Assembly: GCA_004431415.1 (NCBI GenBank)
Contig: QPMI01000263.1
Span: 1 to 64,000, forward strand
Direction: 5' to 3'
From: Cyanophora paradoxa CCMP329
Taxonomy: Eukaryota; Plantae; Glaucophyta
Length of the DNA stretch: 64,000 nucleotides
In this document: positions 1 through 64,000 of the stretch, one piece after another
Layout: every line of letters starts with the position of its first letter
Position numbering within the stretch: position 1 is the first letter of the stretch
Program-made: the position numbers and the translations under genes
The notes under the pieces: generated by a model
Told to the model about the DNA's origin: nothing
The model's database searches: none
Seen by the model: the letters and a program-made list of their open reading frames with translations, nothing else

Positions 1-3000
1 CTCGAGCTCCGCTCCAGCGGCCCCCGCTCGTGGGCGCCTCCCGCGGCGCCGCGGCCGGCGCCGGCCGCGAGGGGGCACAGAGGCGAAAGGCGGCGCACAT
101 TCTGCGGCGGGGTCCGGGTCGAACCCCGACGGGACTGTTTCGGGGGTACGCGCACGGCGAGGAGGGCGACGTTTTCCGGCGGCGATGTACGCGAAGGGCT
201 CGCCCTCGGGGCAGGTCGAGGGAGTCTGCACGGGGGTACGTGATCCAGGGAGGGGGGGGTATGTGGATCCGAAACGCGGCCCGGCGCGGGAGGTCGGAGG
301 GGAGGAGGGCAAGATCGGCCGCTTGTTGAGCTCCGCGAGCTGCGGAGGGGGGTACGCGAGGGTACGGAGGGTGGGGGGGGGTACGCGGACCTGGAGGCGA
401 TCGCGGAGGAGGGGGTCCCGATGGAGGCGGGGAGAGGAGGGTACAAAGGCCGCAGCGAACCTGCGCGGCGTCGGCGGCGGGGAGGGGGGAGGGAGGGGGA
501 GGGGGGAGGGGGGGGAGGGGGGGGGGGGGGGGGCGGCGGGCGGGACGTGCGCGCACTGCGGCGCGGGCGCCGAGGTCCGAGCCGGAGGGGCAGCGGACGG
601 GTCGTTGGAGCCCTGAGGGAGGTCGGCGCGAGCGAGCGGCTAGAGGCACAGGAGAGGGGCGTGGCTATATATAGGCACCGAGCACTCGGTCCAGCATCGG
701 ACGCGGCGGCGCGCGAGGGCGCGCACGACCCGCGCCGCGCCCCCGCGTCCTGGAGACGTCGACGTCAGGGCTAGGGGGTACGGGCATGTGTGTGCGCGCG
801 CACGCGGGGAGCACCAGAGGAAGAGGAAAGGGCCGCTCGTCGACTCCACGTCGCACTACGTATACATTGGCATCGAAGGAGAAGAAAGATGGCGGAAATT
901 CGAAGTTGAGGGCCCGGGCGGGAGCCGAACCGGGACTCGGGGAGAGCGGAGAGCGCCGCGGGGCGGCGGCCGAGCGGCGGCGGCGGGCGTCGTCGGCCCC
1001 GGCCGCAGCCACGGACCTGCGCCCGAATCGAATCGAATCAAATCGCGAGAGCAAAAGATCGAGGGAGCAGATCAAATTGAATTCAAAGCGCGCGGGCCTT
1101 CTGGCGACGGTGAGGGAAGGAGGCGAGGCCGGCCTCCAGCAGCGCCCCGCTCGTGAAGTCCGCTGCGCGCGGGGCCTTCTGTGAGGGGCCCGGAGGCGGA
1201 GAGAAGAGAAGGGAAGGGCCGCCGGGCTAGGTCTGGCCAGGTTTTGATCTCGCTTTAGGTGAAAGAGAGAGGAGCGATTTGTAAGGGCTTTTTTACGCCA
1301 GGCCTAGAGGCGAAGACAATGAGGGCGGTCGAGGTCTACTAGGCTAGGTCAAGATAAAGGCGGTCTAGGTCTAGAAGGCGGTTTAGGTCTGGCTCTGGAT
1401 CTCGCGGCGCACCGAACTGCTGCTTGAGGAGAAGCCCTGCATCTCATCGTCGAGCTCGGACCGCTCCCGCCACACCGGAACACCGCCCTGGGGGGAATGA
1501 GGAGGGCGGTGGGCGGGTGGGGAGGGGGAGGGGGGCGGCGCGCCTGCCGAGGCGCGGGCGGCGGCGAGCTCCGAGCGGCAGCGCTCGGAGAGCAGGCGGC
1601 GGGGATACCGCGAAGACCACCGCGCTCGCTCGCTTCAGGAAGTCGAGCGGCTAAAAATAGGGACGGTTAGAGGGGACTCGGAGCTGGGGGGGGGGGGGGG
1701 GGCGAAGGTCTGGGCTGACCGAGGCGGGTGCCCCCTCGGCGCCCGCCGGCGCCTCCTCGTCCTCCCGTGCGAGGCACTGCGCCCCGGCGCGGCCCAAAGC
1801 CCGACGTCAAAAGGCGTAATAGAAGGCCTAATAGGCCTAATTTAATAGAAGAAACTAAAGGCCTAATAGAAGAAGCTAGAGGAACACGCGCCGTCACGTG
1901 GGCCGCCTCCAGGCCCTCCCGCAGGCGCGCCGCGAAGGCCGCCTCGCCCTCACCATCCCCGCAGCTGCCCGCGCGCGCTCAGGGAGGGGTACAGGCCTAG
2001 GGAGCACGGGGGCCGGGGGGGTACAGGGTACCAGATGTAGACGTCGCAGAGGCGCGACGCGCGCTTGAGGACCGCGAGAAATGCCACGTCGCGGTGGGCC
2101 TGGGTACAGGAATTCGAAATCGCGGGGGGTACACGGGAACGCAGGAGGCGCGACCTGCAGGACGGTCTGACGGTCGGCGCCCTCGCCCACCCCGCGGCCC
2201 GCGTCGGCCCCTGCGCATGCGCATCGGAATCGATTCGAAATCGAATGTGCAAGCGAGGCGCGAGGGCGGCGCGTTTGCGTACCCCTGGCGATGAGGGCCG
2301 TGCAGACGTCGAGCATCTCGGGCCCGAAGGCGACGGCGTGGTGGAGCGGGGTGCGCCCCTCCCCGTCCGCCTCGCTGGGCCGGGTTGAGCGGGGACCCGG
2401 GGGCGCCAGGGCGGCGGGGCGGACTCGAGGGCGGGGGCGGGGGCGGCGCGCGCGAGGCGGAGGGCCGTCAGGCGGAAGCCCAGGCGGCACGCCTGCGCGG
2501 GGCCGGAAGTGAGAGCGAGGCAAACAGGGAGAGCGGAGGAGCGCGCCTCGCGGAGGGCGAGCGACTCGTCCTTGGGGTCCACATCCGCCCCTCCCTTCTC
2601 GCGCGCCTCCTCCACCCGCCGGTACGCCCGCCACAGCGCCTCCGCCGCCTGCGGAGGCGCGCGCGCGCGCGTGAGCGAGCGCGAGCCGGCCCTTATCTAA
2701 TTTAAAATTGAAGGCGGGACGGACGGCGGGGATGGTGACTTGGGCGATGTGCGGGTCGAGGCGCTCCTCGACGGGTACGCCTCGCTTAGGGCGAGGTCCA
2801 GCCCATCCTGCGGGCGGGCGGCCGCAGGCGGTTCAACAGTTCGCATGGCTTCGATTCGAGCGGGGCTCTAGATCTGGCATGATTTAGACGGGCGGGCGGG
2901 CGCGCCGGAGGAACGGGGGCAGGGTCGGGCCGTTCTGACGTCCGTCCTCCGCAGAGAGAGCCCTCGATGATCTGGAAGTTGATCGCCTCGGTGATCCTGC

Positions 3001-6000
3001 GGCGCGCCAGTGGGCGGGCGCCGCCGCGGGGCGGGATCATAGGGGCGAGGGGCGCACGCTTTGGCGCGCTCGGCGCGCTCCCGGCGCCGCGAGGGGGGCG
3101 GCCCCCGCGCCGCGCGCAGGCCTCGACCTCCTTCTCCAGCAGCCACCTTCGCGATCGCGATCGCGATCGTGTCAGTTACTAACGGCCGGCCTCGAGGGTC
3201 GAGAGCGGCGCGCCAGATGACGTCACGGTTGTTCATGAACTCCTGGATCCCGTTGTCCAGCCCGTCCCTGCGTCCGCATGAACTCCCAGTTCGACGTATG
3301 CGCCACCTGCGCCCAGTTTCATACGAATGCATTCATAAACAGAAAATCGGACCGGGCGGGGCGTCTACCTGGTAGAGGGGCGGCCGTGCCCCAAGAGGGC
3401 GTCCCGGCGAATTCCCAGAGGATCTGAGCGAGGTCGCGCCGGTTCGGACCGGATCTAGAGCGGGAATCGACGTGAGAACCGCGCTTGCCTTCAGCATGGG
3501 CAGCGGGCTGGGGTCCGCGCCCCGGTTCGTCTTCGTGACCAGCCGCAGGGCGAGCTCGGGAACCCGGTGACGAACTCGGCCATCTTTCGAGAGCGTGCGT
3601 GCGCGTGAGGCAAATGAAAGGGCGGGGGGAATTCGAAGCTTTAAATTTGAGAGCCGCCGGCGCCGGCGCCGCACCGCCTCGGGCGAGGCGCGCGCGAAGA
3701 CGGCGCGGAGGAGCGGCTCGCTGCGGGAGCGGACGGCGGCGCGGAGGGCGCCGGCGTCGAGCGCGGCGCCCCGCGCGAGGAGGAGCTCGGCGAGGGGCAG
3801 GCCCAGCGGCGACTCGAGGGCCGCCTGCAGGGCCGTCCGGGGCCGGCCCTCCGGGTCCTCTTGCCCGCGGTCCACCGTCCACTCGTGCAGCCTCGCGTGC
3901 ACGGCGCTGCCCCACGCGTCCGAGGACGGCACGCGCTCGAGGAGGTAGCCGGCCAGCGTCCAGACGTTCCCACGGCCGGGTCCTCGTCGGGCGGCGCCCC
4001 GGCGTCCAGCAGCAGGCGCGCCATCTCCAGCGTGCTGCGTCGGTCCTCAAGTCAGCCTCAAGCTTGAAGGGGCCCACAGGCACGCACTAGGCGACCATCT
4101 CTTCGTCGGGGGCTCCCCCTGCAGCGGCCGCTCGAAAGGGTATGGCTGCGACTGCAGGGGCCACGGGCGCGGCCGGCGCGCACGAGTCGGGCCGCGGCTC
4201 ATGGTGGCCGCGCCGGAGGCACATGGCGGCCGCGAAGAGGGCGGCCACTCCTCCGGGCGCTCCGCCGGGCCCAGGTTCAAGGGGACGTAGGAGGGGCAGA
4301 CGCCGAGTTCCAGGGCGAGCCTGCAAACGTCGGCGGCTCAGCTGCGTATACAAGACGGGGCCGGCACCGGGCTCAAGCTTAAGCTCAGCACCTGACGAAG
4401 GCGGGGGAGCGGAGGAGGACGGCGACGGCGACGGCGGCGGTGGCGTGGGCGGTCCGCGGCAATGGAATGCCCGTCTCTTTGAGCGCCCTGGAACAAGGGC
4501 GCGGTTCAGGGCGAAAGCTGAAGGTGCGCGGCACCAAAATCAAAGCTGATCATGAACGCACCGCAGGAATTCGACGCCCTCGGCGCCGCGGGTGACTGCC
4601 TTGGCGAGGCAGCTCGTGCGGGCGCTCTGGTCGACGCCGCGCCGCGTGGCGTTGTCCTCCGCGAAGGCGTCCGCCCCGCGGCCAGCAGCAGCCGCGCCGC
4701 GGCGGCCACGAGGGCCGGGGCCTGCGACGCCCGCCCCACCGGCGAGTCCAGGACCTGGTAAGGCAGCTCTGCTGGTCGACAGTCTTTGGAGGGCGCGCGG
4801 GTCGGGCGGCGGGAGGGATCCGGAGGGCAGCCTGGCGAGGAGGGCCGCAGGGTGGGCAGGCTGCGGCGGAGCGCGGCGGCCTGCAGCGGCGAGCGGCACT
4901 TCTCGTACTGGCTGCCCTTCGACAGAGGCCACGCCACCGCGCTGGGTTGGCGGGGTCGGCGCCAAGCGCCAGGAGCGCGCGGGCCGCGGCGACGTGCCCG
5001 CGGGAGGCCGCCAGCCCGAGGGCCGAGCTGACCTTGGGCTGCGCCCCCTTCCCCCGCGGCCGCTCCACCGGCGCGCCGTGCCGCGCGAGGAGGCGGACGA
5101 GGGGGGCGGAGCCCGCCGCCGCCGCCAGCTCGAGGGCCGAGAGCACCCCCCGGGTCTCGGCCACCTGCTTCTCCAGCTGGGGCTGGGCGTCCAGGAGGGC
5201 GGCGAGGGCGAAGGGCGGGTCGAGCGCGGCCTCCACCCAGAACCGCGAGAGCCGCTCGTCGGCCTTGGCGCCCGCCTCGAGCAGCAGCGCCGCGCATTCG
5301 TAGTGGCCCCACGCGCACGCCGCCACGAGGGGAGTCTGCGATCGCGACCCGTCGGCTTCGGCCTCGGCCGGCGGTGCGGCAGGGATCCGGAGCGCGGGGA
5401 ATCAACCTACCATGAGGAGTACCGTCTCGCGCTTGCCGGAGTCGGACACTTCGACGTCGCCGACCATCGCGGAGGCGGGCGCGCCCCTCGCGAGCAGCAG
5501 CCTGCGCAGGCTCACGTTGGAATGCGCGGGACCGGGGCCGGGGCCGGGGCCGAGGCGGGGCGCGCGGGGCGGACCGGAGGCAGTCGGCGGCGCCGGCGCG
5601 GGCGGCGAGGGCGAGGCAGACGTCCAAAAGGCCGGCGGGCGGCGCGGGCAGCGCTCCAGCAGCATTTCCTGCAGGGGGAGGGGCGCGTGCAAACGTGAGG
5701 ACAAGGCACAAGGGACGAGGGGGGGGGGGGGGGGGGGGGAGGGAGGGGGGGGGTGAGGGGGGAGGAGGGGGGGAGGGAGGGGGGAGGGAAGGAAGGGGGG
5801 GAAGGGGGAGGGGGTACCAGGACGGCGGCGTGGCCGGCGGCGGCGGCGATCTCGAGGGGGCTGGCGAGGGCGCCGCGGCGGGCCTCGGGGGGCGACGGGC
5901 AGCGCTCGAGGAGCAGGGCGACGACGGGGGCGCGCCCCTCCAGCGCCGCGTACTGCAGCGCCGAGAACTGCGCGAGGCGGCCCTGCGGCGCCGGCTCGGA

Positions 6001-7778
6001 TCCGGCGGGAGGCGCTTTTCGGGTTCGGGGAAATCGAAGCTCACCTGGAGGTCCGCCCCGTCGCATCCCTGGCGCGCCGCGCCGTCAGCCGCCGCGCCGC
6101 CGGCCCGGTTCCCGTTATCTTTAACGTTCTAGATCTAGCCCCGCCCCCCGCACCTGGTCGAGGAGGAGGGCGACCGTCTCGACGCTGCCGGCCGCCGCCG
6201 CCGCCTCCAGCGCCCGCACCGCCACCTGTGGGGGCCCTCGGATCGAGTTCGAAGAAGGGGGAATCCGAGGGCCTCGCCCCGCGCGCGCCTCCCTGGATTC
6301 GCCGCCCTTCCCGGCCGCGAGCCCCTCCCAGTCGACCTCCTCGGGGTCCGAGCCGAAGGCCTTGAAGTACGGATCGGACAGGCGCGGGGCGGCGCGGCGC
6401 AGCGGGACGCGGGCGGCGCAGGGCGCGTCCAGTCGCGCGCCGGCCTCGAGCAGCGCCCGCGTGGCGGCGACGTGGCCGCCGGCGGCGGCGGAGAAGAGCG
6501 GCGCCCGCTGCTCGCCGTCCGCGTCGGCCCTCGCGCCGCACCCAAGGAGGTACCTGCGGGACCGTTTTGCAATTGAGGGAAGGGCGGTAGACGAATTCCA
6601 AGGGGGGTACGCCCCGCACCGGACGGAGTCGACGTCGCCCCTCGCGGCGGCCAGCACGAGGGGGCGCTGGGCGTCTCGCCAGGGGAGCTTGGCCGCGCGG
6701 CGGGCGGCGGGCAGGCCCTTTCCCTCCAAGAACCTGAGCGGCGGCTCTGAGCGGCGGCGCGCGCGGCCGGCGGCGCGCGGCGCGCGGCCCGCGGCGCACC
6801 GTACGGCGCGCTCGTGGGAGAGAAGGGCGGCGCAGGGGAGGTCGAGCAGGGCGGCGCCCGGCAGCGCCGCGCCGCGCTCCGCCAGCGCGAGGAACGCCTC
6901 CACGTGCCCCGCCTGGGCCGCCGCCAGCAGGGGGTCCGGCCCCGCCCGTCCAGCGCCTGGCGGGGCGGGGGGGTGAGGGGGCGGGGGTACATGCGTACAT
7001 GCACGGCGATGCGTGGCGGGGGCGGGGGGGGCGGGGGGGGGGGGGGGGGGGCGGGCACCTCGATGTCAGCGCCGAGGTCGAGAAGGAGGCGAGCGACGTC
7101 GGCGTGCCCCGCGGCGGCGGCGGCGTGCAGCGGGGAGGGGAGCGGCGCCCACGCCCCGTCGCGGTACCCGTCCAGCGGGGCCCCCAGCTCGCGCAGGGCC
7201 CGCACGGCCGCCGCGTGGCCGCGCCCCGCGGCGAGGCAGATGGGGATCCGCGGGGTTGGGGGCGGGGCGGCATCTCTGCCGCCGCCCCTCCGCGCAGCCG
7301 CATCCGCAGGGGCTTTGGGGGCCGCAAACTCCAGCTCGGCCAGGCCTAGGTCCAGCCCTGCGGCGGCGAGGGCCCTGCGGCGGCGCCCGCGCCGAAGTAA
7401 GAGCCGGAATCGAATCCGAATTCGAAGGTTTCTGGCCGCAGCGCGAGCGCACCTTAGCACCTCCACCGCGCCGGCCTCCGCGGCGGCGCAGGCGGCGGCG
7501 GAGAGCGACGCTGCGGATCTAGCTGCGCCGTCGCCCGCGCTCGCCAGGATCTCCCTGCAATCGTGGATTCGCGTTTACTTGCGCGCTGCACGTGCGGCGC
7601 GGCTGGCGAGCGCAGACCTGACTCGCGCCGCGTCGCCCGCCGCCGCCGTGTGCGCGAGGGGGCTTCGCGGGCTCTGCCGCCCGTCCGCCGGGGCCTCTGC
7701 GAGCTCCTCATCCGGTGCGTAATCGGACGGGTCGTAGTCCGGCGTGCCAGCTGCTGCGCATGCAGCCGCGGCCGCCAT
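1..7778 (-). CDS. Ankyrin-repeat protein with two divergent C-terminal TIR-like domains (paralog A); multi-exon, 3' end runs off the window start
   Basis: Start at 7778 (gccATGg). Ankyrin exons include PSPLHAAAAAGHADVARLLLDLGAD (~7060-7140), APLFSAAAGGHVAATRALLEAGA, SALQYAALEGRAPVVALLLE, ACAWGHYECAALLLEAGA and EGRTPLHHAVAFG (~2320-2365). TIR-like exons: DVYIC|CGDGEGEAAFAARLREGLEAAHVT (2045-1892), LDFLKRASAVVFAVS..SERCRSEL (~1650-1565), PVWRERSELDDE, and a second unit GPFLFLWCSP..VRCWTECS..AFVP..RDRLQ. All are collinear with paralog B. Several 1-nt indels must be assumed. Confidence 0.7.
2281..2560 (-). repeat. High-identity inverted repeat copy 1 (partner 13113-13400) inside paralog A
   Basis: The reverse complement aligns closely with 13113-13400, including two introns (e.g. 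gcgcgctcctccgct...ccctgtttg...cacttcc...gcag) and exons ACRLGFRLTALRLARAAPAPAL and GRTPLHHAVAFGPEMLDVC. Confidence 0.9.
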
Positions 7779-8174
7779 GGCCGCGGGCGTCTTTCGGACG
7801 ATTGCAGGGAGCTCGAGCGGCTGTACAAGCTATTTGTCCGCAACTCCTGTAGACTCGTCTGCTGCTGCTGCTGCTAGCGCTGCTGCTGCTGGCTCTAACT
7901 GCCGCGCTGCTGCCGCCGGCGCCTTTGATCAGAAGGCCGGTGAGCTTGAGCTAAGCTCAAGGCAGGGCCGATTAAGCTTTGAGGCTTGTAATCAAGCCAC
8001 ATTCAACAAGCTCAAGCTCGAGCTCGAGCTCGAGCTCATAGCTCTAAGCCACGACGGCTTGCGCCACCGGTACCTCGTTATTTCGCTGGATAAGGCAAAG
8101 GCTCCCTGCCGAGAGAAAAGGAGCGCGAGCGCGACCGGGTCGCACGTCGCGGCGCAGACGCGGTTCAGCGCGCC
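7779..8174. promoter_or_regulatory. Putative bidirectional promoter / 5' UTRs between the two ankyrin-TIR paralogs
   Basis: 396 bp between divergent ATGs (7778 minus, 8175 plus); lower GC, with (GCT)n and (GAGCTC)n tracts. Confidence 0.5.
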
Positions 8175-11100
8175 ATGGCGCCGGCCGCGGCCGCGGCCGT
8201 CGACACGCGAGACGCCGTCCAGGCAGCGATTCGGGGCGACGAGGAGGCAGTATGGTGCGGCCGCAACTAGCTCTGGAACGGCCTCGTTCTGATGACCTCG
8301 GCGCAGGCGGCTCCTGGGCCAGCTAGCGCTGCAGCCCGACGCCGCCGCTGCCGCCGCGGTCGAAATCGCTTCAACTGCGCATGCCGGCCGATCTAAATCT
8401 GCAGCTCCTCCCGGCGATGAGGACGGGAAGAAAGGTGATGTGCTGGCGGCGGCGGCGCGCTTCTGCGGTCTTCCGCTGGTCGAGTGCGCCCGCGCCCGAC
8501 CCGGCCCTGGGCCCGCGGCCGCCGTCGACGTCTCAGCGCGCCGCGCGCGAGCTCGCACCGATGTTCCGCGGCGCAGGCACATCCTGGAGACGGTGCCGGG
8601 GCTGCAGGAGCCGCAGCTGCAGCGCGCGGCGTGTGCGGCGGCGGAGGGCGGGCGCGTGGAGGCGCTGAAGCGACTGCTGGCGGCCCTCGACGAGCGGCGG
8701 GCCGCCGCGGCCGCGGCCGGGCAGCGGCCGCAGCGCACCCCGGTCGACGCCGCGCGGGAGTACCCGCACGTGCTCTTCTACGCCGCCCTAGGCGGCTCCC
8801 TCCCCGTCCTGCAGTCCGCCCGCTCCGGCCTCGAATTCCCTAGGCCTAGGCCTAGGCCTACTGCCGCCTCAGCTCTAGCGCCGCGCAGGTACTTGCTGGA
8901 GGAGCGCGGCGCGGCGCGCTGGAGGCACGTCCCGATCAAGGCGGACCCGGCCGCCGTCGACGTCCGAGCCGTCCTCTCCCCCCCGACTGCTTCGTCGAGG
9001 CCCTCGCGACCGGCCGCGGGTGCCCGCCCGCCCGCCCGCCCGCCTGCCCGCCCGCCCGCGAGCCGGCGAGCCCGCCGGCCGGCATCCACCCCAACGCGCG
9101 GCGCGCGCGCGCAGGGGGCCGCTGTCGGACGCGGTGGAGAGGGCGGCGCGGGAGGCGCACGGGGAGAACGGGCCCCTCGTCGCCGCCGCCTGGCGCGGCC
9201 ACGCGGACGCCCTCCGGCAAGCCCTGCGCATACCCGCCGCCTTTTTTCTTCTCCGGTGATGGTGGCCGGTGCGGCGCGCAGGCTGCTGGTGGACGCGGGG
9301 CTGCGGGACAAGGGCAAGGAGGAGCAGGGGGGCCGTCGCTCGTACCTGGATATGGATCCGGAGCCTGGGCGCGACCGCGAGGCAGCCGGGGCCTTCGCCG
9401 CCGCCGCCATCCACGGCCGCCTCGAAGCCTGCAGGCGCGCGGGCGCGCGCGGCGCCCTCGATCTCCAGATCTCCCGGCACATCTCCGCAGGGAATTGAGC
9501 GGCCCCCGCCCCGCCCCGCCCCGCCCGCAGGCTCCTGGCCTCTCTGGAGGAAGAGAAGAACAAGCCGCGCACGGCGGGCCTGCTCTGCATCTGCGCGGCA
9601 ATCGGGCAGACGGAGTCCCTGCGGTGCGCGGCCGCGGGGCCAGCGCAAAGGCCTTGGGCCCTCCCGTTCGCCAGCGCCGCAGCTGAATTTAGACCGCGGC
9701 AGGTACCTCGTCGAGGAGGTGGGGGCCGACCCCCGCGACCGGCGGCTGCCCCCCGGCGCGTGGGACGGCGAGGGCGACCTCGCCACCGTCTGGGCCGCCC
9801 GCGCCGCCCGCGCCGACGCCCTCCGCTATCTCGCGGCCCGGGGGGTGGCCCTCGGGCCTGATCCTGAGAGCTCCAAGGCAGGCCGCCGCGTCGCCGGGCT
9901 TTCGACTTAGCTTCGATCGCGACCCGCCGCTCACAGCGCGCCGCCCGCCCGCGCGCAGGCGAGCTCGAGCTTCGACCCGTATGACCCGTTCGGGAGGAAG
10001 CCGTCGGGGGCGCTGCAGGCCGCCGCCGCCGCCGGCAGCGCCGAGTGCCTCCGCGTCGTGCGCGCGCCCTGCCCGCAGCGGCCTCTGAATATAAATACGA
10101 GGCCCACGCTGCCCTCCCAGATCGCGGAGCTCGACCCTGCCGCCTTCGCGGCGGGCAAGGACGAGGCTCTCCTGCGGGTCGCTGCCGCGCCGCCTCCCCC
10201 CGCGCCCCTCCCCGACACCCGCCTCGACGCCGTCCGGTGCTCACGGCCCCGCGCGGCCCGCGGCCGATTAAGTACACAGTATTCCAATTAATTCTTCTCC
10301 GCGCGCAGGGCGCTGCTGGAGGCGGGGGCGAGCACGGGCGACCCGGCGGCGCGGGACGCGACGAGGCCCCCCGGGGACCGCTGCCTGCGGACGCCCCTCC
10401 ACGCCGCCCTCGCGGTCGGCAGCTTTTCTTCGCGGGAGGCCGTCCTGCGCGGATACGGACAGGCGGTGCGGCGAGCGCGCCTGCCTTGATAAGATTTATC
10501 GGCCTAGAGCGCGACTGCCCCTCGAGTTCCGCCCTCGCCCCCCCCCCCCCCGGCCCCCGCCCCCCCCCCCCTGCCTCCCCCCCCCCTGCCTCCCCCCCTT
10601 CTGAATTCCCTTCGACTTACCCTCCCCTACCCCCGGGCCCCGTCCCCCCTCCCCCCGGCCCGAATCCCCTTTGAATGACCCTCCCCTCCCCTCCCCTCCC
10701 TCCCCCCCCCCCCTAATCCCCACGAATCTCTTCGAGATACCCTCCCCTCCCCCGATCCCCCGTTTCTCTCTTCCCTACGGCGCTAGCGTCCCCCCCTGCG
10801 CCCCCTTCCCCCCCCTCCGCCCCTCTTTCCCCCCCCCCCTCCCCTTGAATAGCCCTCTCCTCTCCCAATGACCGCCCCCCCTCTCCTTTGAATAGCCCTC
10901 TCCTCTCCCAATGCCCCCCCCTCCCCCCCCCCCCCACCCCCCGTTCCTCTCGTCCCTGCACCAAGCTGCAGTCCCCCCACCACCGCATCCCCACCCTCTC
11001 ACGCCCCCACCCCGCATCTCGCAGGCACCGAAGCCGGTATTGGAGCCCCACCCCGGCGTCGTCAGGTCGGGCCCCCCGTCACGGCGTCCTCGCAATGCTA

Positions 11101-14100
11101 TCGCGACTGCTGAAGCTGAAGTCGCGGCGCTGCCGCCCGCCCGCAGGCTCCTGGCGGAGGCGTCGAGCCCGAGCGAGCTCAACGCTCTGGACGTGGCGGG
11201 CAAGGCCCCGCTGCACCTCGCCGCGGCCTGCGGGTCCCTCGACGCCCTCCGGTCAGTTCAGGAGCGGCCCGGCGCTGCTTTAAATTTCAGACCGGCGCCG
11301 CCTCCGCAGCGCGGTTCTGGACGCCGGGGCCGACGTGGAGTGCCTGGACGGGGGCACGGGCGAGACGCCGCTGCACGCGGCGGCGGGGGCGCTGCAGGCC
11401 GGCGCCGTGCGGCTGCTGCTCGAGCGGGGCGCGGACGCGAGGGCCGAGGACCTCGGGCGCGCGACGCCGCTGCTCCGCTGCGGCGCCGCGCTCCTCGAGC
11501 GCCCGCTGCCGCGTAAGGACGGCGGCGGCGGCCTGAACGCGGAGCCGGGGGAGGTGACGGAAGAGGGCTGGCGGCTGGCCGCCGCGATGCGGGCCTCGGC
11601 CCTCGACGCCGTCGACGCGCTGCTCGCGGCCGGCGCCGACGTCAACGCCGCCCGCGGCGCCGACGGCGCGACGCTCCTCGTCCTGGCGGCCGCGTCGGAG
11701 GCGGGGCGCGACCCCGGGTTCCTCGGGGCGCTGCTCGACCGCGGGGCCGACGTCAACGCCGCCGCCGCGCCAAAGGCCGGCGCTGGCGCCGGTGAGGACG
11801 AGGCGCGCGATCGCGGCCGCGGCGCCGGCCGCGGGCGGCGCGATGGCGGGGTGCGGGGCACGGCGCTGGCCGTCGTGGCGGGGCTGAGCACGAAGGAGGG
11901 GGTCGCGCTCCCCCTCGAGCTCGTCCAATTCCTCCTCTCGCGGGGCGCCGACCCCAACGCCGGCCCCCGCTCGGCCCGGCCCATCGCCGCCGCCGCCGAC
12001 CAAGTCCGGACCGACGCTGCCGTCCTGCAGGCCCGCGACCGCCCCGGCCCCTCCCGCCTCGCTCGTTCTTCCTCGCCTATCCGGCCCCGCAGGCGCTGCT
12101 GGAGGCGGGCGCCTCGCTGGACGCCGAGGTACCCTCGTTCCTGTGGAAGGGCCCCCCCGCCCTCTCGCTCCTCGCCACCGAGAGCGCAGCCGCCCGCGAG
12201 TGCGCATATATATGCATGCGCCCCATAAGAGCCTTCAAGGCTTCGAGGCTCTCTAGATCTCTGAGCTCTGACTATATAAACGCGTCGCGCATGCGCCTCA
12301 TAATTATAATTATAAAAGCCTCGAGGCTCTTTCTGAGGGCGGCGGCGGGCCGCAGGTGCCTCCTGCGGGGGGAGGCGGCGCGGCTCTCGGCCCCCGGCGC
12401 CCCGCGCCCCGCCATCGAGCGCGCGCTCGGGGCCAACCCGCTCCTCGAGGAGGGCAGGCGCCGGGTGCGCTCGAGCTCGAGCTCTTTAAATTTCTGGGCC
12501 TCCCCCTCTAGATTTATGCATAGCCGCCTCCCTCCTTTTCCCTCTTAATCAGCCGCGGGCCGGGCCGGCCGCGGACCGCAGGACGCGGCGATGCTGCCGA
12601 CGACGGGGCTGCCCTTTGGGTGCGCCGCGGGCTTCGGATCCGACTCCGTCCCCTTTCATTTGAATTTGATATTCACGCACCGGTACCCCCCGGCCCGCAG
12701 GCTCCTGGCGGCGGCCTTCGTGTCTGCCATCGAGGGGCGCAACGACCTCACCGCGTGCGCCGCGCCCTCGCTATTTATATACCGAACTCCCGAGCGCCGC
12801 TGAGCGCCAGCCGCGCGCCTCGCAGCCTGGCGCTGGACCTGCTCCTCTGCTGCGAAGGGCCCCTTCGCGAGCGAGACTTCCTCCTCTTCGCCTCTCCGGC
12901 CCGCCCCTTTACTATTGGATTGGATTTGCTCTCGTCCCATCTGAGGCCGGGCCCGGGGCAGATGGCGCGGACTATTCCGAGCAAGGAGGAGACCGAGCGG
13001 CTGCTGCGCGGCGTAAAGGGCGTGGCCGCCCTCGAGGGGCGCTTCGAATTCGACGGCGAGGGGCCCGCGCCCGAGGGGCCGGCCGGGCCGACGCCCGCCC
13101 CGCAGCCCGCCGCCGCCCTCCGCGAGGCGCGCTCCTCCGCTCCTCCCTGTTTGACTCTCATTCTCACTTCCGCCTCCGCAGGCGTGCCGCCTGGGTTTCC
13201 GCCTGACGGCCCTCCGCCTCGCCCGCGCCGCCCCCGCCCCCGCCCTCGAGTCCGCCCCGCCGCCCCCCGCCGCCCCTGGGTCCGATCCCCGCTGAGGCCG
13301 GCCCAGCGAGCCGGACGCGGAGGGGCGCACCCCGCTCCACCACGCCGTCGCCTTCGGGCCCGAGATGCTCGACGTCTGCGGCGCCCTCTTCGACCGGGGT
13401 CGGCCCTCCTGCCCTTTGAACTGAAATCTAAACGAACCTCAGTATACATTAACTGAATTTAAACGGCTCTTAGACCGGGGTCGGCCCTAGGCCTAGGCCT
13501 CCTGCTCTCAGCTCTCGCCCCTCAGTATACATATTTCAATTCGAACGCGTCGTTGTTTTGCAGGGGCGGAGCTGACGGCGAGGGCGCTGGACGCGACGCG
13601 GGACGCGGCCTTCCGGCGGGCCCTCAAGGAGCGCGCCGCCCTCCGCCAGGTCTTCATCAGGCGCGCCGCCCAATTGCAAACCAGACTGCTTCATTTCATT
13701 TCAAGCTTAGCTTCTTGACTTCTTTAACCAAATTAAACCCACGACCCGATGTGTAACTTCCTTTCAAGCTTAAGAGTTGACTGCGCGCTCGGGCTCGCAG
13801 CTACGGGCACAAGCCGCCCGAGGTGGCGGCCTTCGCCGCCCGCCTCCGGGACCGCCTCGAGGCCGACGGCGTCATGGTGCCCCGGCCCTCCCAGCTCCCG
13901 AGCTTCTTTACATGCCATGATGCCCTAATTATGATCCTGACTGCCGCGGCCGGCGCGTGCGCAGTGCTGGGTGCGGCTCGATCCGAGCTCTGATCATGAC
14001 CTCCGGACCGCCGGGCCGGCGCCGACGACGTACCCCTCTGATCGCGAGAGGCTCGCGATCGCAGATGGACGAGATGAAGGCGACGGGCATCCAGGCCGGC

Positions 14101-15998
14101 ACCGAGGCCCGCACCCGCCCCTGTACCCCCCGTCCTGCGCCCGAGGCCCTGCCTGACTCCGTACCCCCGCCCCGCAGTGGAGGGAGGAGATCGGGCGCGG
14201 CCTGCGCGCAGCAAAGGCGGTCGTCTTCGTCGCGTCGCCGGTAGGTTTAACGCACACGTACCCCCCTCCGCTTCACCCCCTCCTCAAACCTCGCGATCGG
14301 GCCGGGGCAGCACTCGTGCGGGTCGGACTGGTGCATGCTGGAGCTCTCGCGGGCGCGGGACCTCGGCAAGGCCCTCGCCCCCGTCTGGCGCCTCCGCTCC
14401 GAGCTCGACCCCCGCGCAGCCGTCCGCTTCCGCCCCGCCCCAGGACTCGGTGTACATGTAGCCCCTGCTGACGGAACCGGCAGACCCTCCTGGCCGGCCT
14501 GCACATCGCGGACTTCACGACGCGCGCACCGGTACCCCCCATTGCTCGGAGCATCCCTTAACACCCCCCCCCCCCCCCCCCCCCCGCAGGGACGAGCTCT
14601 TCGAGTCGGGGTACCCTGACTTCCTCGCCGGCCTCCGCGCCGCCCTCTCCGCCGCCGGCGCCGTCGAGAGCGGTACGTACCCCCATCGCGCGCGCCGTTC
14701 CGTTCCCTCTTCGTCGAATTCGAATTCGAATCCGCTGACGCGGGGCAGAGGGGGGGCCGGAGGAGGCGGCCCGCGCGCTGCTGGCCCGCCCGCACGCCCG
14801 CTGCGACCCCGCCGCCGGCCCGTTCTGCCTCCTCTGGTGCACCCCCGAGGTGCTTCCTGCGCCCCGCCCGCTGCTCCACCCCGCTCGCCCCCCCCCCCCC
14901 CCCCCCCCGAGCCTGTACCCCCCAGGACGCCCCCCGCATGCACCCCGTCCTCGACGCGGCGGCCGCGAGCGGCGTGCGCTGCTTTGTCGACTGCTCGGTG
15001 CCCTGCCCTTCGGATTTTCTACAGCAAATCATAAAATTAAAAATTTGCACACACCTCTTAACACTGGTCCACAACAACCGCAGGACGGCCCGCCGGGCGC
15101 GGAGGCGTCGGCGGCCCTCGCTGCCTGCTCGGCTTTCGTACCCCTCCTCTCGCCTTCCTCCGCCTCGTCCCCCGCCCTCGCCCTCCGCCTTCAGGTCCGT
15201 TCGAACTTGCGCCCCGTACCCCTCCACGAGTTCGAGCCCCCCTCCCTCCCTCCCCGCAGGCTGCCGCTGCCCGCTCCGTCCCTGTCCGCCCCCTCGTCCT
15301 TTCCGGCGTGCAGGCGAGTCTGTTCCCATCCATTCTCATCTATTGTAGCCGCGGCGAGCCTCGCGATCGGGCGCAGGTGCCCTTCGCGCTGGAGTACAGC
15401 CTCGCGCAGACCCGCGGCTTCCCGCTCCTCGCCGCCGGCCCCGCGGAGGATCCGGAGGACCTTCCCGTCCGTCCGGTCCCGCACGATTAAGGACCCCGTC
15501 TTGAGCAGGGATGGGTAATCCTCGGCCCCTCAGGTCGTGGGCGCGCTGCTGGCGGCCGCGGGCGCGGGGGGTCCTAGGCCTGCCGTGCAGGCAGGCGGCG
15601 CCCCGGGAGGCGGTGGCCACGGGTCTTCGGGGGTACATGTACAGGCGGTCTCTGGAAATCCGAAGCTTGAGGCCCTCCGCGCCGCGATCGCGGAAGCGGA
15701 CGCCGACCTCGCGCGGGTTCGAATCCGAGCCGCAGCTTCCCTTGCGCGGACTTCACGCAGACTCAACCCGTGCTCGCAGTTGGAGGCGCGGGCGAGGGAG
15801 CTACAGCGGGCGGCCGCGGGCGGGGGCCCCGGCGGGGCGGCCGGCGCGGGCTCCGCCCCCACCCCAACGCCTGCTCATGCTCCGGTTGGCGACGCGCCGG
15901 CCGCGGGGCTGCCGGGCGCCGGAGCCGGCTCCAGGCAGTCGCCGCAACCCCCGGCCCGGGCCCCTCCTTCGAATTCGCGAGCATGCGCCCTCATGTAG
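8175..15998 (+). CDS. Ankyrin-repeat / TIR_2 / TIR-like / coiled-coil / CaaX protein (paralog B), multi-exon
   Basis: cgccATGg at 8175 (MAPAAAAAVDTRDAVQAAIRGDEEAVW|RLL). Ankyrin motifs: DVAGKAPLHLAAACGSLDALR, TGETPLHAAAGALQAGAVRLLLERGAD, LLAAGADVNA, EGRTPLHHAVAFG. Spliced TIR from 13650 to ~14420: VFIS|YGHKPPEVAAFAARLRDRLEADGVM|CW|MDEMKATGIQAGTE|WREEIGRGLRAAKAVVFVASP|HSCGSDWCMLELSRARDLGKALAPVW. Second TIR-like unit ~14800-15470. Ends SNSRACALM* (TAG 15996-15998). The continuity of the N-terminal exons into one gene is inferred. Confidence 0.75.
13113..13400 (+). repeat. High-identity inverted repeat copy 2 (partner 2281-2560) inside paralog B
   Basis: Direct visual alignment with the reverse complement of 2281-2560. 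Confidence 0.9.
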
Positions 15999-16059
15999 CC
16001 TTCTTCATTTCAGCTGATCGACCGCGTTCGTTAGCCTTCATTTTAGGGGGGGCAAGGGT

Positions 16060-16490
16060 CGCGAGGCCCTTCGGCCCGGCTCGTCCTGAGGAGAGGGGCC
16101 CGGGCTGTCGGGGAGGGGCCGGGGCTCTAGAAGGGGACGGCGGGGTGGGCGAAGCCGTGAGGGGTGGGCGGGGGGCTCAAGAAGGGGGCAAAGGAGGTCG
16201 GGGAGGGCGAGGCCGCAGAGCCCTCTGGCTCGCCCTGATCATGAGAAGAGGGGCCCGGGCTGGGCGCCGCAGTGGGGTCGGCGGAAGGGGAGGACGACGG
16301 GGTCTGAGAGGGAGAATTCGAAGGGGTTTTTGAGATCTGTTGTAGAGAAGGAGAGGGGGTACGTGTCGGATACGGTGAGGGGGAACGCCGGCGCGATATC
16401 GATGGGGACTTGCAGATCTAGAGGCTCGCGGAGGGGGAAGGGGAGGGGGTGCGCGTAGGAGACGGCAAAGGAGATGGAGAGGGCCCCGGA
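16060..16490 (-). pseudogene. Decayed duplicate of the Ser/Pro/Thr linker region of the neighbouring subtilase gene
   Basis: Shares same-orientation blocks with 19735-20050, e.g. gggctgggcg(c/g)cgcagtgggg, gagagggggtacgtgtcgg, gcgtaggagacgg and ggctcg(c/t)cctga; interrupted by stops and insertions. Confidence 0.6.
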
Positions 16491-16944
16491 CGAGGGGGAG
16501 GACCTCAGAAGGTACGGTACGGAGACGAGAGGGTGATCGGGTACGGGTGCCTCCGACGGGCGTGGGATATCCAGGAGCGGTATTCGGTATTCGTCTTGTC
16601 CTTCAAGGTTTGAGCTGGCGTGGGAAATCTCGAAGGCTGTTGCGCGGCTATATAGCTAGGGTGATTTGCGATCATCGGATTGTGGAGCGCGCGCAGAATT
16701 CGATCTAGATCTAAATTTAATTAAATCTAGCTAGAGAAAAGACGGAATTTCGAAGGAGAAATATGAATTCGAAAGGCTCAATTTGCAAGATCCTGAGAAT
16801 TCGGCACCCGGTGACCAGATCTAGATCGACATAATACCAGGCGCGCATATAAAAACGCCGCGACGCCGTAGGCGGTCCGCAGTACCACGTGCACGCATCC
16901 CAGTCCATGCAGCTTTAATTTTGATTTCATGATCATGCGCGCAG

Positions 16945-17918
16945 AATCGATCGATATCGCGCCCGGTGCCCTCGAGCAGGTGCGCATGCAGCCCCGACCG
17001 CGTTTCTTGGCATAAAAATTGCATCGCAATTTTCCTGCCGATTTCCGACGTCGATGTCGCTTCGAATTCTTGCGATCGTCCGCGTGGAGCAGATGGATGC
17101 GCGCCCGAGCCGGATTGATCACCGCGAGCGGTATGAGGTGCGCGTAATTATAAGCTCGCGCAGCTCGCAGTGAATATCCGAGAAATTCGGATGAATTTCC
17201 GCGAGCGCACAGGAGTACTTCGAGCTGCGCCGCGAGGTGAAGAGCCTGGAGGAGCGGCTGGCGGCGAACGAGCAGCGGCGGGCGGCGGACGAGCAGCGGC
17301 AGGCGGCGGACGAGCGCGCGCTGCGGACGCTCCTTGCACACATCCGCGACCACCCGAACAGCGACGACAGCTGCCTCTACACCGAAGACGTCCTGAGTGC
17401 GCGCCCTGCGCCAGGCTGGGGTCGCAAAATGTATTCGGATTGCAAATATGATTCTGAAAGACTCGCGGCCGCGCGCAGAGGTGCTGGAGCGTGATCGAGA
17501 GCCGCCCCCGAAACCGCGCGCCGTGATCGAAAACCCAACCGCGGCGAAAGTGCGCAATTGCAATTTTTGCTATCTCGGAACAAGCGATTGCATTCGAATT
17601 CGAAGAATACGAAGAGATATCGAATTGTTTTCATCCACCCTCAATTTAATTCTGTGCGCGCAGCTCGCGCAGTATCTCGATAATCAGTCGGTGTGCTTCG
17701 TGACGGCGACGGGGGCGAAATATCACTTTGCCCGCTGTGCCGCGCTCTACGAGGGACGGGACTTGAAGCACAAGGACTACCACCGCGCCCACCCTGGGAT
17801 CACCGGCTATGTCTTCGGGAGCGAGAAAGAGATGCACATGGGGGCGAAGGCCATGGATGCGCCGACTGGCCATGGGCCCGGGAGCAAGCTTCAAGGCTGC
17901 GGCATGTGCATCATCTAA
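16945..17918 (+). CDS. Small hypothetical protein: coiled coil + C-terminal Cys/His metal-binding-like motif; 5' end uncertain
   Basis: GT-AG exon chain ESIDIAPGALEQ|MDARPSRIDHRERYE|EYFELRREVKSLEERLAANEQRRAADEQRQAADER...|...|LAQYLDNQSVCFVTATGAKYHFARC...GCGMCII* (TAA 17916-17918), inside a lower-GC island. Confidence 0.55.
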
Positions 17919-18320
17919 TATTAATGCACCAACAACTCGCATTTTTCGCATTTTTTCAATGCGCTAATAGCTAAATGAAAGCGCCCTTGTTACTGTCACG
18001 CTTCGACTCGAATTCGAAAAAATTGTCGCGCGAAACCGATATCTCGAGCTCGCACACGCCGTGACGAATCATTTTGCGCCTTTTTCGAATTATCGTGGAT
18101 TTTTGCCTTCGAATTTCGCGCGTTGAAATCTGTGCGTGTCGTTTCTTGGTCTATGTCTAGCCTGGTAGCTAAGTCTGTCTAGCGCACAAGTACTGTGAAA
18201 TGGCAACATTCGAACAAGGCATACACGACTGAGCCTCGCAGGAAGGCAACAATATCTGATCCGCAATCATCAAGGCCAAGCCCCCGCCCCCGGGCCCGCG
18301 AAAGATTGCGCCAGGCGGCC

Positions 18321-21300
18321 CTAGACGATCTCCGGCCGGACCTCGAAGGGGTGGATGGCGGGGGCCTCCCCGCGCGCCGGGCCGCCGGCGCCGGCGGCCC
18401 GCCCCCCCGGCGTCCACTGCGGCGGAGGCTCGGGCGGGGACCCGGAGGCGGAGGCGGCCGGCGGCTGCTGGTGGAAGCGGGGCGGGGAGGAGGCCATCGG
18501 GGGCGCCTCGTGGGGCGAGTCCCACGCGAAGGAGGGCCGTCCCCGCGCCCCCTCCATCCGCTCCCGCCGCCGCCGCCGCCGCCTGTGCACCAGCACCGCC
18601 CCCCCGATTCCCAGCACCGCAGCCCCGCCCGCCGAGCCTGCGCACGCCCGCCCCCGTCAGCCACACGCGCCAGCGAAGCAAAGATCAGAAGCGGCGGGAG
18701 GGCTCGCCGGCGACGGCGCCGGCGACGGCGCGGGGCTCGGTGCCGGCGCCGGCGGCCGCCTCGGAGCGCAGGACGCCGGGCGTCGCCCCGTCGTCCGCGG
18801 CGGGGACCGTCGGGGGCGGCGCCACGTCCACCGCCAGCGGCGCCGGCGCCGGCGTCGGCGACCCCGTCGCAGCTGCAGGAATCAGCCAAGGGCGGGAGGG
18901 CGGGGAGAAAGGGGGGTACGGGCACCGAGGACGGGTACGAGGCCCTGGAGGACAGTGACGGAGAGGACGGTGTACCCCGGGATGGAGAAGGGGCCCGGGG
19001 CGCCGCCCTCCCCCGCGGGGCCCGCCAGCGCCTCGAGGACGGCGGCGGTGCTCGGCTGGCCCGCCCCGGCCGACATCGGAGGGGAGAACCCTGCGCCGGC
19101 GCTCGTTAAGCGGCAATCACAAGCGAGCTCGAGCGCGCGGCCGCGAGCGCGCACGGGTGGTGACGCGGAGGAGGGCGGAGGAGGATAAGGAGGCGGCGGC
19201 GGCGAGGGCGCGGCGCTGGCGGCCGGCGGGGGCGGAGGCGTTGATGGCGAGGACGGCGACGCGCTCGGCGCGGAGGGCAAGGCGCTCGGCGAGGGCCCCC
19301 TCGAAGCGGCTGCCGTTGAAGGCCCCCGCCCCCTCCGCCGGCGTCGCCAGCACGAAGGCAACCACCACTGGCCCCGGCCGCTCCGTCAGGGGCGGGGCGG
19401 GGGGGAGCAGGGGGGGCGGCGGGGCGGAGGAGGGCACCAGGGCCGGGCGTGGGGCTGGGCGACGGGGTCGGGGGCGCCGTGGGGCCCGCCAGCTCGCTCG
19501 GCATCGGCGTCGGGCTCGGGCTGGGGCCCTCGGGGGCCGGCGACGGGCTCGGCTCCTCCGTAGGGCTCGGCCCGGGCTCCGCGGAGGGCGCCGTCGTCGG
19601 CTCCGGCGCGGGGGGCGGCGGGCTGGGGCTCGGAGAGGCATCGAGCGTGGCGTTGCCTCCGGGGTCGGAGGCGGCGGGGGTAGGGGACGGGGACGCGCCG
19701 CCCGCAAAGGGGGTCGGGGTGGGCGAGGCCGCGGGGCCCTCCGGCTCGCCCTGAGGAGAGGAAAACGGGCTGGGCGGCGCAGTGGGGCCGGCGGCGGAAG
19801 GGGAGGGCGATGGGGTACGAGAGGGAGAAGGGGAGGGAGAGGGGGTACGTGTCGGGGACGGGGAGGGGGTACGCGACGGGGACGGCGTGGGGCTCGCAGA
19901 GGGGAAGGGGAGGGGTACGCGTGGGAGACGGTGAGGGAGATGGGGAGGGGTACGCGTTGGAGACGGTGAGGGGGATGGGGAGGGGGTACGCGTTGGAGAC
20001 GGTGAGGGGGATGGGGAGGGGGTACGCGTAGGAGACGGGGAGGGGGATGGGGAGGGCGAGGGGGAGGGGGTACGGGACGGAGATGGCGAAGGAGATGGGG
20101 AGGGGGTACGGGACGGAGACGGCGAAGGAGATGGGGAGGGGGTACGGGACGGAGATGGTGACGGGGAGGGGGACGGGGTGCGGGAGGGCGTGGGGGAGGG
20201 TTGCGGCGAGGGAGTCGCCGGCGGCTGCGGCGCGGAGGCGACGGCTGCGCGGGCCGGGTTACATGTCAGCGGCGAGCGGGGGTACAGGCAAGGCGCAGGG
20301 GCGGACAGCAGAAGGGCGGGGAGGACGTGACGTTGAGGGCGAAGGAGGCTGCCCGGCACGTGTACGTGAGGCAGGGGGCCTCCACCGCCTGTCGTACCCC
20401 TCGCCGGTGCCCGGGAGTGGCGGGATCGGCGGGGCGGGGGTGCGCACCAGGACGAGGCTGACGCCGGCTGCGACCGAAAGGGTGACCCGGGACCCGGGAT
20501 TGCAGGCCGTGGCCACTGGGGCGGGGCGGCCGTCAGTCAGGGCGAGGGCAGCGGGGTGGGGGGCGCGGGGGAGGGCCGCACGGTCTCTGGCGCGGACGAC
20601 GGGGGCGGCGCCGGGGCCGAGGGGGCAACCCTCGAGCAGCAGGAGCCAGAGGCGCTGCGAGCCGGCCGGCGCGCCGCACCCGCTCACAGTCACCTCCCTG
20701 CGCGCACAGCCGGCCCCGTTGGCCCAGCGCGGGACGGGCCGAGGGCGGATCTAGAGGGCGGGAGCGGGGGCGGGGCGGGGGGCGGGCCTCTGGAAGGGGG
20801 CGGCGGGGACGCGGAGGAGAGACACCGAGTTGAAGTCGTAGTCGGCGTTGAGGGTCACGTCGAGCTGGTACGCGAGCCCGTTTACCACCTGGCGTCCAAG
20901 TGCGCCGAGGTCAGCGGCTGGCGGCGGCGCGGAGCTGTCGCGTGCAGACCCCAAAGCTGTAGGCGGGGACGGAGCCCCGGACTGGGGCCCCGCAGCCGTC
21001 TGCCACGGGGAGCGAGGCGCAGCCTGCGGCCGGCGGGGGCGGGCGGGGGTCGGCGGGCGGGGGCGGCGCGGGCGGAGAGAGGGGAAGGCGCGGACGGTCG
21101 GCGGGGGCGGGCGGGCAGCTGGCGTTGGTGACGGAGAGGCCAAAGGCACCGAGGTCTGCGGCGCCGCTTAGGCGGGGCGGGGCGGGGCGGTGCAGTGCGG
21201 GGCGGGGCGACACTAGAGGCTATAAGCTGCAAGCTTCTCCGAAGCTACAGGCGGGGAGTGGCGGGGCGGGGCGGTGCCGCGGGGCGGCTTCCGTGGTGCG

Positions 21301-24300
21301 CACTGACGTCGGCGGAGTAGTAGCCGCTGGGGTCGGTGTAGACGCCGACCCAGCCCTCGACGACGAGATGGTAGGTGACGCCCGGCCGCAGCGCCGCCGT
21401 CAGCAGCGAGCCCCGCGAGAGCCCGCAGCCGTCGTCTGCGAGGCCGGGGGGGGTTAGGTAGGGCGAGGCCGGGGCGGAGGGGGCGGGAGGGGCGGGAGGG
21501 GCGCGCCGTTGGAGGCGACGGGCACGGCGGTCGCGTCCTCGAAGGGAGAGCTCTGCCGGCCGCCGTGAGGCGCGAGCGTAACGGGATGGGGCCGGCGGGG
21601 GGTACACGCGCGCCTCGTAGAGAGCGAGGACGGTGTCGAAGTCGGTGGCGCCGGCGCACGTGTCGAAGGTCACTTCCCTGCGGGGCCCGCGCGTGAGCCG
21701 GGGCGGGGCGGGGCCGGGCTGAAAAAGACAGAAAGCTGCGGAGGGCCGCACTGGGGCGAGTCCACTCGGATGGTGTAGAGGAGCTGCGGGGGCGTGAGTG
21801 GGGCGAAGGAAGGGGCGGGAGCCGTGGGTCTACTTGCCTCGGGGGAGGCGAAGGTGCCCGGAACGAGGTTGTGGCCGCGCTGCCGGCGCGGCGGGGCCGC
21901 GTTGAGCCCGGGTCGGGCCGGGGGTGGGTCGGGCGGCGGGGTGAAAGGGGCACCGAGGTGTCGCCGAGGACGGGGCTCGCGGCGGGGGCGGAGGCGCAGG
22001 GGACGAGGGCCGGCGGCGGGCCCCGCAGAAGGCCGGCGGAGGCCGGCCCCTCGGCGACGGTGAGGGCGTACGAGCCGCTGGAGCCGAAGAAACCCGAGAC
22101 CACAAGGTAGTACGTCTGGCGGGCGGGCGGGCGGGCGGGCCGTGGGTTAGGGCGGAGGGGGGCGGAGCGGGGCGGGGCGGGGCGGAGAGGGCGCACGCGG
22201 CCGGGGAGGAGGGTGACGGCCGAGAGGAGCGGGGGCCCGCCCACGGTGCCGCTGCCGGCCGCGGCGTCAGCGAGGGCGCCACGCGACAGAGAGCTCAGAC
22301 GCGGGCGCGCCAGCCGTCGTCGTCGAAGGCGAGCGGGGCGGGGTCGGCGAAGTTGTAGTCCTTGTCGTGGCCGCCCGCGCTCGCGGCCGGCGGGCACCGG
22401 TCGTACAGCGCGAGCGTCGCGTCGTAGCGCGTGCCGGGGCCGCAGGCGGCGAACGAGACGAGGCGCGGGGCGGGGACGGAGAGCGCGAAGGCGGTCACGT
22501 TGGGCGTGGAGAGGAACGTTCCCCCCGACGTGCTCCCGTTCAGCCGTAGCGGGAGCGACGCGAGGCTCAGCCGCGCCGCCGCCCCGCAGCCTGCGCGCGC
22601 GCGCGCGCCGGGCTCGCCTGTAAGCGGAGGCCGCGGCGAGGCGCGGCGCGGGCCCCGGGCGGGATGCACCGGCGGCGTCGACGGAGACGGGGGCCGAGTC
22701 GCGGGACACGCCGCCGCCCTCCACCCGAACCTGTCCCCGGGCCGGGCGGGCTGAGCGGAGGGTGGAAGGGCGGGGTAGACGAGGAGGCGCGCACGACGTG
22801 GCTGCCCTGGACGGCGGGCACGTCGAAGGCGAGGGAGCCCGTGTTGGGGGCGCTCGCCGCCAGCGACACCGCCGCCCGCCCGCCGCCGGCCGCAGGCTCA
22901 CGCTCACCGCCGCCCCGCCCCCGGCGCTCTCCCACGCGACCGACGCCGGCGCGCCCGCCGCCCACATCGCCCCCGGCAGCGGCGCCCAGACGGACAGCGT
23001 GCCTACGGGGGCGTCAGGCAGGGAGCAGACAGGCGGCCGCGTGGTTCGGGGGCGCACGGCTCTCGTCGCAGGCGGGGCCTCTCCAGCCCGCGCTGCAGAC
23101 GCAGCTGCCCCACGCGTTGCAGGCGCCGTTCACGCACTGCCCGCAGCCGCCGTACGCGCAGCCGCCCTCTGCAGCGCATCTCGAAATCGGAGGGGCGGGT
23201 GGGTGGGGGGCGCACGGGGTGCGGATGCGTTGAAGCGGGAGTAGAGGAGGGCGGCCGGCGTGCCGGGCCCGCCGAAGAGGTCCGGCAGGACGACGCCGTC
23301 CGTGGCGGCGGCGAGGAGGGCCCGCTTCGTCTGCGCCCAGTCGGCCCCGGGGTTGGTCTCCAGGTACAGCGCTGGGGGGCGGCGGGTGAGAAGACGCGAT
23401 GGGACGCAAGACACAAGGGGCCTGGGGGCGCGCCGGCGACGGCGGAGACGAGCGGGGTGGCCATGGAGGTGCCGGAGAGCAGCGCCGTGCTCGTGTTCGA
23501 GGGCGCGCCCGCGTCGAAGTACGTCGAGCGGACTGCCGCGGTGCGCGCCCTGTCAGAAGCGCCGCGTCGAGCGCGAGCGAGCGCGCGGGCGGCGCGCGCG
23601 CGCACTGTCGCTGCCCGGCGCGAAGATCGAGACGCAGGGGCCCCAGTTGGAGTAGTCCGCTGCCGGCCGCCCGCCCACCCGGCGTGGCGTCAGCGCCAAG
23701 CGGCGGGGCCGGGCCGGGCGGGGCGGGGCGCACCGCGGGCGTCGCCGGGGCCGGTGGCCCCCACGGCGATGGCCGTCGGCGCCGACGCCGGCGAGGAGAG
23801 GCACTGCGGGGCGCAGCGTGGGCCCCCGCCCCTGCCTCCGCCCCTCGAGGCGCGCGCACGGCGTCGGTGTACTCGTTGCCGGCCGCCACGACGACCACGA
23901 TCCCCGCCTCCGTCGCCCTGCCCGCCCGCCCGCTCGTCGGCGCCGCCGCAGGCGCGGGCACGGACGGCGGGGAGGGCCCCCGTCCAGGGAGGGGAGGGGG
24001 CGCACGCTTGGACGGCGAGGTTCGTCGGCTCGTCGTACTCGCCCCCGAGGCTCTGCAAGCGCGCGCGCGGGCGCCGCCGGGCGTCGGGAGGGCGCCCCCC
24101 GCCGGGCGCCCCAAGGCGGGGCGGGGCGGACCATGGACATGATCGCGGGCTTGGCGTGGTTCGCCACGACGTAGTCGATGCCCCCGAAGAAGCCCTCCTG
24201 TACCCCCATCGGTGGAGGCAGAGGAGGAGGAGGCGGGGGCGAAGGCGGCAACGCGCACGTTGGAGCCGTAGCCGTTGCAGTCGAGCACGCGGACCGAGTA

Positions 24301-25310
24301 GACCCGCGCCCGCTTCGCCGCCCCGTAGGCCGCGCTCACGATGATCCCCGCCCTGCCGGGCCCGGCCCCCGCGTCAGACACAGAGCGCGCGCCTCGCAAG
24401 AGCGCTTTGGGCGCCGCCGCTCACACGTGCGTCCTGCGGGCGCGCGTGGATCAGGGTCGCGGAGCGGGGGCGGGGCCGGGGAGATCTGGAGCGCACCCGT
24501 GGCCGTCGCAGTCGCCGGCGTAGCCGCCGGTGTGCGGCGTGGATTCGAAATCCCAGAAGCGCTCGACTTTCCCCTGCAGCTCGACGTGGTCCGCGTTGAT
24601 GCCCGTGTCTGCGGCGGCGACGCGGCGGGCGCTCAGGCGGCGAGAGCGCGGCGGCGGCGGGCGCGGGAGGCGCGCGCCGACGACGTAGACGTGGACGCCG
24701 CAGCCGGTCTGGTTGTAGTAGTAGACCCCGTCCGGGTCGTTGAAGCGCTGGTCCACGCGGTCCAGGCCCCAGGGCGGGCTCGACTGCGCGCCGAGCTTGC
24801 GGATTCTCTTCACCTTCTCCACGGAGAGAACCTGCGAGACAAGTTTGCTTCGCGGCGCCCCTAGTCCGGGGGCGGCCACCGCACCCGCGGGTCGCGCCGC
24901 AGCTCCTGCACGACGGGTTCGGAAAGGTCCGCCGCGAAGCCGTCGCGCCCCGGGCCGAACGCGTGCCCGAAGAAGCTTGAAACGCTCGCCGTGAGGATGG
25001 TGCGCCCTCCGGCAGCGGCAGAAAGGCGGCCCGCAGCTTTGACCCGGGCAGCTTTCACCGCTTGCTGCACGCCCGCCTCCCCCAGCTTCGCCTTGAGAAC
25101 CTGAGCAGCGCCGCGCCTCATCAACGAGACGCATTTGATTAGAACAACGCACATAGCGCATACCACGACGTAGCGCGTCGCATCTGGGGCAGAAGCAGCA
25201 CTGGCCTTGGCGCTGGCGCTGGCACTGGGCCTGGCGGCTTTGCCTTCCGCTATCCGTAGCGCAGCTAGCCCCAGAATCAGCGCCAGGAGAACCGGCGCTA
25301 GTCTTCTCAT
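18321..25310 (-). CDS. Type I membrane subtilisin-like serine protease (S8A, proteinase K/aqualysin-type) with prodomain, EGF-like motif, beta-rich PPC-like repeats, SP-rich stalk and TM helix
   Basis: Signal peptide MRRLAPVLLALILGLAAL; PWGLDRVDQR; triad motifs VYVV|DTG, DGHG|THV|AG and SGTSMATP; oxyanion motif VAAGN; EGF-like CVNGACNAWGSCVCSAGWRGPACD; two DTC/ACG..D(T/A)xLALY..DDGC..TY(Y/H)LVVxG repeats; TM AVAGAVA|GSAGGAAVLGIGGAVLV followed by a poly-Arg run; stop at 18321. Confidence 0.88.
19790..20200 (-). repeat. Coding minisatellite, ~36-nt units encoding TPSPSPSPSP(S/T)R (extensin/mucin-like stalk)
   Basis: About 10 imperfect tandem units, visible in ORF 19106..20359. Confidence 0.9.
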
Positions 25311-25668
25311 CGCGGTTCAGACCGACCACGCATGTGCGACGTTCGGCTGGATGAGGGGCGGGGGCTAGCGCTATGCGCCGCACTGGCGCATGACAGATCC
25401 CGCTCCGGGACGCACTGAAACCGCCGGGGCTGGCGGGGGAGGTTCGGCGGTTTGAGGGGGCGGTCTTCGGCCAGGGTACAGCCAATTACCAGTCGCTGCG
25501 CTTCTCGTCCCGACAGCAGGTCCGTACTAGCAGAGCAGTCGCTTCGGGCGCTCTGTCCGCATTCTTCTTGTTCCGCCAGCACCGCTGATTCGCCCGCCGA
25601 CCGCAGGCGTTCTCCAGAGCCATTCGCTGAGCGGACAGCAGGCCGGCAGCAGGCATAAGCACAGGAAC

Positions 25669-26889
25669 ATGGCGGGACACATTGCGCCCCCGATGGATTG
25701 GCAGGCGGAGCACAGCATGGGGGTGCGTACGACCTGCCATTCGCGCTGGCCGGGGGCGCATTCGAGCTATCACGCATTCGCTCGACGGTCGCTTGATTAC
25801 GAGGGCCCCGCGCCTCGGAGCCGCCCCTGAACCACCTCGCCGCCCGGATGACAAGCGCTCATCGACGTGCGCAGACGTCGATTATGGCGGTGCAGTTCAA
25901 CGGTGGCGTCGTGCTGGGCGCGGACTCGCGGACGACTACAGGTACGCCCACGCCTGGCCGCGCCCGCGGTTGCCCTGCTTGACGGGTCATCGCCGCGCCC
26001 TAGGATCGTACATCGCCAACCGCGTGTCGGACAAGATCACACCCGTGTCGGAGCACATATACTGCTGCCGCTCCGGCTCGGCCGCCGACACGCAGGCCAT
26101 CTCCGACTACGTGAAGTACTACACTGCCCTCCACAGGTTCGTGCGGCAGGGAATCCTCTGGCGCGCCGCCCCTCACCCGCTTTGCAGTGCCGAGACCGAC
26201 ACGAAGCCCGAGGTGCGGACCGCCGCGGCCATCTTCCAGGCGCTCTGCTATCATAACAAGGTCCGCCCGCCGCTCCTCGTGGTCGGCCGCGGCACCGACG
26301 CAAAGCGCAGGACAACCTGTCCGCCGGCATCATCGTCGCGGGCTGGGACAAGCGGAACGGCGGCAGCGTGTGGTCCATCCCGATCGGTGGCGCCCTCGTG
26401 CGGCAGCCCTTCACCATCGGCGGTGCGGCCGGCGGGCCCCCTGTTCCCTTCCTTCCCGCTGAACCTCTCCGCAGGCTCTGGCTCGACTTACATCTACGGC
26501 TACTGCGACGCGACGTACAAGGAGAACATGACGAAGGAGGAGTGCGAGACCTTCGTCACGAACGGTGCGCCGCCAGCCTCCGACGCCGCCGCCGCGCCGC
26601 GCGCCCCGCCGACGGCGAGCAGCGCTCTCGCTTGCGATGTCGCGGGACGGCTCTTCGGGCGGCGTGATCCGGTTAGTCACCATCGACGAGAGCGGCGCCT
26701 CCCGCCGCATGGTCCCCGGCAACCGGGTCCGCTCCCCGCTTCCTTTTCCGCCACCCGCACGCTGACCCTGCTTCTCTCCTTTCTTCTTTCCTTCTTTTCC
26801 CTTCGCAGCTCCCGGCCTTCTACGGTGCGGGGCCCTGCTTTTCGCCCCCCAGCGCCCCTCGGTCTGACGCTCCCGCAGAGCCCTACTAA
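25669..26889 (+). CDS. PSMB6: 20S proteasome subunit beta-1 (caspase-like, PSMB6/PRE3/PBA1), 9 exons
   Basis: Spliced product MAGHIAPPMDWQAEHSMG|TSIMAVQFNGGVVLGADSRTTT|GSYIANRVSDKITPVSEHIYCCRSGSAADTQAISD...GGSGSTYIYGYCD...LAMSRDGSSGGVIRLVTID...LPAFY|EPY*; all introns GT-AG. Confidence 0.96.
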
Positions 26890-27297
26890 TCCCGGCGGCC
26901 GCCGCGTCCGCCGGTCCCTTCCTCTGTCCCCTCTCTCTCCTCCCTCCTTTCCTCGACGTCCAACCCCACCCGCGCACGTCCTCTCGGCCTGTGTATAACG
27001 ATTTCAGGGCCGCATGCACACGTCCGCGCAAGCGTGCTGCAGCTTTCTCATGCAACTGGCCCTCGATACCCCACAATGCACTCATCAATGTTCACCACAC
27101 TAGAACTGCCATAAGCTCGCATGAACTACCATAACCTAGGATCAGAACCGTACAGAAATAAACCAAATTCAACTAGAGGCGGAGGCGCACTATAGCTAAG
27201 CCTCCATCGCCCGCGGCTGCCTGCGCAAGGCGGAGAATGCGGACTGCACGCAACTAGCGAGAGCTTAATCGCGAGGGGCCTCGGGCAGCCTATATAG

Positions 27298-29935
27298 CTA
27301 GGGTAGGGCGACGGTGTGGGAGTCGGCGGAGTGGTCGAGGGCCCAGCGGCCGGTGAGCTTGGCGATCTGCCTGCGGGCGAGGGCGCGCTGGCGGGCCGCC
27401 TCGGCCAGCAAACGCTCCTGCTCCCGCTGCCGCGCCGCCTCCAGCACCCGCGCCGTCGCCGGCAGCCGCACCCCGACCCCCGAGGGCGAGCCCCGCCCCG
27501 CCGCCGCCGCCCCGCCCGCCGCCTCGGGCGACCTGGCCGAGCCGCCGGGCACCAGGCGGGCCCCGGGCCGCGTGGCCGCCCCGGAGGGCGGGCGCGCCCC
27601 CGGCGGCACCGGCGAGAGCCGCGGTGTGCCCAGGGGCGAGGCGGGGGAGGAGGAGGGGCTCGACGAGCCGGCGGGCGCGCCGGCGGGGCGGCGGTCGGGG
27701 GCCCGAGCGACGCGAAGCCTGCGGACTCGTACTCGTGCGCCGCGGCGACGGGGCGCGTTGAGGCGCCCGCCGCCGTGCCGGGCCGGGACGCCGCGCGGGG
27801 CGTGGAGGCTGCGCGGGACGCGGGGCCCGGGGGCGAGGCGCGGGGCGAGGGCCGGTCGCGCCACGAGGAGCGGCGCGGGGGCGTCGCTGCGTCGCGGACC
27901 GCCTGCGAGGCGATGGCCTCGTCGATTAGGCGCTGGACGATGCCGCTGCGGGGGCGCAGGCCGGGCGAGGCGGGGCGCGAGGAGGGCAGGGAGCCCGGCG
28001 GGGTTCCACCGGAGGCCGAGGGTGACGCCGAGCGCGAGGGGCCGCGCAGGCCGGGGGGCCCCAGGAACCGCCGCGAGGAGCGCGGGCGGGCGGGAATCTC
28101 GGGCCCCAGCGAGGAGGAGAGCCCGCTCCCGAGCCCGCCACCTTCCTCGGGGCGGGCCCCGGGGGGCGACGCGGAGGCGATAGAGGGCCGTTGGCGGTAG
28201 CTCGAGGCCGGCCGCGGCGCGCTACCCCTCCGGCTCAGCAGGATGCGCGCCTGCACGGCGGGCGGGCGGGCGCGCGCGCGGGTGAGAGGCGCGGGAGGGG
28301 GGGGGGGGAAGCCGGGGGCGGGGTACGGGCGGGCCTGGTCGCGAACGTCGAGGTCCTCGAACTCCGACTCGCCCTCGTCGAAGCTCTCCTCGCCCGCCGA
28401 GGAGGCCGCCCCGCCCCCGTCCGGCCCCGCCCGCCGCGCCCGCAGGATCTCCGCAAGCTGCCGCGGCCCCTTGTTCGGGATCCGCCCCTCCGCTGCCCGC
28501 CCCGAAGCGGTCAGCAGGGCCCACGCGGGAGGGGAAAGGGGCGGGCGGGGGCGGCGGCGCACGTCGCTTGACGCGGAGGGAGAGGGTGTAGGAGCACTTG
28601 AAGGGGGAGGAGGCGGCGGGGGTGGCGCCGAGGTAGACGCGCCCCGTGTCCCCGGCCACCTCCAGCGGCAGCTGCGGGGGAAGCGAGGGCCGGCGCCTCA
28701 GGGGGCGCGCGCAGGGCGGGAGGCGGGCCGGAGGGCTCGGACCACGACGCGGCCGCCGAAGTAGACCGTCGTCGTGAAGTCGTTGTGCGCTGCCGGCCGG
28801 GACGGGGGGTACGACGGTGAGGCGGGGTCAGGGCTGGGGGGGGGGGGGGGAAAGAGACGCGGACCGTCGTCGGGGTAGGGGTGGGACTTGGACATGGTGA
28901 CGCAGAGGGGCCCGGGCCCCTCGCACTCGGCCTTGAGCAGCACGACCCGCTTCGAGAAGGGGTCCACCTGCGCCCCGCGCCCGCCCGCCCGCCCGGTCGC
29001 TTGCGTTGGGGGCGGGGCCGGGGCCGGGGCGGGGCCTCGCTCGCTCGCACGCACCGGGGGCAGCTCGGCGAGGAAGAACTGCGAGGTCCGGGGCGCCACC
29101 GTCCCCGCGATGCTGCCCCTGCCCCCGCGGCGTCGGCCGGGCGGGGCTGGGCGGTGCGGGGGGCGGGGGGCGCACGAGGTGACGTTGAGGCGGGAGATCG
29201 GCTCGCTGACGGCGCGCAGCCCGAAGCGGCTCCCGCGCACCAGCGAGTAGACGCCTGCGCGGACGGGGCCGGGAGCACCTCAGCGGGCGGGCCCCGCGGC
29301 GGGGCGGGGCGGGGCGGGCCGATGTAGAGTGGGGTCGTGACGGTGGCGAGGTGCGAGTCGGAGGCGACGACGATCTCCGAGGGCGGGTCCGAGGTGCCAA
29401 CGTCCCGCATCCGCCACGTGTGGTTCTCCGCGCTCGGCCGCTCGTTCAGGAAGCTGCAGAAGCTGCGGCGGCGGGCCCGGGCGCCCGGCGCTCAGCTAAC
29501 GCGGGCGCAGGGCGGGGAGGGACGGCGCTCGGGGGCGGGGCGCACGCGGCGACGCGGCCGTAGGTGCAGTCGAGGCGGACGGCGACGGGCTGCGAGCCGA
29601 AGACGGAGATGACGAAGACGCGGCCCTTCTCCCCGCAGGTCTTCCACACGACCCTGTCGCTATCCAGCTCCACGATCTTGTGCGGGTCCACGCCCACCTC
29701 GGCGCCCGCCGGCGAGCCCGTCGCCGAGCCGTACTCCGGTGGCCCGTGCCGCGAGCCGCCGGCCTCGGAGGCCCCATGCAGCGAGCCGCCGGCCCCGGCC
29801 CGCTCGTCGCGGAGCGCGGAGCCAGTGCTCTCCCGGTCCGAGTCGGCCGCTGAGGGATCTGCCCGCCCGCCGCCCGTGAGCCGCGGCGAGCGACGCAGCT
29901 TCCGGGCGCGCGCGCGCTCGCTCACCGTCGGCCAT
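27298..29935 (-). CDS. Hypothetical protein: beta-rich N-terminal domains, Ser/Pro/Arg-rich disordered region, short C-terminal coiled coil
   Basis: gccATGg at 29935; coherent exon chain (DPHKIVELDSDRVVWKTCGEKGRVFVISVFG..., GTVAPRTSQFFLAELPP, VDPFSKRVVLLKAEC...); ends ALDHSADSHTVALP*. No family recognised. Confidence 0.65.
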
Positions 29936-30780
29936 GGCGCCCTGGTCAGGCGGACGCTATCGCGGATTCAACCCGCGCGCAAACCGCCTCCGCCGCATGC
30001 GGCCAACCGTCGAGCGAGCGGGCGCGCGCGGGCCCTGCCTCATTCATGATCAGGCGGCGTGCGGCGGCGGCGAGGCACCGGCGCAAGCTTGGTCACCGTA
30101 GGAAAGACCCCGTGAGCTGCCAAGCAGTGAAGCTAGCTGCAAGAAGTCGGAACTCAGACACGCGGCTACGGGTAACTTCCGCAATGGCTAGCTGGCGGCA
30201 CCTCGGGCCTGGCGCTGCTCAAATGTGCATGCGCAACCGCACGAGCGACGCCCCAAGGCTCTCAGCCGCAGCGAACTCGCCGCACGGAGCAGCGGTCGGA
30301 GCTCGAGCCGGGGGTACGCGTGCGAAGAAAGTCTGAATTCAGCGCTAGCGCTCCATCGACATACAACGATCGCGATCGCGAGTCGATAAGACAGACTTCT
30401 ATCCATAGCCATGCCATACGCACGCGCACGTGCACTGCTCCCGTTTGCACGCGCAAGCCTCGCGCGCAGGATCGATACCGGATCCCGGAGCGCTCGCGCG
30501 CGCGCGCGGCGCGCGCGGTGCGCCGGGTGCGCTGCCTCAAGCCGGCGACTGCAATTGCAAGGTTCGGCTGCAGCTGCAACCCGGCGGTTCGGTACCGGTG
30601 TTGGATTAAAGAACAGCGTCTCTTAGGAGAGCTCGAGGACGTCGCCCGCGCGCGGGAGCTCGTGGCTGATACAGAGTGGGGCGAAGAGTGCCTGGGCGCG
30701 GGCGGCTGCGGCTGCGGCTGCGGCCGGGCGCGGGTGATCATGAAGCCGAGTGGGACCGGGCCGGGGCGCCTGAGGCGCCT

Positions 30781-33700
30781 TCAGTTTCCGGGGCGCTGCT
30801 GGCCGGCTCCCGCCTCCCGTCCCTCAGCGAGCCGCGCCCGATCGCGAGCGTCGCCCCGCAGCCGCCGGCGCCGCGCCCCGAAGGTCGGGGCGGTGTGCGA
30901 GCGCCCCGCGAGGCCTGCGGCGGACCGGGGGGCCGTCCCCAGTTAGAATCGAGGGGCGCGCGCGGGCGGGGGTAGGGCAGGGGCGGGGCGGGCCGGTGGT
31001 CTTCGAGCCGGCGTGCTGGACGAGGGAGCGCGAGGTGGCGAAGAGCGGCGTCGCCGTCCGCGAGTGGAACCACTCCACGATCACGTCGTACGGGTCTGCG
31101 GGGGGTACAGGTTCGGAGGGGGGGGGGAGGTGGGCAGAGGGCCCCCGCACCCCAGTGCTCCTCAGGGCTCTTGAAGACCTGCCGCGGGGGAGGAGAGAGA
31201 TTCAGATGGGGGAGCGGCGGCGCCGGGGAGGGCCGCCCGCACCTCGAGCATGTAGTCCGCCAGGGGCCGCACCACGGAAGCGGGGTAGAACATTCCCTGC
31301 GGGGGTACCGCGTTCGGGAAGCAGATGGGGGAGAGGGGGTACAGGGCGCGGGCGGCCCCGGCGCGCCTGGGTGCACTCGAAGGGGTCCTTGGCGTAGGGG
31401 GCGAAGGGCGCGGCGGCCTCCCAGCGGCCCGTGCTCTCCTCGAAGCGCGCTGAGTGCCGCCGCGATCGCCTGGAGGGAAGAAAGGGGCCCGGGCGGGCTC
31501 GAACCCGGGACGCCGAGGTCGAAGTCGTAGTAGGCGGAGAGGATGTACTTCGCGTGGCCGGCCCTGCGCGGCCCGCCGGGTCGGGACGGGCGGGAGGGGA
31601 GAGGGCGCGGCGCGGGGCGGGGCGGGCCGCTCGATGGCGTCCACGGCGGCCTGGAGGCGGTCGAAGAAGCCCTCCGCGAAGACCACTGCCGGCCCGCCCG
31701 GTGCAGTGAGGCGCGCAGAGGCTGAAGGTAGAAGACAAGAGGTGTCCTACCGTCGTCCTCGAGGACGAGGAGGCCCCGGGCCGGCGCCTCCACGACCGTA
31801 AGGCACCTGCACGCACCCCGCCCGGACCGCCTCGGCGAGGGCCAAGGGCCGAGCGGGGCGGGGCGGGGGCGGGGGCGGGCCGGCGGTAGTTGTAGGTGGC
31901 GCGCTTGCGGAGGCCCCGGTGGGCGATGGAGCGCGCTTCTTCCTCCCCCATCGCGTGCACCTGCCCCCGCCCCCCTCGAGCTCGCCGGCGGGCAAGGGCC
32001 GGAGCGGGCGCGGGCGCGGGGCGGGCCTTGACGCGGGGGTGGTGGGCGTAGGGTTTGAGGTACTCGGCGTCGGTACCCCCCACGACCAGGTGCAGCGCGT
32101 ACTCCCCGCTCTGAGGGGGGGTAAGAACAAACTCGCGGGCCGGTCGGGGGTTGCCGGTAGAGCGCACGCGGGGGTCGGAGAGGAGGAGGCTTGCGAGGGT
32201 CTGGTGGATGTAGGCAGGGTCTGCGCGCGGGGCCCCAGGGTCAGCTGGGCTTTGGGGTCGGCAGGGCACGCCTCGCGCGCCTCGGTTCACGGTCATGATC
32301 ACGATGTCAATGGGGAAGCGCGGGGGGCGGGGCGGCGGGCTCGCGGGGGGCGCCCACCCGGGCAGGCGGGGAATCTGGGGCGGCACTTTTGATCTTAGGG
32401 CAAACAAGGACCGTGCGGGGGCCGGGGCGGGCCTGGGCGGGGCCGGCGAAGGGCGAGACGGCCACCTCCGTCGCCTCCTCAGGCACCACCACCCGCCGCT
32501 CCTGCCCCTCCCACCTGGCCCGGGGACACACGTGAGCGGGCGAGGGGCGGGTCGGCAGGGGGGGTATTTGGACCGGTAGGTGACGGCGAGGGCCTTGGGG
32601 CGGCCGGGGGCCGGGTCGCCCCAGAGGCGCCCCATCCAGCCGGCCCGCGAGGAGCGCAGGAAGAGGCCCGAGGGACCCGCCACGCCCTGCGGGACGCGCT
32701 CACGCCGGGCGGGCGGACCGGCGCGCGGGCGGGGGCGGGCGGGCGGGGGGACTCGCCTGGAGGAAGGGTCGCACGTCGGTCCCCCGCGGCTCGTCGGCCG
32801 GGGCGCCGAACTGCGCCGCGACGATCTCCAGCGGCGCCGCGGCCGCTGCGGGCGGCGTCGACGGCGTACGCGGCGAGGCGCTCTGGGCAGCGGAGCCCAC
32901 CGGCGGGGCGGAGGAGGAGGAGGGCGCCGGGGCACCAGGCGACGGCCGCCCCGCGCAGCCGGCGAGAGGCATCGGGGTCCTCGAGCCACCCCTCGGGCAG
33001 CGCCGGCCTCCCCGCAGCTGCGCTCGACCCTCTCATCCGCGGGTGCGTCGGGAGGGAGCGGCGGCCGCGCACGGGCGGCGGCGAGGCAGGCGACGGCGGC
33101 GCGGGCGGCGCGCGCGTCCAGGACGGGACGCAGGGCGGCCAGCTGCGCGGCCTCCAGCGGGAGCGAGAGCAGCAGCAGGTCGAACTTCGCGCCCACGTCC
33201 GCTGGGAGCGCGCCTCCCTCCGCCCCGTACAGAGCGAGGACGCCTGCGCGGAGCCGCTCGTGGGCCCGTGCGCGCATTCAAGAACTCAGACGAGGGTCGG
33301 CCGGCACCGGTGCTCGCGTCGACGTCGGAGGGATCGCACGCCGCGAGCGTCAGCGACCCGCCATGCGAGAGCCGGCCGGCTGCGAGCGCTTCGGGGACCT
33401 ACGAGGCAGCGTTGCATCAGGGGCTGCCATGAATTCGAATAGGAAATTGAAGACCAAGGACACGACGCGCCTGCGAGTAGAGAGAGCATGTAACCTCGAA
33501 CGCGGAGCGTATGGGTGTCGAGTTCGCGCCCAGCTGTAGCTGCTGCACGAGCTCGCCCAGGAACGGGGCCGACGCGCGCTCGAAGAAACTGAAGTGCGTC
33601 GCGTTCCAGCCGCCGCTGTAAGCAAGGCCGCTGCGAAGCCTGAGGTACGAGCTCGACGACGATGTCCAGCTGACCGCCGAGAAGAGGATCAGGAGCGTGA

Positions 33701-33860
33701 CGGTCGCGGCGAGGAAGCGAATCCGGCTGCGCGGCCTGCGGCGCGCGGGAAGGGCTGTTTAAACGCAAGCGAGCGTTCTGAGCGCGAGTTGCAGCTCGCT
33801 CGCGATGCACTTGGCGGCAGGAGGGAGCGATCCCGGCGCAAGAGGCGCTCCGGGAATCAT
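30781..33860 (-). CDS. Type II membrane GT-A glycosyltransferase, MGAT4/GT54-like
   Basis: N-terminal TM RIRFLAATVTLLILFSAVSW; motifs IDIVIMTVNR..YIHQTLASLL, LLVLEDD|VVF, ECTQ|GMFYP and SLVQHAGSKTT|G; TGA at 30781-30783. Confidence 0.7.
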
Positions 33861-34019
33861 GGCAGGCGAAGCGCACGAGGCGCCGGCGCCTCGTTCGTCG
33901 CAGCTTGCAATGTTTGCCTTGTCGGCGCCCTCGCAGACGACGTACGCAGGCTTCTGTTCAGACTGTCTCGGTCGCGGGGTACGCGCGCGTCGAATTTGAC
34001 CTTGCGTCCGGTCCGGCTC

Positions 34020-37000
34020 ATGCCGCGGCGAACGCGGCGCCTTATTGCGGCGCTGTTGCTAGTAGCCACGTCGATCGGCATTCTCTGGCTCGCGACGGGC
34101 GCTGGCGCGCCGGACGACCAGACCAGGTTTTCGCGCATCGGCTGGACCGTGCGGACGCGCCTTCTGCCCGACCGCTCCATTCCGTTCTTTGGCTCGCTCT
34201 GGGGCAGGCGAGAGTCGGACGAGCGGCCGCCAACCACATACCAGCTCCGGCCCGCGGCGCCGCTCGGACCGCTAGGTACGGACGAGCTCGAGCCAAACTG
34301 GGCTGATGTGCGCTTCGCGGCGTGCTCGTCCATGTCGGACAGCACCCTCTCCTGCCCCGACGCCCTGACCGGGCGGCACAACGTGCGCCCTGGCCGCTGC
34401 GCCGGTTCTGCTCGCCGCTGCTGATGCCGACTGCAGGTGACTTTCCAGATGGGCTTGCAAGATTTCTGCGTCTCCAGCTCGCTTTCCCTCACGCCGCTCC
34501 CCGCCCGCTCCGCGCCGCCCGGCGCGTGCGAGCTGCCGCCGGCCTCCGGCCTGGATGAGCGCGGGGTCGCCGCATGCGGTCCGGAAGCCCTCACGGGCCG
34601 GCGCGTGCTCTGGTGGGGCCCCGCTTCGCTCCGCGACTCCTCCCGCCGCGCGCACGCCGCCGCCACGGCGCTCGCGTACACGCTGCGCCCGCTGCGCGAC
34701 GCGCCGGCGCGGGTGCGCGTGCGGGGGTCCCTGCGGCCGCTCGCCGGCGCCTCGCGGGGCGCGCTCTTCGCGTGGAAGCTGGTGGTGCTGGACGAGCAGG
34801 CGGGGGCGGCGCGCGTGGCGGCCGAGGGCTCCTTCTCCGCCGCCGGCGGGGCCGTCGAGGGCGGCTCGGCGGCCGTGGAGGCGGAGGCGGAGCTCTCCGG
34901 CCCCCACGAGGCCGCCGCGCTCTGGATCGAGGCGTACCCCCGACCCTTCCCGGGGCCCCGCGGCGCCCCGGGGCCCCTCTTCGGCCTCGAGGACCGCCTC
35001 TCCTTCTCCGTCCTCGCCCTCCCCGAGGGCGGCGTACCCCCCGCGGGCCCCGCCCCCCGCCACGCCCCGGGCTCGCCGGCCGCCCTCGCGGAGGCCCTCG
35101 TCCGGTCCAAGGTGCCCCCAGATCCTCCCTTTCTAGCCCCCTAGAATCGAACGCCTTGAGCCGGCCCTTAGGTCGAGAGCCTGTCGTCGTTCGCCAACGG
35201 CGGCCGGTGCGACACGCGCGCCGCCCGCGCGCGGCTGCGGCGGGCCCGCAACGTCCTCGGCGGGGCCCGCGCCTGGTCCACCGACCTCCGTGCGCCGCCC
35301 CCGCACGGTCCCCGTTCCCCGCCTTCGCCTCTGAGGCGCCCCTCGCTTGTTGCGAACGCAGACGCCTCGCCCGTGGCGTGCAACGCGGGGCCCCTCGCCC
35401 ACATCGGCGTCAACGTCTCCGCCCAGGCGCGCCTGCCGCCCCGCCCCGCCCGGCGACCCGCCCCCGGTTCGAGCCCGCGCAGGTCGACTTCTTCAACTGC
35501 ATCTACTACGAGGGCCTCTGCGCCCGCGACCTTAAGGTGAACGCGTACCCCCCGCCCGCCCTCCCCCCGGCCACGAGCCGGCGGGGCGGGCAGGTGCTGC
35601 GCTGGGACGAGTGGCGAGGCTTCGGGCTCGAGCCGTGCCCCACCACCGCCCGCAAGTGCGCCCCTACCCCCCCTCGAACGCCTCTCCCCCTCTCCCTCAG
35701 AGGGCCCCTCTCGCAGGGCCTTCTACGAAGCCTACCGCGACGACCCCCTCGTCCGGTACCCCCCGTCCTCGCCCCCCTCCCACCACCTCCGCCCCGCGAT
35801 CAAGCGTGCGGGTGGGGTACAGGGACGCGGACTTCTACCTGTGCTCGCACCCCCTAGCGAACTGCGAGCTGTACGTGCCGTTCAACCGCTCGCTGGTGCT
35901 GCACGCCACGACCCGCCTCGAGTTCGGGCGGGACGACGACGTCGTCGACTGGCGCCAGCCGCACCGCGGGCCCCGCTCCCCGGCCCGCTGGAAGGAGTGG
36001 GGCGCCACCCTCAAGCGGGCCCGCCTCTGCCTCCTCCCCGCCCGGCCCCTGCCTCCCTCTCTCTCTAAGGCGGGGCCCCCTCCAGGTCGCGTCGATGGGC
36101 GGGAACGTGCTCGCCGCCAACAACCTCTACGGTGCGTGAGGCAGGCAGTCCTCCGGGCCACCCGACCGCCCCGCCCGCAGCTGACGCCCCCGCCCCGGCT
36201 CGCATGCAGACCTGTACTACATCACGTACCTCACCGGCGCGCCCCGCCTGCGCCCCGCCCCGGGCCCCGCCCCGCCTCGTGCCGGGCCGAGGCGGCGGCG
36301 GGGCAGGGCTGGACGCGGAGTACATCCCGTCGTGGTGCGGGTACGCCCGGGCCGGGCGCTACGCCCCGGCCCGCCGCGAGGTCCTCCTCGGGCCCTGTGC
36401 GCCCGCCCCTCCCCCTCCTTGCCCGCTTGCTTCGCTGGAGCTCTGCCCGGCGCGCAGACCGGGACAACCTCGGGGAGTCGGTGGCGCAGCGGCGGCGGCA
36501 CCCGATCATGCGCGGCCTCTGGGACGCCCTCGCCAGGCCCGCCCCGCCCCGCCCCGCCCGGCTCGGCCCCCGTGCCCCACTAGAGCCCCCCGCAGGCGCT
36601 CGGGGCGGGCGCCGAAGGGCCGCGCGGCCCCCGACTTCGCCTACATCGCCGACCTGTGCGCCCGCCCGCCCGCCCGCCCGCCCCGCCTCGTCTCTGCCTC
36701 GTCTTTCCCTGCCGCTCACGCCTCTTCGCTCGCAGCTACGGCGAGCGGTGCGCGCCGCAGCGCGAACCCTCCGCCATCCATCGCCCCCCCGGGCGCGCCT
36801 GCAGCTGACGGCTCGCTCTCCACAGGTACGAGTTCTCGGACCTGGCCGCGCACCCCGCCATCGTCAGGCGCGCCCTGCCCTTCGCCGCCCCGCCCGCCCC
36901 GCCCCGCCCGCCCCGCCCGCACGCCGCGCGCGCTGCGTCTTCGCCGCGGATCGTTGAGTCCGTTGAGCCGCGGGCGCGCGCAGCATCCCCTACCAGATGT

Positions 37001-37928
37001 CCGTCATGTCCTGGTTCGAGTGCGCGCGGAGCCCTTTCTTTTCCCCATGACTACACCCTCCCGCCTCGAGCTCGTGGGCGGCGCGCCGCAGGTACTACCG
37101 CCTGAACGTGCCGCTCTTCTTCCCCTCGCCGCGCCTCCTCGTCGAGTGGCACCAGACCCACGGCGTGTGCGCCCGACCCGGCCCCCGCCCGCGCTTCCCA
37201 CTGGGCCATGCCAGCCCCGCCCCGGCCCGCTCTGTCTGAGGGGCGGGGGCGGGGAAGGACGTGGGAGCGTGTGTACGGGCACCCGGCGGGGCTGGCGCGC
37301 CCCGCCTTCGCGCACGACCCGAACAGCGACGCCTGCCCCGACGTCGCCTTCTGGGCCCGCCTCGCCGACTTCTACGTCTGGGTGCCCCCGCCCCTCCCCG
37401 CCCCTCCCGCCATCCCCGCCCCGGCCCGAGTCTGAAGCGGGCGCACAGCCGCACGTGCGGACGTTCGATTCGTGGGAGGAGCTCCTCGACGCCCTCTCCG
37501 ACCGCGACGCCCTCCGCGGTCCGCCCACCTCGCAGGGGTCGAGAGGGGCCGCGCCCCACGGCGCTGAGGCGGCGTTGGGGGCAGAGACGAGCGCGCGGAT
37601 GGCGGAGCACAACGCCTGCCTCGAGGCAGACGTCGCCGAGGCCTGGGCCCGCGGTGCGCCGCCGCCCCACCGACGCCCTCTCCGGGCGCTGGCCGCTAGC
37701 TTACAACCGGCCGCCGGGCGCCCGCCGGCGCCGCGCGCAGTGCTGGGGAGGGCCTCGCGGGAGAAGGGCGGGCGGCTCGGGGCGGGGCCCGCGGGGCCCC
37801 CGCCGGCGGAGTTCGAGGAGGCGGTGCGGGGGCTCGGCTTCCCCCCGGCCTCCCCCGACGACCCCCGCCACTGCGGGCCCCACCGCGACAACCGCGGCCT
37901 CCGCCGCGCCCGCCTCATCTACGAGTAG
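34020..37928 (+). CDS. Type II membrane protein, putative glycosyltransferase (uncharacterised family)
   Basis: MPRRTRRLIAALLLVATSIGILWLA signal anchor; C-terminal conserved-looking motifs DFYLCSHPLANCELYVPFNRSL..TTRLEFGR, AANNLYD, HPAIV..PYQMSVMSWFE|YYRLNVPLFFPS and WARLADFYVW|PHVRTFDSWEEL; TAG 37926-37928. The GT function is inference. Confidence 0.62.
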
Positions 37929-38232
37929 ACGACCTCGGATTATATCGCCCCCTGCTCGTCTCAATGGAAGATTTAGTCGTCTCTTTGCCGCTGCTGTCTG
38001 GTTGCTGCGCTAGGGCGCGCCGGGCTTTGGACTCGTCGGCTGCACGGACGTGCACCAGAGAGGGTGGGTACCCGCGCGCCGCGGGGGGACGAGTCGTCCG
38101 AGAGGCCTATAGCCTAGGCCTAGGTGCCAGAGACATGTACCCGATGATCAAGTGGAAGGGTTCCACTCAAGCCGGCGCACCGCACATGTTCGCGAAGACG
38201 AGAACGGCGCCCGCGGGCGGCGACCGGAGTCG

Positions 38233-39253
38233 CTAATGCAACACGAAGTGCGTCTGCACGCGCAGCGTCAGGGGATCCGGAGGAGTGGGGTGGGTTGCGG
38301 CTCGGGGGGGGGAGGGAGGGCGCCATCTGCTCGGGGCGCCGGCTGAGGCAGAGGGCGGCGGCGGCCTCGGTGGCCAGGAGCCGGGTCTCCCGCGATTGCT
38401 TGCTGGGGGGCCGGGGGGCGCCGGCGGCCTCCATCTCCGGAGACTGCATGATGCTGCCGACGATCCAGGCGTGCCGCAGTGCTCGAGGCGGTCCTGCGCA
38501 TGCGCGGCGGCGCAGCGTCGCTCTCGGAAAGGGCGGAAGCCGGGCGGGGCGGGGCCGAGGGGCGGAGGCCTGGGCACCTCCATGGCGCGGGCGAAGTCGC
38601 GCGCCTCGTGGGCCCAGCTGCGCAGGGCGCCGCCGCCGCCGTCGCCACGCAGCCGGCGCGCGCCGGGAGGGGGAGGTGCGCACGCGTACGCGACGCAGGC
38701 GCTCGAGAACGTTACCTCGAAATCCAGTCTCCATTGAACCTGGAGCTCGGAGCGGAGCTCTTCCGGCGTCGCGCCCCGCTGCGCCGCCCGCCCGCTCGAT
38801 CGCGAACGGACCGGCGGCATGCGACGCGCGCGTGCGCGACACGCGCGCGCGCGCGCAGGCCGGCGCCGGGCGGACCTTAAGGAGGGCGCGTCGCCGGTGG
38901 CCCGTACGCGCGCCGCGCCCGCGAATCCCTGAGGCGGAGAAGGAGCGGCCGCGGGTGCACGTGTCGGAGGCGGAGAGGGCGTGGCTGCGGCGCCGCGGCC
39001 GCGGCCGGCGCCGGCTTGGTAGGGCTCCGCATGCACGCGGGCGCGCTCCAGTTGGACTCGCAGCTGCGCGTTGTCTCTCCTCAGCTCCGCGCAGTCCTGC
39101 GATCGCGACGTTGTTAGCACGAGGAGCGCGCGCGTGCGTGGCGACGGTCTTAAGAAGCCCGCGGCCGCTATAGCTAGCGCTGTGCAGCTCTAGATTTTCG
39201 CACCGCGCGCCTGGAGCCGCGCATGCTCGGCCTGGAGGCGTTCAAACTCGTCT
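38233..39253 (-). CDS. Hypothetical coiled-coil protein (boundaries uncertain)
   Basis: Exon-like segments DEFERLQAEHARLQ, DCAELRRDNAQLRVQLERARVH, TPEELRSELQ and LRSWAHEARDFARAME, flanked by typical splice signals. Confidence 0.4.
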
Positions 39254-39715
39254 GGAGTGTGCGGCCGCGCGGCCGCGGCGCCATCACTATAGCTAATCCG
39301 TGTGCGCAACAGCGACAGCGAATCCAGCTGCAGCTGCAGCCTGCAGCGACGTCGACCGGCCGAAGAGGCACAGGGCTCCAATCGAAGTCGGGCCAGCCTG
39401 GCAGATCTAGAGCTAGCGCTTGCTGCGACCGAGTACTGAGCTGCACGTACAAACGCTGATCTGCGGCGCACGTACAGAGGTTGATCCGCGCTTGCTGCGT
39501 CAGTAGCGCTAGCCCTCTACGATGCGCCGATCTTCGGTGCACGGGCTCGCAGGTAAGATCAGCGCGTGTGTGGGGTACGCATTAGTTGGGGGGTACAGCC
39601 GAGCGCCACTAAAAGCCAGTTACAGCTTCCTTGGTCGAGCGGCCTCGCAACACTACTAGCTAGAGCCGCTGCTGCATCCTAGTAGCTAGCGCTCTAGTGC
39701 GCGGCGGCGAGCAGG

Positions 39716-42700
39716 ATGAACGCCGATGGCGAGACGCCATGGTCCAACTTCTACAGCCTTTTCTACAACTCCCGAGGCGTCAAGCTTCGGCTCAACATAC
39801 CGGTGCGTCCGAATTTGCCAGAGAAGCAGAAAAGCGCCCCCCCGCCCGGCCCTCGTGGCAGGCCTGCAGTTAGCTCGAAAGCGGCTAGCCAGCAAGGACA
39901 TGCCGCGCGCCCTTCGGCGTTCTTCCGGGCTCGGCTATATCATTCTGGCACGGATGCAGCGCCCCGACGCTCCGTCCGCCATCCGCAACCTCAGCCGGGA
40001 GCGCTGACGGGGCGGGGGCGCAGGACACGGTGCTCTTCAAGGATGGGATGATCAGCAGCTGGTTCTTCACGGCGAAGGACGGCACGATCGCCCGCAAGCC
40101 GCTTTCGGGGCTCAACCTTGACGAGCTGCGGTTCTACTTCCTGCAGAGCTCGAGCCGGTGCGCGGCGGCGCCCCTAGAGCTCGCCCCGGCGCGCGGCGGG
40201 GGCCGAGCGGCGCGCAGGGAGCTCTCCAACAAGAACGGGTACGTTGCGATCGAGCACGGGGCGGTGCCGCGGCTGCTGCGGACGGAGGCCTTCAACGAGA
40301 CGGTGGACGGCCTGAAGGCCCTCTCGGAGGCGGGCGGGGCGGACGTGCAGCAGCAGGCGCCGTTCTGCCTGCAGGCGTACGTCACGCCGGCGTACGACAT
40401 CCGCTACGTCTGCACCTACGCCGCCTCCGAGGTCGAGTCTGTCTCCGAGGCCTTCGCCTACCGCTACTCCCGCCGCTACCAGGAGACGTGCGCCCCGCCT
40501 TCCCCCGCCGGGCCGCGCCCGCGGCCGGCCCGGGCCCGACGGGGCGGGGCGGGGGCAGGTGGACGCCGGAGCGGCTGGACTCGGACGCGGGGGACTCGCT
40601 GCCGCCGATCAAGGACACCCTCTACGCGACGCTGCAGCGCTCGACGGCGGCCGTGTGCGACTACATGAAGCGGGCGCACGGCCTGCTCCTCCAGGGCCTC
40701 GTCCTCGAGTTCGTGCAGGACTTCACTGGCAAGGTCTATCTCCTCACCGTCCTCCGCGCCACCTGGGCGACCCCCATGCCGGGGCGCCTCTCCCCGCACG
40801 GGCCCTCCCTCGCCGCCGCCGCCGCCGCCGACCAGCACGTCATCTCCCGCGGCGCGGCGCCCACCCCGCCGCTCTTCTACGGGCGCCCCTCCAACCCGCC
40901 CTCGCCCTCGGGCGCCCTGGCGGCCCCCGGCGGGGTCCGGCGCCCGCCCAGCCCCGGAAGCGCCTCGTTCGGGTCGCGCACGGCGCCGCCGGCGCTCTCG
41001 GCGCGGGGCGCGCGCCCCACGTCGGCGGCGACGACGGGGGGCACGGGCACGCGCCCCACGGCCACGCCTTCCCGCACCCGCCCAGCGCCCAGTCGCCCCC
41101 GCCACGCCCTCGCCCCGCTCCCCAAGCGCCCCAAGTGCGGCCCCTCCGCCCCGCCCCGCGTCCTTCCGCCGCTGACGCCCCGCAGCTCGGCGCCGGCGAC
41201 GAAGCGGCCGGTGACGCGGCCGGGCTCGGCGGCCACGACGCGCCTCTCCTCGTCGGCCGCCGCGCAGGTGACGCCGGTGCCGGGGCAGGCGCCGCTGGTG
41301 GGGTACAGCCGCGTGCCGCCGCCGCCGCGGTACGCCCCGCCCGAGCCGGAGTTCCCGTACGAGCCGACGGCCGCCTCGGTGATCGACGTCGTGGGCGAGG
41401 AGGGGATGGCCCCGACCCCCGGCGACGGCGGGCTCTCCCCCGTCCCGCCCCCGCCCCGCGACCGCGAGCCGGGCTCGCTCACCGCCGAGGCCCTCGCCCG
41501 CAAGCTCGGCATGCCGCCGGGCTCCGCCGACACCGACACCTGGAAGTCCCACATGAAGCACGGTGCGTCGCCCAGTCTCTCCGTTCCGACGAGGCCCGCG
41601 GCTGACGCGTTGGGCGCGGGGCGCAGTGGCGCACGTGCACCGGCCGTGCCGGCCGCCGCTGGTGTCGGAGCTGACGCACCAGCTGGAGCGGGCGCTGGAC
41701 GAGGTGGTCGCCTCGTACCAGCGCGTGGCCGTGCACCAGGCCCGCGAGTCGCAGTACGGCGAGGAGCTCAGCGCGCTGCGGCGCGAGCTCGCCCAGGTCC
41801 AGGCCAACCTCGTCCACGCCGTCGCCTCCTTCACCGCCGAGCTCGAGAAGGGTCCGCCCCGCTCGGCGAGGCGCGGCTCGGCCGGAGGCTGGGGCGTCCC
41901 GGCTGAGGCGTTCGGGGCGCAGCGAACGAGAAGATCGGGGGCGAGGCGCGGCGGGCGGAGGAGGCGGAGTCGCGGGGCACGGAGCTGGCGGAGGCGCTGG
42001 ACGCGGTGCAGCGGCGGGCGACGGAGGAGACGGGCAGCCTCGCCGCCGAGCGGGACGAGCTGCGGGAGGCGCTCACGCGGGAGCGGGAGACCGCCTTCGC
42101 GATGGTCAAGGAGTACCGCGAGCGCGCAGAGGCCGCCGAGTCCGCCTACGCCCAGGCCCGCCCCCGCCCCCGCCCCCGCCCGCCGCGAAGCGACTGGGCG
42201 AGAGCGCGTCTTGAGCGGCGCCGGCGGGGCGCAGGTGTCGAGCCAGGTGGAGGCGCTGCAGCGGTTCAAGGACGGGGCGGAGGCGGGGACGACGGAGGAG
42301 AAGGAGGTGACGGCGGCGCTGCGGCGCTCGATGGTGGACGTGCGGCGGGAGCTGCTGGAGGCGTGCCGCCAGCGGGACGACCTGCGGCGGCGGCTCGCCG
42401 AGTGCGAGGCGGCCAACGCCTCCCTCACCGACAAGCTCCGCCACCTCCAGAACCAGGCCCGCATCGGCGGGCCGGCCGCCCTCCGGGCCTCGGGGGGCGC
42501 CCCGGGGGCCCTCGGGGGGGCGGGCGGCGCCGGCTCCCCCGCGCGCCTCTCCTACGCCGGCTCCCTCACGCAGGCCAAGCCCTCCATCTACGGTCCGCCC
42601 CCGCCCCGCCCCGGCCCCGGCTCCGCTCGTCCTTCCGCTCACGCTCACGCTCCTCGGCCTCAGACGGGATGCCGGCGCTGCAGGAGGTGCGGTACCACGA

Positions 42701-43372
42701 CATCCGCATCGAGGACCTGCTCAAGGAGGTGCGCAACCGCGAGCTCGAGAAGTCCACCATCCGCAACCTCTTCATGGCGCACGAGCTCGAGCTCCAGTAC
42801 CTCTTCCGGTCCGCGGGGGCAGGCGGGGGCGGGGGCAGGGGTGGGGGAGGGGCCGGCGCTGACGGGCGGGGGCACGCAGGCTGTACTGCGAGAACGGGAT
42901 CCCGACGACGCGGCCGGACATCTCGATGCGGATGGTGCAGTTCTCGCGCTTCGCCAAGGACACGAAGCTCTCGCCCCCGGGGCAGCCCGTCGGCGAGGTC
43001 GACCGCATCTTCATCAAGGCCAACCTCGGCCGCGACGAGGCCGGCATGGTCCACGGCGTGCGCCCCGCCCCGCCCCGCCCCGCCCCGGGCCTAGCGCTCG
43101 CCCCTTCCCCCCGTCGCTCGCCGCGGCCGACCCTCCCCGCGCAGCAACTGAACAACCCGGTGAAGACGATGATGATCCACGAGTTCGTCGAGGGGTGCGG
43201 CCTCTCCCCCCTCCCCCCTCCCCCCTCGGCCCCCGCTGACGCCGGGGGCAGGATCATCCGGCTGGCGGTGGCGCGGTACCCCGACCTGGGCCCCGTCTCG
43301 GCCCGCGTCGAGCACGCCCTCTTCCAGAACGTCATCCCCCGCGCCAACCTCGACGGCCGGCCCCCCAAGTAG
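39716..43372 (+). CDS. Hypothetical protein with conserved-looking N-terminal domain, central coiled coil and C-terminal helical domain; possibly cilia/flagella-associated
   Basis: MNADGETPWSNFYSLFYNSRGVKLRLNIP|DTVLFKDGMISSWFFTAKDGTIARK...; coiled coil ~41650-42460; C-terminus MRMVQFSRFAKDTKL..EVDRIFIKAN..MMIHEFVEG|IIRLAVARYP..QNVIPRAN; TAG ending 43372. The ciliary link is only my recollection of similar motifs. Confidence 0.7.
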
Positions 43373-44185
43373 GCCGGCTGCTCCCTGTACCCCGCCGATC
43401 GCCCCGGCCCTGCCCGCCCCCTCCTCCCTCGACGCGCGCCGCTGCACCTGGCCGTCCTCGCGGCCTGCAGTGGCCACCGTGCTCCCGCTCTAGCAGTTGA
43501 TAGTGCCCCGTAGCCTCCCACCGCCGCAGCTAACTCGCTCCTCTGTATTTCTAGTTTTGCGCGTAGCATCTACTACAGGCTTCGAACGCCTAGGCCTATC
43601 ACTGTATGCCAATTTAAGAAAGCCGTCGTAGGCATTGTTTGGAATCACAGGGGCACACTGCATGGCTCGACACCCGGTGTCCCGGGTCCTACTTCAGGCT
43701 TCAAGGCCCTGAGAGGGCGGTCAGGGGCTCGAGCTGAGGCGGCCAGTGTTTACGAAGAGGAAGAGCCTCGAGCTCGGAGCCTCCGAGGCTCGGAGGGCGT
43801 AGTGCTTCGAATCCAATTGCAAGGCATTGAAAATTCAGGCTTCGAATTCATTCGAGGTTCTGAGAGTCTGCCGCTCAGGCGGCTTCGGATGTCCGACGGT
43901 CCTACCGTAGTACCGTAGTACTTCGGATTCATGATCAGCTGCAGGGACTGATTAATGATAAGGCTTCAGGTTTCGAGTTTCCGAGTTCGGCGGGGACTCC
44001 GGACTGGACCGTCGGGCTTAATTTTCCGAATTCATCAATCACTGAGTTGCAATTGCAAGCCGGAATTCAAAGCCTGAGAAGTACATAAACATGTACTACG
44101 TATACTACGGTACATCATGGCATGTCACAGTGTAACTTATAAGCATCATGCCCAAGATGCCATGATGCCCAGACATCGATGATGC

Positions 44186-44218
44186 CCAGCCTGGCAGTCT
44201 CAGAGTCTGCCAGGCTGG
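44186..44218. repeat. Perfect 12-bp-stem hairpin in low-GC intergenic island
   Basis: ccagcctggcag-tctcagagt-ctgccaggctgg. Confidence 0.8.
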
Positions 44219-44741
44219 CGCCGGCAGGACATGATCATGGCACTGGCATTTTCAATTAACCCGCGAGCAAGCCACGGTGACCGGAACATGGCAGCCCTGC
44301 ACCTCAGGGCCTGCAGCTGGCAGCCTGGCATGCGCAGCTCGAGTGAAGAGCAGTTCAACGGTTCGAGTCAAGCTTAAGCTAGAATGAATCATCGGTATGA
44401 AAGATCACTGATTCAATGATTCAGCCATCGCGAGTTACCAAATCGGGGTCCGGGTCAGAAGTTGAAGTGGGGAAAAGGGTAGCGACGTTAGCGAGTGAGG
44501 AGCCTGTGAGGAGGGTGCCACGGTGGGATGCATGGGGGGTAGAGGGGTCCGGGGGATCGTAGCGGGGGAGGGGTAGCGAGGGACGCGGGGCGGGGGGTGG
44601 GGACGGGATCCGGAGGGGCCGGGGTGGAGAGAGGGCGCGGGAGAGGGGGGGGAGGGGGGTACGGGAATCTGAAACGCGACTGAGCCTCGGAGGAGAGAGG
44701 GCGGAGGAAGGGCGGCTCCTAGCTATAGGGCCCGGGGGCGG

Positions 44742-45615
44742 TCAGGAGCGCAGGCCGCCGCGGGTGTAGAGGAAGAGGGCGAGGGCGAGGGCGAGGAGGA
44801 AGAGGGCGGCGTCCCGCCCCAAGCTCTCCCCGTACCGGCCCCGCGCCCGCTGCACCGCCACGTCTGCCCGCCCCCGGCCCCGCCCGGTCAGAGCGCCAGC
44901 AGCGGAGGCGGCAAGAAGGGGCGCGCGGGGCGGGGCGGGGCGGGGCGGGGCGGGGCGGGGCGGGGCGCACAGTTGAAGGCGGCGGTCGCCTCGCCCTTGG
45001 ATGTGAGCACGCGCGCCTCGGAGAAGACGCGCCCCGCCTCGCGCGCGCGCCCCGCACGCCGCTCCGCCTCCGCCAGCGCCTCCAGCGGCACCACGCGCGC
45101 CGCGACGCGCACCTCCGCCGCGAGGGGCGCGGGGAGCGCCTCCCGCAGCCGCCGGAAGAGCCACAGCCGCCGGTTGTCCAGGCTCACGTACGCGATTCGC
45201 GCGCCCTCCTCGCCTGCCGGCGCGCGCGCGTCGCAGCTGAGCGAAAGGACGGGCGCCATACGCCGCCACTCCGCGCACCCTGCACATCGACGGGGGCCAC
45301 CGTGATGATGCCGAGCGCTCCCGCGATCGCGTGGAGCTCGCGGCGCCCGTGCTCGTCGGCGGCGGCGCCCCAGCGCGGGAGGATCCCGAGAGCCCAGCGA
45401 CGGGCGCGCCCGACGCGGGCGGCGAGGTCGCCGAGCGCCCGCTCGAGCCTGACATCGCTCCCCTCGTGCTCCAGCACCGCCTCGACGTGCTCCCGACTGA
45501 ACGCTACCGCCGCGGGGTCGAGCAGCTGCGGCGCCTCACAGGTACCGCCATCGCCCTCCGGCTGCTCGGCTTCCTCGCCCGCCAGCGGGCGCTCCGCATG
45601 CCCTCGCCGCCGCAT
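44742..45615 (-). CDS. Small protein with ParB/sulfiredoxin-like motifs and a C-terminal TM anchor
   Basis: LLDPAAVAFSREHVEAV...ITVAPVDVQ|..IAYVSLDNRRLWLFRRL; tail DAALFLLALALALFLYTRGGLRS*. Confidence 0.55.
44927..44966 (-). repeat. (GGGGC)8 intronic repeat (reads CCCCG on the transcript); longest example of a window-wide intron motif
   Basis: Eight perfect units directly after the intron donor of the 44742-45615 gene. Confidence 0.9.
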
Positions 45616-45946
45616 CCAGACAAGCGCTTTAAGCGCTTAGCTACCGCAGCAGCTCGCGTCCCTTCAACGTTAAGCCGAGCGGCCGAGCGAGCTCCCGCGG
45701 GAGTCGAACCCGTCCCCTCACCCCTTGGGCGCACGCGCTCTTTGCAGGTGATCGTTTCTTTTGATCGCAGGCTCTCGGCTACGACTCGAGAGGGAACGCA
45801 GGAATGCACGCAGAAAGCTAAGATGGGAGCGAGCCTGCGGACCGCAGGCGAGGGGCTCGGGGCGGGATGCAGGGCGGGCCTGGCCCAGGCGCCGTCGGGC
45901 CCTGCTCGGCCCAGGGGGCTGCAGCGCAGCGGGGCGCGGCGCGGCC

Positions 45947-47821
45947 TCACTGCACGTACTGGCCGGGGACCTGAAGGGCGGGCTCGGGGCGGGCTCGGGA
46001 GTTGCGGGGGAGCCGGGAGGGCGCGGGGGGCCGCACCCAGGCGTACTTGTCCTTCATGTCCCGGATGTGCGCGATGCACTTCTTCATCGCCGCCACTGCC
46101 GCCCCGTCGGGCGGGGCGCGGCGGGAGGGGCGGGGCGGGGCGGGCGCACGCCGCTGGGTGCCCCGCTGGGAGTCCCACGCGTCCCACTTCATGCGGCGGC
46201 TGTACCTGCGCGCCGGGGGCGTGAGGCGGGCCCGGCCGAGGCAGACCCCGGCCCCGGGCCGCCGCACTTCATCATGGAGGGCTTCGGCACGTTGCAGTCG
46301 CCCTCCACGGCCTGTGAGGCCCGGCGGGTAAGCAGCGGCGGAGCGGAGGGCCGCCGGCTGGTTCGGCGGGAAGCACCTGCTTGTAGAGGCCGTACGCGGA
46401 GAGCCTGCCCGGGGGGGAGTGGCGTCAGCCGCGGGGCGCTGCGCGGCGCTCGCCCCGCCCGATGCGCGCACTTCTCCTCGATGCTCTGCGCCCACGCGGG
46501 GTCAGCGGGGGGGATCGAGAAGCGCGAGGGGGGTACGGGCGCGCGCGCACCATCTTGTAGTAGAGGGACTTGGCCTCGTACGCCTCCGTGAGGAACTCTG
46601 CGGGGGTACCGCGGTCGGCGAGGGGCCGGGAAGAAGGGGAGGGGTAATTGTGGGGGGTACCCTCGATGAGGTCCTTGTCGGTGCCGACTGCGCGGGGCGG
46701 CCGGTCGGCGGTGGCGGGGGAGGGGCTGGTGGGGGGAAGGGAGCGCGAGCAGGGTGGGGGGAGAGGGGTGCGGGGGGGAAGGGCGGACGGATGCCGGGGA
46801 TGCGGAGGGCGAGGGTCTGGCGCATCGGGTCCGACGCCTTCGGGTCGATCTTCACCAGCGAGTTCTGCCCCGCCCCGCCCCGGGGCCCCGCCCGTCGGCC
46901 GCCGGCGGGCTGGGGCGGGGCCCGGCGTGCGGGCGGCACCTTGAGGTTCTCGTCGTTCATGTACTTCTTCTTGAGCACGTTCACCAGCCCGACTGCCCCG
47001 GGGCCCCCTCAGGCCGGGGGCGCGGCCCGGGGCGGCGGCGGCGGCAGCGGCGGGGCGCACTGCACTCGCGCTGCGCCTGGCGCCGGGCCTCGTCGTTGCT
47101 CACCGCCGACTGGCCCAGCTCCATGAGCCTGTAGAACTCCCGGATCTGTCGCGCCCGCGCCTCAGCCGCGGGGAGCGGGGCGCGGCGGGCGGCGGCCGCG
47201 CCTCGGCCTCGGACGCCATGTAGATGCACTTCCCCTCCTCGATCGCCTGCGCCGCCGCGGCGTCGGGGCGCGGCGGCGCGGCGGGGGCGCGGGAGCGCAC
47301 CCGCTCGAAGAGGGCGGCGAGGCGCATGTCCTCGGCGCGCAGCGTCTCGGAGCGCTCGCCCCGGGGCGACGTCGTCGTCCCCCACGTGCTCTCGTCGTCG
47401 TCCATGATCTCGTCCGGCGCCGCCGTCGCCTTCGTCGGCTCCCTCGCTTGCACCCGCGGCGCCGCCGGCAGCGCGAACGAGCTCTGCTTGGGCGGAGGCG
47501 CTCCTGGCGGCGGCGGAGGCTGCGGCGCGCGAGATCATTGACAAGTGGAGCCGCGGGCGCCGCCTCTCACCTTGCGCGGCGGCGGGCCCGGAGGCGGCGG
47601 AGGCTGCGGGGCCTGGAGTCAGACGGCAGATGCGCAGGCCGCTGGGCGCCGGCGAGGCCTGTCACCTTCCACGAGGCTTGCCGCGCGGGCAGCTCGGGGA
47701 CGCGCGGAGAGTTTACGAGCTTCGAGGGAGGCGCCGGCGGCATGTCTTCCTTTTCAGGCTGGGAGGAAGACAACCCGAAGCTCCAACAGGAGCACACTTT
47801 GCACTTCCACCAGTCCGACAT
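45947..47821 (-). CDS. Protein with Pro-rich N-terminus and C-terminal acyl-CoA-binding (ACBP) domain
   Basis: Spliced LSAYGLYKQ|AVEGDCNVPKPSMMK|YSRRMKWDAWDSQR..AMKKCIAHI matches the ACBP signature LYGLYKQAT.GD....P.......KWDAW. Start at 47821 or ~47743; TGA at 45947-45949. Confidence 0.75.
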
Positions 47822-48252
47822 GGCTTCGCCGAGAGTCGCTCACCGCTCAACGGGCGAACTCAGACGTGTGCGGGAGGTCGCAATGTGCGTTTAGCTTCTG
47901 ACAGTAAAGGCTGCAATGCCCGATGTGCACCCGATGCGGAGGCCGGCGGCGCGCTCTGAAGATCTCGCCTGGCCGCGCGCTCCGGCTGACCAGGTTCCAC
48001 TCACTCTAGCGAGACGTCGACGAGAACGATTGCTCACCAAACGCTGATCGAGCGCCGACCGCAACGAACCCACTTTTGCGAAGCCGTACCCCTACTCGGT
48101 TCCCGCGCAAGCTTGGCGCGCGTCCTGTGAGGCTCCGGGCGCTAGCTTTGAGTGACACAGCTGCGCAGCTAGCGGTTTGTATAGCATTGTGAGGCAGGAC
48201 AGCAGCGGCAATAGCGCGAGGCCTCGGCGCCCCGACGCAGCGACGCGGCGAA

Positions 48253-51200
48253 ATGCCGATCGCACGGATCACGCAGGAGCTCATTGAGGAGATCCTGCAG
48301 CGGACGAAGCGTGACTACGCCGACCTGCACGCGCTCAATCTGTCGAACAATGGTGCGGGCCGCGGCTAGCGAGATCTAGACCACCGCGCTGCGGACAGCG
48401 CGAGACGGGCTCCGCAGAGATCGAGGTGATCGAGAACCTCGGGCGGCTGACGCGGCTGGCGCGGCTGAACCTCTCGAACAACCGCATCGAGCGGATTGAC
48501 GGGCTCGAGACGCTCGGCGCCCTCGTGGAGCTCAACCTGTCCAAGAACCGGATGTGCGCCCACCGTATCCCGCCCGGCATCGCCCGGCGGCGCGGGGCCG
48601 AGGGCGGGGCCGGCCGGCAGCTCGCGGCTGGACGGGCTGGAGGCGGCGCGGGCGCTGGAGCTGCTGGACCTGTCGCAGAACCGCGTGGCGGACGTGGCGG
48701 AGCTCGACCTCGTCGCCCGCCTCCCCGCCCTCCGCCACCTCACCCTCGCCGGCAACCCCGTCTGCTCCCTCCGGTGCCCCCTGCCCCTGCCCGCCCCCGC
48801 CCCGCGGGGCCCGACGTGGCGCGCGGGCGGCAGGGAGTACCGCGTGGAGGCGCTGCGGCGAATGCCGGCGCTGCAGTCGCTGGACGGGGCGGAGGTCTCC
48901 GCCGAGGAGCGCGCCTACGTCCGCGTCCTCGCCGCCGACGCCGGGTGCGCCGCCTCCGCGCCCCGGCCCGCGCCCCCGCCCCCCTCACGCCCCGATTCAG
49001 CCGCAGCTCGCCGCCGCCCCCGCCGCCCAGCCGCCCGCCTACGCCCCGCTCTCCTATACCTCCCCGGCCGCCCGGCGTCCCACTACGCCCCCGGCCCCTC
49101 CGCGCCCCCGCCGCGCCGCCGCACCGGCGGCGGGTACAGGTCGGCGTCGCCGCCGGCGCCGCTGCCGCCGGAGCTGCCGGCGGGGTGCCGCCGACGCGGG
49201 AGGGGCGCCTGGAAGCGCTGCTGGCGCTGGAGCGCGACCGCAGCGCCGACGCCTCCGCCCAGCTCCGCCTCGCCCGGTGCGCCGCCCGCCCCTCCCGGAG
49301 CCCTCCGCGCCGGCGCGAGGCGCTGCGGGGCAGGGCGGAGGCGGAGCGGCTGCAGGGGGAGCTGCAGGAGCGCGAGGCGGCTTTCCAAGAGCGCGCCGAC
49401 GCCCTGGCGCGCCCCTCCCCTCCCCGCCCCGCCGTCGCGGGCGGCGCTGAGGGGCGAGCAGGTGCAGGAGGGCCGGGGCCGGATCGAGCGGGCCGAGGCG
49501 GCGTACGCGGCCCTCCGCGCCGAGCTCGATCGCGAGCGCGCCCTCTCCCGCCAGGCCCGCCCCCGCCCCCGCCCCGCCCCCGCGCTCCTCCTTGCAGCAG
49601 GCGAGCCCCGCCGCAGCTGCGCGCCTACGTGGGCGACCAGGCCGCCGCGGGGCAGGCGGCGGGGCCGCCCCGGCGCCCCCGGGCCCGCCCAGGCCGGCCG
49701 ATGTGCTGGAGGAGGAGAACGAGGCGCTGCGGAGCCAGCTGGACCTGCTCAAGGCGCGCCGGACCGCCTTGCGCTCCGCGAGCGTGGGGCGAGCGGGGGC
49801 GCAGGTGCAGGCGGAGAGCCTGCAGAACGTGATGGCGATCCTGGAGGCGGAGATGGCGGCGGCGAAGGGCCGCGGGCCGGGGGCGCGCCGCGCGCTGGAG
49901 GAGCGGGTGGCGGGGCGGTGGCGCGAGAAGGTCTTCCAGCTGCTCGTGCGGGAGAAGCAGGAGCGCCTCCGCCGCGACGACGAGCGCCGCCGCTTCGACG
50001 ACGAGGCGCCGCCCCGCCGGCCCCGCCGCCCCGCCAACCGCCCCGCCTGACGCGCGGCGCCGGCCAGATCGCGGCGCGGGACGAGGCGGTGCGGGAGCTC
50101 GAGACGGAGATCCGCGTGCTGCGGGAGAAGGGCGAGGCGGCGCGGGCGGCGGCGCAGGCGGAGGCGGCGGCGCTGCAGGCGGCGCGGGCGGCGGCGGCGC
50201 GGGCGGAGGCGAGGGAGAAGGAGCTCGCGGCCCGCTGGCGGGAGCAGGCGATGCAGACGAGCCGCCTCGCCGAGACCGTCCACGCGTCCGCCCCGCCCCC
50301 CGCCGCCTTCGCCGGCGCCGCTCGAGCCGGGCGGGGCGGGGCTTGCGCAGGCTGCACGGGCAGATCCTGCACTTCGACGCGGCGATGCAGGCGGGGGAGC
50401 GGCGCGTGGCGGGGCTCTCGCAGCGGGTGGCCTTCGCGGCGGGGCGCCTGCCCGTCCTCTCGGCCATGCTCGAGGCGCGGGACCGGCAGTGGCGCGGGCG
50501 CGCGCACGCCCTCCAGGACCAGCTCCGCGCCGTCCTCGACCGAGTGCGTTCGGGCCCCGCCACGGCCGGCCCCCGCCCCTCACTGAAGCCCCGGCAGCGG
50601 CGCGCCGAGGGCGGCGACACGGCGTCGAGCTCGGGCCTCGGCACCGATCGGAGCTACCTCGAGCAGCCGCCCCGGACCTCCTGGTGCGCCCCCGCCGCCC
50701 ACCGCCGGCCGCCGCCGGCCGCCGCCCGCCGGCGCCAGCCGTGAGCGGGGCGCCAGGCGGGCGCTGCTCGACGGCCCGAGCGACGCGGCGACGCTGCGGC
50801 GGGAGCTGGAGCTCATGGCCGAGGTCCGCGCCCCCGCCGCGCGGGGCCCCGGGCGGCGCGCGACGCCGGGCGGGTGGGCGCAGGAGCGGGACGCGCTGGC
50901 GCGGCTGGCGCGGCAGGCGGCGGACGACGAGGCGCGCCGCGTCGCCACCGCCCGCGGCGAGCGTGCGCCAGCGCCCCCCGCCGCCCGCGCCTCGCCTGCT
51001 CTGCGGGCGACGGGGCGACGGGGCGGCAGGGGAGGGGGAGGTGCGGGCCTGCGGGAGCGGCTGGCGGAGGCGGAGCGGGAGCTCTCGGACACGCGCGCCG
51101 CCCTCCACGCCGAGCGCGAGGCCCGCCCCGCCCCACCCCGCCCCGCGCGGCCCGCTGAGGGCGGGGGGCAGCGGACGGCGGCGCTGGACGTGCGGCTCTC

Positions 51201-52409
51201 GCGGACGGCGGAGGAGGCGGCGGAGCGCGACCGCGAGGCGCGCGCCCTCCGCCGCGAGGCCGACGAGGCCCGCCGCGCATCCTCCCGCGGTCCGCACGCA
51301 CGCCTGCCGCCAGGCCCGCGGCCGGGCGCCGAGCGAGCGGCGCGCAGCGACGTCGGAGGAGGTGGAGCGGGCGGAGGCGGAGGCGGCGCGCCTGCAGCGC
51401 GAGCTCGCCGCCTCCCGCCGCGACCTCGCCAAGACGCGTGCGGCTCCGCTCCGCTCCGCCCCGCCCCGCCCCGCCCGCTGCGGCTGACGGCTCCGCAGAG
51501 GCGGCGCTGAAGGCGCTGGAGCGGCAGGTCGCCCGCGAGCGGCTGCGGACGACCCGCGAGGACCGCGCCCGCGTGCGGCCCCGCCCCGCCCCGCCCCGCC
51601 CCGCCCCGCGGCGCGCGCCCGCGCGCCTCACGGGCTGCGGCAGCTGGAGGAGCTCGAGCGGCAGCTGGAGGCGAAGGAGGCGCAGCTGCACGCCGCCCGC
51701 CGCGAGCGCAACGCGCTCCTCAGCGCCGCCCGCAAGCAGGAGCTCGGGGCGCTCGGCAGCCCCGGCCCCGCCCCGCGCCGCGCCTCCTCCGGGCCCCGCT
51801 CGCGAGTGCGCCGCCCCCGACTCCCTCCGCCCCGCCCCGCGCCGACGCCACCGCCGCAGAGTGCATCTCCGCAACGGGGCGGGGCGCGGGGCGGGGCGCG
51901 GGGCCGGGGCGGCCCCGGGGCGATCCCGGAGCGCTGGGCGCGGCTGCTGGACCCGGAGGGGTACGAGGAGCGGCGGCGGGAGGAGGAGCGGGGCCGGAGC
52001 GGGCGCGGGCGCGGCGGGTCTCGCGCTCGGGGTCGCCGCCGGGGCGGGGGCGGGAGCGCGGGCTCGAGCGACTCGTCGAGCGGGGAGGAGGCGCTCGTGG
52101 CGCAGGCCGGCCTCCTCCGCGCCGCCCCGGCCCCGCCCGCCGGCCCCCGCCCCCGCGTGCCCCCTCCCCCTCCACCACCACCGCCAGCGAGCCGCCCCTG
52201 ACCCCGAGGAGGCCCTCCTCGCCCGCGGCCGCGCCCTCGCCGCCCGCGGCCTCGCCGCCCGCGCCCCTCGAGCAGGTGCCGCCCCCGGCCCCACGGGCCC
52301 CGCCCCGCCCGCCACACGCGGGGCCGACGCCTGGCCGCGCGCAGACCAGGGCTACGCGAGCCGGCTCTCTGAGGCCACGCGGGTGGCGCTCGGCGAGCGC
52401 TTCCGGTGA
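48253..52409 (+). CDS. SDS22-like LRR domain + LRRcap fused to a long coiled coil with CCHCR1-like motifs
   Basis: LNLSNN|EIEVIENLGRLTRLARLNLSNNRIERIDGLETLGALVELNLSKNR...LTLAGNPVC..YRVEALRRMPALQSLDG; later RWREKVFQLLV (~49915-49950) and LSQRVAFAAGRL; TGA 52407-52409. Confidence 0.75.
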
Positions 52410-52795
52410 GGCCAGAATGTAGACAGCGGTTCTTTGAAACACAAGCAGACGGGCCCGCCAAGAGGGCGGCCCCTACCTATACAGCGCGAGCGCGTCGCGA
52501 GGCTGCAATACTATACACGAGAAGCGATGCCACTGATTGCGAAAACGGAGGCTGGCTTTGAAAACAGGCCGCCGACGCCGGGGCCGGAGGGGGTAGCCAC
52601 ATAACCGGAGACAGGCCGCAGGAATGGGGAGGGGGTAGCCGGCAGGGGACAGCCGTTACGAGGGTACACCTTCTGACCGCACGGGGCGATACAAGAACAT
52701 GGTATCGCCGGTGCACGTGATGAGGGGAGAGGGGGGGCGCGAGAAGAAAGGAGAGAAAAGAGGAGGAGGGCGGGCAGGGAACAAGACGGGCGGGG

Positions 52796-53473
52796 CTAGC
52801 CGTTGGCGCTGAACCTCCGCACCATTGTGATTTCGACTTCCTGGGCGGCGCTGGGCTTGCGCGCCGCCTGCGCAGCGTCGACCATCTCCTGCGTCGTCGG
52901 CCTGTGTATGGCGGCGTTGACCTCCCCGTCGGAGAGGACGCGCTCCGGCGACGTGGGCGAGAGCGGCCGCGTCGGCTGCCACTCCTCTTCGGGCTTGCTG
53001 TTCTTGTGCGTTGCCCGCAGGTCTTCCGGCACCGCCATCCACTGCCCACGGTGGTCGCCTGCGCCGAGAGGGGCGGGTCGGGCGGGGCCCGAGGCGTACG
53101 ACCGGCCCCCGCGCACTCTTCACTTTGAATTCGTGTCCTGTGTCCCCGTGCGCTCCTTTCAAGTAGCACATCTCGCAGAGGTCGAAGCGGAAGCACAGCA
53201 GACACTTGTACCGCCACCCGACGATCGGCTTCACTCCGCACCAGTTGCAGCGCTGCGGGCACGGCATGTGGGCCTTCCGAAGCTAAAGAAACACATCGCA
53301 CGCGCGATCTACCTTTTGCCTGATGCGATTGCCGTGGACGTTGGTCTCGTCTGCGATCCATCAGCACACGGAGCTACCCAGCTGCGCGAGATGGCCAAAA
53401 GAAGAAGCACTAGCATACCGAACGAGGTCTGCCTCTTAAACTGCCTTGGTAGACGCTCACGCAGGGCCTCCAT
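52796..53473 (-). CDS. Small ZZ-type zinc-finger protein
   Basis: VHGNRI..CNWCGVKPIVGWRYKCLLCFRFDLCEMCYLKGAHGDTGHEF is a canonical ZZ finger; ends VRRFSANG*; start exon uncertain. Confidence 0.8.
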
Positions 53474-54099
53474 TCGCCTGCGAGATGCAAATGATCAAAA
53501 GCCGCTCCACAGCTTCGCATGCTGACCAATGACGAAAGTAAACGCTACTGTTTGAGAATATGGGCCTTGGGCCCACAGGTGATGTCGGCCATCTCTACGT
53601 TGTCGTGGCCATGTTGTACGCCACTGCTGGATCCAGCGCGATCCAGGTTGCCTAAGCTTCCTACCCTAACCTGATGCGAGTTCATGTCCGCTGAGAGGCC
53701 ACTCGATCCTTAGCTGGAGAGCTAGTGGATCGGCAGGTGCTGGTGGTGGTCCGCAGATCGACGCTGCCAACGCCGCGGAGCTCGTCACCTCGACTTTCCT
53801 CAAGCTTTAGGGCTGCTTACTCAACTTGCGAAGTGCGATGAGTGGGATGAATTCGACTACCCCTCGTGGTGACTGGGTCACTGGGAGGGAACAGAAGGAC
53901 TTCGCAGGATCAGATCGACCGGCGGTCATTTTCGGAAGTCGGACCCATCGATATCGATATCGGAAGTTTTAGGCTCGCAACTGCCGTCACTAAGCCTCTA
54001 TATCGTAAGCTTACAACCGCAATTTTTCCCTTGAGCTTGCAGCCTAACAGGGAAGCGCACAGCAGACCGCGGGGCAGGGGCCGCGGTCGAGGGCGCCGC

Positions 54100-57000
54100 T
54101 CACTTCTTCGCCTTGCCGCGGCCCTTCTTCGCCGGAGCAGGTGCCGGAGCCGCTGCCTCCTCCGCTGGCGCCTCCTCCTCCGCCGCCGGCGCCGCGCGCT
54201 TCTTCCCGCGCCCGCCGCCAGACGTGGCTGCCGCCTTTCGGCCCCGCTTGCCCTTCGCCGGGGCCTCCTCCTCCTCCTCCTCGGCCGCCGCCGCCTCGGA
54301 GGGAGCCTCGGCGGGCGCGGGGGCGGGCGCCTCGGCGGGCGCCGGCTCCTCGGCCGCCGTCTCCTCCTCCTTCTTCTCCTCCTCCTCGGTCTCCATGGGC
54401 GCCGCCGCCGGCTCCGCCCCGCCGTCCTCGTCGCGCTTCCGCCGCGCGCGCACGCCGGCCTCGTCGCCGGCGCCGGCCGCGAGCGCCGCCGCCCCGAGGG
54501 CGCCGGGGCCGCCTCCGCCGCCACCGCCTCCGCGCTGATGGGCTTCGGGATCGCTGCGGGGCGGCGGCGTCAGGGCGAGGGGGGCCCGCGGCGGGGGCGC
54601 CCGGCGGGCCTGCGGTGGAGACGCGGGCGATCTCCTCGGCGATGAGGGCGCTGGTGCCGGCCTCCTCCGCCGCCTGCTGCTTCCGGATCTCCGCCAGCTG
54701 CTTCCCGAACTCCGCCTGCATGCTCTGCGCCTGCGCGGGGGTCAGGCCGGCCGGCCGGGCGGGGGGCCGGGGCGGGGCGCGCCTCCTGGAAGGTTTGGAC
54801 GCTCTTGTTGTAGACGAGGACGGACATCTCGTGGACGTCGGCCACCTCCTGCACCTGCGCCGCCCCCGCCCCGCTCGGCCCCGCCCCCGAGGGGGCCGGC
54901 GGGGCGCGGCCGCACCGCGTCCGGGGCCGGCTTGGTGGAGATCTCGCGGGTGGCGGGGAAGCGCTCCGAGGGGACGAGCTGCAGCTTCGTCGGGCGCGCC
55001 AGCATCTGGCTCAGCGCCGGTGCCAGCTCGTAGCTCTGCGGGCCGGGCGCGCGCTCAGGGCGGGACTTGGGTGCGGGCCGAGAGGGGCGGGGCGGGGCGG
55101 GGGGGCGGGCCTGCTCGAAGAGGGACTTGCGGCAGAAGATGTAGAGGCCGAGGCGGGCGCGGGAGAGGGCCACCACCAGGCGCCGCACGTCCCTGCGCCG
55201 GCCCGGGCCGGGCCCGCACGTCAGCCCAGCCCCCGCCGCGCGGCACCGCACAGCGCCCGCGCACCGGATGTGCCCGATCGCGCGCGTGCGGACGAGCGAG
55301 AGGAGCACGTCTGCGGGGCGCGTGAGGCGCGCCGGGGGGCAGGGGGGCGGGGCGGGCGGACAGTCGTTCTGCTGGCCCTGGTACTTGTCGACGGTGGAGA
55401 TGCACGCCGGCTGCCCGAAGAACGGGTTCCACGCGCACCGCTGCGGCGCTCTGTCAGGGCGGCGTGGGGGAGGGGCGGGGCGGGGCGGGCGGGGCGGGGC
55501 GGGCCTGGGCGATGACGTCCTTGAGGAGGTGCTTCTGGCCGTTGTACGTCGTCAAGATGCTGATCCGCGACGCCGGGTACCTGCGCAGCGCGTCAGGCGG
55601 GGCCGGGGCCGGGGGTGGGGGCGGGCGGGAGCGGCGGGGCGGGGGCGGACCCGAGGAGGCGCATGTACTGGTAGACGGCGACGATATACTCGGCCTCGGC
55701 GAGGTTCTGGTAGAAGAAGGGGGTCGGGTCCGACTCGCCGACGCCGTTCAGGGGGCCCACGTCGATGAGCTGGAAATCGTGCGCGAAGCTGCCGCCCCCG
55801 CGTGAGGGGCGGGCGGGGGCGGGGCGGGGCGGGGGGCGGGGGGCACCCGGCGTTGGCGAGGCGGTACTGGGAGTCGGAGTGGACGTTGGGGAGGTTGCCG
55901 AGGAACTTGTAGCGCCAGGAGTAGAGGTCGGCGATGCTCGGGCGGGCGCGCCCCTGCAGGTTGAGGTTCACCGTCGGCACCCCGAGGCGCACGAAGCGGG
56001 AGAAGAGGGACTGGTCGAGGTGGGAGTACTTGGCGAAGGCCAGGTTCTTGATGACGGGCGGCAGCTGGTGGTGGTCCCCGATGAGAACCACCCGCTTCAG
56101 CCGGCACTGCCCGTCCTGCTGGTTCTGCAGCAGCAGCGGGATGAACGTCTCGATCTCCATGATCTGGGCCGACTCCTCCATCAGCACGTTGTCGTACTGC
56201 GCGCCCGGCGTCAGCGGTGGGGGCGCGCGCAGGGCGGGGCGGGGCGGGGCGAAAGGCGCCTTGAAGCCCATGTTGACGAAGTCGCGGCGCTTGAGGGCGG
56301 CGTGCGTGCAGGTCATGGCGATGATCTTGGCCTGCTTGGAGATGAGGTAGTTGCCGCGGTCGCGCATGTTGCGCAGCAGCTCGAACGGCCGGCACATCTC
56401 CAGCTCCTCGAAGATCTGCGCCCCGCCGCCGTCAGCCACGCCCCCGCCGCCGCGGCGCGCCGTGCGCCGGCGGCTTGCCTTGCGGATGTGCTTCATGCAG
56501 CCGTCGGCGGTGCGGAGGTCGCCCTCGTAGCTCTGGCCCTTGAAGAGGGGCTGGGGGGCGGTGCGGAAGAAGCGGGTGAAGGGGAAGAGCTCCTGGAGCT
56601 TGGCCGGCGTGCGCTCGGCATCAGGGAGGCGGGCGAGCTTGAGCTGGAAGAGCTCCCAGCGGGCCACGACGTGGAAGAGGTAGAAGTGCTGCGCCGCCTC
56701 AGCGGCAGGGGCGCGGGGGCCGGGGCGGGGGCGCGGGCGGGCGCGCCTGGGCGGTCTCGCAGGTGTAGGCGGCGTCGTCGGAGAGTTCGAGGCTGCGGGC
56801 GAGGCGGCCCACCTCGTCGAGGAACTCGAGCCGCCGCGCCTGCCCCGCACATGCCGCTCGGCACCGCGCCGCGGCGGGGGCGGGGGCGGGGGCGGGCGCA
56901 CGAGCATGTAGTTGACGCGGCCGGCGCGGGAGAAGTCCTTGTCGGTGGCGAGCTCCTCCTCGCCGGCGCCGAGGCGCAGCAGGTGGATCTCGTTGACGTC

Positions 57001-60000
57001 CCGCTCCATGATCTTCTCGAAGAGGTCGTTCAGCGCGTTGTTCGAGTGCGTCACGATCAGCGTCCGCTGGTCCGGGAAGTTGTGGTAGATGTTCGAGATG
57101 ATCTGCGCCCCGCCGGCCCCGCTCAGACGCCGGCGGCCGGGCTGGGGCTCGGGGTCGGCCGGCTCGCCTGCACGGCAACGTCCGTCTTGCCGGTACCGGG
57201 CGGCCCGACGACCATCGTCAGCCCGTGGCTCATCCCGCTCTTGATCGCCTCCACTGCACGCCGCCGCGTCGGGCGGGCGCGGCGGGGGCGGGCGGCGGCG
57301 GGAGACGCACGCTGGACGGGGGTGAAGGGGACCTTGTTCTGGCGGGGGATGTCCTGGGGGTACGGGCCCGGGTCCGGCGGCAGGTACGGCTCCGCCACGA
57401 TCGGCTGGTCCTTCGCCTCCTGCGGCCCGCCCGCTCGCGCGCCGCCCGGGGAATTTGAGGGGGGGCGCCGGGGCGGACCTTGTCGGGGAAGGTGACGCGG
57501 AAGGGCGGGCGCAGCAGGGCCTTGTCCTCCGTCGAGAACTTCACCTTCTGGTCGGGGAAGCACGAGACGAGGTGCTCCGGCGACACGAACGTGTCCTGCC
57601 GCGCCGCGTCGGGCCCCGGCGGTGCCGCGGGGCGCGGGGCGCCGGCGGGGCGCACCTGGAAGTCGAAGGTCTTGACGGGGTTGGGCATGTTGTAGTAGGC
57701 GGCGGCGGCGGGGTCGCCGTAGCCTGCGCGCGGGGCGGCTCGGGGAGGGGCGCGGGAGAGGCCCCGGGGGCAGGCGGACCGAGGAAGACGTCGTGGAGCC
57801 ACTCGGGGACGACGAAGGGGGCGTTGCAGAGGTCCCGGATCGTCTCCAGCACCGCCTTGAAGTTGTTCTCCTGCGCGCCCGTCAGCCGCCGGGCGGCAAG
57901 GCCGGGGGCGGGGCGGGGGCGGGGCGGGGCGGGCCTTGGGGTTGCGGCGGAGGACGATGTTGAAGGTCTTGTAGGGGTCCTCCCCCGTGCGCTTCATGAG
58001 GAGCTGGTCAGCCTCGTACTGGGAGGCGTCGAAGGAGACCTTGAGGCGCCGCCAGTCGCCGATCGCCTCGTGCTCGTGCTGGTCCTTGTGCTCGTCGATC
58101 CGCACGTTCTTGCTGTCCAGCACCGCCTCGATCTCGGCGCCGCGCACGTAGACGAGGCCGTACTGCTGGGGGAAGGGGAGCCAGGTGGGGACGTCCTCGG
58201 GGCCGCTGCCGACGGGGTTGGAGGCGCGGATGGTGAGGAGGAAGATGACGTCGTGCTGCTTGAGGGTGTCCCACTCGCGCCGCACGTGCGGCTTGGCGTT
58301 GCGGACGTTGAAGTGGACCTCGCCGCGCACGCGGCTCGGCTTGGTCTCGCCGAGGCGCGGCTTGCCGATGTCGTTCATGTCGACCTTCTTGATGGGGATG
58401 GCCATGCGGGCCCACCCCTCGAACACCGTCTCCCCCTTGAAGGTCCGCTTCGGGTTCAGCCGCCGCACCACGTCCTCCACGTCCTCCCGGATCTCGTACC
58501 TGCCCCGCGCCCCGCCCCCGCTCGGCCCCGCGCCCCCGCGCCCCGCCCCGCGAGCGCCCCCGCCGCGCACGTCGACTCGAGGCGGAAGAGGTTGAAGTTG
58601 CGGAGGAGGTAGTCGTGGAAGGTCAGGAACTGCAGGTTCAGCTTCGGCAGCGCCTGCGCCCGGCCCCGCGTCGGCGGCCCGCCGTGCGCGGGGGCGGGGG
58701 CGGGGGCGGGGGCGGGGAAGGGCACCAGGCAGGTCTCGCCGGTGTAGGAGCCCGTGGGGACGAGGTTCTCGTCGAAGAGGACCTCCTGCGGGGCCGTTAG
58801 GCCAGGCACACGGGCAGCGCGGGGGCAGCCGGCGGGCCTCGGTGGGGTACAGCGGGATGGCGTTCATCTGCTCCAGCTGCAGCCGCCGCTTCTCGTGCGT
58901 CAGGACGAGCAGCTCGAGCATCAGCTCCCGGCTCTCCGTCGGCTTCTCCGCCTGCGCGGGGGTCGGCGGGGCGGGGCGGGCGGGGCGGGGGCGGGGGACC
59001 TGGGGCAGGAGCTTGAGGCGCCAGCAGAGCTCGAAGAGCTTCTCGTCGGTGAGGAGCCCGAGGTGCCGCAGGAGCGCCTCCCGCTGCTCGAAGCGCCCGA
59101 TCGACGTCATCGCCAGCTCCTTCAGGTCTGCCGCCCCCGTCGCCCCGCGCCCCCAGAGCGGGGGCCGCCGGGGCGCCCGCACCGCCGAGGAAGTACTTGT
59201 ACGCGATGTTCTGCAGCGTGGAGAGGCGCGTCGTGTGGATCGCCACGAGCTCGTCCTCCGTCTGCGCGCCCCGCGTCGGCGGCGGCGGGGCGGGGCGGGC
59301 GGCGTGCGGGCGGGGGCGGACGAGGAAGGAGCCGGTGTGGTCGTTGATCTCGAAGCCCTGGTAGAACGCCAGCATGTCCAGCAGCTGCGCGTACAGCCTG
59401 CGCGCGCGACGCTCGGCCCCGCCCCGCCCGCCCGCCCGCCCGCCCGCGCGGGTGGCGCCGGCGTGAGGCGCACCGGCCCTCCGGCATCGTCCGCAGAGGG
59501 TGCATGCGGGCCTTGAGGACGATGTGGTGGTCCTGCGCCCGACCCGGAGCGCTCAGCGCAAGACAGCGGGGGCCCGGGCGCCGGGCCGGACCTCGAGGAC
59601 GGCGCGGAAGAAGCGGCGAGTCGGGAGCTGGCCCATGAGGTCGACAAGCAGCTCGAGAGAGCGCTCCAGGAAGAGGACCGTCTCCCGCGAGGCTGGGCGG
59701 AGCGTCAGGCGCCGGGGCCGCGGCGGGCCCGGGCGCGACGCACGGGTCTGGTCTCCCGTGACGCCGGAGAGGGTCGCGAGGAACTCCTTCAGCATTGAAG
59801 GAAGGAAGTTGACCTGCGCGGCGGCTTGGCGGGGTGGGGCGGCGCGGCGCAGGCAGGCCGCGGACCTCGTGGCGCGGGCCGGTCGGCGGGTTCTTCGCCT
59901 CCTTCTGCTTGAGGACCTTCCAGTGCTTCTGCAGCTGCGGGTACGCGCTCAGCTCCTTCTCCAGCTTGCCCGGCGAGAGCGTGTTCCAGATCGGAAGGGA

Positions 60001-60790
60001 GACGAGTCTGTGGGCGAGGGCGCGGCTCAGCTTCGACGCGGGCCGTGCGAGAGGTACGCGGTGGCGCACTTGAGGCACTCCTTTCGGACCATCTCGTCCT
60101 CAAGGCTCTGGAAACAATTGATGAAGAACACGATGTAGGCGGTCCGCTCCGCCAGACTCATCTCCTTGTGCTCGTCCCGAAGGCCCAAAGCGCGGTTGAA
60201 GAACGCCGAGAACACACCATCTCGCTTGTGGAAGGCGCCTGCACGCACGCACATAAGGCGCTACTATGAGCGGGGCCCGGGACAAGGGCGATGGGCGGCG
60301 CGAGGGGCTAGCTGGAACGAGCCAGGCGGCGGCACGGCCCAGCTCCCTAGCTGCCGCACTTCGAATGACGGTCAAGGCGGGAGAAACGAACCCCACACGG
60401 GCACGTTCTCGCGGAACTTCTCGTTGACCATGACGAGGATCGACATCGTGTGCGCTACGGACGACGCCTTCGGATCGTAGTGCGGCCACAGATAGCTGCA
60501 AGCGCGCGGGGCGTGAGGCCCAGCACGGGCCCGGGGCGGCGGGCGGCGGACCTCTCAAGGTACGTGCTGAACTCGAGCAGCATCTTGCGCGTGACTGGCA
60601 TCGAAACGAGGTCCTCATCCTTGTAGATCCGCTCCACCACCTTCTTGTCGAAGGGCTTCTTCGCGTTCGCGCCGACCCAACTTTCCGACGCGATCTGTGT
60701 CAGGGGATCTGCATTGAGCTCCTCGATTGTCGGCGCGTGAACGCCTTTCCTGGGCTTCGCCTTTCCGGGGGCCTCGTCGCCCCGCGGCAT
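54100..60790 (-). CDS. AQR: RNA helicase Aquarius / intron-binding protein IBP160 (SF1, Upf1-like), ~33 exons
   Basis: LEFSTYLE|[52 protein letters not shown]|YEIR, RRNPK|[14 protein letters not shown], Walker [62 protein letters not shown] and [12 protein letters not shown]; acidic/basic tail ending KKGRGKAKK*. One apparent indel near 54500. Confidence 0.97.
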
Positions 60791-61278
60791 CGCTGCTCCG
60801 ACTGGGTACGCGAACTCAAAACACAACCACCCTGCCCGATGTTCGCGGCGTCTGCGGCGCCCGCCAAGGTGCGGTTGACCTCGTCCTGGCCTTCTGCGAC
60901 AGCCCCAGCGGCGGCGTGCCAGGCGTCCCCCGATCTCCGCAGCTCGTGTTCGTCCTCCGTCTCCGTGCGTCCCCGGCCGAGCCCCCGCGTTGTTTCATTG
61001 GATATAGTCCCGTGCTTATGCGGCGACGATCGTACGCCACGGCGATCCGCAGGCCTTCGCGGGCGCCGTCTGTGATCGGAATAATGCCGTGGCGTCGGCG
61101 CCGCTACACAGATCCAGGACGACATTCGGCGGATCGTTGTTTGCGCTCCATGCCACTTTCCGGTGCGTCCTCTCAGAGCGGAGGCGTTGGCGGCGCTTTG
61201 ACGCGCGGCAACCCGCGCAGCGGGCGCCGCTTGTCGTGGCGGGAGGCGGAACGGCTCCCGGTGCCACCCGGCGTCGTG

Positions 61279-62344
61279 ATGGCAAGCGAGGAGCACCAGG
61301 ATGCACCCGAGCCGGACCCGCGGAAGGAGAGGCTGGAGCGCTCGCTCTCATCGCTGCGGGGGCCGGCGGCCGCGCCGGGGCGGCTGCACGCGTCCCTCGT
61401 GCGGGCGGTGGACGCGGCGGCAGAGGCGGTGTGCCGGGCGACGGGCGTAGATCCGCCGGAGGAGCGGCGGCGGGCGCTCCGCTCCGTGCTGCTGCTCGTC
61501 GGCGTGCCCGCGACGGTGATTGCCGCGAGCCAGGTCCTCCCGACCCCCGCCGTCGTCGCCCTGGACATCGGTGCGCCGCCGCCCGCCCCCGGCCGCGCCA
61601 TCGCCGGCGCGAGGGCTCCGTTCGACGCGGGGCGGGGCCAGGGGTGCTGGCGATGAACATGCTCTGGTGGCTGGACCTCTCGGCGATCCAGGTGGCGCAG
61701 AAGCGGATCGAGGCGGACGTGGACGCGCTGCTGCGGGAGCAGGCCGAGGTGGACCGCGAGCAGGAGCTCCTCGTCGCCATCGCCGCCAGCAAGCACGCCG
61801 AGCTCGAGGCCCGCCGCCCCGCCCCGCCCCGCCCCGCCCCGCCCTGCAGCGGCCTCTGAGGCCGGCGCAGGAGCTGCGGGAGGAGACGCAGCGCGTGGCG
61901 GCGGCGCAGGCGGGCATGTCCCCGGGGGAGGCCCTCTTCCGTCGCAGCCGCCTCCTCGTCCGTGCCCGCGAGGTCCTGCCAACCGCCCCGCCCCGCCCCT
62001 CGGGGGCCGGCGCCGAGGCGGGGCGGGGCGGGGCGCAGGTGCAGGAGGACGTGGCGACGGCGTACGCGGCGGAGGCGCACGTGCGCGGCCCCGCCCCGCG
62101 CCCCCCGCGCGCCGCCCGAGGCGAGGCGGGGCGGGCGGCGGCGCAGGTGATGAACCGCATGGCGGAGCTCTCCAAGGAGGCCGACGGCATCGCCATCCGC
62201 TCCGAGGTCCCCCGCCCCAGCCCCGCCGGCCCCGCCGCCCCTCGAGCCCCGCCCCCGCAGGAGCTCAAGAAGCGCGCGGACGCCGTGCTCGCCCCGGAGT
62301 GGATCGCCCCGGAGCCCTGGCAGCCCTGGTCCCGGCCCCGCTGA
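61279..62344 (+). CDS. Hypothetical membrane protein (1-2 TM) with coiled-coil C-terminus; true start may lie upstream
   Basis: SVLLLVGVPATVIAASQVLPTPAVVALDI|GVLAMNMLWWL, then helical exons; ends PEPWQPWSRPR*. Confidence 0.65.
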
Positions 62345-62846
62345 GCTCTCGCCCGCCGTCAGCCAGCACCTCCCATTCCTCGCCTTTCCCCCGACTCGGT
62401 GACTTCCACCTTCTTTCATTTTACGCTCGGTTTTGATTATCGGCTCGGTTTTCATTAGAACGGGAGCTCTCTATCTTCTTTCATGCATATGGGTAAATTT
62501 TGAAGGTTGTGTGCTTTAGGCGTGGGTGTACATTCGCTGTTGTTGTACTCGTAGCTCTAGTCAGTTGTCGTGTGCTTGAGTAGGAGCGCTTCCTAGGTCT
62601 AGATCTTGCTGTTGAACCCATTCACTCCATTTTCGCTGTTTGTCATTAGTACCCACTCCCTTCCATTACATTACGCCAACTCTCGACATGTTATGCGCCC
62701 CGGCGGGGGCTACTGAGGCCCCCGTTCGGCGAACGGGGCTGGTCATGGCTGCGAGTGGTTTTCGCCAGGCCGTGCCCGTCCGCCACGAGTGACTCAGTGA
62801 CGGTCTCACATGTGCACCGGTACCACCAATCATCAAATCACGGGAT

Positions 62847-64000
62847 TCAGCGGGTCGCCCCGGCCTGCGGATGCCGTCAAAGGCGCCTTGAGAAAGAGCG
62901 CGGGCAGAGGCGCACGTCGGCGGCGCTGTAGGCGAGGGCGCCGGCGAGCTGGATGCCCTCCTGCTCGGCGTCCTCCGGCACCGGCGCCTCCAGGGAGCGC
63001 CCGGCGTGCCCCGGCGCGGGGCCCCCTGCAGTCTCCTGCCGGCGCCGCATGAGGCGATCGCCCGCTGTGTGCCCAGGAAAGGAGCCACGACGCACCCGCT
63101 CCTTCCCCTTCTCGCGCGCGGCGGCCTGGCTGCGCGCCCGGGTGCTCCCGCTCGGGCCGGCCATCGCCTTGTCGCCCGCGAGGGCCGCGGCGCGCGCGGC
63201 CGCCGCCTTCGCCGCCCGCTCCCGGGCGCTGGGCCTGCGGCGGCGGCGGGTCAGGTCGCGGGCGACGGGCGGGGGCGCGGGGCGTGGGGCGGGGGCGCGG
63301 GGGCGGACAGAGGGCAGTGGGCGGCGGCGGCGAGCTCGGGGAGGGCGTCGAGGTCGAGGCGGGCGGCCTCGCACTGCTTCCGCAGCTGCTCGAGCTTCTC
63401 CTCGCTGAGCTCCAGGAGGGCCCCCTCCGCCACCCGCCCCAGGTCCTCCAGCACCTCCTGGATCACCTCCCGGTACCCCCCCGGGATCTCCCGGAAGAGG
63501 CCCTCGAACTGCCTCCGCAGCGGCTTCTTCACCTGCGCCCGCAGCGTGGCGGCGTCAGCGGGGCGCGAGGGGCGTTGGGCGGGGCGGCGCGCCTGGTTGC
63601 AGACGCTGCCGAGGGTCTCGATGTAGGTGGCGAAGGGCGCGTTGCGGTACCTCCGCCGCATCGCCTCGAGCACGTGCTCCAGGCGCAGCTCGCCGGCCGG
63701 CGCCTGCCTCTGCGCCGGCGTGTGGGGCGCGGGCGCCGGGCGCGGGCTGCGCGGCGGGCGCGCACGGCGAGCCTGGAGCGGAGGCCGGCGAGGAGGTCGG
63801 CGAGCTCGTGGCGGAGGCCCCGGAAGAAGGCCGGCTTGATCGTCTTCTCCATGAACGCCCGCACGTCCCGCACCACGCTCCGGTACAGGTACCCGTGCAC
63901 CTCCGCCTCCAGGCGCCTGCGGGAGGTCGGCGCCGGCCGGGGGCGCGGGGGCGGGCGCGCTGCGCACTCGTTGTACTTGTCGATGATGGAGGCGGCGGCG
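62847..64000 (-). CDS. 3' part of a hypothetical helical protein (5' end outside the window)
   Basis: Exons VHGYLYRSVVRDVRAFMEKTIKPAFFRGLRHEL, LEHVLEAMRRRYRNAPFATYIETLGSVCNQ and VKKPLRRQFEGLFREIPGGYREVIQEVL, joined by GT/GC-AG introns. Confidence 0.65.

Follow-up and report, generated by a model that had tools for sequence, protein, structure and literature searches.

A divergent ankyrin–TIR gene pair of Cyanophora paradoxa as a candidate two-gene TIR signalling module

When one of two neighbouring ankyrin–TIR genes appears to hold a complete TIR pocket and the other has lost it, the question arises whether the two cooperate or are only linked. We addressed this question for genes A and B of Cyanophora paradoxa, located in a window of 64,000 nucleotides (the whole stretch of DNA that was analysed). 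Gene A on the minus strand and gene B on the plus strand diverge from start codons at 7778 and 8175, and the 396 bp between these codons (7779–8174) form a candidate common upstream region, in exact agreement with the divergent pair and spacer described in the initial annotation. In both genes ankyrins are followed by TIR1, a pseudo-TIR2 and a coiled coil; the layout proposed earlier, ankyrins and then two TIR-like units, stands, except that the second unit is a pseudo-TIR in A as well as in B. The four intron matches named there (IS/Y, GVM, VDCS and LRLQ sites and their counterparts in the other copy) are all genuine, and further introns common to A and B lie at LRE/AC, PAL/D and R/G and after the BB loop. 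The coiled coil, the CaaX box of B and a 289-nt tract common to the two genes came in addition to that description. The pair is indeed hidden from the open-reading-frame track, but it is present in the public gene set, where tig00001098_g7051 corresponds to A and tig00001098_g7053 to the 3' part of B. Pfam gave no NB-ARC or NACHT match in P0001, P0015, P0016, P0017, any paralog or the 5' exons of B, as expected from the earlier remark that no NTPase domain could be seen, and it detected no LRR or other extra domain, an integrated decoy included, in the A and B proteins. The possibility that ankyrin and TIR exons belong to separate genes was ruled out for B by one public model that spans both, with a single exon linking the last ankyrin turn to betaA of TIR1, and for A by P0016 and P0015.

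The integrity of the two genes was assessed from spliced models, whose database searches ran one exon at a time; the joined models, with X at each break, served local analyses only. Gene A (tig00001098_g7051; 1–7778, minus strand), for which the evidence is a manual model, P0015, P0016 and DNA contigs, encodes ankyrins, a pocket-less TIR1, a pseudo-TIR2 and the start of the coiled coil in approximately 39 exons inside the window; the gene extends beyond position 1, so that its C-terminal end is outside the view. The assembled sequence of A carries about 50 indels, and the manual model, followed as far as the end of TIR1, carries X at 25 breaks, yet no stop was encountered in about 1,400 codons. 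DNA contigs restored the missing letters, nine coding breaks by position and others by length, and another contig contained the same 3' half with zero substitutions in shared exons and a frame open through TIR1 (P0015). The frameshifts of A, which the initial annotation had allowed might be real, are thus largely assembly errors, direct checking having covered all but four or five breaks (6936, 5632, 4790–4770, 1113). Gene B (8175–15998, plus strand; spliced model, g7053 and RNA-like runs) encodes degenerate ankyrins, an intact-looking TIR1, a pseudo-TIR2, a coiled coil and a CaaX box in 36 or more exons, with an open frame of about 1,450–1,500 aa and a single, unverified break at ~8977 within a C run. 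Over the 3' two thirds of the gene, covered by g7053, our model agrees with it residue by residue, except for in-frame segments spliced out in the public model. Both copies appear intact. The RNA-like runs contained 0.26–0.37 of words, against 0.37–0.40 expected from the B exons. RNA-like contigs covered B almost fully and A by one contig of 263 nt (depth 2.4, in one of three runs); such contigs cannot rank expression levels, and this pattern is unlike tight co-expression.

The ankyrin arrays of the two genes differ. The array of A (2263–7235, minus strand) is canonical, with at least 12 clear repeats according to a local HMM and Pfam on exons and P0016 (Ank_2, E = 1.6e-42). That of B (8577–13398, plus strand) is mostly degenerate: three repeats are clear and several weak, the Pfam Ank match (E = 7.6e-14) falls in exon 11311–12003, and the 5' exons gave weak or no ankyrin matches. 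No colinear alignment of the two arrays was obtained. The 289-nt tract, 89% identical in the DNA comparison and containing two introns, covers the last ankyrin repeats (2281–2559 on the minus strand in A, 13114–13400 on the plus strand in B) and is probably a product of gene conversion; outside it, no DNA alignment of A and B exceeded 55 nt.

Pfam TIR_2 matched the TIR1 of both genes. In B (13644–14672, plus strand, including a 6-nt micro-exon at 13965–13970) the match was strong (E = 3.5e-24) and the pocket complete, in keeping with the canonical domain reported before. It comprises the catalytic Glu (14341–14343, plus strand, aligned with AbTir E208), the alphaC aromatic (Trp, 14329–14331), the BB-loop Asp and Gly and an aromatic after betaD (Trp, 14386–14388); the alignment to AbTir (E = 3e-4) places B against W204/E208 and W227. 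Pfam on single TIR exons reached E = 0.21 at best, and single-sequence folding of the B TIRs gave a pLDDT of 45. The TIR1 of A (1098–2060, minus strand; alignments, and E = 4.1e-9 for P0015, the clean copy) has lost the betaA Ser/Tyr/His, the betaB Trp-x-Asp, the BB loop and the alphaB and alphaC Trp, with Arg in place of Trp at codon 1583–1581, four residues ahead of the Glu. The clean copy establishes that the loss of FISY and WxD..I..G..W, noticed earlier, is real and not a frameshift artefact. Retained are the catalytic-position Glu (1569–1571, minus strand; sequence and alignment), which is all that remains of the pocket, the Trp after betaD and the betaE Gln (1417–1419, minus strand; alignment). 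A was not, then, inactivated through loss of the Glu. A model of an A-type paralog TIR1, without betaB and with a low-confidence BB region, superposed on the SARM1 TIR with Z 15.4 and rmsd 2.5 Å over 122 residues.

TIR active sites span two protomers, one contributing the BB-loop side and the other the betaD/betaE side (10.1101/2022.05.07.491051; 10.64898/2026.02.03.703613). At the invariant positions of the BB region three A-clade proteins kept 2–6 of 17 and B1/B2 13 of 17, whereas between betaD and betaE the A-clade proteins kept 14–15 of 17 (A, 14) and B1/B2 8–9 of 17 (B, 9). A comparison of A1 with A2 shows drift in the BB region (12 of 29), whereas betaC–betaE has been held (46 of 59). 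Among 94 bacterial relatives 89 have the betaE Gln, as do the three complete members from Cyanophora; its position in B is occupied by His (14502–14504), and with SARM1 N679 the Gln agrees just in its spacing from Trp, with no residue-level match.

The second TIR unit is unlikely to serve as an enzyme or as an adenine-side donor, since Arg stands at the Glu position in A, B (15186–15188) and aligned paralogs and the aromatic after betaD is absent. It spans 14817–15440 (plus strand) in B, where Pfam TIR_2 gave E = 0.0035 for the isolated piece, and 250–1016 (minus strand) in A, where assembly indels are frequent (11 and 17 gaps against the DNA contigs). In B it is followed by a short predicted coiled coil (15666–15810, plus strand), suggested by sequence pattern and family alignment, and by a C-terminal CaaX box, CALM, with the stop (15984–15998, plus strand). 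P0004, P0008, P0009 and P0011 also have CaaX ends, and the A-type paralog P0017 ends in CTVM; no CaaX was seen at the predicted end of A's duplicate, and A's own end lies beyond the window.

The TIRs of A and B share 40% identity and fall into separate clades, one of A-type genes (support 100/99) and one of B with C-type genes (100/99). A sister grouping of A1 and B1 was rejected (p-AU 1e-82), which excludes a recent inverted duplication and makes the asymmetry, part of the original proposal, an old and conserved one. A search for further pairs in the genome found A2 (g12086) adjoining B2 (g12088/g12089) on tig00020610, as adjacency only; identities are 66% for A1–A2, 75% for B1–B2 and 39–43% between types. 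Because the clades are old and separate and A-type and B-type neighbours recur, the pair looks to have been duplicated as one unit. The clade pattern represents few independent events, and linked paralogs can be co-duplicated and yet function separately. Protein searches, in a method limited by word sharing and length, returned Cyanophora entries only, the ESM Atlas ankyrin clusters only, and searches of viral contigs and for A-type TIRs in metagenomes yielded nothing useful. In the literature search no paper was found on Cyanophora TIR or TIR-ankyrin-CaaX proteins or on intracellular defence-type signalling in glaucophytes.

We propose, with a probability of about 0.55, that A and B constitute a functional two-gene TIR signalling module. 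B would be the executor, because its TIR1 pocket for NAD+ and its BB loop are complete, and A a non-catalytic partner, having lost the pocket and kept the betaD–betaE face, with which head-to-tail TIR assemblies dock one protomer on the BB loop of another. A would probably bind B in a heteromer and control the timing of NADase site formation, whether it caps B or completes the active site there. The canonical ankyrin array of A is the likeliest sensor, and both proteins are probably membrane-tethered through the predicted CaaX seen in B and in an A-type paralog. The suggestion of a sensor or regulator paired with an executor is thus partly supported, by apparently intact genes, an old asymmetry, a repeated neighbourhood, the lack of NB-ARC and a BB-loop loss like that of plant sensors; an immune role for the module we infer.

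A stricter form of cooperation would be an obligate split enzyme in which the BB loop, pocket and Glu come from B and the betaD–betaE face on the adenine side from A, so that only the A–B heterodimer cuts NAD+. Its origin would be a complete ancestor, of a type still present in the genome (P0008, P0009, P0018), from which A and B each lost what the other kept. Such an enzyme would amount to an AND gate of two genes, tethered to the membrane and lacking NB-ARC, although we regard it as doubtful. A possible, if not favoured, explanation is that the paralogs share no mechanism, B being a homomeric NADase and A a scaffold-type pseudo-TIR kept in linkage by block duplication. B retains the adenine-stacking Trp after betaD (the AbTir W227 equivalent), its betaE His recurs in 4 of 94 bacterial relatives, the betaE contacts of AbTir are made by the backbone (10.1101/2022.05.07.491051), expression of A and B is apparently unequal and gene packing in this genome is dense (PMC6704402). 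Independent genes would not be expected, however, to show reciprocal surface conservation that persisted across a duplication with 25–35% protein divergence, nor would A retain precisely the TIR–TIR docking face.

Decay of A into a pseudogene next to a functional B is improbable. The indels, the scant RNA support and the few breaks outside direct checking would agree with decay; against it stand the letters restored by DNA contigs, the unsubstituted second contig open through TIR1 and the long stop-free frame. A2 and P0019, moreover, carry identical losses, which must then be old. Very unlikely, finally, is a cooperating pair devoted to non-immune signalling (stress, membrane or flagellar, through NAD-derived messengers). 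SARM1 illustrates that TIR NADases can work outside pathogen sensing, nothing ties the A and B genes to infection, and the flanking genes are housekeeping (proteasome subunit, Aquarius helicase). However, expanded repeat-TIR families with sequence exchange between neighbours are typical of immune receptor families, and the family of A and B appears to be of this kind.

The proposed module resembles, in part, several known systems. Like the plant paired TIR-NLRs RRS1/RPS4 and CHS3/CSA1, A and B are a divergent gene pair with a repeat domain as the likely sensor, one partner having the Glu and BB loop and the other a degenerate BB loop with the Glu possible; in the plant pairs a lost BB loop identifies the sensor partner (PMC13732033; PMC13725568). 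Unlike the plant proteins, which have an N-terminal TIR, a central NB-ARC, a C-terminal LRR and, in many sensors, an integrated decoy, A and B lack NB-ARC and LRR, no integrated decoy was found by Pfam, and their C-terminal TIRs form a doublet ahead of a coiled coil and CaaX. The DE surface of plant sensors varies strongly, and for the plant pairs the active site has been modelled as executor–executor (PMC13732033, PMC11298796, PMC13725568), whereas the pocket-less A keeps its betaD–betaE face better than the executor B, and the split-enzyme reading would put the site across A and B instead of between two executor TIRs as in RRS1/RPS4. The NADases SARM1 and AbTir are comparable in that B aligns with AbTir, the A-type model superposes on SARM1 and SARM1 has an N-terminal repeat domain and a C-terminal TIR. 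Both, though, are homomeric and lack a second pseudo-TIR as well as a linked dead paralog, and SARM1 uses ARM and SAM domains. Similar in architecture are uncharacterised oomycete proteins (PMC9153377) and marine contigs L081, L087 and L101, in which ankyrins directly precede TIR_2 as in A and B, with a further, weak TIR-like unit in L087. The marine TIR1s belong to the complete type, and pairing or half-dead forms are undescribed in either group. Bacterial TIR_2 proteins of gut Clostridia and marine Gammaproteobacteria (L001–L080) share the BB-loop octapeptide, betaA motif, Glu and betaE Gln at 28–39% identity to the Cyanophora TIR1s, but were found by the BB-loop motif and so do not prove closest kinship; unlike in A and B, their TIR is N-terminal and fused to TPR, MORN or other domains.

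If the pair cooperates, sensor/executor TIR pairing would have arisen independently in a glaucophyte from other parts, namely ankyrins, a tandem TIR, a lipid anchor and no NTPase, and control of TIR enzymes by pairing would be a general solution beyond plant NLRs. The complete, pocket-only and docking-face-only versions of one TIR family in this genome form a natural series of small soluble domains with which to ask whether two genes can share a TIR active site. The A/B pair may give a first handle on defence-type intracellular signalling in glaucophytes.

The initial annotation had described two head-to-head genes with a 396-bp spacer, and the start codons of gene A (1..7778, minus strand) and gene B (8175..15998, plus strand), at 7778 and 8175, were indeed 396 bp apart in GC-rich, eukaryotic, intron-dense DNA. 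Spliced models were searched exon by exon; joined versions, in which each break was filled with X, served only for local scripts. When one of the TIR exons of B (39 residues) was searched, all nine matching proteins came from the EukProt gene set of Cyanophora paradoxa, which had been built with BRAKER/Augustus, trained on RNA-seq, from the PacBio assembly of a genome that is probably haploid (PMC6704402). The best match, tig00001098_g7053 (P0001), equals B from residue 508 onward and agreed with our manually spliced model at each of the TIR introns, down to a 6-nt micro-exon; the sole difference was in-frame segments that P0001 treats as introns. The public model of A is tig00001098_g7051 (P0016), and the window start cuts A off where its coiled coil begins.

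Both genes encode, in the same order, an ankyrin array, a first TIR unit (TIR1), a second, pseudo-TIR unit (TIR2) and a coiled coil. Pfam TIR_2 matched TIR1 of B (E=3.5e-24), TIR1 of A (E=4.1e-9) and, when searched by itself, TIR2 of B (E=0.0035). The reported lack of an NTPase domain held throughout, with no NB-ARC, NACHT or LRR detected by Pfam in any family member. An Arg occupied the catalytic position of TIR2 in all members aligned. B ended in CALM, a CaaX box, and such a box was also C-terminal in family proteins P0004, P0008, P0009, P0011 and A-type P0017. The AlphaFold2 model of P0017 (pLDDT 82) contained two alpha/beta units, the first of which matched the SARM1 TIR (Z 15.4, rmsd 2.5 A, 122 residues), with betaB absent and the BB region disordered. 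The A ankyrin array was canonical, with 12 clear repeats, and closest to that of P0004 (32% over 847 aa); B ankyrins were degenerate and not colinear with those of A in the alignment. The sequences suggest that ankyrin arrays were shuffled within the family. P0004 is a B/C-clade gene, and the A array (2263-7235, minus strand) was nearer to its array than to that of B.

Gene A carries apparent frameshifts which, if real, would have reduced the pair to a gene and a pseudogene. Contigs of X8, a short-read run whose contigs read through introns, differed from the assembly over 1-6000 by ~50 indels, mostly letters that the assembly misses (also given as ~50 in 1-4700). Nine coding indels in A were located with them (1430, 3101, 3256, 3265, 3380, 3402, 3562, 3968 and 4107), and several more were explained by the lengths of matching contigs. 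Breaks between 3583 and the end of TIR1 were filled by tig00000806_g4327 (P0015), which was identical to A in all exons in common over that interval and probably represents this locus again, at the end of an overlapping contig, or else a very recent duplicate. P0015 encodes the A sequence cleanly, and window 1-4700 may be an unpolished overlapping contig end. At the sites directly compared, the frameshifts of A are mostly not real; further breaks, outside that comparison, lie at 6936, 5632, 4790-4770 and 1113 in A and at ~8977 in B.

Seven runs, classed as RNA-like by an automated guess, contained 0.26-0.37 of the words sampled from 7400-16000; this share is near the 0.37-0.40 expected from B exons alone, so that transcription and splicing of B seem to extend over almost its whole length. 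On A, the listed contigs included just one clean RNA-like one, at 4794-5054 (depth 2.4), from one of three runs. The remaining listed pieces had 2-8 mismatches in 37-93 nt and are from paralogs or from the B copy of a shared tract. A looks weakly expressed in these libraries, where contigs show presence, not level. It is very unlikely that A is a decaying gene; with X at 25 breaks, its model had zero stops in 1,410 codons, and the pair is probably intact. RNA-like contigs at 678-739, 1116-1162, 1413-1478 and 1554-1590 derive from at least two A-like paralogs that are expressed (~88-90% DNA identity).

A TIR active site is shared between two neighbouring protomers, one contributing its BB loop, alphaB and alphaC and the other its betaD/betaE side (10.1101/2022.05.07.491051; 10.64898/2026.02.03.703613). 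W204, E208 and W227 of AbTir were conserved in TIR1 of B, in line with its description as canonical. TIR1 of A kept the Glu; the losses of FISY and WxD..I..G..W ascribed to it were confirmed, with Cys-Cys replacing the betaA Ser-Tyr and no Trp-x-Asp, BB-loop motif or alphaB Trp, and the alphaC Trp was Arg. Both faces were scored at the invariant positions of the complete-looking P0008, P0009 and P0018. Across betaB-BB-alphaB the A clade kept 2-6/17 and the B/C clade 13-16/17, whereas across betaD-betaE the A clade kept 14-15/17, B1 (gene B) and its relative B2 (P0013/P0010) 8-9/17, and other B/C members 9-13/17. TIR1 of B retained the post-betaD Trp, with His at the betaE Gln position. That Gln, matched to a solved TIR structure by spacing only, not residue-level mapping, was present in every complete member and every A-clade member, and absent from the seven B/C-clade TIR1s scored. 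Among bacterial relatives it occurred in 89/94 (His in 4/94); because this set was chosen by betaA and BB-loop motifs, the unbiased signal is limited to the Gln and other C-terminal positions.

In the TIR1+TIR2 tree, A grouped with P0017 and P0019, and B with P0013+P0010, P0003 and the P0004 group (support 100/99 for each). A forced sister grouping of A and B was rejected (p-AU 1.4e-82). P0017 (A2, g12086) and P0013/P0010 (g12088/g12089) are neighbours on tig00020610, so that the closest relative of A again lies beside the closest relative of B, a result that concerns adjacency. A and B, otherwise unalignable, share a 289-nt tract, 89% identical with two introns included (2281-2559, minus strand, in A; 13114-13400, plus strand, in B), which covers the last ankyrin repeats, adjoining TIR1. 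Its amino acid identity was higher for A1-B1 (86%) than for A1-A2 (79%) or B1-B2 (72%), pointing to probable gene conversion within the pair. Marine contigs, probably eukaryotic, carried ankyrin-TIR proteins with a complete TIR1, and the architecture is therefore not confined to Cyanophora; the metagenome search returned no A-type TIR outside it. Related complete-type TIR1s lay on L081, L083, L087, L101, L103 and L110, with ankyrins upstream in L081, L087, L101 and L103 and a weak second TIR-like unit in L087. A large bacterial TIR_2 family, mostly of gut Clostridia (L001-L080), shares its BB-loop octapeptide with the algal family and has fusions to TPR, MORN or unknown domains and mostly Asn at the usual alphaC Trp position.

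Just 3' of B, a small low-GC spliced gene (17094-17915, plus strand) encodes a coiled coil and a C-terminal His/Cys motif resembling a zinc finger; its last-exon frame had zero Pfam matches. An ORF at 48496-50583 (plus strand) gave weak leucine-rich-repeat matches, and no TIR exon was found near it. The window also holds genes for a proteasome subunit (25682-26995, plus strand) and the Aquarius RNA helicase (55555-59647, minus strand).

A and B are a real, old and repeated pair with a clear reciprocal pattern between A-clade and B/C-clade faces, which rests on few evolutionary events. We estimate a probability of about 0.55 that they are a functional pair. In it, B would act as the executor that cleaves NAD+, and A, itself non-catalytic, would dock on B through its conserved betaD-betaE face. 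Both proteins could be kept at one membrane by prenylation and their coiled coils, and assembly could be switched by a ligand of an ankyrin array, more likely that of A than that of B. Within such a pair, A might cap B or act as a sensor or, with slightly lower probability, complete the B active site as a split site; the sequence is compatible with either. That A and B are instead independent linked paralogs is less likely than a functional pair and about as likely as the cap or sensor reading by itself, and paired signalling of a non-immune kind is highly improbable.

Plant paired TIR-NLRs are divergently transcribed, and either the Glu or the BB-loop Asp is missing from their sensors (PMC13732033). 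The Glu is retained in some sensors whose BB loop is not intact, and the sensor DE surface is highly variable (PMC13725568). CHS3/CSA1 heterotetramers form via AE and BB contacts (PMC11298796). Oomycete ankyrin-TIR proteins have been noted as uncharacterised (PMC9153377), and we found no literature on an ankyrin-TIR family in Cyanophora. The A/B pair fits the divergent, half-degenerate logic of the plant pairs, but it has neither NB-ARC nor LRR and its domain order is reversed, so A and B are not members of that group. Judged by its sequence, the pair would be a form of paired TIR signalling that differs from those described so far.
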